Virus record (IMG/VR): IMGVR_UViG_3300045988_099363
DNA length: 33,706 nt
From: a virus
Direction: 5' to 3' (one strand)
Shown: positions 1 through 33,706 of the stretch, one piece after another
Position numbering within the stretch: the stretch's first letter is position 1
How the letters are laid out: the number at the start of each line of letters is the position of its first letter
Made by a program: the position numbers and the translations under genes
Notes under the pieces: model-generated
Seen by the model: only the letters and a program-made list of their open reading frames with translations
Told to the model about the DNA's origin: nothing
Database searches by the model: none

Positions 1-55
1 CGGCCTTAAAATGCCTTGTATTGTTTTGCCCAAAAATAGTAATTTTTTATCAGTA
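1..55. repeat. Window-terminal direct repeat (1-55 = 33652-33706), consistent with wrap-around of a circular or permuted genome of about 33,651 bp
   Basis: Exact 55-nt identity read directly at both ends of the window. Confidence 0.9.
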
Positions 56-98
56 TTTTTTTATCAGTAATTTTTTATCAGTAATTTTTTTATCTGGA
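29..98. repeat. About 4 tandem direct repeats of an AT-rich 14-15 bp unit (ATCAGTAATTTTTT); iteron-like, possible origin or regulator-binding array
   Basis: Repeated unit visible by eye: tagtaattttttatcag / tatttttttatcag / taattttttatcag / taatttttttatctgg. Confidence 0.7.
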
Positions 99-187
99 TT
101 GAGTTGTTACGAAAAAAATACACAAAAATCAAAACAACGATATTTTTCAAGACAAGTGTTATTGCAATTAACAACCAATCGCATAAT

Positions 188-216
188 TTGACAATGATGT
201 TATTTTGCGTTATAAT
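188..216 (+). promoter_or_regulatory. Sigma-70 type promoter: TTGACA, 17 bp spacer, TATAAT (perfect consensus)
   Basis: ttgaca at 188-193, tataat at 211-216, read directly. Confidence 0.6.
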
Positions 217-277
217 AATAATTAGTTCCAGTAAGTTCCATGAAAAACCGTTTAAGACGGTAGCAAATTGTACAAAA

Positions 278-321
278 ATAACTGCAAACTATTTAGGTGT
301 AGAGTAACAGTTATTTTTTTG
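278..321 (+). terminator. Hairpin (ataactg ... cagttat) followed by a T7 run; candidate intrinsic terminator about 100 nt downstream of the 188-216 promoter
   Basis: 7-bp stem with a long loop, then ttttttt at 314-320. Confidence 0.35.
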
Positions 322-342
322 TCATTAAATTTTAAAATATCC

Positions 343-382
343 GATAAAAATCGGACAAAAGTTACAAAATAAGTGGTATAAT
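343..382 (+). promoter_or_regulatory. Extended -10 promoter (TGgTATAAT at 374-382, weak -35 GGACAA) overlapped by a perfect palindrome TCCGAT-aaaa-ATCGGA (343-358), a candidate operator for middle-gene control
   Basis: Motifs read directly; the palindrome overlaps the -35 position. Confidence 0.5.
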
Positions 383-550
383 ACGGCTATGATGACTGCG
401 AATAAAATTTCAATCACACACATTAACACGTATTATCGCATGATTCATTGCAGGCACGCCCTGCGTACATAGATATGTGCGAGCTTAACCACACTAAAAG
501 AAAGCTAAGTTTATTGTGATTTTTGACTGCTAGGAAAGACTGGCAATTGA

Positions 551-622
551 TGAGAATTAGCTCAGTTGGTAGAGCGTCTGACTGTTAATCAGAAAGTCAC
601 AGGTTCGAGTCCTGTATTCTCA
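551..622 (+). tRNA. tRNA-Asn (anticodon GTT)
   Basis: Cloverleaf: acceptor tgagaat/attctca, D arm agctcagttggtagagc, anticodon loop ctGTTaa, T arm caggttcgagtcctg. Confidence 0.85.
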
Positions 623-823
623 GTTATTAACCTTGGTCGGATTAACGGTTAATTAAAACTGCTTACGAAAATTATCAGTTGACAAGCATGGTTGCAATAT
701 GGATTACACTTCTTGATAGCCGTTCGATTCGGAGGTTGTCAGTAGGTTAGGGAACTCTGAAGGTAACTAATCTAAAGAAAGGTAGAGATTGCCTTCGGTT
801 ATTCTCTTTTTTACGAGGTTAAA

Positions 824-1792
824 ATGAAATTATCGTTAGATGAAAAGAAAATAAGAAAAGGGAAACCAGTCGGATTGCCTTACCAAGGTAGCAAGAAAAA
901 AATTAGTAAAAAGATTGTTGAAATCATTAAGCAAAACTTTGGAACTGATAAACCGATATATGACATTTTTGGCGGTGGCGGTGCAATCACTGCCGAATGC
1001 ATTTTAAACGGCTTAGATGTCCGTTATAACGACTTGGACGAAGCTATTACTGATATGTTCCAAAAAGTTTTAAACCAAGATAGGTAATGGATTAAGACGT
1101 TAATCGTTAGTCGTGAGGAATTTTTTGAAATTAAGGCGAAGGAAAACAAGACGACCGATGACTCTTTGAAATTGCTGATTAATTCTTTTGGTAACAACAG
1201 AAAACATTATCTATATAGCACAGAATGGTCAGATATGAAGTATAACCTAGCGATTGAGGTTATTACTAAGCACGATGTGTTTAGCGGGTATAAACAAACT
1301 GAAACGTATAAAAACGCTAGACGACCATACGATAAAGGTAAACCTGAAAAAAACAATGTACTACAACAGTTACAACGGTTACAACGGTTACAACAGTTAC
1401 AACAGTTAGAACAGTTACAACAGTTAGAACGGGTAGAACGGTTAGGACGGTTTGAACAGTTAGAACGGTTAGGACGGTTTGAACAGTTAGAACGGTTAGA
1501 AGCAACAAATTTAAGTTACAATTGCTTTTCGGATGTTAAAGATAGTATTTTGTATCTTTAACATCCATATCAAGGAACACATAATTATTATAAGCTTGAA
1601 TTTGATAGCTTGAAGTTTTATGACTGGGCGTATGAAATGGCTAAAAATAATATCGTGATAATTTCGAGTTATTCAATTTCAGATGATAGATTTGAAGAAG
1701 TTTATAGCTTTGATAAAGCTAGAAGCACGCTTCAAGGTGGGATCGGAAACGGTAAATGTGAAAAATTATTTATGGTTAAGACATAATATTAG
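824..1792 (+). pseudogene. Dam-family N6-adenine DNA methyltransferase, disrupted. One reading frame carries Dam motifs (PYQGSK, FGGGGAI, LINSFGNN) but is broken by in-frame TAA stops at 1085-1087 and 1559-1561 and carries a 9-bp repeat insertion. The DPPY catalytic motif is replaced by *HPY
   Basis: Same-frame ORF pieces 824-1084, 1088-1558 and 1562-1792; motif comparison with E. coli Dam is from memory. Confidence 0.6.
1357..1500. repeat. 9-bp minisatellite, about 15-16 tandem copies (consensus ASAACRGTT), with a 27-bp higher-order duplication; encodes (QQL/ERL)n in the MTase frame
   Basis: acaacagtt acaacggtt acaacggtt ... agaacggtt aggacggtt tgaacagtt read directly. Confidence 0.9.
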
Positions 1793-1876
1793 GTATGACT
1801 TTTTATTTAAATTAAGTATTAAAAAATATCCCGATTTGACTTTTATTTTTCAAACTGATATAATCATTTTATAAAT

Positions 1877-1898
1877 CGTTAGTTTTTACTAACGTTTT
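1877..1898 (+). terminator. Intrinsic terminator: cgttagt-tttt-actaacg followed by TTTT
   Basis: Perfect 7-bp stem, 4-nt loop, T run. Confidence 0.7.
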
Positions 1899-1928
1899 CC
1901 ACGTTCTCAATTTTGAGAGCGTGGTTAA

Positions 1929-2002
1929 ATATGGTTAGTTTAACAGGCTAGTACGCCCACAATCTAGGTGGAAAGTCGCAGGTTCAAGCCCTGCACCATA
2001 TT
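1929..2002 (+). tRNA. tRNA-Arg (anticodon TCT)-like gene with non-canonical features (A at position 33, one D-stem mismatch, 4-bp anticodon stem); possibly a degenerate tRNA
   Basis: Perfect 7-bp acceptor stem atatggt/accatat, perfect T arm gcagg-ttcaagc-cctgc, anticodon loop aaTCTag. Confidence 0.5.
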
Positions 2003-2085
2003 TCTTTGGTTAAGATAGTGAGGCCATCGGTTTGAACCCGAGAAAAGATGTATCATGTAGAGATACACGACTATCATAATACGCA

Positions 2086-2110
2086 CCGCCTATGTTTTTA
2101 ATGTAGGCGG
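2086..2110. other. Inverted repeat ccgccta-(11 nt)-taggcgg between the middle region and terS; candidate packaging (cos/pac) or regulatory structure
   Basis: 7-bp perfect stem read directly; no strong T run follows. Confidence 0.3.
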
Positions 2111-2124
2111 TTCATATTCAAAAC

Positions 2125-2156
2125 AAGGACAGAAATGTCTTTTTTTGTGCTATAAT
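2125..2156 (+). promoter_or_regulatory. Extended -10 promoter (TGcTATAAT at 2148-2156) upstream of terS
   Basis: Motif read directly; no clear -35. Confidence 0.4.
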
Positions 2157-2178
2157 TATTTTAAAAAGGAGTATTAAA

Positions 2179-2649
2179 ATGGCTAAAAAAAGAAAAGTAC
2201 ATCAAAATTCATTGAAGAACTTAAAAAACATTGGCGACCGTTCCCCTGAAGAAAAGTTCGCCATCCAGTCCGCAGGAGGTAAAAAGTCAGCTGAAAATCG
2301 CAGAAAGAAAGCAAACTTAAGAAAAGCGCTTGACCTCGTTCTTATCAATCAGGCACCAACGCCTAAAATGAAGAAGACACTCAAAGAACTGGGCTATGAA
2401 GAAACAACAGAGATGGCGGTCATGCTATCTCTTATCCGTAAAGCCTTAACTGGGGATGTTGGCGCTATCCGTTTAATCAGTGAAATATCACTTACTAATG
2501 CAGAAATTCAAGAACGTAGACAAATTGCCGAAGTCGAAAATATCGAAATCAAAAACAAATTACTACTCGCAAGCGACACAACAGGAAAAGAAGTTAAGCA
2601 AGACGAACGCTTACAAGATATTGCTAAGAGCCTGAGTGAGTTGCTATGA
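2179..2649 (+). CDS. terS: Terminase small subunit
   Basis: 156-aa basic N-terminus, strong RBS aaaggag, ATGA overlap with the large terminase gene; first gene of the late module. Confidence 0.7.
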   Translation: MAKKRKVHQNSLKNLKNIGDRSPEEKFAIQSAGGKKSAENRRKKANLRKALDLVLINQAPTPKMKKTLKELGYEETTEMAVMLSLIRKALTGDVGAIRLISEISLTNAEIQERRQIAEVENIEIKNKLLLASDTTGKEVKQDERLQDIAKSLSELL

Positions 2650-3884
2650 AGTTTACCACGAAACAACGAAAAATTATAAGAGAGCTAAACACTAAAAAAG
2701 ATTGGCATATACTCATAACGCATGGTGCTAAACGTAGTGGCAAGACTGTGCTGAACAATATGCTATTCATTAAAGAACTGGCAAAGGTTAAGGCGACTGC
2801 TGAAAGTTTGGGGATTGATATACCGCAGTATATTTTGGGTGGATTTACAATGTCAACGCTCCGACAAAACATTATTTCAGAACTTGAAAACATGGGCATC
2901 AAGATTAAGACTGACCGCTACAATAATTTCATGCTTATGGGTGTTTATGTCGTGCAAACCTCAACAGGCGATATAGGAGGAATCGGGCGCATAAGGGGGA
3001 TGACATCATTCGGGGCTTACGTAAATGAGGCCAGCTTATGCAATAGAGATGTGTTTGACGAAATAATCGCACGTTGTTCTGGTGCAGGTTCTCGTATCAT
3101 TTGTGATACCAACCCAGACAACCCAGAACATTGGTTATTAAAAGACTATATCAATAACGAATCAGACCCTCATATATTAAATTATCATTTCGAGTTAGAT
3201 GATAATGAGTTCCTAGACCCTGACTACAAGCGCAATATTAAATTATCAACCCCAAAAGGAATGTTTTATGACAGAGCTATCAAAGGCTTATGGGTATCTG
3301 GTCAAGGCACTATCTATTCAATGTTTGACAAATCCAAGATGTCGCTGTCTGAAGAACAAGCCTATGGGCAAACCTATGAGCGTTTCTTTGTTGGTGTTGA
3401 CTGGGGTTTTAACCACCCGACTGCTTTTACTGTTTGTGGATATAAGGACGGTGTTTACACACTCATAGAGGAACACTCAGGAAGTGGTAAGGCTATTAAG
3501 CATTGGGAAGAAGTAGCGCTTGATATTGAGAAACGCTTCGGAAGGGGCATACCTTTTTATTGTGACACAGCTAACAGCGAACACGTAAGTGACCTTATAA
3601 GCGTTGGAATTAACGCATTAGGTGCTAACAAGTCCGTGATGAATGGGATTGAATACCTCAGCAGTTTAATGCAGAATGGCAGGTTCTTTGTCAACTATGA
3701 TTCTTGTCCGCTTTTTAAAACTGAAATTTATAAGTACGTTTGGGAAGAAAAGACAGGACAACCTGTTAAATTAAACGATGACTGTATGGATTCATTAAGG
3801 TATGCCATTTATAACGATTACTTGCAACACGCAACCAAATCAGCAACTATTGAAGACTTTAAAGTCTTACGGAAATTTATGTGA
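2646..3884 (+). CDS. terL: Terminase large subunit (PBSX/SPP1-like ATPase and nuclease)
   Basis: 412 aa; P-loop-like HGAKRSGKT near the N-terminus; conserved position. Confidence 0.85.
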   Translation: MKFTTKQRKIIRELNTKKDWHILITHGAKRSGKTVLNNMLFIKELAKVKATAESLGIDIPQYILGGFTMSTLRQNIISELENMGIKIKTDRYNNFMLMGVYVVQTSTGDIGGIGRIRGMTSFGAYVNEASLCNRDVFDEIIARCSGAGSRIICDTNPDNPEHWLLKDYINNESDPHILNYHFELDDNEFLDPDYKRNIKLSTPKGMFYDRAIKGLWVSGQGTIYSMFDKSKMSLSEEQAYGQTYERFFVGVDWGFNHPTAFTVCGYKDGVYTLIEEHSGSGKAIKHWEEVALDIEKRFGRGIPFYCDTANSEHVSDLISVGINALGANKSVMNGIEYLSSLMQNGRFFVNYDSCPLFKTEIYKYVWEEKTGQPVKLNDDCMDSLRYAIYNDYLQHATKSATIEDFKVLRKFM

Positions 3885-3892
3885 GGAATGAA

Positions 3893-5386
3893 ATGACCGA
3901 TATTTTAAAAGTAAATGGATTCGAAACAGACACAGACATGATAAGTGGTAGTTTAACGAGTGAAAAACTTATCTTTGATGTACAGAGTAACATTCACTAT
4001 AAAGCTGATGGCATAGACGAGTTGTTAGGCGATATTAACACGGTATTTGAATTTATCAAACACCACGTTCAAAATCAGATTTTTAGGCTTTCTGTGCTTG
4101 ATGATTACTACAAAGGGCGCAACACAGCACTATTCACAGCAAACAGACGACTTACGGAAAACAAGTCTGACCACCGCATTGCCCACAATTTTGCGAAGAT
4201 TATCACGCAATTCAAGGTAGGTTATATCACAGGAAACCCTATCAAAATTACAGCTATTGATGATGACGTGACAGATAAAATCACGGAATTTAACGACCTG
4301 AACGAAGCTGATACCCTTAACACAGAGCTTATGCTTGATGTATCTAAATATGGGCGAGCCTATGAAATTCAGTACCGCAACAAAGACGATGAGGATATAA
4401 GCGTATTATCGAACGTTTTTGAAACATTTGTCATTTACGATACAGCCCTAGACCGTCAAGCACTTATGGGAGTTCGCTATGTAAAAGTTATCAAAGACAC
4501 AAAAGACTATTACAATGTGACTTTATATACTGATAAGCAAGTCATTCAAATTGACGAGGTAGACTTAACAGCTTCTGACTTTAAAAACAAATTTGAAAAC
4601 GCTGACTTCTCTAATCACTTTTATGGCGATGTACCAGTAATTGAGTACGCAAACAACCGTTTCCGCATGGGCGATTATGAAGACATGCTAAGTCTATTTG
4701 ACGCTTACGACCAAGCGACAAGCGACACAGCTAACCACTTGACTGATACGATTAACTCACTATTAGTTATTTCGGGCGACTTTAAAGTGGCAGGACTTAA
4801 AGCTGAGGATATGTCTAATCAAATCAAAAAATACAACTTATTAGGTTTGCAGAGTGGACGTGACTTATCAGGCAAACAGACTAGCGTAGATGCAAAGTAT
4901 ATTAGTCCTGAACTTAATGTCAGCGATGCAGAGCTTTACAAGGAACGTTTAAGAAAAGATATTTTCACACTTTCAAACGTACCAGACATGACAGACCAAA
5001 ATTTTAGTGGTAATTCAAGCGGGCAAGCTATGAAATACAAGCTATTTGGCTTTGAGCAGACTATTTCAGCGACTGAGCGAGTTTTCAAAAAGTCTTTGAT
5101 TAAACGATACAAATTACTTTTTTCTAAGTTGAAAACATTAAAAGAAAGTAAAGGACTTAATGAACTGTTAAAAGTTACGTTTATCCCTAACTTACCTAAG
5201 GCAGTTACTGAAGAACTTAAAATGCTTACGGATAGCGGAACACCTGTTTCGACACGTACTAAGCTAGGGCTAGTGTCATTTATTGATGATGCAGATGTTG
5301 AGCTTGATTTGATTAGTGAAGAAGAAAAAAGTACACAACCTGTACCGAACCAATACCCTGATAACTTTACAACTGAAAATGAATGA
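3893..5386 (+). CDS. Portal protein
   Basis: About 497 aa directly after terL. The ATG at 3893 with RBS gagga is preferred over the GTG at 3881 used in the ORF track. Confidence 0.8.
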   Translation: MTDILKVNGFETDTDMISGSLTSEKLIFDVQSNIHYKADGIDELLGDINTVFEFIKHHVQNQIFRLSVLDDYYKGRNTALFTANRRLTENKSDHRIAHNFAKIITQFKVGYITGNPIKITAIDDDVTDKITEFNDLNEADTLNTELMLDVSKYGRAYEIQYRNKDDEDISVLSNVFETFVIYDTALDRQALMGVRYVKVIKDTKDYYNVTLYTDKQVIQIDEVDLTASDFKNKFENADFSNHFYGDVPVIEYANNRFRMGDYEDMLSLFDAYDQATSDTANHLTDTINSLLVISGDFKVAGLKAEDMSNQIKKYNLLGLQSGRDLSGKQTSVDAKYISPELNVSDAELYKERLRKDIFTLSNVPDMTDQNFSGNSSGQAMKYKLFGFEQTISATERVFKKSLIKRYKLLFSKLKTLKESKGLNELLKVTFIPNLPKAVTEELKMLTDSGTPVSTRTKLGLVSFIDDADVELDLISEEEKSTQPVPNQYPDNFTTENE

Positions 5387-5394
5387 GGTGCTGA

Positions 5395-6282
5395 ATGGAA
5401 AGCTTCGAGTATTGGCGCAATCGTGAACATAAGACGATTGACAAGATAGAAAAAAACCAAGAAAAGTTTTTAAAAAGTATTTCAGATGAATATGACAAGG
5501 CGCTTGAAGATATTGAAAAAGAAATAAACAGGAACTTTTTAAAATATTCAAAAGACAACTTATTGACTATATCAGAGCTTATGAAAAAGGCTGATAAGTT
5601 TGATGTCGTAAAATTCAATGACAAGGTTAAGAAATATATCGAGCGTGGTGTATTTGACAAGTCCATGAATGACCTGAGCATTTACAACTTGAAGATGAGA
5701 GTTAGTCGACTAGAATTTATGAAAGCAAAGATTGAATTTGAAGTTGACAAGCTGACTAACCAATTAAAAAGCGAGTACGAGGAACAACTCAGAAAAGAAA
5801 CGATTGATGAGTATAAGCGACAATCAGGCATACTTGAACCGCATATCAATTATGGCGCTAATACGGTTGCGGTAATCGTCAATAGTAGCTTCTACAATGC
5901 TAATTTTTCACAAAGGCTATGGGGCAATGGAGAAAGTTTAAAATCAGTTATCAACACAACGGTCAACCGTTTAATTTTGCAAGGTGTACACCCTGACAAG
6001 ATGATAAGCGAGTTACGCAAGCTGTTTGGTGTTTCATATTCGGAAGCTAGGCGTGTGCTTATAACTGAAAGCGCTAGAGTACAAGGCGATGTACAAATTG
6101 ACAGCATAGAGCAGGCAGGCTTTAATTCTTATGTTTATATTGCAGAACGCAGGTCGTGCGTGATTTGTGGCAGTCTTAACGGAAAAGTCTTTCTAGTGAA
6201 AGATAAAGAGATTGGCTTGAATATGTACCCAATGCACCCAAATTGTAGGTGCCGAATAGCACCTTATGAAGATGAGAAATAG
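5395..6282 (+). CDS. Head morphogenesis protein (Mu F / SPP1 gp7-like minor head protein)
   Basis: 295 aa with a C-terminal Cys/His motif CVICGS...HPNCRCR typical of Mu F-like proteins; position after the portal gene. Confidence 0.7.
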   Translation: MESFEYWRNREHKTIDKIEKNQEKFLKSISDEYDKALEDIEKEINRNFLKYSKDNLLTISELMKKADKFDVVKFNDKVKKYIERGVFDKSMNDLSIYNLKMRVSRLEFMKAKIEFEVDKLTNQLKSEYEEQLRKETIDEYKRQSGILEPHINYGANTVAVIVNSSFYNANFSQRLWGNGESLKSVINTTVNRLILQGVHPDKMISELRKLFGVSYSEARRVLITESARVQGDVQIDSIEQAGFNSYVYIAERRSCVICGSLNGKVFLVKDKEIGLNMYPMHPNCRCRIAPYEDEK

Positions 6283-6284
6283 TC

Positions 6285-6312
6285 TTGACAATACGTCATA
6301 ATTTGGTATAAT
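6285..6312 (+). promoter_or_regulatory. Near-perfect sigma-70 promoter TTGACA-(16)-TGgTATAAT inside the late structural cluster
   Basis: ttgaca at 6285-6290, tataat at 6307-6312 with an upstream TG. Confidence 0.6.
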
Positions 6313-6319
6313 GAATTTG

Positions 6320-6421
6320 TGCTTGATACGCACAATCCTTTCTATCCATGTTTGTCATGTGGCTATCCTTTCAGAGTAAAAAAGCAATCGTTTTCCAATT
6401 TGACGGTTGCTTTTTTATTTT
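6320..6421 (+). ncRNA. Candidate small RNA of about 100 nt, bounded by the 6285-6312 promoter and an intrinsic terminator
   Basis: No ORF; internal hairpin gtgc-ttgatac-gcac; terminator stem gcaatcg/cggttgc plus T6. Confidence 0.3.
6384..6421 (+). terminator. Intrinsic terminator (7-bp stem with one G-U pair, T-rich tail ttttttatttt)
   Basis: Read directly. Confidence 0.55.
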
Positions 6422-6502
6422 ACTTTTGATATAATAAAAATGTAGACGATGTGATGATTGTTTGCCTCCTGTTGGTTTGGAAAAAGTCGCTTAAAATTTT
6501 AA

Positions 6503-6531
6503 GTGATTTTTTTTAATTTTCATGGTATAAT
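6503..6531 (+). promoter_or_regulatory. Extended -10 promoter (catGGTATAAT) about 150 nt upstream of the scaffold gene; the leader contains a small hairpin
   Basis: tataat at 6526-6531 with a TG at -15/-14. Confidence 0.4.
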
Positions 6532-6683
6532 AATTTTGTAACAAGCTTATCTCTTAAAGCTAAATAAATAAGAGGAAAAAATAAGCGTGTGTGAGTTGAA
6601 TGTTTGTGGTAATCGTTTTTGGGGAAACGTGAGAGGGGTTACCGCTTTATGGCTTTCATGGGCAAAAAAAGAGGAGTATTAAA

Positions 6684-7235
6684 ATGGCGGAAGATAACAC
6701 AACCGTAGGCGAACAAGCAATTGAAAGTGCAGAGGGTGGCGAAAAAGAAACGCTGACTTTTACGCAATCAGAACTTGACAGCTACACGGACAAGAAAATC
6801 AATAAGGCGCTTGAAACTAAAACAGTTAAAATGCTTGAAGAGTTTGAGCAAAAGCGCAAAGAAAGCGAAGATAAAGCCGTGAAACTCGCACAAATGAGCG
6901 AGAGTGAACGCCTTAATGCAAAGATTGCTGAACGTGAACTTGAAGTTGAAAAACGTGAAAAAGAAATCAAACTTCAAGAATACCGCTTACAAGCTGAATC
7001 TGAATTGTCTAACCTTGATTTGCCTAAGTCTTTAGTAAGTCTTGTATTGTCTAATGACGTTGAAACTACTCAAAGCAATATCACGGAGTTATCAACAGCT
7101 GTTGATAACATTGTGAATAGTCGCATTAAAGAGCTTGCACAACAGGACACACCTAAAGGCGCAAAAACAACTGTTTCAAGCTCATCAACTCAAAACGACC
7201 TCATGAAATTCGCTCATGAGGCGAGAATTATTTAA
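6684..7235 (+). CDS. Scaffolding protein
   Basis: 183 aa, acidic and helical (Glu/Lys-rich coiled-coil character), immediately upstream of the capsid gene. Its ribosome-binding and start sequence (ggagtattaaaATGgc) is identical to that of terS. Confidence 0.7.
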   Translation: MAEDNTTVGEQAIESAEGGEKETLTFTQSELDSYTDKKINKALETKTVKMLEEFEQKRKESEDKAVKLAQMSESERLNAKIAERELEVEKREKEIKLQEYRLQAESELSNLDLPKSLVSLVLSNDVETTQSNITELSTAVDNIVNSRIKELAQQDTPKGAKTTVSSSSTQNDLMKFAHEARII

Positions 7236-7246
7236 GGAGATTTAAA

Positions 7247-8245
7247 ATGGCACAAACATTTAAACCTGATAATGTAACGGTCTTACAAAACAAAAACGGA
7301 GAAATTCCAAGTGATACAACACTATTAATTCAACAAGCCGTTATCGCTAACTCTAAGGTTATGCAACTTGGTAAAGTTGAACCTATGGAAGGCTTGAAAA
7401 AAACTTTTGAAGTCTTTGTCAAAGGCGGGGGCGCTTACTGGATTAACGAAACTCAAAAAATCCCAACAGCTAAATCTGAATTTAAAACAATCACGATGGA
7501 AGCTAAAAAACTTGCTGTAATCTTACCAGTTTCAAATGAATACTTGACAATGAAAATGCCTGCTTTCTTTGAATTTATGAAAGATAAAATCGCAGAAGCC
7601 TTCTACAAGAAATTTGATGAAGCGGTAATTGTTGGTCATAACAACCCTTTCAAACAATCAATTGCACGTTCAATTGAAACAACTGGTAAAAACAAAACCG
7701 TTGCAATTTCTTATGATAGTATCCTTGGTCTTGAAGATGACCTCTATAAAGATGATATCGAAGCTAACGCTTTCATCTCTAAAGTTCAAAACCGCACAGA
7801 CTTACGTAACTCTGTTAAAACAATCAATGGCGTGTCTCAATCACTTTATGAACGAGCAACAAACACGATTGACGGAGTAACAACAGTTGACTTTAAGTCT
7901 GAAAACTTCCCTAAAGGCGCTTTGATTGCAGGTGACTTTGATAACTTGGTCTATGGTATTCCACAAGGTATGACATTCTCAGTATCTGATTCAGCGCAGT
8001 TGTCAACACTTTCAAATGAAGACGGTTCGCCTGTAAACTTGTTCGAACAAGATATGCAAGCGTTACGTGTGACAATGCACGTAGCTTGCATGATTATCAA
8101 AGACGAAGCATTCTCAGCGCTTAACTTGCCTAAAGATGAGAAACTATCAGAAACTATGCCTGGTCATGAAAAAGCTATTTCAACTGATAAAGATGCAGTT
8201 ACTAACTCAAAAACACCAACACCGCCTTCTGGACTTGGAGTCTAA
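7247..8245 (+). CDS. Major capsid protein
   Basis: 332 aa; position after the scaffold gene; strong RBS aaggag. Confidence 0.75.
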   Translation: MAQTFKPDNVTVLQNKNGEIPSDTTLLIQQAVIANSKVMQLGKVEPMEGLKKTFEVFVKGGGAYWINETQKIPTAKSEFKTITMEAKKLAVILPVSNEYLTMKMPAFFEFMKDKIAEAFYKKFDEAVIVGHNNPFKQSIARSIETTGKNKTVAISYDSILGLEDDLYKDDIEANAFISKVQNRTDLRNSVKTINGVSQSLYERATNTIDGVTTVDFKSENFPKGALIAGDFDNLVYGIPQGMTFSVSDSAQLSTLSNEDGSPVNLFEQDMQALRVTMHVACMIIKDEAFSALNLPKDEKLSETMPGHEKAISTDKDAVTNSKTPTPPSGLGV

Positions 8246-8284
8246 AAACTGAAAAAATAAAGTAAAAAGGAGGGGTATTGATAA

Positions 8285-8620
8285 ATGAGTGAAACAGAAA
8301 TTTTAAAAGAAGTCAAGACTTTAATAGGTATTAAAGACGAAGATGATAAACAAGACAGCGTGTTAAATGTTTTGATTAGCAACACGGCTTCACAATTTAA
8401 AATTATTCTCGGAGAAACTATCATACCTACTGAACTTTACTTCATCTGGTCTAATGTCGTAGTCTCTAGGTATAATCGTCTAGGTCAAGAAGGTATGGTT
8501 TCATATTCACAAGAGGGCGAGGGTTTTCGCTTTCAAACGAGCGACTTTGAACCGTATATGACCTTGATTGATAAGTTTACTGGGGATGATGGTCATGGTA
8601 AGGTGGTATTTTTTACATGA
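8285..8620 (+). CDS. Head-tail connector / DNA-packaging protein (gp6-like)
   Basis: 111 aa; position and size in a translationally coupled head-completion cluster. Confidence 0.5.
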   Translation: MSETEILKEVKTLIGIKDEDDKQDSVLNVLISNTASQFKIILGETIIPTELYFIWSNVVVSRYNRLGQEGMVSYSQEGEGFRFQTSDFEPYMTLIDKFTGDDGHGKVVFFT

Positions 8621-8877
8621 GATACACAACTACCGTTACCGTCTTAAACGAGAAAAAAGAATACGTTTCAGATATTCTAGCTAATGTCACAGATGTTGGT
8701 ACTGAAAAACAAAATCAAATTTTTGGTAACTTGAAAGAAGATAGAAAGTGCGTGAGAGTTCGCAACTTTGAACCTTTCAGAAGTGGTTATATGAAATTTG
8801 ACGGTAAGATGTACCGTATTTTGAAAAAGATGACAACCAGCAAGTCAGATGTTTTCTATATTGGGGAGTACCGATAA
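8617..8877 (+). CDS. Head closure / head-tail adaptor protein
   Basis: 86 aa, ATGA coupled. Confidence 0.45.
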   Translation: MRYTTTVTVLNEKKEYVSDILANVTDVGTEKQNQIFGNLKEDRKCVRVRNFEPFRSGYMKFDGKMYRILKKMTTSKSDVFYIGEYR

Positions 8878-9215
8878 TGTCTTATTCTTTCTCTGTATCT
8901 GGTGTAAAAGAGTTTCAGAAACTTTTAAACACAGAAGACAAAATAAACAAAGTAAAAGACGTTGTAAGAGTAAACACAGCTCAGTTGGCAAGAAATGCTA
9001 GTAAATTTGTACCAGTTGATACTGGTACGCTTGCAAGGTCTGGTAAGAGCGCTATATTAGACGGTGGAATGACTGGCGAGTATAGTTTTAGCACCAATTA
9101 TAGTGCTTATGTAGAATATGGTACACGGTTCATGTATGGCAGGTTCTATCTTAAAAGAGCATTTGACCTACAGACAGAAAAATTCTATAATGATGTTAAG
9201 GGGGCTTTGAATTGA
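8877..9215 (+). CDS. Head-tail joining protein (HK97 gp10-like)
   Basis: 112 aa, coupled, typical size and position. Confidence 0.5.
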   Translation: MSYSFSVSGVKEFQKLLNTEDKINKVKDVVRVNTAQLARNASKFVPVDTGTLARSGKSAILDGGMTGEYSFSTNYSAYVEYGTRFMYGRFYLKRAFDLQTEKFYNDVKGALN

Positions 9216-9592
9216 TAAATCCATATCAAGAAATGTTTGATAAAATAAAAGAGGTATCTGAAAGTTTAGGCTTTGATACTTACGATTATCTACCCGATGA
9301 GTTTACAAAGTACCCTTTTATATTTGTCGGAGAAATGTTTCAAAATGACGAGCTGACTAAGACTAAAAATCGAGGACAGTTAAATATTTTGTTACACGTT
9401 TTTGACCATCATGATAGACGAAAACAAGCTCAAGAAATGCTAAACAAATTGTTTGCTGAGGTATCTTATATCGGTAAAACAGAGCATTTCAAGTGGCACG
9501 AAAAACAATCAGAAATTCATATCATGTTTGACAACTCAGACAGTACACCATTAGTACATGGCGTGCTTGATATGGTTTTAGAGTTTGCATAA
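9212..9592 (+). CDS. Tail completion / tail terminator protein
   Basis: 126 aa; TTG start at 9212 with RBS aaggggg overlapping the upstream stop. Confidence 0.45.
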   Translation: MINPYQEMFDKIKEVSESLGFDTYDYLPDEFTKYPFIFVGEMFQNDELTKTKNRGQLNILLHVFDHHDRRKQAQEMLNKLFAEVSYIGKTEHFKWHEKQSEIHIMFDNSDSTPLVHGVLDMVLEFA

Positions 9593-9606
9593 AGGAGATT
9601 ATAATA

Positions 9607-10155
9607 ATGGCTGAAGTTATTGAGGGTAAACGAGTTATCCTATTGTTCCGTTTGGTAAGAGAACGTGCAGTAAAACCCGCAACACAGTTGGCATACGAAA
9701 TTAGCAATACGCTTAATCGTGAGCGAAATACTGAGGAACAAGAAACAAAAACGGGAATGATTAAATCTGTAGGCGCATCAAATGAAAGTATTGAATTTGA
9801 GTTCTTGCAGTCGTCAGCAGAAATTAACGAGATGTTAAACTATGCTTACGAAAACAACGAAGAAGTAGAGTTCTGGCGTGTGAACCTTGACAAAAAAGAT
9901 AAAACTGGTAAATATGATGCTTATACTGGTACTGGGTTACTTGCATCTTATCCATTATCCGCTGAGGTTGCTTCTAATGCAACTATCTCGACTACTTTGA
10001 ATATTCAAGGTGTTGTAGGTCGCATTAACGCTACAATCACAAGCGACCAACAAGAAACAGCGCAAAAATACTATGATACAGTTGCAGGTATTGCTGAAGC
10101 TACTAAAGTTAAAGCCTATGAACCTAAAGGGCAAGTTACTAGCACGGCAGTATAA
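9607..10155 (+). CDS. Major tail protein
   Basis: 182 aa, followed by a strong terminator, upstream of the chaperone and TMP genes. Confidence 0.7.
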   Translation: MAEVIEGKRVILLFRLVRERAVKPATQLAYEISNTLNRERNTEEQETKTGMIKSVGASNESIEFEFLQSSAEINEMLNYAYENNEEVEFWRVNLDKKDKTGKYDAYTGTGLLASYPLSAEVASNATISTTLNIQGVVGRINATITSDQQETAQKYYDTVAGIAEATKVKAYEPKGQVTSTAV

Positions 10156-10180
10156 CCTCAAAATAGCATTTTAAACCACC

Positions 10181-10218
10181 GCAAGGGCAAGCATTTGGTT
10201 GCTAGTCCTTGTTTTTTT
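10181..10218 (+). terminator. Intrinsic terminator after the major tail gene (caagg...ccttg stem, T7)
   Basis: Read directly. Confidence 0.55.
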
Positions 10219-10241
10219 AAAAATAGAAAAGAGAAATCAAA

Positions 10242-10637
10242 ATGGCAAAAGCAGTTAAAACAAAAGACGTTAAAGCAGTAATCGCAATCGATGAAACAAA
10301 TTACAAACTAATTTTTGGTTTGAAGTTCCTCAAAGAAATTGGTATGCTACCGAACAGTTCAACAGATAACACGGTTGCATTTTCTGAAATGGTTGGCGGT
10401 ATTATGGAGTTTGACCCTTTTTCATTGCTTAAAGCCTTAAAAGCATCTCTTATCACTTATGACGACTTGGACGAGAAAGCGATTGAAGAATGGTTTGAAA
10501 CAACTGAACAAGTAGATTGGTTGTTTGAAAATTTTACGAAGTTCTTGGAATCAGCACCATTAACAGCCAAGAAAACGAAACAACTGATGGTGTACTTCAA
10601 AAAAGCGATGGCAGAAATGGAAATCCCAGAGGTATAA
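10242..10637 (+). CDS. Tail assembly chaperone (gpG-like)
   Basis: 131 aa acidic protein between the major tail and TMP genes. Confidence 0.7.
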   Translation: MAKAVKTKDVKAVIAIDETNYKLIFGLKFLKEIGMLPNSSTDNTVAFSEMVGGIMEFDPFSLLKALKASLITYDDLDEKAIEEWFETTEQVDWLFENFTKFLESAPLTAKKTKQLMVYFKKAMAEMEIPEV

Positions 10638-10981
10638 CTTTAACCTATCATCAAGCGGTCGTTAATTGTTTTAGGTATTATCCTACTTTGACAATTAAAG
10701 ATATTGACAGGATGACTATTGATGAGTATTATATCAGATTAGAAAGTCAACAGCTTGCTGAACTTGACAATGAGTATTTGGAATACGTAAATGCTTTAGC
10801 AGTCAGAGCTTATAAGGCTACAAACAAAGCCGGAGATAAGTACTTGTATAACAATGTTATTGATTTGTTTGACAGGAAAGATATCGAAAGAAAAATGACA
10901 AACAAGGGGGAAGAAAAGAAAAATGATAAAGCCATGCTTATGAGTATGGCTTTAAATAAAATGAAAGAAAAAGGGGACTAA
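10242..10981 (+). CDS. Tail assembly chaperone G-T fusion made by a programmed -1 frameshift at the slippery run C-AAA-AAA-G (about 10598-10606); the -1 frame stays open to 10981
   Basis: The -1 frame is open from upstream of the G stop through ORF 10688-10981; A6G slippery motif is 10 codons before the G stop; conserved G/GT arrangement. Confidence 0.6.
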
Positions 10982-10982
10982 T

Positions 10983-13900
10983 ATGTCACTATCTCAAATA
11001 ATAACAGCTAGATTACAAGCTAGAGATGAATCTTTTTCAAGCACCCTAAAAAAAGCAAGTAGCGCACTTTCCGAGTTTTCAAACAGCGGTAAGCAGATAG
11101 CGCAATCACAATCAGGAATCAATAGCACATTCAAGTCAATGGCAGGTGCTATTGGTCTTGTTAAGGTTGCAAGCGCTGGCATTTCAACTATCATGAATAA
11201 TATGGAGGGTGCAGTTTCACGTTTCGACATCTTGCGTAACTTCCCAAAAATCATGCAAAACATGAATGTTCCAATTGAAGACAGCACAAAGGCAATCAAT
11301 GAGCTTTCTGACGGTATAGACGGGTTACCAACCTCGCTTGATAGCATTGTAAAGACTACACAGCAACTTTTTCCAATCATGAACAACGATATCAAGAAGG
11401 CTACTAAAAGCTCGCTAGCGCTTAACAACGCATTTCTAGCGAGTGGCTCAACAAGTGCGGATGCTAGTCGTGGACTTATACAATATAGTCAGATGTTAGC
11501 AGTTGGAAAAGTTGATATGCAGGCATGGCGCACGCTTCAAGAAACAATGCCATATGCACTAAGCAAGACAGCTAAAGCGCTTGGAATTACTAGCGGGAAC
11601 ACCTCAGAGCTATATCAAGAATTAAAATTTGGTGGCATTACACTTGAACAGCTTAATGATAAATTCATGGAGCTTAACGATGGTGTCGGTGGCTTCGCTG
11701 AGGTAGCAAAAACAGCAACTGGCGGTATTGGAACAGCTTTCGCTAACTTTGGAACACGTGTCAAAAAGGGGCTTGAAAAAGCCTTGGGCGAGTTTGATAA
11801 CACAGCTAAGCAATTGACTGGTTTAGATATTGCAACTATTATTTCAAACGCAGGTACTAAAGCATCAAAAGCGATTGAAGGAAGCGCTAAAAAGATAACT
11901 GGCTTTATTAACAATAATAAAGAAGTGATTAAATCTTTCTTTGACTTTATAAAAACAAAGTTTGAACAAGCTAAAACATTGCTTACACCGTATGTTGAAG
12001 CTTTTAAAGCAGGTTTCAAAGAAATAATACCACCAGTTAAAGAGGCGGTAGATGCAGTTATCACAAGCCTTGGTTTACTCAGAATACAACTTGACGCATC
12101 TGGAAGCGTTGATAAATTTAAGTCAGGTATCACAGTTGCAACTGATGCCATTAAAACATTCGCAAACTTTGTACGTGATAATTCTGATAAAGTAGCTTAT
12201 TTAATTGAACAATTGCCTAAACTTTTGGCAGGGTATATGGCGTTTAAAAAGATAACTGAAATCAGTAAAAGCATTGCAGGTTTTTCAGCTAACGTTTTAA
12301 ATACGTCTTCTAAAATAAATGACTTTGTAAAAAAAGCTAACACTTTCACAATTGACAACATGAAAAAAGGTCTTGATATTATAAGTCCTAAATTGACAAC
12401 GGTTGGCAATGGATTTAAATCACTAGGGAGTGCAATTTCACACCCTAAAACTACATTGATTGGTTTTGGGGAAACACTATCTGAGTTCTCTTTGAACGGT
12501 CTTAGTGCAAGTGGTATAGTTGCTAAAATGTCAAGCGCTTTTAAAGTCGGGTTTGTCAACGCTATGTCAATAGCAGGAGGAGCGGTTAAAGGCTTTACAG
12601 CTACATTAATGGCTAACCCAATTGGGCTAATTTTAGCAGGTATCACAGCATCGGTTGCGGTGTTTGCATTGTCTTGGAAAGGTAACTTTGGTAACGTTCA
12701 GGGAGTTACTAAGACGGTATTAAGCAACCTTGGCAATACGTTTAAATCAATTGGAAGTGAATTAGGTAAGTTAGCAGATAGCATTAGTCCAAGTATCAAA
12801 AAATATTTGATAATGGAAAATGTCGCAAAGGCATTTGGAGCTAGTTTGCTAGCATCTCTTACTCCAATCGGTCTAGTGATTGATGCTTTTAGAGTTATTA
12901 TCATGACGATTACTGGGGTTATCAACTCATTTAAACTGGCATACTTACAAGTCAAACGGTTCTTTTCAGTAGGTAGCGAACGCAAGAAACTTACTGATGA
13001 GATTGAAGCAGTTGAAAAGAAACTTAAAGGTACTTACGATGGACTAGCTGAAAACTCAGCTACAAAAGCCATTTGGTCTGGTTTTAGTGAAATCGGCAAA
13101 AAGGGTGTAAAAACCGCATCTGATTATAAAAACATGGCTGATTCTATCATTTCAGACAACCAAAAAATTGCTGAAAGTAGTCAACAAACAGGTCAGAAAA
13201 TCTCTGAATCTGGTTCTAAAGTTTCGGAAGCATTCAACGTTGATGGTGCAAGTGAAAGAATTAAAACACAATCAGAAGCACAATTAGAAATCGTCAAACG
13301 TTTTGGCGAACAACGTGCTGAACTTCAATCTAAACAGTCAGAACTTGAAGCACAGCTTTCACAAGCGAAAGATAGCGAGAAACAAGGCGCTTTGATTAAA
13401 TATCATCAAGGTATGATGGAGCTTTACAACACAAATAACGCTGATGTTCTTACCCTCATGAAAAACAATAGCGAACAGCTTAAAGCTAATAAAGATATTG
13501 AGGGTAAAGAGCTTACAGAAGCCCAACGTAATGCAATGATAGAACAAAACAATGCTTTGCGTGAAGGACTCATGGAACAACAACAAATTGTCGTAGATTC
13601 ATCACTTGCTAAAATTGCAAGCGGTAAAAAGCTATCACAAACTGAACAGGCAATGGTACAAAGTAACTTAATTGCTTTGTATACAAATGAAAAAGAACTT
13701 ATCAGTTCAAACGAAGCACAGATAGCTGAACTCAGAAAAGTGGCAGGCGATAAGACAAACGAAATCGCAGCAGCGAACGCACAAGCTAAGCTAGACCAGT
13801 TACTCGCAAGCAATGAAACAGAGCGGGCAAAAATGACTGAAAATCAACAAGCTATCTTCCAGATTTTGACTACAACAGGTCAATTAAATACGCAAAAAGT

Positions 13901-14945
13901 TGCTGAAACTTTGCAAGCTATGGGCATTACAACTGACGAGGGTCTTGCCCAACTTTACTTAAAATACCAACAAAACAACGCAAACACTTCTGACCAATTA
14001 ACGGTACTTGCGGGTATCATGCAGTCTAAAGGTATAGAAGGAACTAATGCACTTGTACAAGCATTGAGTAGTGGCGACTTTTCAGGTATTAGCGCACAGA
14101 ACGCTCAGGCAGTTATTCAAGGACTTTCAACACTTCCTGAAAGTATGTTCGCAAACGGTCAAGCAGGTAAAGACCAACTTATTGCATCACTTTCAAGTGG
14201 TACGGTAGATGCAAGCACCGTAGCATCTCAGATTACAACAGCTTTAGGTACTGGCTTATTACAAGGTCGTGAAGGTGTTTCTTCAGCAGGTCAACAAGTC
14301 ATTAACGAAGCCAATGAAAAAACTAAAGCTAAAGCCCAAGATTTTCTTACTACTGGTGGACTTCTCACAGAACAATTAGGAAAAGGTATTTCAAACGGCA
14401 AACAAGGTGTAAAAAATAGCGTACAGTCAACTGTGGCTTACGGCCAAACACCTGATTTGAGTGGTTTCGTTCCTATTGGTGGGCATATTTCAAGCGGTAT
14501 TGCATCTGGTATTACTGGAAATAGTTTCATGGTAGAAAATGCAGTCGCTACCGTTGTTCAAAACGCTAAGGCTAGAGCAACAAAAGAGGGAGAAATCCAT
14601 TCGCCATCAAGACTTTTCAAGCGAGAAGTAGGGCAATGGATTCCTGCAGGTGTTGCGAAAGGTATTGATGAAAATGCTTACCTTGTAGACCGTAGCGTGG
14701 CAAGCATGATAAGCGATGTCAACCGTGACTTTGACTTTGGACGTGATACTAACTTTGGCGCAAACGTTAATAGCGAAATTTCTCATACGGTCAAAAACCC
14801 AATATTTGACAAGCTATCACAAGCCTTTGAAGATATTAAAAATTTAAAAGTTGTGATGGATACTGGTAGACTTGTAGGAGAGATTGGCGAAAGTGTCAAT
14901 GGCTTTCTAGGTCAACAAACGCAAAATGATTTGAGGTACAGATAA
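10983..14945 (+). CDS. Tape measure protein
   Basis: 1320 aa, Ala/Gly-rich and helical, hydrophobic segments, conserved position. Confidence 0.9.
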   Translation: MSLSQIITARLQARDESFSSTLKKASSALSEFSNSGKQIAQSQSGINSTFKSMAGAIGLVKVASAGISTIMNNMEGAVSRFDILRNFPKIMQNMNVPIEDSTKAINELSDGIDGLPTSLDSIVKTTQQLFPIMNNDIKKATKSSLALNNAFLASGSTSADASRGLIQYSQMLAVGKVDMQAWRTLQETMPYALSKTAKALGITSGNTSELYQELKFGGITLEQLNDKFMELNDGVGGFAEVAKTATGGIGTAFANFGTRVKKGLEKALGEFDNTAKQLTGLDIATIISNAGTKASKAIEGSAKKITGFINNNKEVIKSFFDFIKTKFEQAKTLLTPYVEAFKAGFKEIIPPVKEAVDAVITSLGLLRIQLDASGSVDKFKSGITVATDAIKTFANFVRDNSDKVAYLIEQLPKLLAGYMAFKKITEISKSIAGFSANVLNTSSKINDFVKKANTFTIDNMKKGLDIISPKLTTVGNGFKSLGSAISHPKTTLIGFGETLSEFSLNGLSASGIVAKMSSAFKVGFVNAMSIAGGAVKGFTATLMANPIGLILAGITASVAVFALSWKGNFGNVQGVTKTVLSNLGNTFKSIGSELGKLADSISPSIKKYLIMENVAKAFGASLLASLTPIGLVIDAFRVIIMTITGVINSFKLAYLQVKRFFSVGSERKKLTDEIEAVEKKLKGTYDGLAENSATKAIWSGFSEIGKKGVKTASDYKNMADSIISDNQKIAESSQQTGQKISESGSKVSEAFNVDGASERIKTQSEAQLEIVKRFGEQRAELQSKQSELEAQLSQAKDSEKQGALIKYHQGMMELYNTNNADVLTLMKNNSEQLKANKDIEGKELTEAQRNAMIEQNNALREGLMEQQQIVVDSSLAKIASGKKLSQTEQAMVQSNLIALYTNEKELISSNEAQIAELRKVAGDKTNEIAAANAQAKLDQLLASNETERAKMTENQQAIFQILTTTGQLNTQKVAETLQAMGITTDEGLAQLYLKYQQNNANTSDQLTVLAGIMQSKGIEGTNALVQALSSGDFSGISAQNAQAVIQGLSTLPESMFANGQAGKDQLIASLSSGTVDASTVASQITTALGTGLLQGREGVSSAGQQVINEANEKTKAKAQDFLTTGGLLTEQLGKGISNGKQGVKNSVQSTVAYGQTPDLSGFVPIGGHISSGIASGITGNSFMVENAVATVVQNAKARATKEGEIHSPSRLFKREVGQWIPAGVAKGIDENAYLVDRSVASMISDVNRDFDFGRDTNFGANVNSEISHTVKNPIFDKLSQAFEDIKNLKVVMDTGRLVGEIGESVNGFLGQQTQNDLRYR

Positions 14946-15679
14946 TGGAAAAAGTATGGTCAAATGAATACATGGAGGGCTTCCAATTTGGGGGCTTTTC
15001 GTCTATTGATAATGGTTTTTATTTGACAGAACACGATGCACCAACACCAAAAGAAAAAGAAATAATTGAGGACATTCCTTTTATGCAAGGAGTTTACGAC
15101 TTTTCTTTCTTACTTGGGGAGCGTGTTTTTAGTAATCGTAAGATTACATTTGAGTTAGTTCGTCCGCTTGAACCTTACGAGGTAAGGAAACAAGTTCAAG
15201 CAGAAATGAAGAACGCACTAATGATTAAGGGAGTTGGTAGACTTGAAGATACCTACCTTAAAGAATTAAACGCTTATTGGTCTGGAAAATGTGAGAGCGT
15301 GACATTTTCAGATAGTGAAAGTCATTGGACTTTGAAAGCCACGGTAGTGTTTGAATGTTATCCGTTTGCCTTGAAAAATTCAGATGGTTATTCAGATAAA
15401 TTTGATGATGAATATTTTACTGACGGTGTAGACCAATGGACTGGCTTTTATATTCAAAACTATAAAAATGTTTTGCTGATAAATGACGGTATAAATGCAG
15501 TCAGTCCGCAGATTGAAGCGGATAGCAACATGACGATTAAATTTAATGATGAATTTATTGAAGTTAAAAAGGGCAAAAATAAAGATTTGTTTTTCAAACT
15601 TCAAAAAGGAGAAAATCGTTTTTCAATTTATGGAAATGGTCATATCAGTTTCTATATTGAAACGGAGGTCATGTACTAA
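14945..15679 (+). CDS. Distal tail protein (Dit)
   Basis: 244 aa immediately after TMP. Confidence 0.65.
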   Translation: MEKVWSNEYMEGFQFGGFSSIDNGFYLTEHDAPTPKEKEIIEDIPFMQGVYDFSFLLGERVFSNRKITFELVRPLEPYEVRKQVQAEMKNALMIKGVGRLEDTYLKELNAYWSGKCESVTFSDSESHWTLKATVVFECYPFALKNSDGYSDKFDDEYFTDGVDQWTGFYIQNYKNVLLINDGINAVSPQIEADSNMTIKFNDEFIEVKKGKNKDLFFKLQKGENRFSIYGNGHISFYIETEVMY

Positions 15680-17115
15680 TGTATAAAGCTTACTTAAAAG
15701 AGACTGACGACAGCCGAGATAAAAAGACGATACACGAACCGTTAAATTATGGTAATAAACTATCATCTGGCGAGTTAAAAGTATCGCTAGAGGGTTTGGG
15801 GATATCAACATTTGAATGTTCCTTGTCAATCGCTAACAGCTTGTATGGCAAGACTAAGCCTATTACTAACATGATTTGTGTGTTAGATTCAAACGGAGAA
15901 AAAGTTTTTCATGGCAGGATTGCAAAGATTACTAAAAGCATGACATCAAGCGGAGAATTTTCAGAAAAAATCTTATGTGAGGATAGAAAAAGTTATCTGT
16001 ATGACAGTACTCAAAAATATTTAAAACCGACGATTATGTCAGTAAGAGAGTACTTGCAAAGATTGCTAGATGAGCATAATCGACAAGTTGAACCATTCAA
16101 ACAGATGCGTTTAGGGAATGTCACGGTAGGAGATAGTGAACAAATTTACCGTGGTATCGGCTATTACAAGACAGCTGAATTGATTAAAGACAGGTTATTA
16201 GACCGATTAGGTGGATATCTAGTTTTGAGAGAGGACACACAAGGAAGTTTGATACTTGACTATTTAAAAGATTATGGCGAAGTGTCAAGAACACCATTAC
16301 AAATTACACGTAACTTGCGGTCAGCTACTCGTGATATTGACATCTCAGAGCTTGCCACACGTATTGTGCCACTTGGGCAAGAAATTGAAACAAGTGAAAC
16401 TGTTGAAATCGGTACAGACTTTTCAAGACCTAAACATACAATAGCAGATGTGAATGGTGGAGTTGACTACTTACAAGACTTTGAATTGATTGCTGAGTTT
16501 GGTATTATCCAAAAAAATGTTGATTTTCAAAATGTGACAGACCATAACGTGTTAAAAAGACGTGGCGAGGAGTATTTAAAAAATCAGCGTGCCATGCTTG
16601 TGAGTTGGACGGTTGAAGTGATTGAGCTTGGCTTGATTGATAAACGTTATGAGCTGATACAGGTTGGTAATAGTTATCCAATTGAAAACCCTATGCTTTA
16701 TGGTGCTGAGACCTTACAAGTTACTGAAAAAACAGTAAATATTCTTGAACCTCAAAGAATTGTACTGACAATTGGAAGTAGCAAAAAGACCTTATCGAGC
16801 TTTCAACAAAGTTATTCAAACTTACAATATACTTTAAGCGACACACTATCTAGCGTAAATTTTCAGATGAAAAGCACAAATGAAGTTTCTCAAAAACTTG
16901 AAGGAACTAACGTCACTTTGACTGAAACAGTTGGAGAATTAGAAAATACAAAAATTTTAGCAGAAGGTAACCAAACTAAGATAGAAAGTGTTAAAATAGA
17001 AACAAGTACTATTAAAGAAAATTTAGACGAAACTATCAGAATAAATGATGAACGTTCTAAATTATTATTACAACAAATTGAAGATTTGAAAAATCAAATT
17101 AACAATTTGAAATAA
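15679..17115 (+). CDS. Tail-associated protein / baseplate hub (Tal-like) with a C-terminal coiled coil
   Basis: 478 aa after Dit; heptad-like C-terminus (LLLQQIEDLKNQINNLK). Confidence 0.6.
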   Translation: MYKAYLKETDDSRDKKTIHEPLNYGNKLSSGELKVSLEGLGISTFECSLSIANSLYGKTKPITNMICVLDSNGEKVFHGRIAKITKSMTSSGEFSEKILCEDRKSYLYDSTQKYLKPTIMSVREYLQRLLDEHNRQVEPFKQMRLGNVTVGDSEQIYRGIGYYKTAELIKDRLLDRLGGYLVLREDTQGSLILDYLKDYGEVSRTPLQITRNLRSATRDIDISELATRIVPLGQEIETSETVEIGTDFSRPKHTIADVNGGVDYLQDFELIAEFGIIQKNVDFQNVTDHNVLKRRGEEYLKNQRAMLVSWTVEVIELGLIDKRYELIQVGNSYPIENPMLYGAETLQVTEKTVNILEPQRIVLTIGSSKKTLSSFQQSYSNLQYTLSDTLSSVNFQMKSTNEVSQKLEGTNVTLTETVGELENTKILAEGNQTKIESVKIETSTIKENLDETIRINDERSKLLLQQIEDLKNQINNLK

Positions 17116-17130
17116 AAAAAGGGGGATTGA

Positions 17131-17898
17131 ATGGCATTTGAACAAAACGGTCAAAAGTATTATGATACTCAGCCGACAGGCGAGGTAAATACAACCGTAA
17201 AGTATATCGACCCAACAGATGTGCCTGAGATTGACGAAGAAATTAAAAACGGTGTCATCAGTAAATTAGCGCAAGATATTGCAAGTTGGATTCGTACAAA
17301 AATGTGGCGCAGACACGTTCGTGAAGCACTTGCGAGGTCAGTTGAATATTTCAGCGTATTATTTAACAAGTTGAAAGAAATCGTAGAAAGTAACACAATT
17401 AGGCAAGACAACGTAGAAAAACGTCAGTCTAAACTAGAGCGTGATTTTATTTCAGTAACTTCTGGTGCTACCGTAGACAGCGAGGTTATAATCGCACGTG
17501 GTAGTGATGTCTATGGTCAGTTTAACACGTTAGACTTGCGACTTGAAAACATTGAAAAAATTATGGCTAACTTTGTTCCATCTGGATTTATCGTCAAAAT
17601 CAATCATAATCTTGGTAGAAATCCTACCGTTACGGTTAAAAAATATGATTGGGCGATTGGTACAGAAACAAATGGCTTTGATACAGCACCAGATGGATTG
17701 TTTGGCGGTGGCGCTGTTGAAACGGTACCAACTAATTTAATCTATGCTAGTGGTGTAGTCTATGTGCATATGCCAGCAGTTTACAGACAAAGTGGCGAGT
17801 TCATTATTCAATCTGATACAAAGTTGTTGCTTATTGATGGTATTCATACACTTAATTTTGCGGTTGAAGGAGGTCTCATAAATGGAAAAATCGATTGA
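17131..17898 (+). CDS. Putative tail fibre / receptor-binding protein
   Basis: 255 aa, position after Tal; no recognisable catalytic motif. Confidence 0.35.
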   Translation: MAFEQNGQKYYDTQPTGEVNTTVKYIDPTDVPEIDEEIKNGVISKLAQDIASWIRTKMWRRHVREALARSVEYFSVLFNKLKEIVESNTIRQDNVEKRQSKLERDFISVTSGATVDSEVIIARGSDVYGQFNTLDLRLENIEKIMANFVPSGFIVKINHNLGRNPTVTVKKYDWAIGTETNGFDTAPDGLFGGGAVETVPTNLIYASGVVYVHMPAVYRQSGEFIIQSDTKLLLIDGIHTLNFAVEGGLINGKID

Positions 17899-18000
17899 TA
17901 AATTCAGAGTTTTATCTCAGGTTGAAGCTGATACAAACATTGATAAAGATACGCAAAAAACTATCATAAAAGATGAAAAAGAAAAAGAGGAGAATTGAAA

Positions 18001-18435
18001 ATGGAAAAAATTTATAGAGGTATGGCAAACGGTGCTGAGACTATTGACCGTAACTTTAATAATGGATATGGTCAAAAAGTCGGAGACATTCATATCAGTA
18101 TTGATAGTTCAAATCCTAGCGCAAGATTTGGCGGTACTTGGGAAAGAATTGCTAAAGGGCAAGCGATTGTCGGTGTAAATGAAAGTGATTCAGACTTTTC
18201 AACTCCTGAAAAAACAGGCGGTGAAAAAACTCACGCTTTGACAGCTGAAGAAAATGGTCCGCATACTCACTCTTATAAAATGACAGGAAACAATAATGCT
18301 GTAAAAGTTGAAGCCTCAACCACTTTTGGTACTAGTCAATCAGTCAATACAAACACTGGAACATCAGGGAATGGGACACCACACAACAACTTACAACCGT
18401 TTTTCACTCTTTATATTTGGAAACGTACAGCTTAG
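18001..18435 (+). CDS. Tail-collar-domain fibre protein
   Basis: Motif G-E-x-T-H-x-L-T-x-E-E ... PHTH ... PHNNLQPF resembles phage tail-collar domains. The ATG at 18001 with RBS aaagaggag is preferred over the TTG at 17995. Confidence 0.5.
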   Translation: MEKIYRGMANGAETIDRNFNNGYGQKVGDIHISIDSSNPSARFGGTWERIAKGQAIVGVNESDSDFSTPEKTGGEKTHALTAEENGPHTHSYKMTGNNNAVKVEASTTFGTSQSVNTNTGTSGNGTPHNNLQPFFTLYIWKRTA

Positions 18436-18438
18436 AAA

Positions 18439-18741
18439 GTGGTATTTATGTGGGTAATTGACTTTTTCTACTTTCTAAAAGAATGGTGGTTCATCATATC
18501 TATGGTAATTGTCGGTATTGCATCTTTTAAAAAAGGGATTGATAGTATCAATAGTAATTTGAAAGATGTGGTTCATGAAATATCAAAATTCAACGAAAAA
18601 ATAAAATTATCTGAAAAGGATAGAGAAAGAATCCACGTAGAACTTGAAACACACAGAGAAAGGCTTGATAATCATGAGTTGAAATTTGCGAGCTATAATG
18701 AAAAAATAGCTATATTATTTAAGGAGAATGAAAAAAAATGA
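18439..18741 (+). CDS. Small membrane protein with a C-terminal coiled coil (possible lysis-associated or holin-accessory protein)
   Basis: N-terminal hydrophobic segment, charged helical tail; overlaps the holin start; GTG (18439) or ATG (18448) start. Confidence 0.4.
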   Translation: MVFMWVIDFFYFLKEWWFIISMVIVGIASFKKGIDSINSNLKDVVHEISKFNEKIKLSEKDRERIHVELETHRERLDNHELKFASYNEKIAILFKENEKK

Positions 18742-19007
18742 ACTTAGATTTTATTTTAGACAAGTATGTACCAGTCATCATGGTTGCGACTTTGACAATT
18801 GGATATATTATCAAAGAAACACCTGCACTTAAAAAAGTTGCTAACGCCTATATTCCTTTGATTGTTACGATTACAGGGGCTTTACTTGGTGTCATTATCA
18901 GTAGTTTATCAGTTGAATCATTCGTCTATGGTGCGGTTAGTGGCCTAGCTTCAACTGGCTTACATCAAGCGTTCACTCAGCTTTTAAACATTGGAAAGGG
19001 GGAGTAA
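18738..19007 (+). CDS. Holin
   Basis: 89 aa with two or three hydrophobic helices and a charged C-terminus, immediately upstream of the lysin gene. Confidence 0.75.
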   Translation: MNLDFILDKYVPVIMVATLTIGYIIKETPALKKVANAYIPLIVTITGALLGVIISSLSVESFVYGAVSGLASTGLHQAFTQLLNIGKGE

Positions 19008-19759
19008 TGGTTAAAAATATTAATGGAGACATTTACAGCGATGTTATCACACGTTCCAATGATAATGCTATGCCATCAAGCTCTAGGGGTGGTTTTGTAC
19101 CTGAGTTTATCGTCATCCACCATATGGCGACCACTTCGTTTGAGGGCGGTATGGCGACATGGTATGGAGGTGGAACGTCAGCAAACTATGCTGTAAGTGA
19201 TACTGAAATTGTCGGTTGTGTTGGCGAAAATTATTCGGCATGGCACGCAGGTGGTACAAGCGCATACGACATACCGAACATTTCAAACATTAACGCACGG
19301 TCAATCGGTATTGAACACGTAAATTCAACAGGTGCGCCATCGTGGCAGGTGTCTGATGCGACAATTCGCAACAGCGCTAAATTAGTAGCAGATATTTGTA
19401 AACGTTACAACATTCCTATCACACGTGACCGCATCAAACGACACGGAGAAATCACTAAGACACAATGTTGTGGTGGTCTTGATATTGATAAGCTTGTCAA
19501 GTATGCACAAGATATCGCAAACGGTGTACAACAAAATAATTACTTAATTAAAAAAGGAGATAAAAAAATGACTATTGTTTTTTCTTACAAAGGTGTTGGC
19601 TATTCTGCAATCGACGGTACTATGATAGCTTTTACAGAAAACAAGTATTGGGATAAAGTTAATAGCATCGCTTCAAAAAACGGTACTTTGTCTGACTTAG
19701 GTGAGATTAGTGAAGCGCAATACAATCAATTTGTAAAAGCGTACAAATTCGGTAAATAA
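19007..19759 (+). CDS. Endolysin, N-acetylmuramoyl-L-alanine amidase (amidase_2/PGRP-like) with a C-terminal binding domain
   Basis: Motifs FIVIHHMATT, AWHAGG, SIGIEH; last gene of the late operon, followed by terminators. Confidence 0.75.
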   Translation: MVKNINGDIYSDVITRSNDNAMPSSSRGGFVPEFIVIHHMATTSFEGGMATWYGGGTSANYAVSDTEIVGCVGENYSAWHAGGTSAYDIPNISNINARSIGIEHVNSTGAPSWQVSDATIRNSAKLVADICKRYNIPITRDRIKRHGEITKTQCCGGLDIDKLVKYAQDIANGVQQNNYLIKKGDKKMTIVFSYKGVGYSAIDGTMIAFTENKYWDKVNSIASKNGTLSDLGEISEAQYNQFVKAYKFGK

Positions 19760-19765
19760 AACAAA

Positions 19766-19790
19766 AAGCCCTTAATCAGGGGCTTTTTTA
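19766..19790. terminator. Bidirectional intrinsic terminator (aagccc-ttaatcag-gggctt flanked by an A run and a T run)
   Basis: Read directly. Confidence 0.75.
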
Positions 19791-19792
19791 TT

Positions 19793-19836
19793 GCAAAAAA
19801 AGAAACTTCTTGAAATCCGACCAAGGAAGAAGTTTC
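19793..19836 (-). terminator. Intrinsic terminator for the minus-strand early operon (10-bp perfect stem gaaacttctt/aagaagtttc, U run on the minus transcript)
   Basis: Read directly. Confidence 0.7.
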
Positions 19837-19880
19837 TAAGCAGTTTACACTCTAAGACAAGCAATGTAATTGTACACGTT

Positions 19881-21068
19881 TTATTGCCATATTTCAAGCG
19901 TTAAATTATTTTTAGCGTTGTTCATGATACGCCCTTTTAATTGTTCAATAGTCGCTTGTCCTTTTGTTGGTTCGATTAAGACAATTCGTTCCAAGTGATG
20001 CAAACTAGATATACCGACACCAACTGTTTGAATTGTTGCGACAAGTTGCGAACTTTTGAAAAACTCAAACCTATCATCTTTTGAAGTGTCGCCTGTCACG
20101 ACATGGTATTGTAAGTAATTGGCGATGGCATAAGCTAACTCAGGTGTCTTTGTAACGATTAACACTTTTTCGCTTTTAAGTTCATCTAACTCATCGGTAA
20201 ACTCTTTTAATAACCATTTTATTTTAAAAGTTTCAAACGAGCCTTTCCAATCAAAAATGCAAAGTTGACGCATGAAGTTTAACTTGCTTGCTTGACCACT
20301 TGACGTTGGGAAGAATTTCAAACCGTCATCTCTTGTAAAAATCTTATGCTTGATGTTGTCATACCAATCAATAAATTTTACAACTACTTTATCTTTTTTG
20401 ATGTCACGCTTTAAAGAAATTAAGTTATTCAATTTTTCCTCAAAGTTATCAGCCCAAAGATTTGGTACAGTTGGTGGTATAAATCTTTTAACGCCTAGCC
20501 TATCCATTTTTAATGCTTCTTTTTCATCAACAACTAAATAATCATGAGCAAAAGACTGTTTTGTTAAACTTTTCACAAAAGGCTGAGCATGAAAGAAAGT
20601 CTTTGCTATCTGATAATAATTAAGATTATCATTTCCTGCAGGTGTTGCAGATAGACCAACCAAGTGCAAACTTTTCTTTTTTTGCAAGTATTTCATGGTC
20701 TTGCTTTTTAACATATCTTGAAACTCGTCAATAATGATAATATCGTGTAAATTCCAGTTATATTTTTGGGCATTGTCTTTCATGTTGAGTTTATTTATCG
20801 TAATGACCTCGTAGGAACTCACTCCTTGCGTTTTAAGCTCTTCTATCCATTGTTTCGATAACTTAGCAGGGCATATGATTAAAGGGCTTACGTAACGTTT
20901 TAAAGCCATTGTCGCAGTTCTGGTTTTCCCAAGTTGCGTTTCAAACTTTAAAATGAAATTTTCAAATCTTTTTTTTACAATTTTGTCAGCTACTTCTGCC
21001 TGTATCCTGCTTAAATCATCATAGTCAACGACATTATCGTCAATCATTTTTACAAGATGATTTTCCAT
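19881..21068 (-). CDS. Superfamily-2 DEAD/DEAH-box helicase
   Basis: Walker A TQLGKT, motif II IIIDEFQ, motif III LSATP. Confidence 0.7.
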   Translation of the reverse strand: MENHLVKMIDDNVVDYDDLSRIQAEVADKIVKKRFENFILKFETQLGKTRTATMALKRYVSPLIICPAKLSKQWIEELKTQGVSSYEVITINKLNMKDNAQKYNWNLHDIIIIDEFQDMLKSKTMKYLQKKKSLHLVGLSATPAGNDNLNYYQIAKTFFHAQPFVKSLTKQSFAHDYLVVDEKEALKMDRLGVKRFIPPTVPNLWADNFEEKLNNLISLKRDIKKDKVVVKFIDWYDNIKHKIFTRDDGLKFFPTSSGQASKLNFMRQLCIFDWKGSFETFKIKWLLKEFTDELDELKSEKVLIVTKTPELAYAIANYLQYHVVTGDTSKDDRFEFFKSSQLVATIQTVGVGISSLHHLERIVLIEPTKGQATIEQLKGRIMNNAKNNLTLEIWQ

Positions 21069-21316
21069 TATCTGATTACTCCTAATTCTAAAAAGCCATT
21101 TACGATAACTTTTACCCAGTCATTTTTGGTATCGCACTCAACAATAAACCCATGATATTCTTTGCATTGTTCCATGACAATATCTTTTGTCTTTTGTAGT
21201 CTTTTTTCAGTAATTGGTTTTCTTGCTACTTTTTTGTTCACTTTAAAGTAAATTTTAAAAATCGTGTAAATATCGTCAACGTTACGACAATTTAAAACTA
21301 ATTCTTTCAATTCCAT
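21068..21316 (-). CDS. Hypothetical protein (82 aa)
   Basis: ORF translationally coupled to the downstream helicase gene (TAATG overlap). Confidence 0.5.
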   Translation of the reverse strand: MELKELVLNCRNVDDIYTIFKIYFKVNKKVARKPITEKRLQKTKDIVMEQCKEYHGFIVECDTKNDWVKVIVNGFLELGVIR

Positions 21317-21317
21317 G

Positions 21318-21743
21318 TTATACCCTGCTTTCTAATTCGTTCATCAAGTAAAGATTAAAGTTAAAGTCTAATCTACTTGCATAGTTCAAAGCGTGTTTTA
21401 AAGCGCTTGTCACGTCTTTGTGATGGCTATCATCATACCTAATTAGTTTATTCACAACACTATCTGGAACGTTTAAACGTGCCTGCGGTTGCACTAATTC
21501 AAATTTGATGCCTTGACAATGAGCTTTTAAATTCTCGTTAAATGTCTTAATTTTGAACGCATCTCCATTATTGAACATTGCATTATAATTTTCACTAATT
21601 ACAATGTCAACACCTGTTATTGGACTTGTTATTATATAGGTTGACTTCTCTTTTCCGTATGCTACATCTTTTGCTTCAGTATCAACTAAAGACCAACCGA
21701 CATCCCCACCTTCTCCTGCGGGGTCAAATGCTAAAATTCTCAT
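21318..21743 (-). CDS. RuvC-like Holliday junction resolvase
   Basis: N-terminus MRILAFDPAG resembles the RuvC/YqgF catalytic start; 141 aa; ATGA coupled. Confidence 0.5.
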   Translation of the reverse strand: MRILAFDPAGEGGDVGWSLVDTEAKDVAYGKEKSTYIITSPITGVDIVISENYNAMFNNGDAFKIKTFNENLKAHCQGIKFELVQPQARLNVPDSVVNKLIRYDDSHHKDVTSALKHALNYASRLDFNFNLYLMNELESRV

Positions 21744-22513
21744 TTTGTGTATCTCCTTATCATATAGCCTTTTTCGCTATCTGGTAGCGTGCTGTGGCTT
21801 GCTATCTCTTCAATCTCGCTAGACGTAGCGCCCATCTTTTGCGCTCTAAAAAGTGCCTTGTTAAGTGCTGAGTTGCGGTTACCCTCAGACGTTAAATTGT
21901 AATTTTTTAAAATATAAGGAACGATGTCAATATTTTGGTTGTTTGTGTATTGTGGCTTAGGGCTGTTTAATTCTTGTTGAATTTTCTCTCTCAGCTTATC
22001 CATAACGACAAACTGATTAAGTGGCTTGCCCTCATGATACATACCTCCACGATTAGAAAGGCGGTAACGTTGTGTCGGGCTATAAGATGCTTCGTCAATT
22101 TTTAGCTGTACAACTGACAAGGATATTACCTTTGCCATATGCTTGTATTCAATTGGACTTATTTTTTCTCCAACTTCAAACATAAGTCTAAACCGTCTTG
22201 CATCGCTTTTGCTTGAAAAAGTATCGAAAAAAATAAATGCAAGACCTAAAGACCTCAGCCTTTCTAATAGGTCTTGCACCATTTTATTACTAAAATTATC
22301 ATCATAATCTAGCGTGATACTTTCAACAAAAGCGATATTTTTGAAGTTTATTGTTTGACTTTGCGATTTTAATTGAGATTGTTGAAATTGAGGACTAGCC
22401 TTTTTTTCAACGTTTTTATAAATCGGTAGCACCTTTTCATAAAATTCTTTAAAACTAAAATCACGTTCAAAATGTACTCGGTCATATTCGTTTTTTTGAA
22501 AGTTAAATTTCAT
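21740..22513 (-). CDS. Putative replication protein (possible primase-polymerase-like domain)
   Basis: 257 aa; acidic DxD-like segments (LDYDD, IFFDTF); weak assignment. Confidence 0.3.
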   Translation of the reverse strand: MKFNFQKNEYDRVHFERDFSFKEFYEKVLPIYKNVEKKASPQFQQSQLKSQSQTINFKNIAFVESITLDYDDNFSNKMVQDLLERLRSLGLAFIFFDTFSSKSDARRFRLMFEVGEKISPIEYKHMAKVISLSVVQLKIDEASYSPTQRYRLSNRGGMYHEGKPLNQFVVMDKLREKIQQELNSPKPQYTNNQNIDIVPYILKNYNLTSEGNRNSALNKALFRAQKMGATSSEIEEIASHSTLPDSEKGYMIRRYTK

Positions 22514-22514
22514 A

Positions 22515-22700
22515 TCAGAATGGTTCTTTTGTAATTTCTAAGAGACGGAGTAAGACACTTGTTTCAGTTTCTTTTTTATCTTTTCCGTTTCGTCGTTTAC
22601 CAAGGATTTTAGCTTTTTCGTTTAAAAGATTTGTAAGTTTATCATATTCTTCTAGCGTTAAGACAAAACCCTTTGCTCGTGTTCCGTTTTTGTTAGCCAT
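22515..22700 (-). CDS. Small basic protein (61 aa), hypothetical
   Basis: ORF with Lys/Arg-rich centre. Confidence 0.45.
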   Translation of the reverse strand: MANKNGTRAKGFVLTLEEYDKLTNLLNEKAKILGKRRNGKDKKETETSVLLRLLEITKEPF

Positions 22701-22717
22701 ATAATTTTACCTCTTTT

Positions 22718-23269
22718 CTAAAATGGTAAGTCTTTATCAGTAGGCGCTGGTACTGTTTCAGTTGATTGTGTCGCTAAGTTAGTTAAATTATCACTTTGTT
22801 GTTTGTCAACGCTATTTGTAACTTCTTGGGCGATGTCATAAGCAAAATACTCATTACCAGATGTTGAAACACGACTTTCAGATAATACTGTAATTTTTTT
22901 CAACTTGCTTTTTTTCAAATTATTAACAAGTTGAACTTTTTCAGCAGTTGGCATTTTTTCAAATTTTTCAAATGTGAAATAATCTGCAAACCCTTGAAAA
23001 TATCCCATGTTTGCCATGTATTCGATTAAGTTAAAAATTTGAGTATAACGAAACTCATAATATCGTACTGTTGCAAACTCTCCAACATCGTTAATAAAAT
23101 CAGCTTCAATACGTCCTGCTTGTCGTTTTTCCTCGCCATTTTCTTCAAAAATACGTTCTGGGTGGAAAGTCAAACCTACAAAAGTTAGAGGGAAAAGTCC
23201 TTCTTCTGAAATTTGTTGTTTTTGAGCTGTGAAGTCAGTGCTTGAAAAGTTTCTGTTTGTAAATGTCAT
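22718..23269 (-). CDS. SSB-like protein with a C-terminal acidic DLPF tip (non-canonical N-terminal domain)
   Basis: The protein ends ...TDKDLPF, like the SSB C-terminal protein-interaction tail. The ATG at 23269 with RBS gaggaa is preferred over the TTG at 23284. Confidence 0.4.
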   Translation of the reverse strand: MTFTNRNFSSTDFTAQKQQISEEGLFPLTFVGLTFHPERIFEENGEEKRQAGRIEADFINDVGEFATVRYYEFRYTQIFNLIEYMANMGYFQGFADYFTFEKFEKMPTAEKVQLVNNLKKSKLKKITVLSESRVSTSGNEYFAYDIAQEVTNSVDKQQSDNLTNLATQSTETVPAPTDKDLPF

Positions 23270-23270
23270 T

Positions 23271-23996
23271 TTAAAATTCCTCAATAATTTCTACTTTTTT
23301 AATTGGTTGCGTTGGTTGTGTTGGTTGTGTTGGTTGTGTTGGTTGTGGTGTCTGGTTAGCAGTTTCCATGAAACCTGATTCACTTTCATCATAGATACCC
23401 GAATAGACTTGCGGGAAACACTCACGGAGGGCATGAGTTAGCGCTACTTTTCTAATCATTGTAGCAGGTTTGCTATCCCAAACGTTAGTACCCATGGTTT
23501 TGCCGTCTGAACGTGTTTTCTTTTTGTCAAGACCCTTGGCATCTTTTACCTTGTCACAATTTTCGTCAAGGACATAAGCGCCATTATAATATTCGTAAAA
23601 GCTGATAGCTGTTTCATAGCCGAATCTTTCAACTTTAGCCCATGCACCGATAATTTTATCAGTTGGTAATTTTATAGAACCTTTGCGCTCTGCAATCTCT
23701 CCATCTTTAGTTAATACCACAAGACCTGTGGTTGGTGGTGCAAAATTGGGGTTGCGTGATGCTAAGATTCCCTCGCCTGATTTAGTTACCGCAAGACGTC
23801 CATCTTGGGCATAATACATCTCCCCAGTAAAAGGGTTTAGACCTCGTTGTCTTGCGATTTCTAAATCAAGCATTAGCTCTGTGTCTTTTTTGCCATCAGG
23901 AACTTTTAAAAAAGTCCGTAAGTTTGTAACTGTTGGTGCAATCGGTTGAATTTCTTGTACCGTATTGCCTTGATGTTCGATAATGTCCGTGTTCAT
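23271..23996 (-). CDS. Putative single-strand annealing recombinase (RecT/Erf/Sak-like) with a C-terminal (QPT)4 repeat
   Basis: 241 aa; position beside an SSB-like gene and a resolvase gene. The ATG at 23996 with RBS aaaggag is preferred over the upstream ATG at 24011. Confidence 0.4.
   Translation of the reverse strand: MNTDIIEHQGNTVQEIQPIAPTVTNLRTFLKVPDGKKDTELMLDLEIARQRGLNPFTGEMYYAQDGRLAVTKSGEGILASRNPNFAPPTTGLVVLTKDGEIAERKGSIKLPTDKIIGAWAKVERFGYETAISFYEYYNGAYVLDENCDKVKDAKGLDKKKTRSDGKTMGTNVWDSKPATMIRKVALTHALRECFPQVYSGIYDESESGFMETANQTPQPTQPTQPTQPTQPIKKVEIIEEF
23303..23347. repeat. 9-bp tandem repeat TTGGTTGTG x5, encoding (QPT)n on the minus strand
   Basis: Read directly. Confidence 0.9.
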
Positions 23997-24038
23997 GTTT
24001 CTCCTTTTCATTTTCCCGCCCTCCTACCTTATATACAT

Positions 24039-24067
24039 ATTATATACTTATTAAGTAAAGTTGTCAA
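24039..24067 (-). promoter_or_regulatory. Consensus early promoter on the minus strand: TTGACA-17-TATAAT with spacer actttacttaataagta
   Basis: Reverse complement read directly. Confidence 0.6.
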
Positions 24068-24070
24068 GCG

Positions 24071-25027
24071 TTATTTTTCAAGTTTCACATCAGCAATTTC
24101 TTTCATTTGAGTAAGTAACTCATTCAATTTTAGAGAATTTTCAGGTGTTTTTTCATAAGTCACCGTCATGGTAATCTTTGTAAGTCCTTGGACTTCAAGT
24201 ATTTTCTTTTCTAATACACTTTGTTTGAGTTCTTCCTCCTCACGTTGCTTATGCTCTAATTCACGTTGTTTTAGTTCCTCAGCTTGTTTTGCTAAACGTT
24301 CTTCATTTTCACGCATGATTAATTTTTGACGTTCTAATTCACGTTGTTCGTCTGCTTTACGTTGTTTCTCTTTTTCAATTCGTTCGGCAATTTCTGCTTC
24401 AAGTTGAGAATAATCAAAGTCGATTTTTTCGTAAACATCGGTAGCGGGCATACCATCTTCAAACATGGCGACATATTTAGCGAAAGATAACTCTAGGCTG
24501 ATAGCCTTATTTTTTATATTTTCAATATCGGCATTTTTTCGGTCTTTGTCAGCTTGCAATTTTTTCAGTAATTCAGTAAGTTTTTTGTCGGTTTTGAGTT
24601 TTTTCGTGTTTTTAAAAATTTCATCATCAACATCTTTTAACTCAATATTCAATGAAAGATTTTCAATTAAGTTTACAACACGACTTTCCCATTCTGTGCG
24701 TTCTTTTAAATCACGTTCTTTTTTTGTTTCATCAAGATTTTCAAAGAATTTTTCATATGAACTTTTAATTTCATCTCTGATTTTTTTGTATTCATTGTTT
24801 TCTTCTTCAACTAAATCAAGTGCTTTTTGGCGATTTTTAGTAATTTCTGTACTGATTGCATTAATTAAATTATTGGCGGTAGTTTTTTCTTTTTTAGCAA
24901 ACTTAAAATCATCATCAGTTACAATGACAATACTCTCAATCTTTTTAGCGTGTTCCTTTGCCTTTTCGATTGTTAAGCGAACGGTATCATTTTTAATAAT
25001 TTCAGTTGTTTTAGTTGTGTTTGTCAT
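24071..25027 (-). CDS. Glu/Lys-rich coiled-coil protein (318 aa), possibly recombination-associated
   Basis: Highly charged heptad-like sequence; sits upstream of the annealing-protein gene. Confidence 0.5.
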   Translation of the reverse strand: MTNTTKTTEIIKNDTVRLTIEKAKEHAKKIESIVIVTDDDFKFAKKEKTTANNLINAISTEITKNRQKALDLVEEENNEYKKIRDEIKSSYEKFFENLDETKKERDLKERTEWESRVVNLIENLSLNIELKDVDDEIFKNTKKLKTDKKLTELLKKLQADKDRKNADIENIKNKAISLELSFAKYVAMFEDGMPATDVYEKIDFDYSQLEAEIAERIEKEKQRKADEQRELERQKLIMRENEERLAKQAEELKQRELEHKQREEEELKQSVLEKKILEVQGLTKITMTVTYEKTPENSLKLNELLTQMKEIADVKLEK

Positions 25028-25038
25028 GTTTTTTCTCC

Positions 25039-25239
25039 TTAATTTTTCCAGTTTGGAAGTTTAGTCCAAGTCTCATGCCACGTGCTGAGTGTCAAACCTA
25101 ACTCAGAATCAATGTATTCATGTGCTTCAGCAATAGTTGCAACTGAACCATCACGCATCTTTTTACGTGTTTCTGAGTTGTTACGCTCAATTTCGGCTTT
25201 TAAAGCTCTTTGTTTTTTGCTTTTTAAAAATTTAAACAT
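25039..25239 (-). CDS. Hypothetical small protein (66 aa)
   Basis: ORF with ATG start; the upstream sequence (ggataaaagaca) gives only a weak ribosome-binding site. Confidence 0.4.
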   Translation of the reverse strand: MFKFLKSKKQRALKAEIERNNSETRKKMRDGSVATIAEAHEYIDSELGLTLSTWHETWTKLPNWKN

Positions 25240-25250
25240 TGTCTTTTATC

Positions 25251-25547
25251 CTATCTAAAAAAATTCTTGGTGTAAACATCGCTATACGTTATATCACGCT
25301 TTTCAACGTATGACATAACATGTAAAATCGCATTTGCGATGTTGTTGTTCGGGTTGTTTTTCTCTCTTATCAACTGAGATAAATTTGAAGATATACCAGA
25401 TGCACTTTTTCTATAATGCCCGTACTCGGTACGCTTATAAATCATTTTAGCTACATCAGTATTATATAAACCATGATATGACTGAAAATCTTTGAAGTTA
25501 CTCCAAAAGATTTTACCTGCGGTTGACCCTCCCTCAATTTTTATCAT
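25251..25547 (-). CDS. Hypothetical protein; likely real start MIKIEGG at 25547 (98 aa); the 113-aa version from 25592 lacks an RBS
   Basis: RBS ggag upstream of the ATG at 25547; start choice is uncertain. Confidence 0.45.
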   Translation of the reverse strand: MIKIEGGSTAGKIFWSNFKDFQSYHGLYNTDVAKMIYKRTEYGHYRKSASGISSNLSQLIREKNNPNNNIANAILHVMSYVEKRDITYSDVYTKNFFR

Positions 25548-25638
25548 GTTGTTTCTCCATTTCTTTTTTACAGTCAGCAATAGCATCTTCATAGCTATTA
25601 TAATGTTTTTTAGTGATTGAATTATAATATAGCGTCAT
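25534..25638 (-). CDS. Small upstream ORF (34 aa) with a strong RBS aaaggag, overlapping the next gene's start by 14 nt
   Basis: ATG at 25638, stop overlapping the downstream ATG region; below the ORF-track size cutoff. Confidence 0.35.
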   Translation of the reverse strand: MTLYYNSITKKHYNSYEDAIADCKKEMEKQHDKN

Positions 25639-25670
25639 GTGTAACTCCTTTATATTTACCTTATATCTAT

Positions 25671-25698
25671 ATTATACACTTATTAAGTAAAATGTAAA
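25671..25698 (-). promoter_or_regulatory. Early promoter TTTACA-16-TATAAT with the conserved spacer ttttacttaataagtg
   Basis: Reverse complement read directly. Confidence 0.55.
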
Positions 25699-25728
25699 GC
25701 AAAAAAAAGAAAGTTTTTCAGCTTTTTT

Positions 25729-27222
25729 TTAATCAGCTGTAAAACTTCCATTTTCGTCAAACGTACCATAAAGTGTAAGTGTCGGCTTAATACTTTTTCC
25801 ATTGCTTAACTTATTTTCTCTAGCTGTGATAGTTTCCGATGCCACAACTTTTAAATCTTTGTTATTTTTATCAATTTTTGTCACCGAAACATTAATATTT
25901 TTGGAAGCGCCTAATGATAAAACTGCCATCTTTTCTTTTAGTTTCATGCCTGAGAAGTATTTTTCATTCTTTTCGACAACTTTATCACTCCAAAGTTTTG
26001 GGATGAAAGAGTATTTTTTCCATGCTTTAGGTATTAAATCTCTAATTTCTTTTGTTTCCTCGCCTATTACTTCAGAGATTGGTGTTGAAAGCGTTGAAAG
26101 TCGTTCCATGTAATTTTCGTGATGTCCTGCTTTTACATATAAATAATAAAGGTAAGAAAGTTCAGTTTCGTATTCTCCATTTATAGCATTAGAAATTTCT
26201 TCTTTTGTCAAGTGTTCGATTAATGAATTACCTTCAAATTTGAAAACGATGAAGCGCCTTAAAACATCTCGGTCATTTCTCAACTCCAAGTCAGCATTAG
26301 TAGTTTCAATCGTGAAAGCCGAGTTGACACGTATATCGCCATTAAGCTCCACAATGTCACGTGTTCGCCCTGTGTGTGTTTTGATAGATTGTACACGTCT
26401 TTCAATTTCTTGCTTGGATGCATCCTTTTTTAGTTCTGGTCGATTCCAAATTTCAGCATTAGTCCGTGCATACTCACGCTCTGCCCTAACACGTGGGGCG
26501 TTGTTCATGTCGTCATTGATGTCCTCTGTAAACGTCCTATGTTGCCAGAAATTTGAAAGTAGTGTAATGAGTACATCTTTACCAAAACCTCCCTCTAGGT
26601 TAAGCCACAACGCTTTATCACGTGGTCTTTCTCTAGTAAGCTCTAGTAAATCGAAAAATGCAAACTCATTTGTCAAGGCATCATCTGAATTATAAAGTTC
26701 GCTGTAATGACTTGTTAGACGATTGACGACTTCTAACTTTCTAGGGTCACACTCAGGCAAGGTGTTACCCTCTCCATTGTAAATTATCTTTGTTCGTGTA
26801 AAAGTGAAGCTATTGATTTTCTTTTCAACACGGTTGACCTCTCTTAATTTTAGATATTTAAATAATTCAAGACATCCACTTCTATCCATACTGTTTTTGG
26901 TAAAAAAATCGCTATACGTGATATTTAACCTAAAAACATGTTTAGGAAAAATATGAGTTCCGTCTGATTCAGGTATGACCTCGACATAACACTTTCTGAT
27001 ATTTTCATCTATCACTTTAAAGGCTTGTAAAGACTGAAAATCTTTAGAAGATGTCTCTTTTTCTCGGTCAATCTCATCACAAATTTTTTTAAAGGTATCT
27101 AAAATTGGGCTTGCATAAGGCGAGTTTTTGATTTTATCAACATCAAGAGTTTTTAAAATATTAGGATAAAGTTCTTTTACTTTACCTGCTGACCAAATTT
27201 CAATTAATTTTTTTGTTATCAT
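25729..27222 (-). CDS. Large early protein (497 aa), putative replication initiator / primase-helicase-like (degenerate P-loop-like GGFGKD)
   Basis: Long ORF with RBS ggaaggg; function uncertain. Confidence 0.3.
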   Translation of the reverse strand: MITKKLIEIWSAGKVKELYPNILKTLDVDKIKNSPYASPILDTFKKICDEIDREKETSSKDFQSLQAFKVIDENIRKCYVEVIPESDGTHIFPKHVFRLNITYSDFFTKNSMDRSGCLELFKYLKLREVNRVEKKINSFTFTRTKIIYNGEGNTLPECDPRKLEVVNRLTSHYSELYNSDDALTNEFAFFDLLELTRERPRDKALWLNLEGGFGKDVLITLLSNFWQHRTFTEDINDDMNNAPRVRAEREYARTNAEIWNRPELKKDASKQEIERRVQSIKTHTGRTRDIVELNGDIRVNSAFTIETTNADLELRNDRDVLRRFIVFKFEGNSLIEHLTKEEISNAINGEYETELSYLYYLYVKAGHHENYMERLSTLSTPISEVIGEETKEIRDLIPKAWKKYSFIPKLWSDKVVEKNEKYFSGMKLKEKMAVLSLGASKNINVSVTKIDKNNKDLKVVASETITARENKLSNGKSIKPTLTLYGTFDENGSFTAD

Positions 27223-27268
27223 GTTTTCCCTTCCTGTGTTATAATCAAGTTATAATAATTTACTTTGA

Positions 27269-27292
27269 GCCAGTTTGCCGACTGGCTTTTTT
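27269..27292 (+). terminator. Plus-strand (antisense-oriented) intrinsic terminator gccagt-ttgccg-actggc + T6 between two minus-strand genes, preceded by a plus-strand extended -10 (TGtTATAAT, 27240-27248)
   Basis: Perfect 6-bp stem and T run read directly. Confidence 0.5.
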
Positions 27293-27296
27293 GTGT

Positions 27297-28085
27297 TCAG
27301 CTAACTAACTCATCTTGTTCAACTAATGGTAAGTAGCCGTTTTTCTTCAAAACTTCATAAAGGAACTTACGCCCTTTTTGTTTCCAAGTCGTTGTAATTG
27401 ATGTCCGTGCAATACCTTTGCTATCTACAAAGTCACTTGTACGACTTCCAATGTAACCTTTTCCCATGTATTTCGAGTAAATTACCCATTGCTTGTTAAC
27501 TTTGCGTTGAATGCGCAAGTCATGCAAGATGCGATTAAATGATACTGCGCTATATCCGTAATCCTGTGCTATTTGAGTTGTCAGGATGTCGTCAGGACTT
27601 TCAAGAATTAGGTCGAGATAAGTTGCTTTTTCTCTGACTTCCTCTAACTCAACTTGCAACTGCTGTTTATCAAATTCAAGTGACTTGATTTGTTCTCCAG
27701 CTTGGATAAGTAAGTCAGCTAAACCATTGCCATGTAGAACGTCTTGTGCTTTCTTGTCTGTCATGTATGCGCCGTGTTTGCGGATAGTTGGGAGTACTTC
27801 GCTTGTAACCCAACGTTTGAATTGTTTTGCTTCTGGTTTTTTAGACTTCAAGATAAGCGAGTACAAACCTGATTCATTGATGATAGTGATATTTTGACTA
27901 CCTCCAAGGGTGTCACTTTTCGTTACCCCCTTGTCTTCATCGTCTACATGGTCTGAAAGTGCTTTTCTTGAATTTGAATACCCAAGAATATCAGCGACAT
28001 CTTTTCCGACAAACCAGTGTTCGTCATTGATTGTGATAATGCGGACGTCTTGCCCGCTGAAATTGAAATTTTGTAATTGATTCAT
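27297..28085 (-). CDS. Phage antirepressor (N-terminal Bro-N domain, C-terminal KilA-C-like domain)
   Basis: FNFSGQDVRIITINDEHWFVGKDVADILGY matches Bro-N. The true ATG is at 28085 with RBS aaggag (the ORF-track start at 28109 is a TTG). Confidence 0.75.
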   Translation of the reverse strand: MNQLQNFNFSGQDVRIITINDEHWFVGKDVADILGYSNSRKALSDHVDDEDKGVTKSDTLGGSQNITIINESGLYSLILKSKKPEAKQFKRWVTSEVLPTIRKHGAYMTDKKAQDVLHGNGLADLLIQAGEQIKSLEFDKQQLQVELEEVREKATYLDLILESPDDILTTQIAQDYGYSAVSFNRILHDLRIQRKVNKQWVIYSKYMGKGYIGSRTSDFVDSKGIARTSITTTWKQKGRKFLYEVLKKNGYLPLVEQDELVS

Positions 28086-28105
28086 GTTTCTCCTTTCTAT
28101 AATGT

Positions 28106-28330
28106 TCAAGAAACTCGAACTTGCAGATTAAAAAAATATTGTCCAATTTCTTCGACTGGGATGTTTAACAACTCGCAAGACTTTTTGATATCTGTATCTT
28201 TCCATCTTACTTTATTGTTAAGCTTTAGAGATAGAGAGCGTTCTGACAACCCTAATGCTAGAGCAAAGTTATATTGAGTACCGTACTCTTCTGTAATTTT
28301 GCCTAGTAGTTTAGAATAATTAAAACTCAT
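28106..28330 (-). CDS. Cro-like HTH (XRE family) transcriptional regulator
   Basis: 74 aa; HTH segment QYNFALALGLSERSLSLKLNN; strong RBS; operator palindromes upstream. Confidence 0.6.
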   Translation of the reverse strand: MSFNYSKLLGKITEEYGTQYNFALALGLSERSLSLKLNNKVRWKDTDIKKSCELLNIPVEEIGQYFFNLQVRVS

Positions 28331-28343
28331 GTGGAACCTCCTT

Positions 28344-28363
28344 TTTTATTATTAGTTCAAATA
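28344..28363. promoter_or_regulatory. Operator-like perfect palindrome AGTTCAA-atatc-TTGAACT between the promoter and RBS of the cro-like gene; more TTGAAC half-sites at 28398, 28431
   Basis: Read directly. Confidence 0.55.
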
Positions 28364-28382
28364 TCTTGAACTTTATATTTTA

Positions 28383-28411
28383 ATTATATACCTATTTTTG
28401 AACGTCGTCAA
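28383..28411 (-). promoter_or_regulatory. Promoter TTGACG-17-TATAAT driving the cro-like gene and antirepressor operon
   Basis: Reverse complement read directly. Confidence 0.55.
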
Positions 28412-28537
28412 CACAAAAAGGTAAAATTATTTGAACTTTATTTATACCTACGCCTATACTAATTCCTCTAAATTTAACCATAACATCTCACTTTCTAAAT
28501 GTTGCTATTTTAATATTTTTTAATGTCAACAAAACAG

Positions 28538-28708
28538 TCATTTATCATGTTTACCATCATAATGATTACTAATCAATGCGGTAACAATAGATAATACTAT
28601 TACTGATACCCAAGAATAAATATTTGCGTTACTCATAAATACTGTACTTACTACCCAAAATGCCGTATATACCGCAAAATATAAACAAAAATTACTTATA
28701 AATTTCAT
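28538..28708 (-). CDS. Small hydrophobic membrane protein (56 aa, two predicted TM helices); not in the ORF track
   Basis: ATG with strong RBS aaggaggt; TAATG overlap with the upstream 44-aa gene. Confidence 0.5.
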   Translation of the reverse strand: MKFISNFCLYFAVYTAFWVVSTVFMSNANIYSWVSVIVLSIVTALISNHYDGKHDK

Positions 28709-28842
28709 TAAATTACCTCCTTAGTAACATCACATCTCTTACAACTCTTATGCTTTTTATCTACCCAGTAATACCAATCATGTTTAAAACATAGTAATTG
28801 TTTTATTTTTCTTTTAATTACTTCTAATAACGGTTCTTTCAT
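28708..28842 (-). CDS. Tiny Cys/His-containing protein (44 aa; C-x2-H ... C-x2-C zinc-ribbon-like); not in the ORF track
   Basis: ATGA overlap with the upstream gene, RBS gaggt, translated by hand. Confidence 0.45.
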   Translation of the reverse strand: MKEPLLEVIKRKIKQLLCFKHDWYYWVDKKHKSCKRCDVTKEVI

Positions 28843-29099
28843 TCTATTACCTCGTAAGTCTTTTTGAAAATATCAGGCTTGCATGGATAAAATTCGCCAT
28901 CAACACCTTTGATGATAAAATCGTTATTTGATATTTCCATTACACCTTCTAATGTCTTGATGCCTGGTAAACCGTTAGGCATTTCATCATAATGAATCCA
29001 AGAATCGCCTACAAATTCTTTACATTTTCGGTATGACCTTGCGCTACACATTTTTAATTGCATCACTTCGACTTCAACTGGTTTTTTACGTGCTTTCAT
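28839..29099 (-). CDS. Hypothetical protein (87 aa), first gene of a three-gene translationally coupled cassette
   Basis: ATG at 29099 with RBS aaaggag (the ORF-track start at 29138 lacks an RBS). Confidence 0.5.
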   Translation of the reverse strand: MKARKKPVEVEVMQLKMCSARSYRKCKEFVGDSWIHYDEMPNGLPGIKTLEGVMEISNNDFIIKGVDGEFYPCKPDIFKKTYEVIE

Positions 29100-29209
29100 T
29101 TTTAAATCTCCTTTATTTACTATCAAAACGCCACACACGCCATTTTAACAATCTGGTACATATTTACACCAAAACAATATTAAAACGTCGTCAGCGTTGA
29201 ATCTCGACC

Positions 29210-29401
29210 TCACAGGTGCTTTGAAATCAATTTACCTCTTTTGGCTGTTGTGCCTAAACCTTTAGCGTTTCGCTTAACAGCATCTGCATCCCCTTTAATT
29301 AAATTTCTAATTTCATACAAGCAAAATTCTTCATAGGTCAAATTATGACCTGTTTGTAAGTTGTGTAATCGTCTTCTCAACTCAATTTCTGGGTCTTTCA
29401 T
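29210..29401 (-). CDS. Hypothetical protein (63 aa)
   Basis: ATGA coupled to the upstream gene. Confidence 0.45.
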   Translation of the reverse strand: MKDPEIELRRRLHNLQTGHNLTYEEFCLYEIRNLIKGDADAVKRNAKGLGTTAKRGKLISKHL

Positions 29402-29907
29402 AGCTCTACCTCGATTTTCTCATAATTTCCAGTTTGCATGCTGTCGATTTCTTCTTGGGTGATTTTTTTTGCGCGATTTATATTGCTTGTTAAATATCCA
29501 TCATTTGTTAAAAACAAATTTAAATATCCAATTAAATCGCTGCCTACATCTTCAAGTTTTATCTTATTCTTCAAATAGAACAGCTGCGGTTTTTCGACTG
29601 TGTAGCCGTCTATCCATGCACGAGCGAAGTCTTCTGCGTTATCATCTTTCCAATGAATTGCTTTTTCATTTCCTTCTCCAGCGACATTGTGAGTACTACA
29701 CATTAAACCGAATTGGATACCATGTCCTTTTTCTTTCAATTCTGATATATAATCCCCCACATGCTCAGGCACGACTGGAATGGCTTGCTGTGGTTGCCAA
29801 TCTTTAAAATGTTCTGCTAGAAAACCGCCTAGAAATAACTCATGACCGTTATGTGTTCTGTCATGTGGACTAACTTTATTAAGTAGCTCTTTTTCAAATT
29901 CACTCAT
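29398..29907 (-). CDS. Hypothetical acidic protein (169 aa)
   Basis: ORF with RBS aaggag. Confidence 0.5.
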   Translation of the reverse strand: MSEFEKELLNKVSPHDRTHNGHELFLGGFLAEHFKDWQPQQAIPVVPEHVGDYISELKEKGHGIQFGLMCSTHNVAGEGNEKAIHWKDDNAEDFARAWIDGYTVEKPQLFYLKNKIKLEDVGSDLIGYLNLFLTNDGYLTSNINRAKKITQEEIDSMQTGNYEKIEVEL

Positions 29908-29919
29908 TTCATCTTCTCC

Positions 29920-30507
29920 TTAATTAATCCAATCAATCTCAGGATTCCCTGTATAACCTTTTTCCCAAATGAACCAGGCATAACAAGCTGCACTTGATTT
30001 ATATTTTTCAAATTCGCCATTCATAGCACATATCAATCTAGAACTTGCCACATATATCTTTTTAGGCGGAAATTCATCAAAAAAGATACGTCTTGACTTG
30101 CTTTCTAAAAACTGTATTTTCAAAAACATAGCCACTTTGTTTCCGTCTGGAATTATTTCAAGCGAATGCTTAACAAAATCAAGCGCTATTTTGTATGGTG
30201 GATTAGTGATGATGTCCCCATCAAATTTTTCAACCGTAAAGAAATCCTTGACTGTTCCAAATCCACGATCGACTAGATCATGACTTTCAACTTGATATCC
30301 TTCGCCTTGTAAGGATTTAGATATATGACCCTCGCCACATGAAGGTTCTAGCACTCTACTTGAGAATTTTTCTTTTTCAAGCAATAACTCAACTGCTTTT
30401 GGGTCTGTAGCATAGTAGTCGTTAACCTCCCTTTTCAAACTGCTATGATTACTAGCTCCTAAAACAGCAAATGTGGTTGCTTTATTGCCTGTCCAATCTT
30501 TAGTCAA
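29920..30507 (-). CDS. Putative N6-adenine DNA methyltransferase (small phage-type MTase)
   Basis: SAM-binding-like LEPSCGEGHI and catalytic NPPY motifs; TTG start with strong RBS aaggag. Confidence 0.6.
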   Translation of the reverse strand: MTKDWTGNKATTFAVLGASNHSSLKREVNDYYATDPKAVELLLEKEKFSSRVLEPSCGEGHISKSLQGEGYQVESHDLVDRGFGTVKDFFTVEKFDGDIITNPPYKIALDFVKHSLEIIPDGNKVAMFLKIQFLESKSRRIFFDEFPPKKIYVASSRLICAMNGEFEKYKSSAACYAWFIWEKGYTGNPEIDWIN

Positions 30508-30721
30508 TAATCTTCTCCTTAATTAAATACCGCTCTAACTCAGTATCTTTAGTCGTCAAAGCTCGCTCCATGCTATTGATGCGGTTGTAAATCCGTATCT
30601 GCTCACGTTTAACCTTGCTAGTCTCTAATGTCGACATAAGCGTAACAGCACCGAATAAGCAAAGCAATACGAGTATCACGTATAGCCATGATGTACTGAT
30701 TGAATTTTGTTTTTTAGTCAT
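30500..30721 (-). CDS. Small membrane protein (73 aa, one TM helix)
   Basis: Hydrophobic stretch WLYVILVLLCLFGAVTLM; overlaps the MTase start. Confidence 0.5.
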   Translation of the reverse strand: MTKKQNSISTSWLYVILVLLCLFGAVTLMSTLETSKVKREQIRIYNRINSMERALTTKDTELERYLIKEKIID

Positions 30722-30776
30722 TTCTATACCACCCTTTCAAATTTTCCTCAATCTTCTTTTACTTGATTTTTTTAGT

Positions 30777-30974
30777 TCATTTTGCATATTTTTCAATTTC
30801 AGAAAGGTTAGAAATTAGCTTTTCGGCTGTTTCTAACGTCATGTTTTTAATGCTATAAGTGCCTTTTCGATACTTTGTTATGACAAGCTCAGCGATGCCA
30901 GTTATTTTTGAAATGCGATAACCCGTGACATTAATGTTAAGAATTTCTTGTACTTCGTTTACTAAATTTTGCAT
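30777..30974 (-). CDS. Small putative HTH DNA-binding protein (65 aa)
   Basis: Predicted helix-turn-helix GYRISKITGIAELVITKYRKG. Confidence 0.4.
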   Translation of the reverse strand: MQNLVNEVQEILNINVTGYRISKITGIAELVITKYRKGTYSIKNMTLETAEKLISNLSEIEKYAK

Positions 30975-31052
30975 TTTTTATTTCTCCATTTTTTTATTTA
31001 TTTTATAGCCATTCATTGACTTCTTCGGCTGTTTCAACGTGGTAAATTTTAA

Positions 31053-31148
31053 TTATTTTCTCTTGCTCCAATATTCTACATTTTTCCCGCTATGCTTATC
31101 TAATTTTGATAGTAGTTTGGCATGGTCACTTGGTTCGAATTTTGTCAT
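31053..31148 (-). CDS. Tiny ORF (31 aa) with RBS aggaag between promoter 31184-31212 and the HTH gene
   Basis: Translated by hand; below the ORF-track cutoff. Confidence 0.25.
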   Translation of the reverse strand: MTKFEPSDHAKLLSKLDKHSGKNVEYWSKRK

Positions 31149-31183
31149 GGCATCTCACTTCCTTTCTTTTTTTCTATACTTAT

Positions 31184-31212
31184 ATTATACCATAATTATT
31201 AAGCAATATAAG
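31184..31212 (-). promoter_or_regulatory. Extended -10 promoter (aTGgTATAAT) on the minus strand
   Basis: Reverse complement read directly. Confidence 0.45.
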
Positions 31213-31216
31213 TATT

Positions 31217-31408
31217 TTAGTATTTAATTTTCATCTTTTCGGCTCTATTCCCATCTTCAAAATAGTAAATGCCGTCCCTTGTTTCTTCTTCAACCATGGA
31301 AAGGACTTGCTCGCTTATCCCTTTGCCTTTATATAGTCTCAAATTATAATCAATCTCGATTAAGATTGAATCCAATAATTCTGCTTTTCTTTCTGCTGAC
31401 ATCTTCAT
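31217..31408 (-). CDS. Hypothetical protein (63 aa)
   Basis: Strong RBS aaggagg. Confidence 0.55.
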   Translation of the reverse strand: MKMSAERKAELLDSILIEIDYNLRLYKGKGISEQVLSMVEEETRDGIYYFEDGNRAEKMKIKY

Positions 31409-31429
31409 TTTGTCGTCCTCCTTTTATTT

Positions 31430-31987
31430 TTAATCTCTATTTCTAGTTGGTGCAATCAATACCTGAACCACCAATGCATTTAAACAGAAAAATGTAATTT
31501 TTAGTGGTTCATTTTCAGAGTTGTATTCTAATTTTAGATTGCTATCTGTAAATTCTAACTCAGTGTTATCATTAATCAAAGCTTTTACAAACTCAAATGC
31601 AGGTTTGACGGTCTTTGTGTTAAAATAAAATTCTTTTTCTCCTAACATAAGATGAAATGTTTTATCTGATACGGCCTTAGCCTTGGAAAATTCTTTTATT
31701 AAGTTCCAGATGTCATCACAAGTGCCATTGTTTTCAGTTTTTGAATCGAAAAGTTTATGAATGTTTGGATAACTGTATGCCGAAACATTTTTGATGCCTT
31801 TTAAATTATTTAAAATTTTGGCATCTTTTACACCAATGTAATTGTCTTGGATTGTTCTGTATGCGATGAATCTATTAGTTGCATACTCAAAGATTTTTTC
31901 TTCTGTGTACTCTGTTACTGCACAATTCAAATTGTCTTCAATTTTACCGACAAATTTTGAAAGTTTTGCGCAAGTTGATTTTTTCAT
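31430..31987 (-). CDS. Hypothetical early protein (185 aa)
   Basis: RBS aaaggag, consensus promoter upstream. Confidence 0.55.
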   Translation of the reverse strand: MKKSTCAKLSKFVGKIEDNLNCAVTEYTEEKIFEYATNRFIAYRTIQDNYIGVKDAKILNNLKGIKNVSAYSYPNIHKLFDSKTENNGTCDDIWNLIKEFSKAKAVSDKTFHLMLGEKEFYFNTKTVKPAFEFVKALINDNTELEFTDSNLKLEYNSENEPLKITFFCLNALVVQVLIAPTRNRD

Positions 31988-32056
31988 GTCATTCTCCTTT
32001 TCGGCTTTGTGGTCATTTTCAGCCGTTGACCTTTTGTTGGTAGGCTTTTCTTTACC

Positions 32057-32085
32057 CTATATTTATATTATACAATACTTGTTAG
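32057..32085 (-). promoter_or_regulatory. Consensus early promoter TTGACG-17-TATAAT (spacer atacctaacaagtattg)
   Basis: Reverse complement read directly. Confidence 0.55.
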
Positions 32086-32132
32086 GTATCGTCAAGTAGT
32101 TTATGTAACTTTTTTATTTTTTTGTTTTAAAG

Positions 32133-32339
32133 TCAATTATTTTCAAACTGGAATATCGTTTGAGTTTTTTCAGAAAATAATACCAATGTTTTAACGCTAT
32201 CGTGCAAAACGGTTAAATTTTCTTTTAGAATCCTATCTTCTGGATTATAATACCCAATTTTTTTAGATTCTTTTTTTACGATGTCGCCTAATGTATAGGC
32301 GTTACGCCATTGCATCCCACGAGATTTGAAAATTGTCAT
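32133..32339 (-). CDS. Hypothetical protein (68 aa)
   Basis: RBS ggagg. Confidence 0.5.
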   Translation of the reverse strand: MTIFKSRGMQWRNAYTLGDIVKKESKKIGYYNPEDRILKENLTVLHDSVKTLVLFSEKTQTIFQFENN

Positions 32340-32424
32340 TGTATTATCCTCCGAATATTTTGATATTTAAAGCCATATGACGGAATCGAACCGTCTAACC
32401 ATTTATGGAGGTGTTGAATTTAGC

Positions 32425-32865
32425 TTATTTTTTTAAAAGTTTTTCTAAAAACTTAATATCTTCATCGCTGTAAGGTGAGTAATTTTTTGATGCTTCAAAG
32501 TCTCCTGATTCGTTAAGAACCAAAGCTACCTTTCTGAGACCTTTAACAAAATAGTAGATAGGTTTCTTTTGCCATTGTGTCACAAGTCCATTATCGATTA
32601 AGTTTTGGGCATGTTCACTTAAAATTTTTGTTTCATCTTTAGCTTTCATTTCTTCAAGCATTTGGATTTTTCTTTTTAACTTTGTAATTTCAGCTCCTAG
32701 TGTTTTCATCTTTACAGCGGGCTTGGTTTTATTATAAGCTTTTGCCTCCTCGTTTCTTTTTTCTAATTCAGCTAATTTTGATTTGAAATAATCTAAATTG
32801 TTCACGCTTGTTTTAGCTCCGATGGTTGCATAAGATGTATTCCCAATAACATGTGCATCTTTCAA
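32425..32865 (-). CDS. Hypothetical protein (146 aa). TTG start without RBS; in frame with the upstream 77-aa ORF across a single TAA
   Basis: See finding on the in-frame stop. Confidence 0.4.
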   Translation of the reverse strand: MKDAHVIGNTSYATIGAKTSVNNLDYFKSKLAELEKRNEEAKAYNKTKPAVKMKTLGAEITKLKRKIQMLEEMKAKDETKILSEHAQNLIDNGLVTQWQKKPIYYFVKGLRKVALVLNESGDFEASKNYSPYSDEDIKFLEKLLKK

Positions 32866-32889
32866 AGTTGAATTTTCGTTTTTAAATTC

Positions 32890-33123
32890 TTAAACTTTTT
32901 CAAGCATCTCGATTCTGTTTTCTTGTTTATCTTGCTCCACTGAGTTAGCTATAGACTTTCCGTAATGGCGTTTTAAATCTTTGTAGATATCTCTCCTGCC
33001 GATAATAACAGGTTGCCCAAATGGGATTAAATCGTGTTCTTTTCTAATGGCTTCCGTAATTCCATTTTGTTCTTCTTTTAGTGCTACCAATTTGTTTTTT
33101 GCACTTTCTAATTGTGATGTCAT
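32890..33123 (-). CDS. Hypothetical protein (77 aa), first early gene
   Basis: RBS aaggag, consensus promoter upstream. Confidence 0.55.
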   Translation of the reverse strand: MTSQLESAKNKLVALKEEQNGITEAIRKEHDLIPFGQPVIIGRRDIYKDLKRHYGKSIANSVEQDKQENRIEMLEKV

Positions 33124-33161
33124 TTTGTTTTCTCCTTGTTTGTGTTATTTACTCTATATAT

Positions 33162-33190
33162 ATTATATAATACACATTAGGTAAAGTCAA
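33162..33190 (-). promoter_or_regulatory. Consensus early promoter TTGACT-17-TATAAT (spacer ttacctaatgtgtatta)
   Basis: Reverse complement read directly. Confidence 0.6.
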
Positions 33191-33394
33191 GTGTTTTTTT
33201 CATATTTGTTTATTTTTTTATTTTATGTAAACTCATTTTCCTCAGACTGAATCAGACTATTGTAAAATAATAGAATTATGAGAAAATCACAAAGAAAAAA
33301 TACAATATATAAAAATCTTTATATCTATAAAGCGCTTTCATAAAAAATTATTTTCTCGCAAACCCACGCCGTCATTGAGAAAGTAACTAAGTAT

Positions 33395-33435
33395 ATATAT
33401 AAATATAATATATTATTTATATATATATATTATGT
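33395..33435. repeat. (AT)n / (TATA)n simple repeat tract, a candidate DNA-unwinding element
   Basis: atatatataaatataatatattatttatatatatatat read directly. Confidence 0.8.
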
Positions 33436-33706
33436 CTCTTTATAGCGTCTATAGGGGAAGCGCGAGGAAAGAAAATTTTCCATACTTTTTATATCCATGA
33501 ATTGTTCATCTGCATTAAATCACAATGAAACAAGAAAGGCCGTTAGTTGTTTTTGTCTAGGATAGCCCTAGATTGCAATTTAAGGCACCTCTCGCACGTC
33601 CTAGCGTTGTTTTGGCATAATTATGCCCCCTACATCTAAAGGGGCCAAAAACGGCCTTAAAATGCCTTGTATTGTTTTGCCCAAAAATAGTAATTTTTTA
33701 TCAGTA

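Follow-up and report, generated by a model that had tools for sequence, protein, structure and literature searches.

The locus and its reading frame

The window, that is, the whole stretch of 33,706 nucleotides that was analysed, comes from an uncultivated gut phage. Near its left end, a variable slot holds a methyltransferase cassette whose gene is a pseudogene. The features of the locus are the following:

551..623, plus strand: tRNA-Asn (GTT), by ARAGORN, Rfam (76.4 bits) and flank alignment; left landmark of the variable slot with the methyltransferase cassette
824..1786, plus strand: methyltransferase pseudogene, 320 sense-equivalent codons in one frame, natural stop TAA at 1784-1786 (translation, Pfam PF02086, full-length alignments)
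878..988, plus strand: retained N-terminal motifs, PYQGSK at 878-895 and motif I DIFGGGGAI at 962-988, the AdoMet-binding region
1085..1087, plus strand: premature stop 1, TAA at codon 88, from GAA (Glu) via G->T (DNA alignment)
1365..1501, plus strand: 9-bp (3-codon) tandem array of Leu-x-x triplets, 15.2 copies, 84% matches (TRF)
1531..1544, plus strand: left arm of an inverted repeat, GGATGTTAAAGATA, encoding a conserved DVKD; the proposed template
1553..1566, plus strand: right arm of the inverted repeat, TATCTTTAACATCC, holding stop 2 and a Pro->His change
1559..1564, plus strand: destroyed motif IV, TAA CAT versus GAC CCT (Asp-Pro of DPPY) in relatives; includes stop 2 at 1559-1561
1836..1864, plus strand: promoter-like site TTGACT-17-TATAAT with TG, by consensus match only; right landmark of the cassette
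29920..30507, minus strand: second, intact small methyltransferase gene, 195 aa, with EPSCGEG and NPPY motifs (PHROG 799, E = 5.8e-64), separate from the pseudogene

Translation confirmed what the initial annotation had read from the letters: the single frame 824-1786 is broken by exactly two internal stops, both TAA (1085-1087 and 1559-1561), and PYQGSK, DIFGGGGAI and LINSFGNN are all found in its conceptual product. The PYQGSK and DIFGGGGAI columns are invariant in a 115-sequence family alignment. A profile HMM search likewise bears out a methyltransferase, Pfam PF02086 (MethyltransfD12) matching residues 20-116 of the conceptual translation with E = 1.2e-8 and 35.5 bits, above the gathering cut-off of 22 bits. 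This match crosses the first stop, and PF02086 is carried by all listed homologues of the pseudogene. The uninterrupted ORF that a functional MethyltransfD12 enzyme requires is cut twice by in-frame TAA codons.

The first base of stop 1 is G in relatives L011, L012 and L013 by DNA alignment, and codon 88 is Glu in 87 of the 97 relatives where the position was identified. Termination-reinitiation of the UAAUG type at this stop was considered and rejected, as the overlapping ATG opens only a 2-codon frame, ATG GAT TAA. Another candidate that we set aside lies 5' of the start, where about 36 nucleotides (787-822) that are extra with respect to intact relatives resemble by eye a hairpin followed by a T-run; the folding z is -0.13 and the terminator scan made no call.

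What lies between the tRNA-Asn and the late promoter-like site varies among close relatives: the methyltransferase there may be intact or dead, or the slot is taken by an unrelated ORF of 26 codons. The deletion variant L010 lacks window positions 678-1835, with homology resuming exactly at the promoter-like site, and has an identical TerL. Besides tRNA-Asn (GTT), ARAGORN and Rfam found in the window only a tRNA-like element at 1929-2002, with loop AAUCUAG; L011 and L010 lack 4 nt of that loop. The initial annotation had also placed an intact NPPY methyltransferase gene next to the dead one on the other strand. Such a gene exists at 29920-30507, but it is not adjacent, lying about 4 kb away round the circular map; it has no Pfam match at E <= 1e-3.

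Family, specificity and the Leu-x-x tract

We consider it very probable that 824-1786 is a recently dead member of the M.Phi15I / M.Phi145II family of orphan alpha-class N6-adenine methyltransferases. The conceptual translation aligns end to end and without frameshift with intact phage genes (67-74% identity), and 232 phage records match it with 100% query coverage and 66-71% identity. P0001 is an intact syntenic orthologue, 90% identical and set in the same tRNA-Asn / terS / terL neighbourhood. The family follows the alpha-class order, with N-terminal AdoMet motifs (X, I), a central variable region and a C-terminal DPPY (motif IV). The neighbours of the pseudogene are tRNA-Asn, the tRNA-like element and terS, and no endonuclease domain was detected among the ORFs scanned, in keeping with an orphan enzyme.

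M.Phi15I, M.Phi93II and M.Phi145II are orphan methyltransferases encoded in the replication module of lactococcal 936 (Skunavirus) phages (PMC4190342; PMC4759559). For the Phi145.M2 primers (PMC4190342), the 3' ends match the homologous gene of phage MV16 at both termini, which ties the family to the characterised enzymes. It is also found in many streptococcal and other Firmicute prophages. SMRT data, without validation by restriction digestion, assign CC(6mA)G or CY(6mA)G to characterised members (PMC4190342; PMC4759559). The intact enzyme would be expected to methylate the phage DNA, a modification that shields the DNA of relatives from host restriction. As for the window phage itself, megablast comparison of the region and of the late genes with 50,697 phage records gave no match, that is, no sequenced cultured relative at the DNA level. 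Its best TerL match is Lactococcus garvieae phage PLg-TB25 (58%), and a scan of genome contigs returned only distant prophage homologues.

The pseudogene had been assigned to the Dam family, a label that holds only in the broad sense of the D12 class and its fold. The class is right, according to the PF02086 match. Membership of Dam proper does not hold, since TIGR00571 (dam) aligns with residues 19-114 only of the intact orthologue P0001 and scores 42.9 bits against a cut-off of 114.85; the GATC specificity that the label implied is not supported either, the motif assigned to characterised relatives being CC(6mA)G or CY(6mA)G (PMC4190342; PMC4759559). GATC occurs at 3 sites in the window versus 110 expected, and the genome relies heavily on restriction-site avoidance.

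The 9-bp array noted initially is real, with LQQ, LQR, LEQ, LER, LGR and FEQ as its triplets and a 27-bp higher-order unit, LGRFEQLER, occurring twice. It had been taken for a minisatellite that invaded the gene and replaced its target-recognition region. This view has to be abandoned: intact relatives have a Leu-x-x tract of 6-32 triplets at the same place, and the conserved region ahead of the repeat (residues ~90-175) is kept in the window copy. The array is the family's own ancestral, length-variable Leu-x-x linker and is unrelated to inactivation. Across the family, tract length correlates with protein length (r = 0.78). In DNA alignments, L005 is 27 bp shorter and L011 45 bp shorter than the window, both in frame; the L005 difference separates contigs that otherwise differ by at most a few base substitutions. 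All observed length changes are multiples of 9, and the array would grow and shrink by slippage in such steps.

The intact members that were examined have the tract, and the family has nearly 5000 database matches. The structure model predicts it only as a low-confidence helix. A speculative proposal, which we regard as rather improbable, is that slippage makes it a module of tunable length, such as a helical stalk that can be longer or shorter, which adjusts oligomeric state, DNA-site spacing or specificity. If so, the tract would be the Type II counterpart of the repeat-length switch known from Type I HsdS subunits, and the dead copy in the window would be just one casualty in a family evolving fast by this route. 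We found no description of a family-wide variable Leu-x-x tract in the lactococcal phage papers PMC4190342 and PMC4759559 or by a literature search, and the tract may deserve biochemical study.

The motif IV lesion and the death of the gene

In the alignment, stop 2 falls exactly on the Asp of DPPY, as the initial annotation had it, and the next codon is changed from Pro to His; the window reads LYL-stop-HPY where relatives read LYLDPPY. Wherever the motif site could be located in a family protein (116/116), it reads DPPY. Motif IV requires (D/N/S)PP(Y/F/W), whereas the window has TAA-His-Pro-Tyr and a sister allele has YPPY. This sister allele, TAC CCT, is an intermediate that co-circulates and is carried by L007. 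Taken together, the lesions suggest that the window copy has lost methyltransferase activity.

The destroyed motif lies in an inverted repeat whose arms (1531-1544 and 1553-1566) are 14 nt long, 100% complementary and separated by an 8-nt spacer, the longest perfect one in the gene. Arm complementarity rises with each of three substitutions, from 11/14 in the intact L012 to 12/14 in L007 and 14/14 in the window. Thus, an imperfect inverted repeat already existed in the ancestral state, and the clustered changes TAC CCT->TAA CAT render the two arms exactly complementary, both being marks of template switching. In parallel, the hairpin energy as single-stranded DNA goes from -2.7 (L012) to -3.8 (L007) and -11.6 kcal/mol (window, z = -7.1). 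A perfect repeat of at least 12 was obtained in 0/3000 simulations of 15 random substitutions placed on an ancestor reconstructed by parsimony. Only 3 mismatches in 6087 bp separate the window from L007, and two of them are the last motif IV changes. Other clustered branch-specific changes, at codons 255, 258 and 284, gave no templated signal, the longest matches to nearby repeats being 6-8 nt in the window and 7-9 nt in the ancestor.

Three lesions have thus accumulated in this phage lineage. The first is GAA->TAA at codon 88, and the second GAC->TAC at the catalytic Asp, turning DPPY into YPPY. We propose that the third and most recent, TAC CCT->TAA CAT, arose in one quasipalindrome template switch: the strand being synthesized in replication would copy the nearby arm GGATGTTAAAGATA, so that the imperfect repeat becomes a perfect 14-bp one and the stop codon and Pro->His change in motif IV arise as its by-product. 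Judging from the end states, we think that a single template switch is probably the origin of this third lesion; in principle, the same sequence could also result if the hairpin had been selected or if C->A had occurred twice independently. The GAC->TAC step also improves the palindrome, and this could reflect two successive events or be partly coincidence. All five disabling changes are G:C->T:A transversions, and thus a mutational bias may contribute.

It could be argued that the perfect 14-bp hairpin is instead a selected functional element (for RNA stability or processing, as a protein-binding palindrome, or as a replication or packaging signal) which evolved in an already dead gene. The hairpin is very stable for its composition, reaching -19.1 kcal/mol as RNA (z = -5.5) besides the DNA value given above; the three successive changes all go in one direction, and its allele is the commoner one, with about 14 contigs carrying stop 2 against 7 with YPPY among those read from ENA and Logan. 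However, these frequencies carry little information on selection, because the backgrounds differ by 3 mismatches in about 6.1 kb. The hairpin is missing from all intact relatives, and the relative with identical TerL has no cassette at all. An intrinsic terminator is further disfavoured, since no T-run follows the hairpin and the terminator scan made no call. We thus hold selection of the hairpin to be unlikely. Whether or not it was later selected, its origin is most simply explained by a template switch.

The loss of the gene appears to be recent. Pairwise dN/dS between the window and intact orthologues is 0.15-0.28, compared with 0.12-0.18 among intact copies. On the window branch the ratio of nonsynonymous to synonymous changes is 11:3, a figure that comes from only 14 changes, three of them motif IV lesions, while three intact lineages have 5:8, 10:10 and 23:33. 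The low pairwise dN/dS is then explained by a death recent enough to show only on the terminal branch. The 87-aa truncated product was found on 45 metagenome contigs and an identical TerL on 37. Scans of JGI metagenomes and IMG/VR with degenerate patterns for the three motif IV alleles gave no matches. Both stops occur solely in a near-clonal population, with 3 mismatches over about 6.1 kb, and none of the alleles seen there retains the catalytic Asp. One step further out, relatives with about 95% nucleotide identity have an intact gene with sense codons at the stop sites. A comparison across relatives, which had been proposed for both repeat copy number and stops, thus finds the former variable and the latter absent from intact genes, and the same stops were not met in homologous phages outside this population. 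The view of a dead methyltransferase with a lost catalytic motif is upheld, as both stops are real and the lesions recur in independently assembled metagenome contigs.

Could the remains have been kept for a new role? The 87-residue product with the AdoMet-binding motifs, or the downstream fragments, might serve for instance as an AdoMet-binding decoy or regulator. The 87-aa ORF does keep a GAGG ribosome-binding site 7 nt 5' of its ATG, it is identical on the 45 contigs, and the gene is still undeleted in the window lineage. But the identity across contigs reflects a near-clonal population and not long-term conservation, and one relative manages without the entire cassette. In the structure model, the 87 residues stop inside the Rossmann fold, past strand 2, and would be unlikely to fold alone. 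A retained function of this kind seems to us very unlikely.

A functional full-length product could also be made by programmed readthrough or suppression of both TAA codons. The frame is kept across both stops and the repeat, pairwise dN/dS is low, and the odd tRNA-like element just downstream could call a suppressor to mind. However, that element has no UUA anticodon, and neither has any other tRNA found, so a suppressor tRNA was discarded. Among the genuine stops of the window TAA is the most frequent, terminating 17/32 long ORFs, and genome-wide reassignment is therefore rejected. Motif IV would still read xHPY or YPPY in place of the DPPY of the relatives, the stops are limited to the near-clonal population with sense codons in the next relatives, and the low dN/dS is accounted for by recent death. 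Readthrough is accordingly highly improbable.

The initial annotation had offered a hypermutable on/off locus as its alternative. Phase-variable methyltransferases with repeats are known, such as Type III mod genes, and the copy number here does vary among near-identical contigs (27 bp in L005) and across the family; slippage of a 9-bp unit, with all changes multiples of 9, never alters the frame, the stops arose by base substitution and could not be undone by slippage, and the catalytic Asp is gone from every allele of the population, so that a switch is next to inconceivable here. Sequencing or assembly artefacts deserve equally little credit: the repeat region is hard to assemble and L009 has a run of N there, but both stops lie outside the repeat and occur identically in contigs of at least four samples obtained with different assemblers and k-mer sizes (ENA, Logan).

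In our reading, then, an apparently exotic locus is the ordinary recent decay of a dispensable anti-restriction gene in an uncultivated gut phage. We call the gene dispensable because L010 lacks 678-1835, only 41/90 lactococcal 936 phages carry it (PMC4759559), and 2/93 other complete family loci carry disruptions, which lie at different places. Its loss would carry no selective cost. The variable contents of the slot show that anti-restriction cargo turns over quickly in this abundant gut phage. The third lesion would provide a natural example of a quasipalindrome template switch that put a nonsense and a missense change into a catalytic motif at a single stroke, visible as a polymorphism of phage genomes with 3 mismatches in about 6.1 kb. 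Such clusters are easily mistaken for several independent hits or for directed decay.

Comparison with known systems

The window copy shares with M.Phi15I, M.Phi93II and M.Phi145II the order of motifs (X, I ... IV) and the position of the Leu-x-x tract, along an end-to-end alignment at 67-74% identity. Like the M.Phi15I and M.Phi145II genes, it is accessory and without a partner endonuclease. Unlike them, it is dead, with two stops and a destroyed motif IV. The location also differs, since the 936 genes lie in the replication module and the window copy just 5' of terS, with a tRNA gene on one side and a late promoter-like site on the other. Moreover, the window phage is uncultivated and shows no DNA-level relationship to the 936 group (no megablast match).

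With the GATC-specific, D12-class Dam enzymes of E. coli and T4, the family has in common the N-terminal PF02086 match and the fold. An AlphaFold model of the intact orthologue gave Mcbe1, EcoDam and T4Dam as best matches (TM 0.42-0.55, probability 1.0). A profile search of PDB sequences found nothing at E <= 0.01. The overall pLDDT of the model is 62.6, falling below 50 in the target-recognition domain plus repeat (residues 122-212), which is thus modelled without confidence; the solved Dam chains that it matched have 234-259 residues. In contrast to the shared fold, sequence identity is only 12-16%, TIGR00571 scores far below its cut-off, and the motif assigned to characterised relatives is CC(6mA)G or CY(6mA)G instead of GATC. 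Dam enzymes are not known to have a repeat of this sort.

An analogy for the tract may be found in Type I HsdS subunits, where EcoR124I and EcoR124II have length-variable 4-residue repeats in the central region. In both cases, short in-frame tandem repeats lie in a DNA-modification protein and differ in copy number among close relatives. The window family, however, is a Type II orphan enzyme of monomeric type, and nothing observed in it points to an effect of copy number on specificity.

Mutations associated with quasipalindromes and attributed to template switching have been described in E. coli (PMC7202029), in yeast coding genes (PMC8604942) and in RNA hairpins (PMC8794818). The window case likewise has a pre-existing imperfect inverted repeat, clustered substitutions that bring the arms to exact complementarity, and a multinucleotide change resembling several independent hits. 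It differs in that G->T, the first step, can be told apart from the two later ones, and in that the event is seen only through its end states, as a natural polymorphism in a phage population that overwrites a catalytic motif.

The gene at 824-1786 (+) is very probably a recent pseudogene from a known family of orphan methyltransferases, as judged from its sequence and that of its relatives. Two aspects are noteworthy: the putative template-switch origin of the stop in its catalytic site, and a Leu-x-x tract that varies family-wide.

A methyltransferase frame with two in-frame stops

Conceptual translation of 824-1789 gives a single frame of 320 sense-equivalent codons containing the motifs LPYQGSKKK, YDIFGGGGAITA and LLINSFGNN. 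Comparison with Pfam MethyltransfD12 placed residues 20-116 above the cut-off (E = 1.2e-8; 35.5 bits versus 22), and the match spans stop 1 without a break. The single frame, the two TAA codons, the quoted motifs and the 9-bp array described in the initial annotation were all confirmed by translation and Tandem Repeats Finder.

Features of the window (coordinates, strand, description, method)
1085-1087, +, stop 1, in-frame TAA (translation)
1365-1501, +, 9-bp tandem array, 15.2 copies, 84% matches (Tandem Repeats Finder)
1531-1544, +, left arm GGATGTTAAAGATA (inverted-repeat search)
1553-1566, +, right arm TATCTTTAACATCC (inverted-repeat search)
1559-1561, +, stop 2, in-frame TAA (translation)
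1784-1786, +, natural terminator TAA of the methyltransferase frame (translation)
1836-1864, +, promoter-like site TTGACT-17-TATAAT, strong consensus match (homology to the cassette-free relative L010 restarts here)
29920-30507, -, second small methyltransferase, intact, 195 residues (EPSCGEG and NPPY motifs; PHROG 799, E = 6e-64)

The exact 87-residue product terminating at stop 1 is recorded on 45 contigs, mostly of 33.6-33.8 kb, from at least four ENA samples and different assemblers. ERZ28569907 scaffold_1420 (33,706 bases) is identical to the window across the stretch compared, and population contigs differ from the window by a few base substitutions at most: L005 and L006 have no mismatches and one gap each, and for L007 there are 3 mismatches over 6087 bp. 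Comparison with a further population contig, L009, shows the window to be a complete genome in circular permutation. Motif IV reads TAA CAT in about 14 of the contigs read and TAC CCT in 7. The stops are real and belong to a widespread near-clonal population. A sequencing or assembly artefact is rejected, since both stops agree among independent assemblies.

Readthrough or suppression, by which a full-length product would still be made, is opposed by several observations. TAA ends 17 of the 32 long ORFs of the window, and the sole tRNAs, Asn(GTT) and a tRNA-like element, do not have a UUA anticodon. Moreover, motif IV would still be without residues present in 116 of 116 relatives examined. 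Homologues sharing the stops, which the initial annotation would have counted against decay if joined by evidence of a full-length product, were absent beyond the near-clonal population, and the next relatives, with about 95% nucleotide identity, are intact. The proposal of a dead methyltransferase is thus upheld by two real stops and by the loss of these motif IV residues.

The window also carries, at 38-90, a 14-bp tandem repeat (AGTAATTTTTTATC, 3.8 copies) at the point where this circularly permuted genome starts and ends in metagenome contigs. L010 starts (1-80) with more copies of it, and L006 is also concerned. The repeat could serve as an origin or in packaging, or just mark an assembly break point.

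Origin and timing of the lesions

Intact orthologues occur in phages of the same synteny (tRNA-Asn, methyltransferase, tRNA-like element, terS, terL), with 90% (P0001, in L011-L013) and 83% (P0002, in L106) amino-acid identity. DNA alignment gives TAA in the window versus GAA in relatives at codon 88. Motif IV is GAC CCT CCA TAT (DPPY) in relatives, whereas L007-type contigs have TAC CCT (YPPY) there and the window has TAA CAT; by parsimony, the order of changes would be GAC CCT, TAC CCT, TAA CAT.

A perfect 14-bp pair with an 8-nt spacer is the longest inverted repeat of the gene, and its right arm takes in the Pro->His change as well as stop 2. Arm complementarity is 11/14 in the intact locus L012, 12/14 in L007 and 14/14 in the window, the single-stranded DNA hairpins being of -2.7 (z = -0.4), -3.8 (z = -1.4) and -11.6 kcal/mol (z = -7.1), respectively. 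When 15 random substitutions were simulated 3000 times on the parsimony-reconstructed ancestor, a longest perfect inverted repeat of 12 was reached in no run, and the maximum of 11 only once. The two C->A changes are two of the three differences between the window and L007 over ~6.1 kb. We think that stop 2 and the His codon in motif IV probably arose in one quasipalindrome template-switch event. The earlier G->T (Asp->Tyr) likewise improves the palindrome and could represent an earlier, partial event. The remaining clustered changes on the window branch gave no comparable signal when tested for templating.

Against intact orthologues, the window has a pairwise dN/dS of 0.15-0.28, near the range among intact ones (0.12-0.18), and therefore purifying selection acted during most of the divergence (dS ~0.2). 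At sites where the intact loci L011, L106 and L107 agree, 11 non-synonymous and 3 synonymous changes are unique to the window lineage, near the ratio of such sites (~735:174); the three intact lineages give 5:8, 10:10 and 23:33. These small counts fit a recent relaxation of constraint on the window lineage.

The Leu-x-x tract and the surrounding locus

The Leu-x-x tract (LQQLERLQRLEQL...) occupies the same alignment position in the window and in intact relatives, between the conserved blocks GYKQTETYK and ATNxSYxxFSDV...LYLDPPY. The alignments thus indicate that the repeat is native to the family, contrary to the minisatellite invasion initially supposed. Nor has a target-recognition region been replaced, as residues ~90-175, N-terminal to the tract and conserved in the family, are still present in the window. 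Among 84 family proteins having both anchors, the period-3 hydrophobic run comprises 6-32 units and tends to be longer in longer proteins (r = 0.78). In the structure model the tract comes out as a single long helix (179-207, pLDDT below 50). L005 is without 27 bp, one LGRFEQLER higher-order unit, and the orthologue in L011 is 45 bp shorter here. Because all length changes seen are multiples of 9 bp, the frame cannot be toggled by slippage, and the hypermutable on/off locus offered as an alternative is discarded.

A second clean 9-bp repeat (TTGGTTGTG, 5 copies, 97% matches) lies at 23303-23347, close to the C-terminal end of a minus-strand RecT-family ORF (23271-24011).

In L010, whose TerL is identical, the whole methyltransferase cassette (window 678-1835) is absent, and ~140 nt (664-805) with a 26-codon ORF for the hydrophobic peptide MKSIIEIVFGVVMFVVGFFIGISKNE substitute for it. 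Between tRNA-Asn and the promoter-like site there seems to be a hotspot of cargo exchange. From tRNA-Asn to the start of the methyltransferase, the window is longer than intact-gene relatives (624-745 and 787-822), by ~120 nt common to the window and L010 and by an additional ~36-nt insert directly 5' of the ribosome-binding site (787-822). By eye this insert resembles a hairpin with a T-run, but its folding (z = -0.13) lends no support to a terminator. Disruption affects 2 of 93 other complete family loci, at unrelated positions. For TerL, the best match comes from a Lactococcus garvieae phage (58%), and no integrase was found among window ORFs of at least 90 residues.

Just upstream of terS, the tRNA-like element (1929-2002, +) scores 33.9 bits with Rfam tRNA (cut-off 29), while ARAGORN makes no tRNA call there. 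A T arm and a perfect acceptor stem of 7 bp are present, and the anticodon loop reads AAUCUAG in the window (A at position 33) and AAUAUAG in L106; in L011 and L010, 4 nt are missing and there is no proper loop. The element could be decaying or non-decoding.

Relation to known methyltransferases

Several sites are rare in the window: GATC (3 observed, 110 expected), GGTGA (7, 39), GAATTC (0, 11.5) and CCWGG (3, 21). CCAG (96, 121) is not avoided. These counts suggest that the phage depends on avoiding the target sites of GATC-type and other host restriction systems. The gene at 29920-30507, with no Pfam match at 1e-3, is apparently the only functional methyltransferase remaining in the genome.

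Searching 50,697 phage genomes by tblastn with the conceptual translation matched 248 records, 232 of them with at least 80% query coverage and ~66-71% identity. The majority are Lactococcus 936-group phages (Skunavirus), the others Streptococcus prophages and Leuconostoc and Weissella phages; the gene is one intact ORF of ~295-321 codons labelled 'DNA methylase' or 'site-specific DNA methylase'. In a large protein database, 4979 proteins reached E <= 1e-10 among 8000 candidates scored, and the best 120 measure 282-379 residues. One of the family, P0086, has an extra ~60-residue insertion C-terminal to DPPY, and phage 2R15S2 carries two paralogous copies 1.5 kb apart. The gene is accessory; 41 of 90 lactococcal 936 phages carry it (PMC4759559).

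Replication-module orphan methyltransferases are known from phages Phi15, Phi93 and Phi145, classed as group alpha Type II N6-adenine enzymes (Murphy et al., PMC4190342). SMRT assigned 5'-CC(6mA)G-3' to M.Phi15I and 5'-CY(6mA)G-3' to M.Phi93II and M.Phi145II (PMC4190342). In their 3' parts, the published Phi145.M2 cloning primers match the homologous gene of phage MV16 at either end, which places the window gene in this orphan family. The Dam label of the initial annotation holds in a broad sense but not for Dam proper (NCBIfam dam model, 42.9 bits versus a cut-off of 114.85). A family-profile search of PDB sequences found nothing. For the AlphaFold model of an intact orthologue (pLDDT 62.6), the best fold matches are Mcbe1, EcoDam and T4Dam, with TM of 0.42-0.55 and 12-16% identity.

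What the first reader, a model, noticed from the sequence alone, without database searches (positions are those of the whole stretch)
6285..6421. Consensus promoter plus intrinsic terminator about 100 nt apart inside the late structural operon: candidate phage sRNA
A textbook TTGACA-16-TGgTATAAT promoter sits straight after the MuF-like gene. About 100 nt later comes a hairpin plus T-run terminator, with no ORF between. A second extended -10 promoter with a structured leader follows before the scaffold gene. This could be a small RNA made independently of late-gene control, or an attenuator setting the capsid:portal stoichiometry.
Basis: inference. Interest (0 to 1): 0.55.

Follow-up and report, generated by a model that had tools for sequence, protein, structure and literature searches.

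The report
Tandem small-RNA genes in phage head operon
Between the minor-head (MuF) gene and the scaffold gene of an uncultured gut phage of lactic-acid bacteria lie two back-to-back promoter-to-terminator units that most likely make two small non-coding RNAs, one more example of viruses carrying RNA regulators; expression has not been tested.

Summary
A perfect TTGACA-16-TGgTATAAT promoter (6285-6312) lies 3 nt after the MuF stop codon. A hairpin plus U-run terminator (6378-6416) follows about 100 nt downstream.

A second promoter (TGaTATAAT, 6427-6435) and a second terminator (6481-6514) define a second RNA of about 73 nt. A third extended -10 promoter (6523-6531) then drives a structured 146-nt leader for the scaffold gene.

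- **Conservation:** in relatives with 79-92% identical MuF, the gap is 92-94% identical in DNA, against 83-89% (MuF) and 88-93% (scaffold) for the flanking genes.
- **Promoter:** the hexamers never vary, while the spacer does.
- **Structure:** stems change only in pair-preserving ways, three of them on both sides.
- **Coding:** indels and stop codons break every ORF on both strands.
- **Strand:** G·U pairs make the structures specific to the + strand.

No Rfam family matches. The cassette is absent from more distant relatives, which have small ORFs, toxin domains or only a terminator at this junction.

I read this as a clade-specific tandem small-RNA insert whose terminators also close the packaging operon. 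sRNA1 displays two single-stranded CCUUUC motifs complementary to ribosome-binding sites. Candidate phage targets (the DUF1351 and RecT start regions) are only weakly supported. It is a new member of a known kind.

The parts
5395..6282 (+). MuF-like minor head protein gene (context; short form without the C-terminal toxin domain seen in relatives)
   Evidence: Pfam PF04233 E=1.5e-15 and phrog_115 E=6.5e-97. Relatives of 429-506 aa carry extra C-terminal domains.
6285..6312 (+). P1: full-consensus sigma-A promoter with extended -10 (TTGACA, 16 nt, TGgTATAAT); predicted start G6319
   Evidence: The hexamers and TG are invariant in 8 variants, while 7 of 16 spacer positions vary.
6319..6416 (+). 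sRNA1, about 98 nt (predicted): 5' stem-loop 6319-6333; single-stranded CCUUUC motif 1 at 6337-6342; weak stem-loop 6346-6362; single-stranded CCUUUC motif 2 at 6367-6372; terminator T1
   Evidence: All 7 variants fold the same way. 96.6% of cells are paired against 40-50% in slid controls, and 3 pairs change on both sides. The RNA folds at -28.9 kcal/mol, z = -5.26. There is no Rfam match.
6378..6416 (+). T1 intrinsic terminator: A6 run, stem 6384-6391/6403-6410, 11-nt loop, U6 run
   Evidence: Core stem -9.7 kcal/mol; whole element -21.1 on + RNA against -11.4 on - RNA. In helix 3, 9 pairs vary on one side and 2 on both sides.
6407..6435 (+). P2: TTGCTT (-35-like, inside the T1 3' arm), 17 nt, TGaTATAAT; predicted start G6442
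   Evidence: The -10 is TATAAT or TACAAT in relatives.
6442..6514 (+). sRNA2, about 73 nt (predicted): 5' hairpin 6442-6465, linker containing CCUCC (6465-6469), terminator T2 (A5 6481-6485, stem 6486-6494/6499-6507, U8 6507-6514)
   Evidence: -24.2 kcal/mol, z = -6.22 on the + strand against -6.3 on the - strand. It is almost invariant in relatives, and ATG losses remove the + strand ORFs.
6523..6531 (+). P3: extended -10 promoter TGgTATAAT (its -35 region lies in the T2 3' arm and U-run); predicted start G6538
   Evidence: invariant in relatives.
6538..6683 (+). Structured 146-nt leader of the scaffold gene: hairpin 6606-6645, ribosome-binding site AGAGGAG 6670-6676
   Evidence: Hairpin -18.9 kcal/mol, z = -4.95. 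Three independent one-sided, pair-compatible changes occur in relatives. The 31-aa upstream ORF is broken by indels in relatives.
6684..7235 (+). Scaffold protein gene (context), followed by the major capsid gene 7247-8245
   Evidence: PF14265 and phrog_172; PF05065.
25018..25029 (-). Candidate (weak) sRNA1 target: start-codon region of the early DUF1351 gene, ACAUGACAAACA, perfectly complementary to sRNA1 6349-6360
   Evidence: 9 of 1000 shuffles reach 12 nt; 2.3% of genomic windows do. Relatives differ only by wobble-compatible changes, but one abundant protein variant implies a mismatch.

Best explanation
The 401-nt gap between the MuF-like gene and the scaffold gene is a clade-specific insert of non-coding RNA genes.

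A constitutive host sigma-A promoter (P1) makes sRNA1, about 98 nt, ending at the intrinsic terminator T1. A second promoter (P2), built into the 3' side of T1, makes sRNA2, about 73 nt, ending at T2. A third promoter (P3), built into the 3' side of T2, restarts transcription through a structured leader into the scaffold and capsid genes.

Shown by sequence and comparison: the promoters, both terminators, the RNA folds, the strand, the lack of coding capacity, and purifying selection on the RNA bodies.

Inferred: sRNA1 acts in trans by base pairing. It presents two single-stranded CCUUUC motifs, complementary to GAAAGG-type ribosome-binding sites. From memory, UCCUUUCUA equals the last 9 nt of the 16S rRNA 3' tail of low-GC Gram-positives. 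It also has a CAUG-containing loop. Together these would occlude translation-initiation regions of phage early mRNAs (best candidates: the DUF1351 and RecT genes of the recombination module) and/or host mRNAs. sRNA2, with a CCUCC linker, would work likewise on unknown targets. As a side function, T1 and T2 end the low-copy terminase-portal-MuF transcript, and P3 sets the higher level of scaffold and capsid.

The confidence of 0.55 is for the whole statement. I put the existence of real small-RNA genes at about 0.75, a trans-acting pairing mechanism at about 0.35-0.4, and DUF1351/RecT as true targets at about 0.15.
For: - **Promoter:** 4 perfect promoters in the window against 0.07 expected. 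The P1 hexamers and TG are invariant in 8 variants while 7 of 16 spacer positions and the discriminator vary. By my arithmetic, the chance that all 7 variable sites fall in the spacer is C(16,7)/C(28,7), about 0.01.
- **Terminators:** T1 and T2 are hairpins plus U-runs with z-scores of -7.15 and -6.22.
- **Structure:** 96.6% of cells pair against 40-50% in slid controls. Double changes occur in the 5' stem-loop (G-C to A-U in L092) and in T1 (C-G to U-A in L088).
- **Conservation:** the gap is 92-94% identical, against 83-89% for MuF and 88-93% for scaffold DNA.
- **Non-coding:** no ORF is conserved on either strand.
- **Strand:** + strand RNA folds at -24.2 and -21.1 kcal/mol, against -6.3 and -11.4 for the - strand.
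- **Common geometry:** all three promoters share TGnTATAAT-N6-G.
- **Insert-like distribution:** the cassette is absent from distant relatives and the nearest isolates. These carry small ORFs, toxin domains, a Prp protease gene, a terminator followed by a leader, or simply a short gap at the same junction.
- **Target hints:** a 12-nt perfect complement to the DUF1351 start region. All four substitutions there in L249 and L251 are wobble-compatible. An 11-nt complement to the RecT start region occurs in L249 and L251.
- **Literature:** C- or CU-rich single-stranded seeds that block ribosome-binding sites are the usual mode of Firmicutes sRNAs (PMC8216469, PMC5499838).
Against: - No expression data exist. 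Start sites, 3' ends and termination efficiency are all predictions.
- T2 has an A/U-rich stem (core -7.3 kcal/mol) and shows no covariation, because it is invariant.
- Only 7-8 variants were available and they are closely related, so the covariation counts are small.
- Target evidence is weak. 2.3% of random 58-nt windows of this genome reach a 12-nt complement to some start region.
- The DUF1351 site has a mismatch in an abundant variant (MTK).
- The RecT site is lost in the window phage itself.
- The Ant and cro-like genes with complementary start regions are missing from relatives that keep sRNA1.
- sRNA2 has no complement of 8 nt or more to any phage start region.
- Energy-based duplex scoring gave nothing above shuffled controls.
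Confidence: 0.55

Rival explanations
1. Pure transcriptional punctuation. T1 and T2 terminate the terminase-portal-MuF transcript, and the promoters, above all P3, re-initiate at a higher rate for scaffold and capsid. The short RNAs are by-products with no function of their own.
For: Distant relatives and Enterococcus phages also place an intrinsic terminator right after MuF (or after small inserted ORFs), followed by a conserved leader before the scaffold gene. Scaffold and capsid proteins are needed in far larger numbers than portal and MuF (general knowledge). P3 and its leader are invariant.
Against: One terminator and one promoter would suffice. P1 sits upstream of T1, so it cannot serve the scaffold gene unless T1 leaks. 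The sequence between P1 and T1, and between P2 and T2, is the most conserved part of the gap. It is nearly invariant even in L088, where MuF DNA is 76% identical. The 5' stem-loop of sRNA1 is kept by a compensatory change. By-product RNAs would not be constrained in this way.
Confidence: 0.22
2. Antitermination switch, working like the lambda PR'-6S RNA-tR' module. P1 and P2 fire constitutively but stop at T1 and T2 early in infection. A phage factor (protein or RNA element) later makes RNA polymerase read through into scaffold, capsid and tail genes.
For: The anatomy matches: a strong constitutive promoter, a short terminated transcript, and structural genes directly downstream. There are two terminators in series. 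The transcript sequences are conserved and could be loading sites.
Against: P3 lies downstream of both terminators with no canonical terminator before the scaffold gene, so scaffold expression does not need read-through. The module sits in the middle of the morphogenesis genes, not ahead of them; terS has its own extended -10 promoter. I saw no alternative antiterminator pairing with the T1 5' arm. No Q-like or other antiterminator family appeared among the 36 proteins scanned, though many small ORFs were not scanned.
Confidence: 0.1
3. Protein decoy or sponge RNA. The repeated single-stranded CCUUUC motifs (and CCUCC in sRNA2) bind and titrate a host or phage RNA-binding protein or the ribosome, rather than pairing with specific mRNAs.
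For: Two copies of the same short motif are displayed in single-stranded regions flanking a hairpin, and they are invariant in all variants. No convincing mRNA target was found in the phage.
Against: From memory, no pyrimidine-motif RNA-binding regulator is established for Lactobacillales, and these bacteria lack Hfq and CsrA. The motif is exactly the complement of the ribosome-binding-site core, which pairing explains more simply.
Confidence: 0.08
4. The region encodes a small protein or a type I toxin-antitoxin pair. Candidates are the 20-aa minus-strand ORF behind GAAAGGA-N7-AUG, or the hydrophobic 21-aa + strand ORF in sRNA2.
For: The antisense of sRNA1 reads like a good translation-initiation region. 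The sRNA2 ORF VMIVCLLLVWKK... is hydrophobic.
Against: The minus-strand ORF acquires a stop codon in L084 and is absent as an ORF of 12 aa or more in L085 and L086. + strand ORFs are shifted by a 1-nt indel or lose their ATG. No ribosome-binding site precedes the + strand ORFs, and no minus-strand promoter is evident. The G·U pairs make the structures specific to the + strand.
Confidence: 0.03

Closest known systems
Phage- and prophage-encoded trans-acting small RNAs (for example svsR of a lambdoid prophage, PMC12803456; the EHEC prophage sRNA of PMC13502914; sRNAs of lytic Pseudomonas phages, PMC4933390 and PMC8244752)
   Same: A short non-coding transcript with its own host-type promoter and intrinsic terminator, carried by a phage genome and conserved within a phage clade.
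   Different: It has no sequence or Rfam relationship to any of them. The host is a low-GC Gram-positive bacterium without Hfq. There are two units in tandem, inside the head-morphogenesis genes. Nothing is known about expression.
Firmicutes sRNAs that block ribosome-binding sites with C- or CU-rich single-stranded motifs (RoxS/RsaE, RsaA, SprX; PMC8216469, PMC5499838, PMC4005690)
   Same: The architecture matches: a 5' hairpin, repeated pyrimidine-rich motifs in unpaired regions that are complementary to the ribosome-binding sequence, and a terminator hairpin.
   Different: The motif is CCUUUC rather than CCCC or UCCC. It is not a member of these families, since no Rfam hit reaches threshold. 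No target has been verified.
Morons of lambdoid phages (promoter-gene-terminator units inserted between conserved late genes; named from memory, Juhala et al. 2000)
   Same: An autonomous promoter-to-terminator unit wedged between two conserved structural genes. It is absent from relatives, which carry other cargo at the same junction.
   Different: The cargo is RNA, not protein. The phage has no integrase or repressor that I could find, so expression from a lysogen, the usual rationale for morons, may not apply.
Lambda PR'-6S RNA-tR' late control region (from memory)
   Same: A constitutive strong promoter, a short terminated transcript, and structural genes downstream.
   Different: An independent promoter (P3) follows the terminators. 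The position is mid-operon. No Q-like factor was identified.

Membership tests
Sigma-70/sigma-A promoter with extended -10 | -35 TTGACA and -10 TATAAT hexamers 16-18 nt apart, with TG one base upstream of the -10 | tested here: met
   12 of 12 hexamer positions plus TG at 6285-6312. 4 perfect sites in the window against 0.07 expected.
Sigma-70/sigma-A promoter with extended -10 | Selection on the hexamers rather than on the spacer | tested here: met
   0 of 12 hexamer positions vary, against 7 of 16 spacer positions, in 7-8 variants.
Sigma-70/sigma-A promoter with extended -10 | Initiates transcription in vivo or in vitro | not testable with these tools
   No transcript data are available.
Intrinsic (Rho-independent) terminator | Stable hairpin immediately followed by a U-run on the transcribed strand | tested here: met
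   T1 has a -9.7 kcal/mol core plus U6. T2 has a -7.3 kcal/mol core plus U8.
Intrinsic (Rho-independent) terminator | Stem maintained by compensatory or compatible substitutions | tested here: met
   T1: 9 pairs vary on one side and 2 on both sides, 96.3% paired. T2 is invariant, so it gives no information.
Trans-acting base-pairing sRNA | Independent non-coding transcription unit (own promoter and terminator, no conserved ORF) | tested here: met
   (sequence-level evidence only).
Trans-acting base-pairing sRNA | Conserved single-stranded seed | tested here: met
   The CCUUUC motifs at 6337-6342 and 6367-6372 are invariant and unpaired in all 7 predicted folds.
Trans-acting base-pairing sRNA | Conserved complementarity to a target mRNA | tested here: inconclusive
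   There is a 12-nt match to the DUF1351 start region (p about 0.01-0.02). It is wobble-compatible in L249 and L251, but a mismatch is implied in P0121. The RecT match is present in relatives and lost in the window.
Any curated Rfam family (including RsaE/RoxS, Streptococcus sRNAs, riboswitches, ctRNAs) | Covariance-model score at or above the family's gathering threshold | tested here: not met
   Only tRNA hits elsewhere in the window. The best hits in the gap score 20.5 bits or less, against thresholds of 33-440.
Type I toxin-antitoxin locus | Conserved small hydrophobic toxin ORF overlapped by an antisense RNA | tested here: not met
   No ORF is conserved in relatives, and the minus-strand peptide is hydrophilic.
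Moron (autonomous insert between conserved late genes) | Own promoter and terminator; present in one clade and absent at the same junction in relatives | tested here: met
   Covariance model R1 finds no copy in 85 related loci. The junction holds other cargo, or only a terminator or a short gap, in the relatives.
Lambda-type Q antitermination module | Terminated leader transcript is the only route into the late genes, with an antiterminator gene present | tested here: not met
   P3 lies downstream of T1 and T2. No antiterminator family appears among the 36 proteins scanned. Small ORFs were not all scanned.

The most novel reading that the evidence does not exclude
sRNA1 mimics the 3' tail of 16S rRNA. 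From memory, UCCUUUCUA equals the last 9 nt of the low-GC Gram-positive 16S tail, and a second CCUUUC copy follows. Made in very large amounts from a consensus promoter on a replicating phage genome, it would act as a general competitor for strong, extended ribosome-binding sites (UAGAAAGGA-type). This would shift translation from one class of host and early-phage mRNAs to the late phage mRNAs, whose sites are AGGAG- or GGAGG-centred. sRNA2 (CCUCC) would cover the other half of the anti-ribosome-binding sequence.
Probability: 0.08. Interest if true: 0.8.

Novelty: new member of a known kind. Interest (0 to 1): 0.4.

Why it matters
Few small RNAs are known from phages of Gram-positive bacteria, and almost none from uncultured gut phages. 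Gene callers leave such gaps blank.

This is a clean, comparatively supported case of two RNA genes in tandem. They occupy the same 'cargo slot' (the MuF-scaffold junction) that relatives use for toxin domains and small proteins. This suggests the slot can carry RNA as well as protein accessories.

If the RNAs repress early recombination genes or host mRNAs by covering ribosome-binding sites, they would be a simple dosage-driven timer in a phage that seems to rely on host sigma-A promoters throughout.

The case is directly testable, because exact 5' and 3' ends and seed motifs are predicted. However, it extends a known theme rather than opening a new one.

Tried and rejected
- **Rfam:** a search at gathering thresholds and at E up to 10 found nothing. 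The weak SpF25/ohsC/ctRNA hits only align the terminator.
- **DNA similarity:** the gap, and the first 25 kb of the window (1-25000), have no match among 50,697 phage records.
- **Exact-motif scans:** IMG/VR gave 0 hits. JGI metagenomes gave 1 truncated relative, L092. Species-representative genomes gave 0 hits.
- **Degenerate two-motif pattern:** it returned only scattered matches, in IMG/VR contigs and in bacterial and archaeal genomes of unrelated phyla, which I take as chance hits.
- **Covariance model R1:** no homologue in 80 distant IMG/VR loci, two Enterococcus phage loci, or three loci from two relatives with about 40% identical MuF; no second copy in the window.
- **Energy-based duplex search:** sRNA1 and sRNA2 against all phage start regions scored no better than shuffled sRNAs.
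- **Ant and cro-like genes as targets:** 10-nt and 8+6-nt matches exist, but these genes are absent from relatives that keep sRNA1, so I rejected them as conserved targets.
- **sRNA1 terminator loop pairing with the sRNA2 linker:** an 8-nt match in the window does not co-vary in relatives (read).
- **Pairing of either sRNA with the scaffold leader:** no complement longer than 6 nt.
- **Coding or type I toxin readings:** rejected.
- **Replication origin or packaging site:** no iterons or direct repeats lie in the gap.
- **CRISPR-repeat mimic:** considered from memory of Enterococcus and Streptococcus repeat sequences. I saw no convincing similarity, but did not test it with a tool.

Full report
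**Context**

The window is a complete, circularly assembled phage genome of about 33.65 kb. Bases 1-55 repeat at 33652-33706, and G+C is 35%. It comes from human gut metagenomes. The whole window equals ENA ERZ28569907 scaffold_1420, and the identical MuF protein is indexed in 59 blocks of the collection, on contigs that never exceed 50 kb.

- **+ strand, 1-19759:** a tRNA-Asn gene, then terminase, SPP1-type portal, MuF-like minor head protein (5395-6282), DUF4355 scaffold protein (6684-7235), HK97-fold major capsid protein, and connector, tail and lysis genes.
- **- strand, 19881-33123:** early genes for a helicase, RecT, a DUF1351 protein, a cro-like DUF739 protein, a BRO/KilAC anti-repressor and methyltransferases. 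I found no integrase or repressor.
- **Nearest cultured relatives:** Enterococcus and Lactococcus garvieae siphophages, with portal 46-50%, endolysin 55-60% and baseplate protein 32-43% identical. One relative sits in a metagenome bin labelled Lactococcus cremoris. The host is therefore some member of the Lactobacillales and is not resolved further.

- **P1:** TTGACA (6285-6290), a 16-nt spacer ending in TG, and TATAAT (6307-6312), starting 3 nt after the MuF stop codon.
- **Not chance:** perfect consensus promoters are strongly enriched, with 4 in the window against 0.07 expected. The other three sit ahead of the tRNA region and of early genes.
- **T1:** A6 run, an 8-bp stem (6384-6391/6403-6410), an 11-nt loop and a U6 run. 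The pattern scan missed it only because of its loop-size limit. It folds at -21.1 kcal/mol (z = -7.15).

- **P2:** the 3' arm and U-run of T1 double as the -35 region and spacer of a second extended -10 promoter, TGaTATAAT at 6427-6435.
- **sRNA2:** about 73 nt, with a 5' hairpin (6442-6465, -8.3 kcal/mol), a linker containing CCUCC, and a second hairpin plus U8 terminator, T2 (6481-6514).
- **P3:** the 3' side of T2 in turn carries TGgTATAAT (6523-6531). Its 146-nt leader contains a strong hairpin (6606-6645, -18.9 kcal/mol, z = -4.95) and ends in the scaffold ribosome-binding site.
- **Shared geometry:** all three promoters have TGnTATAAT-N6-G.

**Comparative evidence**

I recovered seven relatives whose MuF proteins are 79-92% identical (L084-L089), plus L092 from a motif scan.

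- **Conservation:** gap DNA is 92-94% identical to the window, against 83-89% for the MuF gene and 88-93% for the scaffold gene.
- **Promoter:** the P1 hexamers and TG never change, whereas 7 of 16 spacer positions and most discriminator positions do.
- **Fold:** all seven sRNA1 variants fold identically into a 5' stem-loop, an unpaired CCUUUC, a weak stem-loop, a second unpaired CCUUUC, and the terminator.
- **Pair counts:** for that structure, 96.6% of cells are standard pairs, against 40-50% when partners are slid. Three pairs change on both sides, including G-C to A-U in the 5' stem-loop of L092 and C-G to U-A in T1 of L088. Nine T1 pairs change compatibly on one side.
- **Indels:** these fall in loops and linkers.
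- **Coding:** every ORF on either strand is broken in some relative by a frameshift, a lost ATG or a stop codon. This includes the one minus-strand ORF with a good ribosome-binding site.
- **Strand:** because of G·U pairs, the structures exist only in + strand RNA (-24.2 against -6.3 kcal/mol for sRNA2; -21.1 against -11.4 for T1).

Together these results show selection for + strand, non-coding RNA elements. The selection acts on the RNA bodies, not only on the promoter and terminator.

**Distribution**

The cassette is restricted to this clade.

- No Rfam family matches.
- No DNA match exists in phage records.
- A covariance model of sRNA1 finds nothing in 80 distant IMG/VR relatives, two Enterococcus phage loci, or three loci from two relatives with about 40% identical MuF.
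- At the same junction those phages carry 86-376 nt gaps, small ORFs, MuF C-terminal toxin domains or a Prp protease gene. In most of those I read, an intrinsic terminator comes next, followed by a conserved leader before the scaffold gene. Lactococcus phage PLg-TB25 has only an 83-nt gap.

The MuF-scaffold junction is therefore a variable cargo slot with an ancestral terminator. Here the cargo is RNA.

**Mechanism**

I commit to two independently transcribed small RNAs. Their terminators also close the low-copy packaging and portal transcript, and P3 restarts transcription for the high-copy scaffold and capsid genes.

For sRNA1 the most likely action is base pairing with translation-initiation regions.

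- Its two invariant unpaired CCUUUC motifs are the complement of the ribosome-binding core GAAAGG.
- From memory, UCCUUUCUA equals the end of the 16S rRNA tail of low-GC Gram-positives.
- The antisense of the whole body reads like an ideal initiation region (GAAAGGA-N7-AUGACAAACAUGG).

Within the phage, the best site is a 12-nt perfect complement covering the start codon of the early DUF1351 gene. Nine of 1000 dinucleotide shuffles reach that length, but so do 2.3% of random genomic windows.

- **In favour:** in relatives the site differs at four positions, all wobble-compatible. The adjacent RecT start region offers an 11-nt perfect complement there.
- **Against:** an abundant DUF1351 variant implies a mismatch. 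The RecT match is lost in the window phage.
- **Excluded targets:** the Ant and cro-like genes with complementary start regions are absent from relatives that keep sRNA1.
- **sRNA2:** it has no phage candidate.

Targets are thus unresolved and may be host mRNAs.

**Rivals**

- **Pure punctuation:** this explains the terminators and P3, but not P1 upstream of T1 or the invariant RNA bodies.
- **Lambda-like antitermination:** this fits the promoter and short-transcript anatomy. However, P3 bypasses both terminators, the module is mid-operon, and no antiterminator was found.
- **Protein-decoy RNA:** cannot be excluded.
- **Coding or type I toxin-antitoxin readings:** rejected.

**Novelty and score**

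Phage-encoded small RNAs, and Firmicutes sRNAs that block ribosome-binding sites with pyrimidine-rich seeds, are both established (PMC12803456, PMC13502914, PMC8216469, PMC5499838). This is a new member of a known kind. Its added points of interest are the tandem, interlocked terminator-promoter design and its position in a structural-gene cargo slot of an uncultured gut phage. Without expression data I score interest at 0.4.

Noticed in passing
window 1836-2002: A near-consensus promoter (TTGACT-17-TGaTATAAT, 1836-1864) is followed by a tRNA-like element at 1929-2002. Rfam scores it just above threshold (33.9 bits against 29), but ARAGORN does not call it. It may be a degenerate or unusual tRNA, or a tRNA-like RNA, just upstream of the small terminase gene.
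   Followed up: no
window 27216-27293: On the + strand, inside the minus-strand early arm, lies a promoter-like site (TTATCA-18-TGtTATAAT). About 20 nt later comes a G+C-rich hairpin plus T-run (27267-27288). This could be a short RNA of about 40 nt, antisense to the gap between the anti-repressor gene and the 497-aa gene.
   Followed up: no
window 1335-1514: An array of at least 14 tandem 9-nt repeats (TACAACAGT / TAGAACGGT variants) lies inside ORF 1166-1561 (phrog_36652, unknown function). A second short 9-nt array (TTGGTTGTG, several copies) is at 23303-23347.
   Followed up: no
window 6606-6645; L089 2190-2230: The scaffold leader hairpin is kept in relatives through three independent one-sided, pair-compatible changes. 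L089 carries an 8-nt duplication just after it. The hairpin is followed by CUUUAU, not a real U-run. Its role (processing site, protein binding or weak attenuator) is unknown.
   Followed up: partly
L002, L004, L010, L011, L024, L040 (about 3860-4270 in each): Distant relatives (MuF about 35% identical) share a conserved leader of about 90 nt (TTGTCCAAACCGTGCTGA.GACGTTAAAAGTTGCATGAGTTCGGGGAGGTTGCCCGTCAAGCG...). It lies between a post-MuF terminator and the scaffold gene, whatever small ORFs are inserted upstream. It may be an unrecognised cis-regulatory RNA element of these phages. The Enterococcus phages B1578 and IME197 share a different conserved leader.
   Followed up: partly
window 21582-33190, minus strand: Several early promoters belong to one extended family (cTTGAC.-N17-TATAAT followed by ATAGATATAAGG-like sequence; for example 24039-24067, 25671-25698, 32067-32095, 33162-33190). 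This suggests a shared regulatory site just downstream of the -10.
   Followed up: no
window 374-382, 2148-2156: The extended -10 promoters ahead of tRNA-Asn and of the small terminase gene share a GGACA(A/G)AA element at the -35 position. This is a different class from P1. The morphogenesis genes seem to be driven by host-type promoters, and I found no sign of a phage sigma factor or RNA polymerase.
   Followed up: no
window 5395-6282 versus P0058, P0069, P0079, P0105: The MuF protein here is the short form (295 aa). Relatives of 429-506 aa carry extra C-terminal domains (PF18810, PF18812, PF21814, PF18451), presumably polymorphic toxin modules. The toxin-less clade is the one that carries the RNA cassette right after MuF.
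   Followed up: partly
window 1-55 and 33652-33706: A perfect 55-nt terminal direct repeat shows the contig is a circular (or circularly permuted) assembly of a complete genome of about 33.65 kb.
   Followed up: yes

Follow-up and report, generated by a model that had tools for sequence, protein, structure and literature searches.

Five promoter-like sites on the minus strand of the window, that is, the whole 33,706-nucleotide stretch of DNA analysed here, share a palindromic element in the spacer between their -35 and -10 hexamers. The phage is a virulent-looking Lactococcus-type siphophage and the five promoters stand in series along its leftward early unit. From their sequence, we see an even chance that they are early promoters for the host polymerase into which an operator for feedback shut-off is built. 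The same 13-mer occurs in two registers, either directly next to the -10 (class B) or 3 nt from it (class A):

P33190 (class A), 33190-33162, minus strand: TTGACT, 17-nt spacer ttacctaatgtgtatta and TATAAT; first promoter in the leftward early unit, with a 77-aa gene downstream
Spacer palindrome core of P33190, 33183-33171: TACCTAATGTGTA, a degenerate copy with 4/9 symmetric pairs
P32095 (class A), 32095-32067, minus strand: TTGACG, 17-nt spacer atacctaacaagtattg and TATAAT; 185-aa gene downstream
19-bp near-palindrome of P32095, 32091-32073: CGATACCTAACAAGTATTG, 6/9 pairs symmetric
P31212 (class A register), 31212-31184, minus strand: weak -35 TTATAT, 16 nt and TGG-extended TATAAT
Motif variant of P31212, 31205-31193: TGCTTAATAATTA
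P25698 (class B), 25698-25671, minus strand: TTTACA, 16-nt spacer ttttacttaataagtg and TATAAT; a 497-aa gene before it and a variable gene slot after it
Palindrome core of P25698, 25689-25677: TACTTAATAAGTG, directly adjoining the -10
P24067 (class B), 24067-24039, minus strand: perfect TTGACA, 17-nt spacer actttacttaataagta and TATAAT; 3 nt past the stop codon of the DUF1351 gene, with the RecT gene downstream
Perfect 6-1-6 palindrome of P24067, 24057-24045: TACTTAaTAAGTA, directly adjoining the -10

All five sites are intergenic and lie on the coding strand of the early genes, with start codons 24-73 nt downstream, as expected from a first-pass annotation which had placed minus-strand promoters upstream of early genes and quoted four of the spacers correctly; one of its coordinates (32057-32085) was 10 nt off, the actual site being 32067-32095. 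Four of the five match the hexamers at 11-12 of 12 positions, and the fifth combines a weak -35 with TATAAT preceded by TGG, the extended -10 already annotated at 31184-31212; where the -35 of a family member is weak, a TGn extended -10 is present. The formula TTGAC(A/G/T)-17-TATAAT, which had been proposed for the whole family, describes three of the five sites and does not fit the 25698 site (TTTACA-16) or the 31212 site (poor -35). Very probably, the five sites are early promoters of the host sigma-A (sigma-70-type) polymerase.

Loose promoter-like matches are common in this AT-rich DNA (74 against 52.5 expected), the degenerate motif with up to two mismatches occurs at background level (11 against 9.5 expected) and many small palindromes arise in TA-rich DNA, all of which would favor a chance likeness among AT-rich sequences that only resemble promoters. 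This reading is contradicted by hexamer enrichment, spacer similarity and information content, and its probability is negligible. In the region 19700-33706, six sites match the hexamers at 11 or more of 12 positions, all of them on the early strand, compared with 0.87 ± 0.99 (maximum 4) in dinucleotide shuffles. The sum-of-pairs score of the spacers, with shifts allowed, is 109, compared with 73.8 ± 3.6 when the spacers are shuffled and 67.3 ± 4.9 when they are replaced by real 17-mers of the window upstream of TAnAAT; it was reached in 0 of 5000 trials and lies 8-10 standard deviations over these two separate nulls, far above the shuffled AT-rich background that the first-pass annotation had named as the yardstick. 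Similarity between the two registers alone scores 63 against 40.4 ± 3.6. Moreover, the extended downstream pattern TATAATATnnATATArGGTA has four matches against 0.14 expected, and the sites recur at matching genomic positions in seven diverged relatives. The degenerate pattern of the first-pass annotation, with at most one mismatch, has four matches against 0.54 expected, all in family promoters, a test that is circular because the pattern was built from the same sites.

The shared element is a palindrome of 13-19 bp with the core TAC-N7-GTA, and its 19-bp consensus in the relatives reads CAATACyTAATAAGTATTG. Symmetric pairs number 8/9 in two promoters of relatives (L018_3142 and L019_7386), 7/9 in P24067 and 6/9 in P32095 and P25698, while background sequence has a mean of about 2.4 pairs and reaches 8/9 in 0.015% and at least 7/9 in 0.2% of cases. 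The palindrome is uneven across the family, the copies in P33190 and P31212 being weak (4/9 pairs each). Matches to the position weight matrix of at least 14 bits are found on the early strand only and in promoter spacers, the lone exception being an orthologue of P31212 with a deleted -10; such a loss of the -10, via a deletion of about 15 bp, is seen in L019, L022 and L023, and the orthologue in L018 has TTGACA as its -35.

Across the seven related metagenomic phages, the element is as conserved as the -35 hexamer, while flanks and downstream genes differ, and it is kept in both registers and in paralogous promoters with unrelated flanks. In the variant L012, P32095 is retained although both genes next to it are deleted. 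Information content was compared over the unique promoters of the window and six relatives, 16 of class A and 11 of class B. Per position, it amounts to 1.48 bits (class A) and 1.71 bits (class B) in the spacer, compared with 1.42 and 1.09 bits, respectively, in the -35 and 0.5-0.97 bits in the far flanks; these figures include phylogenetic inertia because the promoters share descent. It is thus likely, judging from this conservation, that the spacer is under selection. The earlier remark that spacers are normally free of constraint overstates the case, since their sequence affects promoter strength (PMC3130263). Among 185,579 species genomes, only 22 scattered single matches of the motif beside a -10 were found, none of them in Lactococcus or Streptococcus, and on this scatter a host regulon element is rejected. 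Whether the spacer palindrome is a protein operator is, in our estimate, evenly balanced; a regulator site overlapping the promoter, which the first-pass annotation had suggested, gains computational support from the palindrome, the two registers and an Aca11-like protein described below.

Conservation is not confined to the palindrome. It extends over the whole cassette of about 50-90 bp: upstream there is an A-rich tract (UP-like and clear in class A), the -35 and a perfect TATAAT enclose the spacer of 16-17 nt, and past the -10 come an AT-rich discriminator and the start region T(-1)A(+1)TArGGTA, which is conserved as well, ATATArGGTA surrounding +1 in a register fixed relative to the hexamers. 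The A in T(-1)A(+1)TArGG is the predicted transcription start. An 87-nt repeat (32057-32143 and 33152-33238) is 70% identical, P31212 matches P32095 at 78% over 40 nt and P25698 matches P24067 at 91% over 35 nt; outside the cassette, paralogous copies have nothing in common. Class A promoters may be followed by a leader hairpin, but its pairing (in 83% of cells) was not above controls, 120 of 500 shuffles doing as well.

Two promoter-like sites outside the family provide a contrast. A perfect consensus at 21610-21582 lies within an ORF, is without the motif and decays in relatives, unlike the family sites. The other is the following:

P28411, 28411-28383, minus strand: TTGACG, 17 nt and TATAAT, with a spacer different from that of the family

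P28411, the sixth strong promoter, is flanked by GTTCAA-N5-TTGAAC palindromes and drives a DUF739 Cro-like gene and an antirepressor gene, a module which is missing from the relatives. The Cro-like protein had been put forward as a binder of the family spacers, and it is an unlikely one: relatives that retain the motif have neither its gene nor its own promoter, and this promoter bears these different palindromes.

Two further explanations compete with the operator reading. In one, the sites are polymerase-intrinsic "uber-promoters", in which spacer and start region tune the host RNA polymerase for strength or escape, as has been suggested for early promoters of T4 and T5, and no dedicated regulator is involved. 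This would account for conservation that extends beyond the palindrome over the upstream A tract, spacer, discriminator and ATATArGGTA, and it has parallels in the additional consensus regions of T4 early promoters (PMC2988021) and in the sensing of spacer sequence by sigma-70 (PMC3130263). Class A spacers also resemble a Streptococcus promoter spacer in register, and AAGT(A/G) just 5' of the -10 is found in the distant relative L014 and at a rightward site (362-390) as well. However, a polymerase contact should be register-specific, and the 13-mer is shifted by 3 nt between its two registers, as measured from either hexamer; nor would such a contact be expected to show palindromic symmetry, and the equally strong P28411, as well as promoters of L014 and L020, have other spacers. 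We therefore consider this explanation unlikely.

The other explanation, to which we assign a similarly low probability, sees the cassettes as recombination linkers or relics of duplication, comparable to the promoter-early stem-loops (PeSLs) of T4-like phages (PMC2839356, PMC4122927): modules would have spread by duplication and been kept alike by recombination or gene conversion, so that spacer likeness is inherited and the main role is that of joints for the shuffling of early genes. Across eight genomes, promoter positions are fixed and cargo genes differ. Where the window has two cassettes around a three-gene segment, L016 and L018 have a single hybrid, which resembles P33190 in its upstream part and P32095 in its core and leader. 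Homology between phages often stops at the cassette edge (e.g., at 33151), GTA/ATGT and GTG/ATAG variants around the -10 occur at either class B position in different phages, and the phage encodes a RecT protein. Nevertheless, inheritance alone accounts neither for the end of similarity at functional promoter edges nor for a spacer conservation equal to that of the -35 in paralogues with unrelated flanks. Paralogues within a genome are no more alike than orthologues, and homogenization is therefore weak. In the near-identical L012, the junctions of the two indels fall at an A-rich tract and at ribosome-binding sites and spare the promoter cores, indels in L011 likewise use short sequences other than cassettes, and the sole minus-strand terminator stem-loop predicted for the early unit stands at its end (19788-19763). 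The linker explanation is compatible with the operator reading and does not exclude it.

For the putative operator, the following gene encodes a candidate binder:

65-aa HTH protein gene, 30777-30974, minus strand: homologue of Aca11 and of the AcrIIA15 N-terminal autorepressor domain

This protein had been named as a candidate in the first-pass annotation, and the suggestion is strengthened by its homology to proteins whose operators fall between -35 and -10. In sequence searches against solved structures, residues 7-62 match the AcrIIA15 N-terminal domain (8jfr, E 1.8e-6) and Aca11 (9lx2, E 7.5e-6, 38% identity), and the top nine fold matches of a structure model (pLDDT 86) are all either AcrIIA15 N-terminal domain or Aca11, with TM scores of about 0.6. 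The protein is found in every motif-bearing relative, its HTH residues are near-invariant over 35 homologues, and by alignment K34 is the conserved equivalent of the base-contacting K31 of AcrIIA15 (PMC10901769). P31212, about 200 nt away, is the nearest promoter upstream of its gene; P32095 and P33190 precede the gene on the same strand as well, and no terminator is predicted on the minus strand between these promoters and the gene.

Some observations call for caution. The homologue in L020 is 78% identical and agrees in its HTH residues, yet the spacer motif is absent within 10 kb on each side of it, and the homologue's own upstream promoter has a different 19-bp inverted repeat. L050 and L051 have altered residues in the HTH region and keep the motif unchanged, so that protein-site covariation lends no support. 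On balance, we regard the 65-aa protein as the likeliest candidate for the binder of the spacer palindrome, though a tentative one, somewhat short of an even chance. The binder could instead be another conserved small early protein, for instance a 61-aa protein (22515-22700), which by eye resembles a ribbon-helix-helix protein, a likeness for which searches gave no support. No anti-CRISPR gene is recognizable, and comparison of the neighboring small proteins with solved Acr structures and family libraries gave no match, a result that is not decisive because Acr proteins are too diverse.

From sequence features, statistics, conservation and protein homology, we infer promoter activity, protein binding, repression and the identity of the binder in the following proposed sequence of events. 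At infection, the host polymerase would fire all family promoters, including P31212, behind which the 65-aa Aca11/AcrIIA15-N-terminal-like repressor is encoded in the same early unit. As this small dimeric HTH repressor builds up, it would fill the spacer palindromes, which would serve as its operators, block the polymerase and turn down the early burst, in a feedback as described for Aca proteins at anti-CRISPR promoters. Because they are repeated, the cassettes may have a second role as homology patches for the gain, loss and swap of early gene cargo. The duplication of promoters in module assembly, also raised by the first-pass annotation, is supported computationally by the fixed positions, the swapped genes and the hybrid cassette.

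Several known systems share parts of this organization. Temperate lactococcal phages have Cro/CI-type operator-promoter modules, the TP901-1 switch (PMC7250872) among them, in which a dimeric HTH site overlaps a lytic promoter, as is proposed here for the family, and the window has its own such module at 28411-28383. The family differs in its motif, its candidate protein and its five same-direction repeats without a divergent switch, and no CI-type repressor or integrase gene was noticed in the window. T5 early promoters are of an "uber" type with an extended consensus. In T4, early promoters likewise have "additional regions of consensus" on top of their UP, -35, TGn and -10 elements (PMC2988021). 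As in these promoters, which are used to capture the host polymerase as infection starts, near-perfect UP, -35 and -10 elements are joined here by extra conserved positions outside the hexamers; unlike in them, the extra spacer element is palindromic and has no fixed register (0 or 3 nt from the -10), and, unlike in T4, the TGn extended -10 is found only in members with a weak -35.

PeSLs are mobile early-promoter cassettes (PMC2839356, PMC4122927) and share with the present family strong sigma-70-type early promoters repeated between small variable early genes, differences in cargo between related phages and at least one indel bounded by two cassettes (L016/L018 versus the window). The cassettes described here differ in being without a terminator stem-loop, in having a spacer palindrome and in belonging to a 34-kb siphophage genome with a Gram-positive host, and elsewhere in this clade indel junctions fall at ribosome-binding sites or A tracts.

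The closest comparison is with Aca11 and the AcrIIA15 N-terminal domain, dimeric repressors which bind inverted repeats between -35 and -10 (PMC12282945, PMC12658196, PMC10901769) and which, in mobile elements of Streptococcus and Staphylococcus, have operators inside the acr promoter (PMC12658196, PMC12282945, PMC10901769, PMC7104187). Two promoters with extensive mutual identity carry the Aca11 inverted repeat between a TTGACA and a TATACT spaced by 17 nt (PMC12658196), and gel shifts and reporter assays confirmed its binding (PMC12282945); IR2 of AcrIIA15 is likewise placed between -35 and -10 (PMC10901769). The Aca11 operator spans 22-24 bp (11-2-11), whereas the palindrome described here is of 13-19 bp with an odd center and another sequence, and the 24-bp symmetry is absent at the family sites. 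Aca proteins act at one or two acr promoters, whereas the family comprises five promoters over 9 kb, including that of recombination/replication genes, in a virulent-looking phage with no known acr gene, with a homologue in L020 that has no motif nearby and with binding that is putative. On the other hand, class A spacers are identical to the Aca11-regulated spacer at 9-11 of 17 positions, in register, and in both cases a four-helix HTH protein of about 65 aa, homologous by sequence and predicted fold, is accompanied by a palindrome between consensus -35 and -10 in more than one promoter, these being mutually similar. In both, the regulator gene, here a putative one, lies inside the regulated early unit, and the expected logic would be a burst followed by shut-off.

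The window corresponds to nearly an entire phage genome of about 33.7 kb, and contigs of the same genome (~33.7 kb), in which the ends of the window are contiguous, are present in human-gut and other metagenome assemblies. The features on which the analysis of its early promoters draws are the following:

~2.2 kb to 19.7 kb, rightward: late genes (terminase, portal, capsid, tail, lysis)
33.2 kb down to 19.8 kb, leftward: long early unit of small genes of unknown function, together with methyltransferase, DUF1642, Cro-like, antirepressor, DUF1351, RecT and helicase-like genes
P33190, P32095 and P31212 (-): class A early promoters
P25698 and P24067 (-): class B early promoters
30777-30974 (-): gene of the 65-aa protein, directly behind P31212
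28411-28383 (-): P28411, a promoter outside the family

No integrase or CI-type repressor was noticed among the annotated products of the window. GenBank phages and IMG/VR hold no close relative: GenBank phages matched the early region in short patches only and the late region not at all, IMG/VR scans seeded with the 497-aa protein, RecT and a 185-aa protein found nothing, and IMG/VR motif scans yielded only scattered single matches and one sequence family that is unrelated. Lactococcus is the host to which the sequences point, since the short early patches share 94-98% nucleotide identity with Lactococcus phages and a related contig is filed as a Lactococcus cremoris MAG. Relatives were gathered by exact-protein and homologue look-ups and comprise near-identical variants (L007-L013), diverged members of the same clade (L016, L018, L019, L021, L022, L023, L050, L051), a distant relative (L014) and loci sharing only the 65-aa gene (L020, L052). 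Members of the clade share these promoters, in matching genomic positions.

The first-pass annotation had proposed five minus-strand early promoters with a common spacer motif. All five sites exist, but three details of their description needed correction: the third site, placed at 32057-32085, lies at 32067-32095, and the consensus TTGACN-17-TATAAT is true for only three of the five, because P25698 has TTTACA and a 16-nt spacer and P31212 combines a poor -35 (TTATAT) and a TGG-extended -10. Promoter matches at 11 or more of 12 positions number six in the window, against 0.87 +/- 0.99 in dinucleotide shuffles, and all are on the early strand; one (21610-21582) lies inside an ORF, is without the motif and has hexamers that are lost in relatives, and another (28411-28383) looks like a genuine promoter but differs in its spacer. 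The spacer strings had been quoted correctly, and their similarity indeed exceeds an AT-rich background: the sum of pairwise matches among the five sites, with shifts allowed, is 109, compared with 73.8 +/- 3.6 for shuffled spacers and 67.3 +/- 4.9 for real 17-mers upstream of TAnAAT in the window (0 of 5000 trials reach 109), and similarity between the classes alone gives 63 versus 40.4 +/- 3.6. The spacer similarity is not an effect of AT-richness, and chance is excluded as the cause of the spacer and promoter resemblance.

Similarity also extends to both sides of the spacer. TATAATATnnATATArGGTA occurs after four of the -10 boxes (0.14 expected), P33190 and P32095 are 70% identical over 87 nt that take in an A-rich tract (about -60 to -42), and P24067 and P25698 are 91% identical over 35 nt; the conserved unit is therefore a whole promoter cassette, consisting of upstream tract, -35, spacer, TATAAT and start region. 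The window and six relatives together yield 16 distinct promoters of class A and 11 of class B, which are related by descent and do not provide independent samples. Their information content per position, in class A and class B respectively, is 1.48 and 1.71 bits for the spacer and 1.42 and 1.09 bits for the -35 hexamer, compared with 0.5-0.97 bits in the far flanks. The flanks serve as an internal control: they are unrelated between paralogous cassettes, which also differ in their downstream genes and nevertheless keep the spacer.

The shared spacer element is a palindrome with the core TAC-N7-GTA. It is a perfect 6-1-6 palindrome in P24067 (TACTTAaTAAGTA) and reaches 19 bp in the best copies, where CAATACCTAATAAGTATTG takes in the final two bases of the -35 and extends up to the -10, with symmetry at 8 of 9 pairs, a value attained at 0.015% of window positions; this extent explains the 'TTG' kept before TATAAT in class A. 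The five copies of the window have 7/9, 6/9, 6/9, 4/9 and 4/9 symmetric pairs. Two registers are used, the palindrome adjoining the -10 in class B and lying 3 nt further upstream in class A. A position-weight scan places matches of at least 14 bits exclusively in promoter spacers of the early strand, the sole exception being an orthologue of P31212 that has lost its -10 by a small deletion. A second overlapping promoter (spacer TTTAC with downstream TATAAG) was rejected by inspection, as neither its spacing nor its last -10 base fits. RNAalifold predicts no leader hairpin after the class A promoters, and an explicit pair count there (83% pairing, one compensatory pair) does not exceed shuffles.

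The right half of the motif is also found in a rightward, TGG-extended -10 site at 362-390 (+), TTACAAAATAAGTGGTATAAT, which is conserved in L019, L016 and L018 (with TATACT there) and removed in L022 and L023 by a deletion of ~95 bp. In the distant relative L014, whose 497-aa protein is 52% identical to that of the window, two promoters (3185-3230 and 9461-9506) share a spacer start of their own, TTGACAAGTTTTATT, and an upstream AAAAAAAATAAAnnTTAT tract; promoters of one genome that resemble each other in their spacers therefore also occur outside the clade of the window.

Several processes could underlie such conservation. Purely polymerase-intrinsic constraint, as in T4 early promoters and known spacer effects (PMC2988021, PMC3130263), suits the downstream element, which keeps a fixed register, but fits poorly with a palindrome in two registers. 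The motif might also belong to a host regulon; this was rejected by a scan of 185,579 species genomes, in which the motif beside a -10 gave 22 scattered single matches, approximately as many as expected by chance, none of them in Lactococcus or Streptococcus. Inheritance alone does not explain the similarity of the cassettes either, as it leaves unaccounted for a conservation that stops at promoter edges. Homology between phages often ends at the cassette edge, for example at 33151, and when gene order is mapped across eight genomes, the promoters keep their positions and the cargo behind them differs. Small variants around the -10 are tied to neither of the two class B positions and turn up at one or the other depending on the phage. 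L016 and L018 have a single first promoter, which matches the P33190 region in its upstream part and P32095 in its core and leader, the window having both cassettes, which flank three genes; such a hybrid is what recombination between two cassettes would give. The indels of the near-identical variant L012 are joined at an A tract and at ribosome-binding sites, not at promoter cores, and we treat the role of the cassettes as recombination joints as real but secondary.

That the spacer palindrome is a repressor operator is, judged from sequence, close to an even call, and the first-pass interpretation of the family, as a regulator site or promoter duplication, was sound. The Cro-like DUF739 protein that had been offered as a binder is rejected: relatives that retain the motif have neither its gene nor its promoter, and this promoter has another palindrome. 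P28411 drives this gene and a Bro/KilAC antirepressor gene and is surrounded by GTTCAA-N5-TTGAAC palindromes (region 28098-28437):

28373-28357: site just after the -10
28121-28098: site at the end of the Cro-like gene
near the -35: half-sites

The module is absent from related phages, its antirepressor part shares 84.5% identity with Lactococcus phage M51, and it looks like an imported fragment of a temperate-phage switch.

A better candidate is the 65-aa protein, which belongs to no Pfam family and to a PHROG of unknown function. Against solved structures, its residues 7-62 match the AcrIIA15 N-terminal domain (E 1.8e-6) and Aca11 (E 7.5e-6; 38% identity to the latter), and the top nine fold matches of its structure model (pLDDT 86) are all Aca11 or the AcrIIA15 N-terminal domain, with TM ~0.6. 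Both are dimeric HTH repressors of strong promoters in mobile elements (PMC12658196, PMC12282945, PMC10901769, PMC7104187). The Aca11 operator is a 24-bp inverted repeat between TTGACA and TATACT, 17 nt apart, and its two target promoters 'share extensive sequence identity' (PMC12658196); binding is backed by repression and gel shifts (PMC12282945). AcrIIA15 binds two repeats, one of them situated between -35 and -10 (PMC10901769, PMC7104187), and its essential base-contact lysine K31 aligns with K34 of the 65-aa protein, whose HTH residues are nearly invariant in 35 homologues. The 65-aa gene is present in every motif-bearing relative. As an incidental point, class A spacers are identical to the Aca11-regulated spacer, in register, at 9-11 of 17 positions, 11 being reached by 0.2% of window 17-mers. 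The palindrome is, however, shorter than the Aca11 operator and differs in symmetry, the 24-bp Aca11-style symmetry being absent from the window's promoters by our own count.

The Aca11-like protein is the most likely repressor of the sites; that it binds the palindrome is less certain than the operator reading itself. The operator and binder readings are both held down by L020, by absent covariation, by the shorter palindrome and by the lack of an Acr neighbour. The L020 protein is 78% identical with the same HTH residues, and there is no motif within 10 kb on either side of its gene; the upstream promoter of its operon has a different, 19-bp inverted repeat, TGATATAtttgtTATATCA, and repeats of this type are at background in the window, with 7 matches versus 3.6 expected. 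In L050 and L051, residues of the HTH region are altered and the motif is unchanged, so that there is no protein-operator covariation to exploit. Known Acr or defence homologues are absent among the small early proteins, and no neighbouring gene resembles a known anti-CRISPR. The L020 contig (42 kb) also has a promoter family of its own, TTGACAACGTATA..., at 2700-18900.

Further observations concern other parts of the window. A TTATCA-18-TATAAT site with TG, followed ~25 nt later by an intrinsic terminator (27267-27288, +), lies at 27216-27288 (+) and could specify an antisense RNA of ~45 nt facing the 497-aa early gene's leader. The divergent early and rightward units are separated by ~1.2 kb of non-coding DNA, which contains four tandem copies of TTTTTTATCAGTAA (40-105, +) and a 60-bp AT-only palindrome (33380-33441) and is a candidate for the origin or the packaging region. 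A tRNA-Asn at 551-623 (+) is called by both Rfam and ARAGORN; a second tRNA (1929-2002, +), downstream of TTGACT-17-TATAAT at 1830-1858 (+), is called by Rfam just above threshold (33.9 bits) and missed by ARAGORN. A perfect tRNA T-arm-like sequence, GACGGTTCGATTCCGTC, lies at 32379-32395 (-) between the 146-aa and 68-aa early genes, where neither program calls a tRNA, in a segment deleted in L012. An 87-aa MethyltransfD12 ORF (824-1087, +) is a truncated 305-aa Dam-like gene, intact in L019, L022 and L023, and is followed by short tandem repeats of ACAACGGTT and ACAGTTAGA types (~1370-1500, +). Near the 3' end of the RecT gene, whose product ranges from 236 to 250 aa among related contigs, there are five overlapping 9-bp repeats (23297-23358; CCAACACAA, coding strand). 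A 31-nt repeat, 84% identical between its copies at 25264-25294 and 26894-26924, encodes ITYSD(V/F)(Y/F)TKN in both the C-terminus of a 113-aa protein and the interior of the 497-aa protein.

The interest of the promoter family is moderate and lies mainly in its direct testability and in the possibility that the variable genes behind the cassettes serve in anti-defence. The five early promoters, together with a candidate operator and a candidate repressor, make up a testable regulatory map for a clade of dairy- and gut-associated phages of which no member has been cultured or annotated. It is unlikely, in our estimate, that the cassettes are regulatory units with an Aca-family operator in each and the variable small genes an anti-defence reservoir, here of a clade of uncultured Lactococcus phages; a small gene captured between two cassettes by recombination would then automatically come under a 'burst, then shut-off' regime, and the palindrome beside the -10 would be a search key for anti-defence genes. 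Should the Aca11-like protein bind, feedback of the Aca type would reach beyond anti-CRISPR operons and could govern the early programme of a lytic phage as a whole, and the operator would mark variable early genes as anti-defence candidates. For engineering in Lactococcus, the cassettes also offer strong promoters of small size that may come with an off-switch.

Among known systems, the cassettes resemble the PeSL cassettes of T4-like phages (PMC2839356, PMC4122927), although they are without the terminator stem-loop of the latter, and the family is best filed as one of a known kind, that of strong phage early promoters with a predicted repressor site in the spacer.
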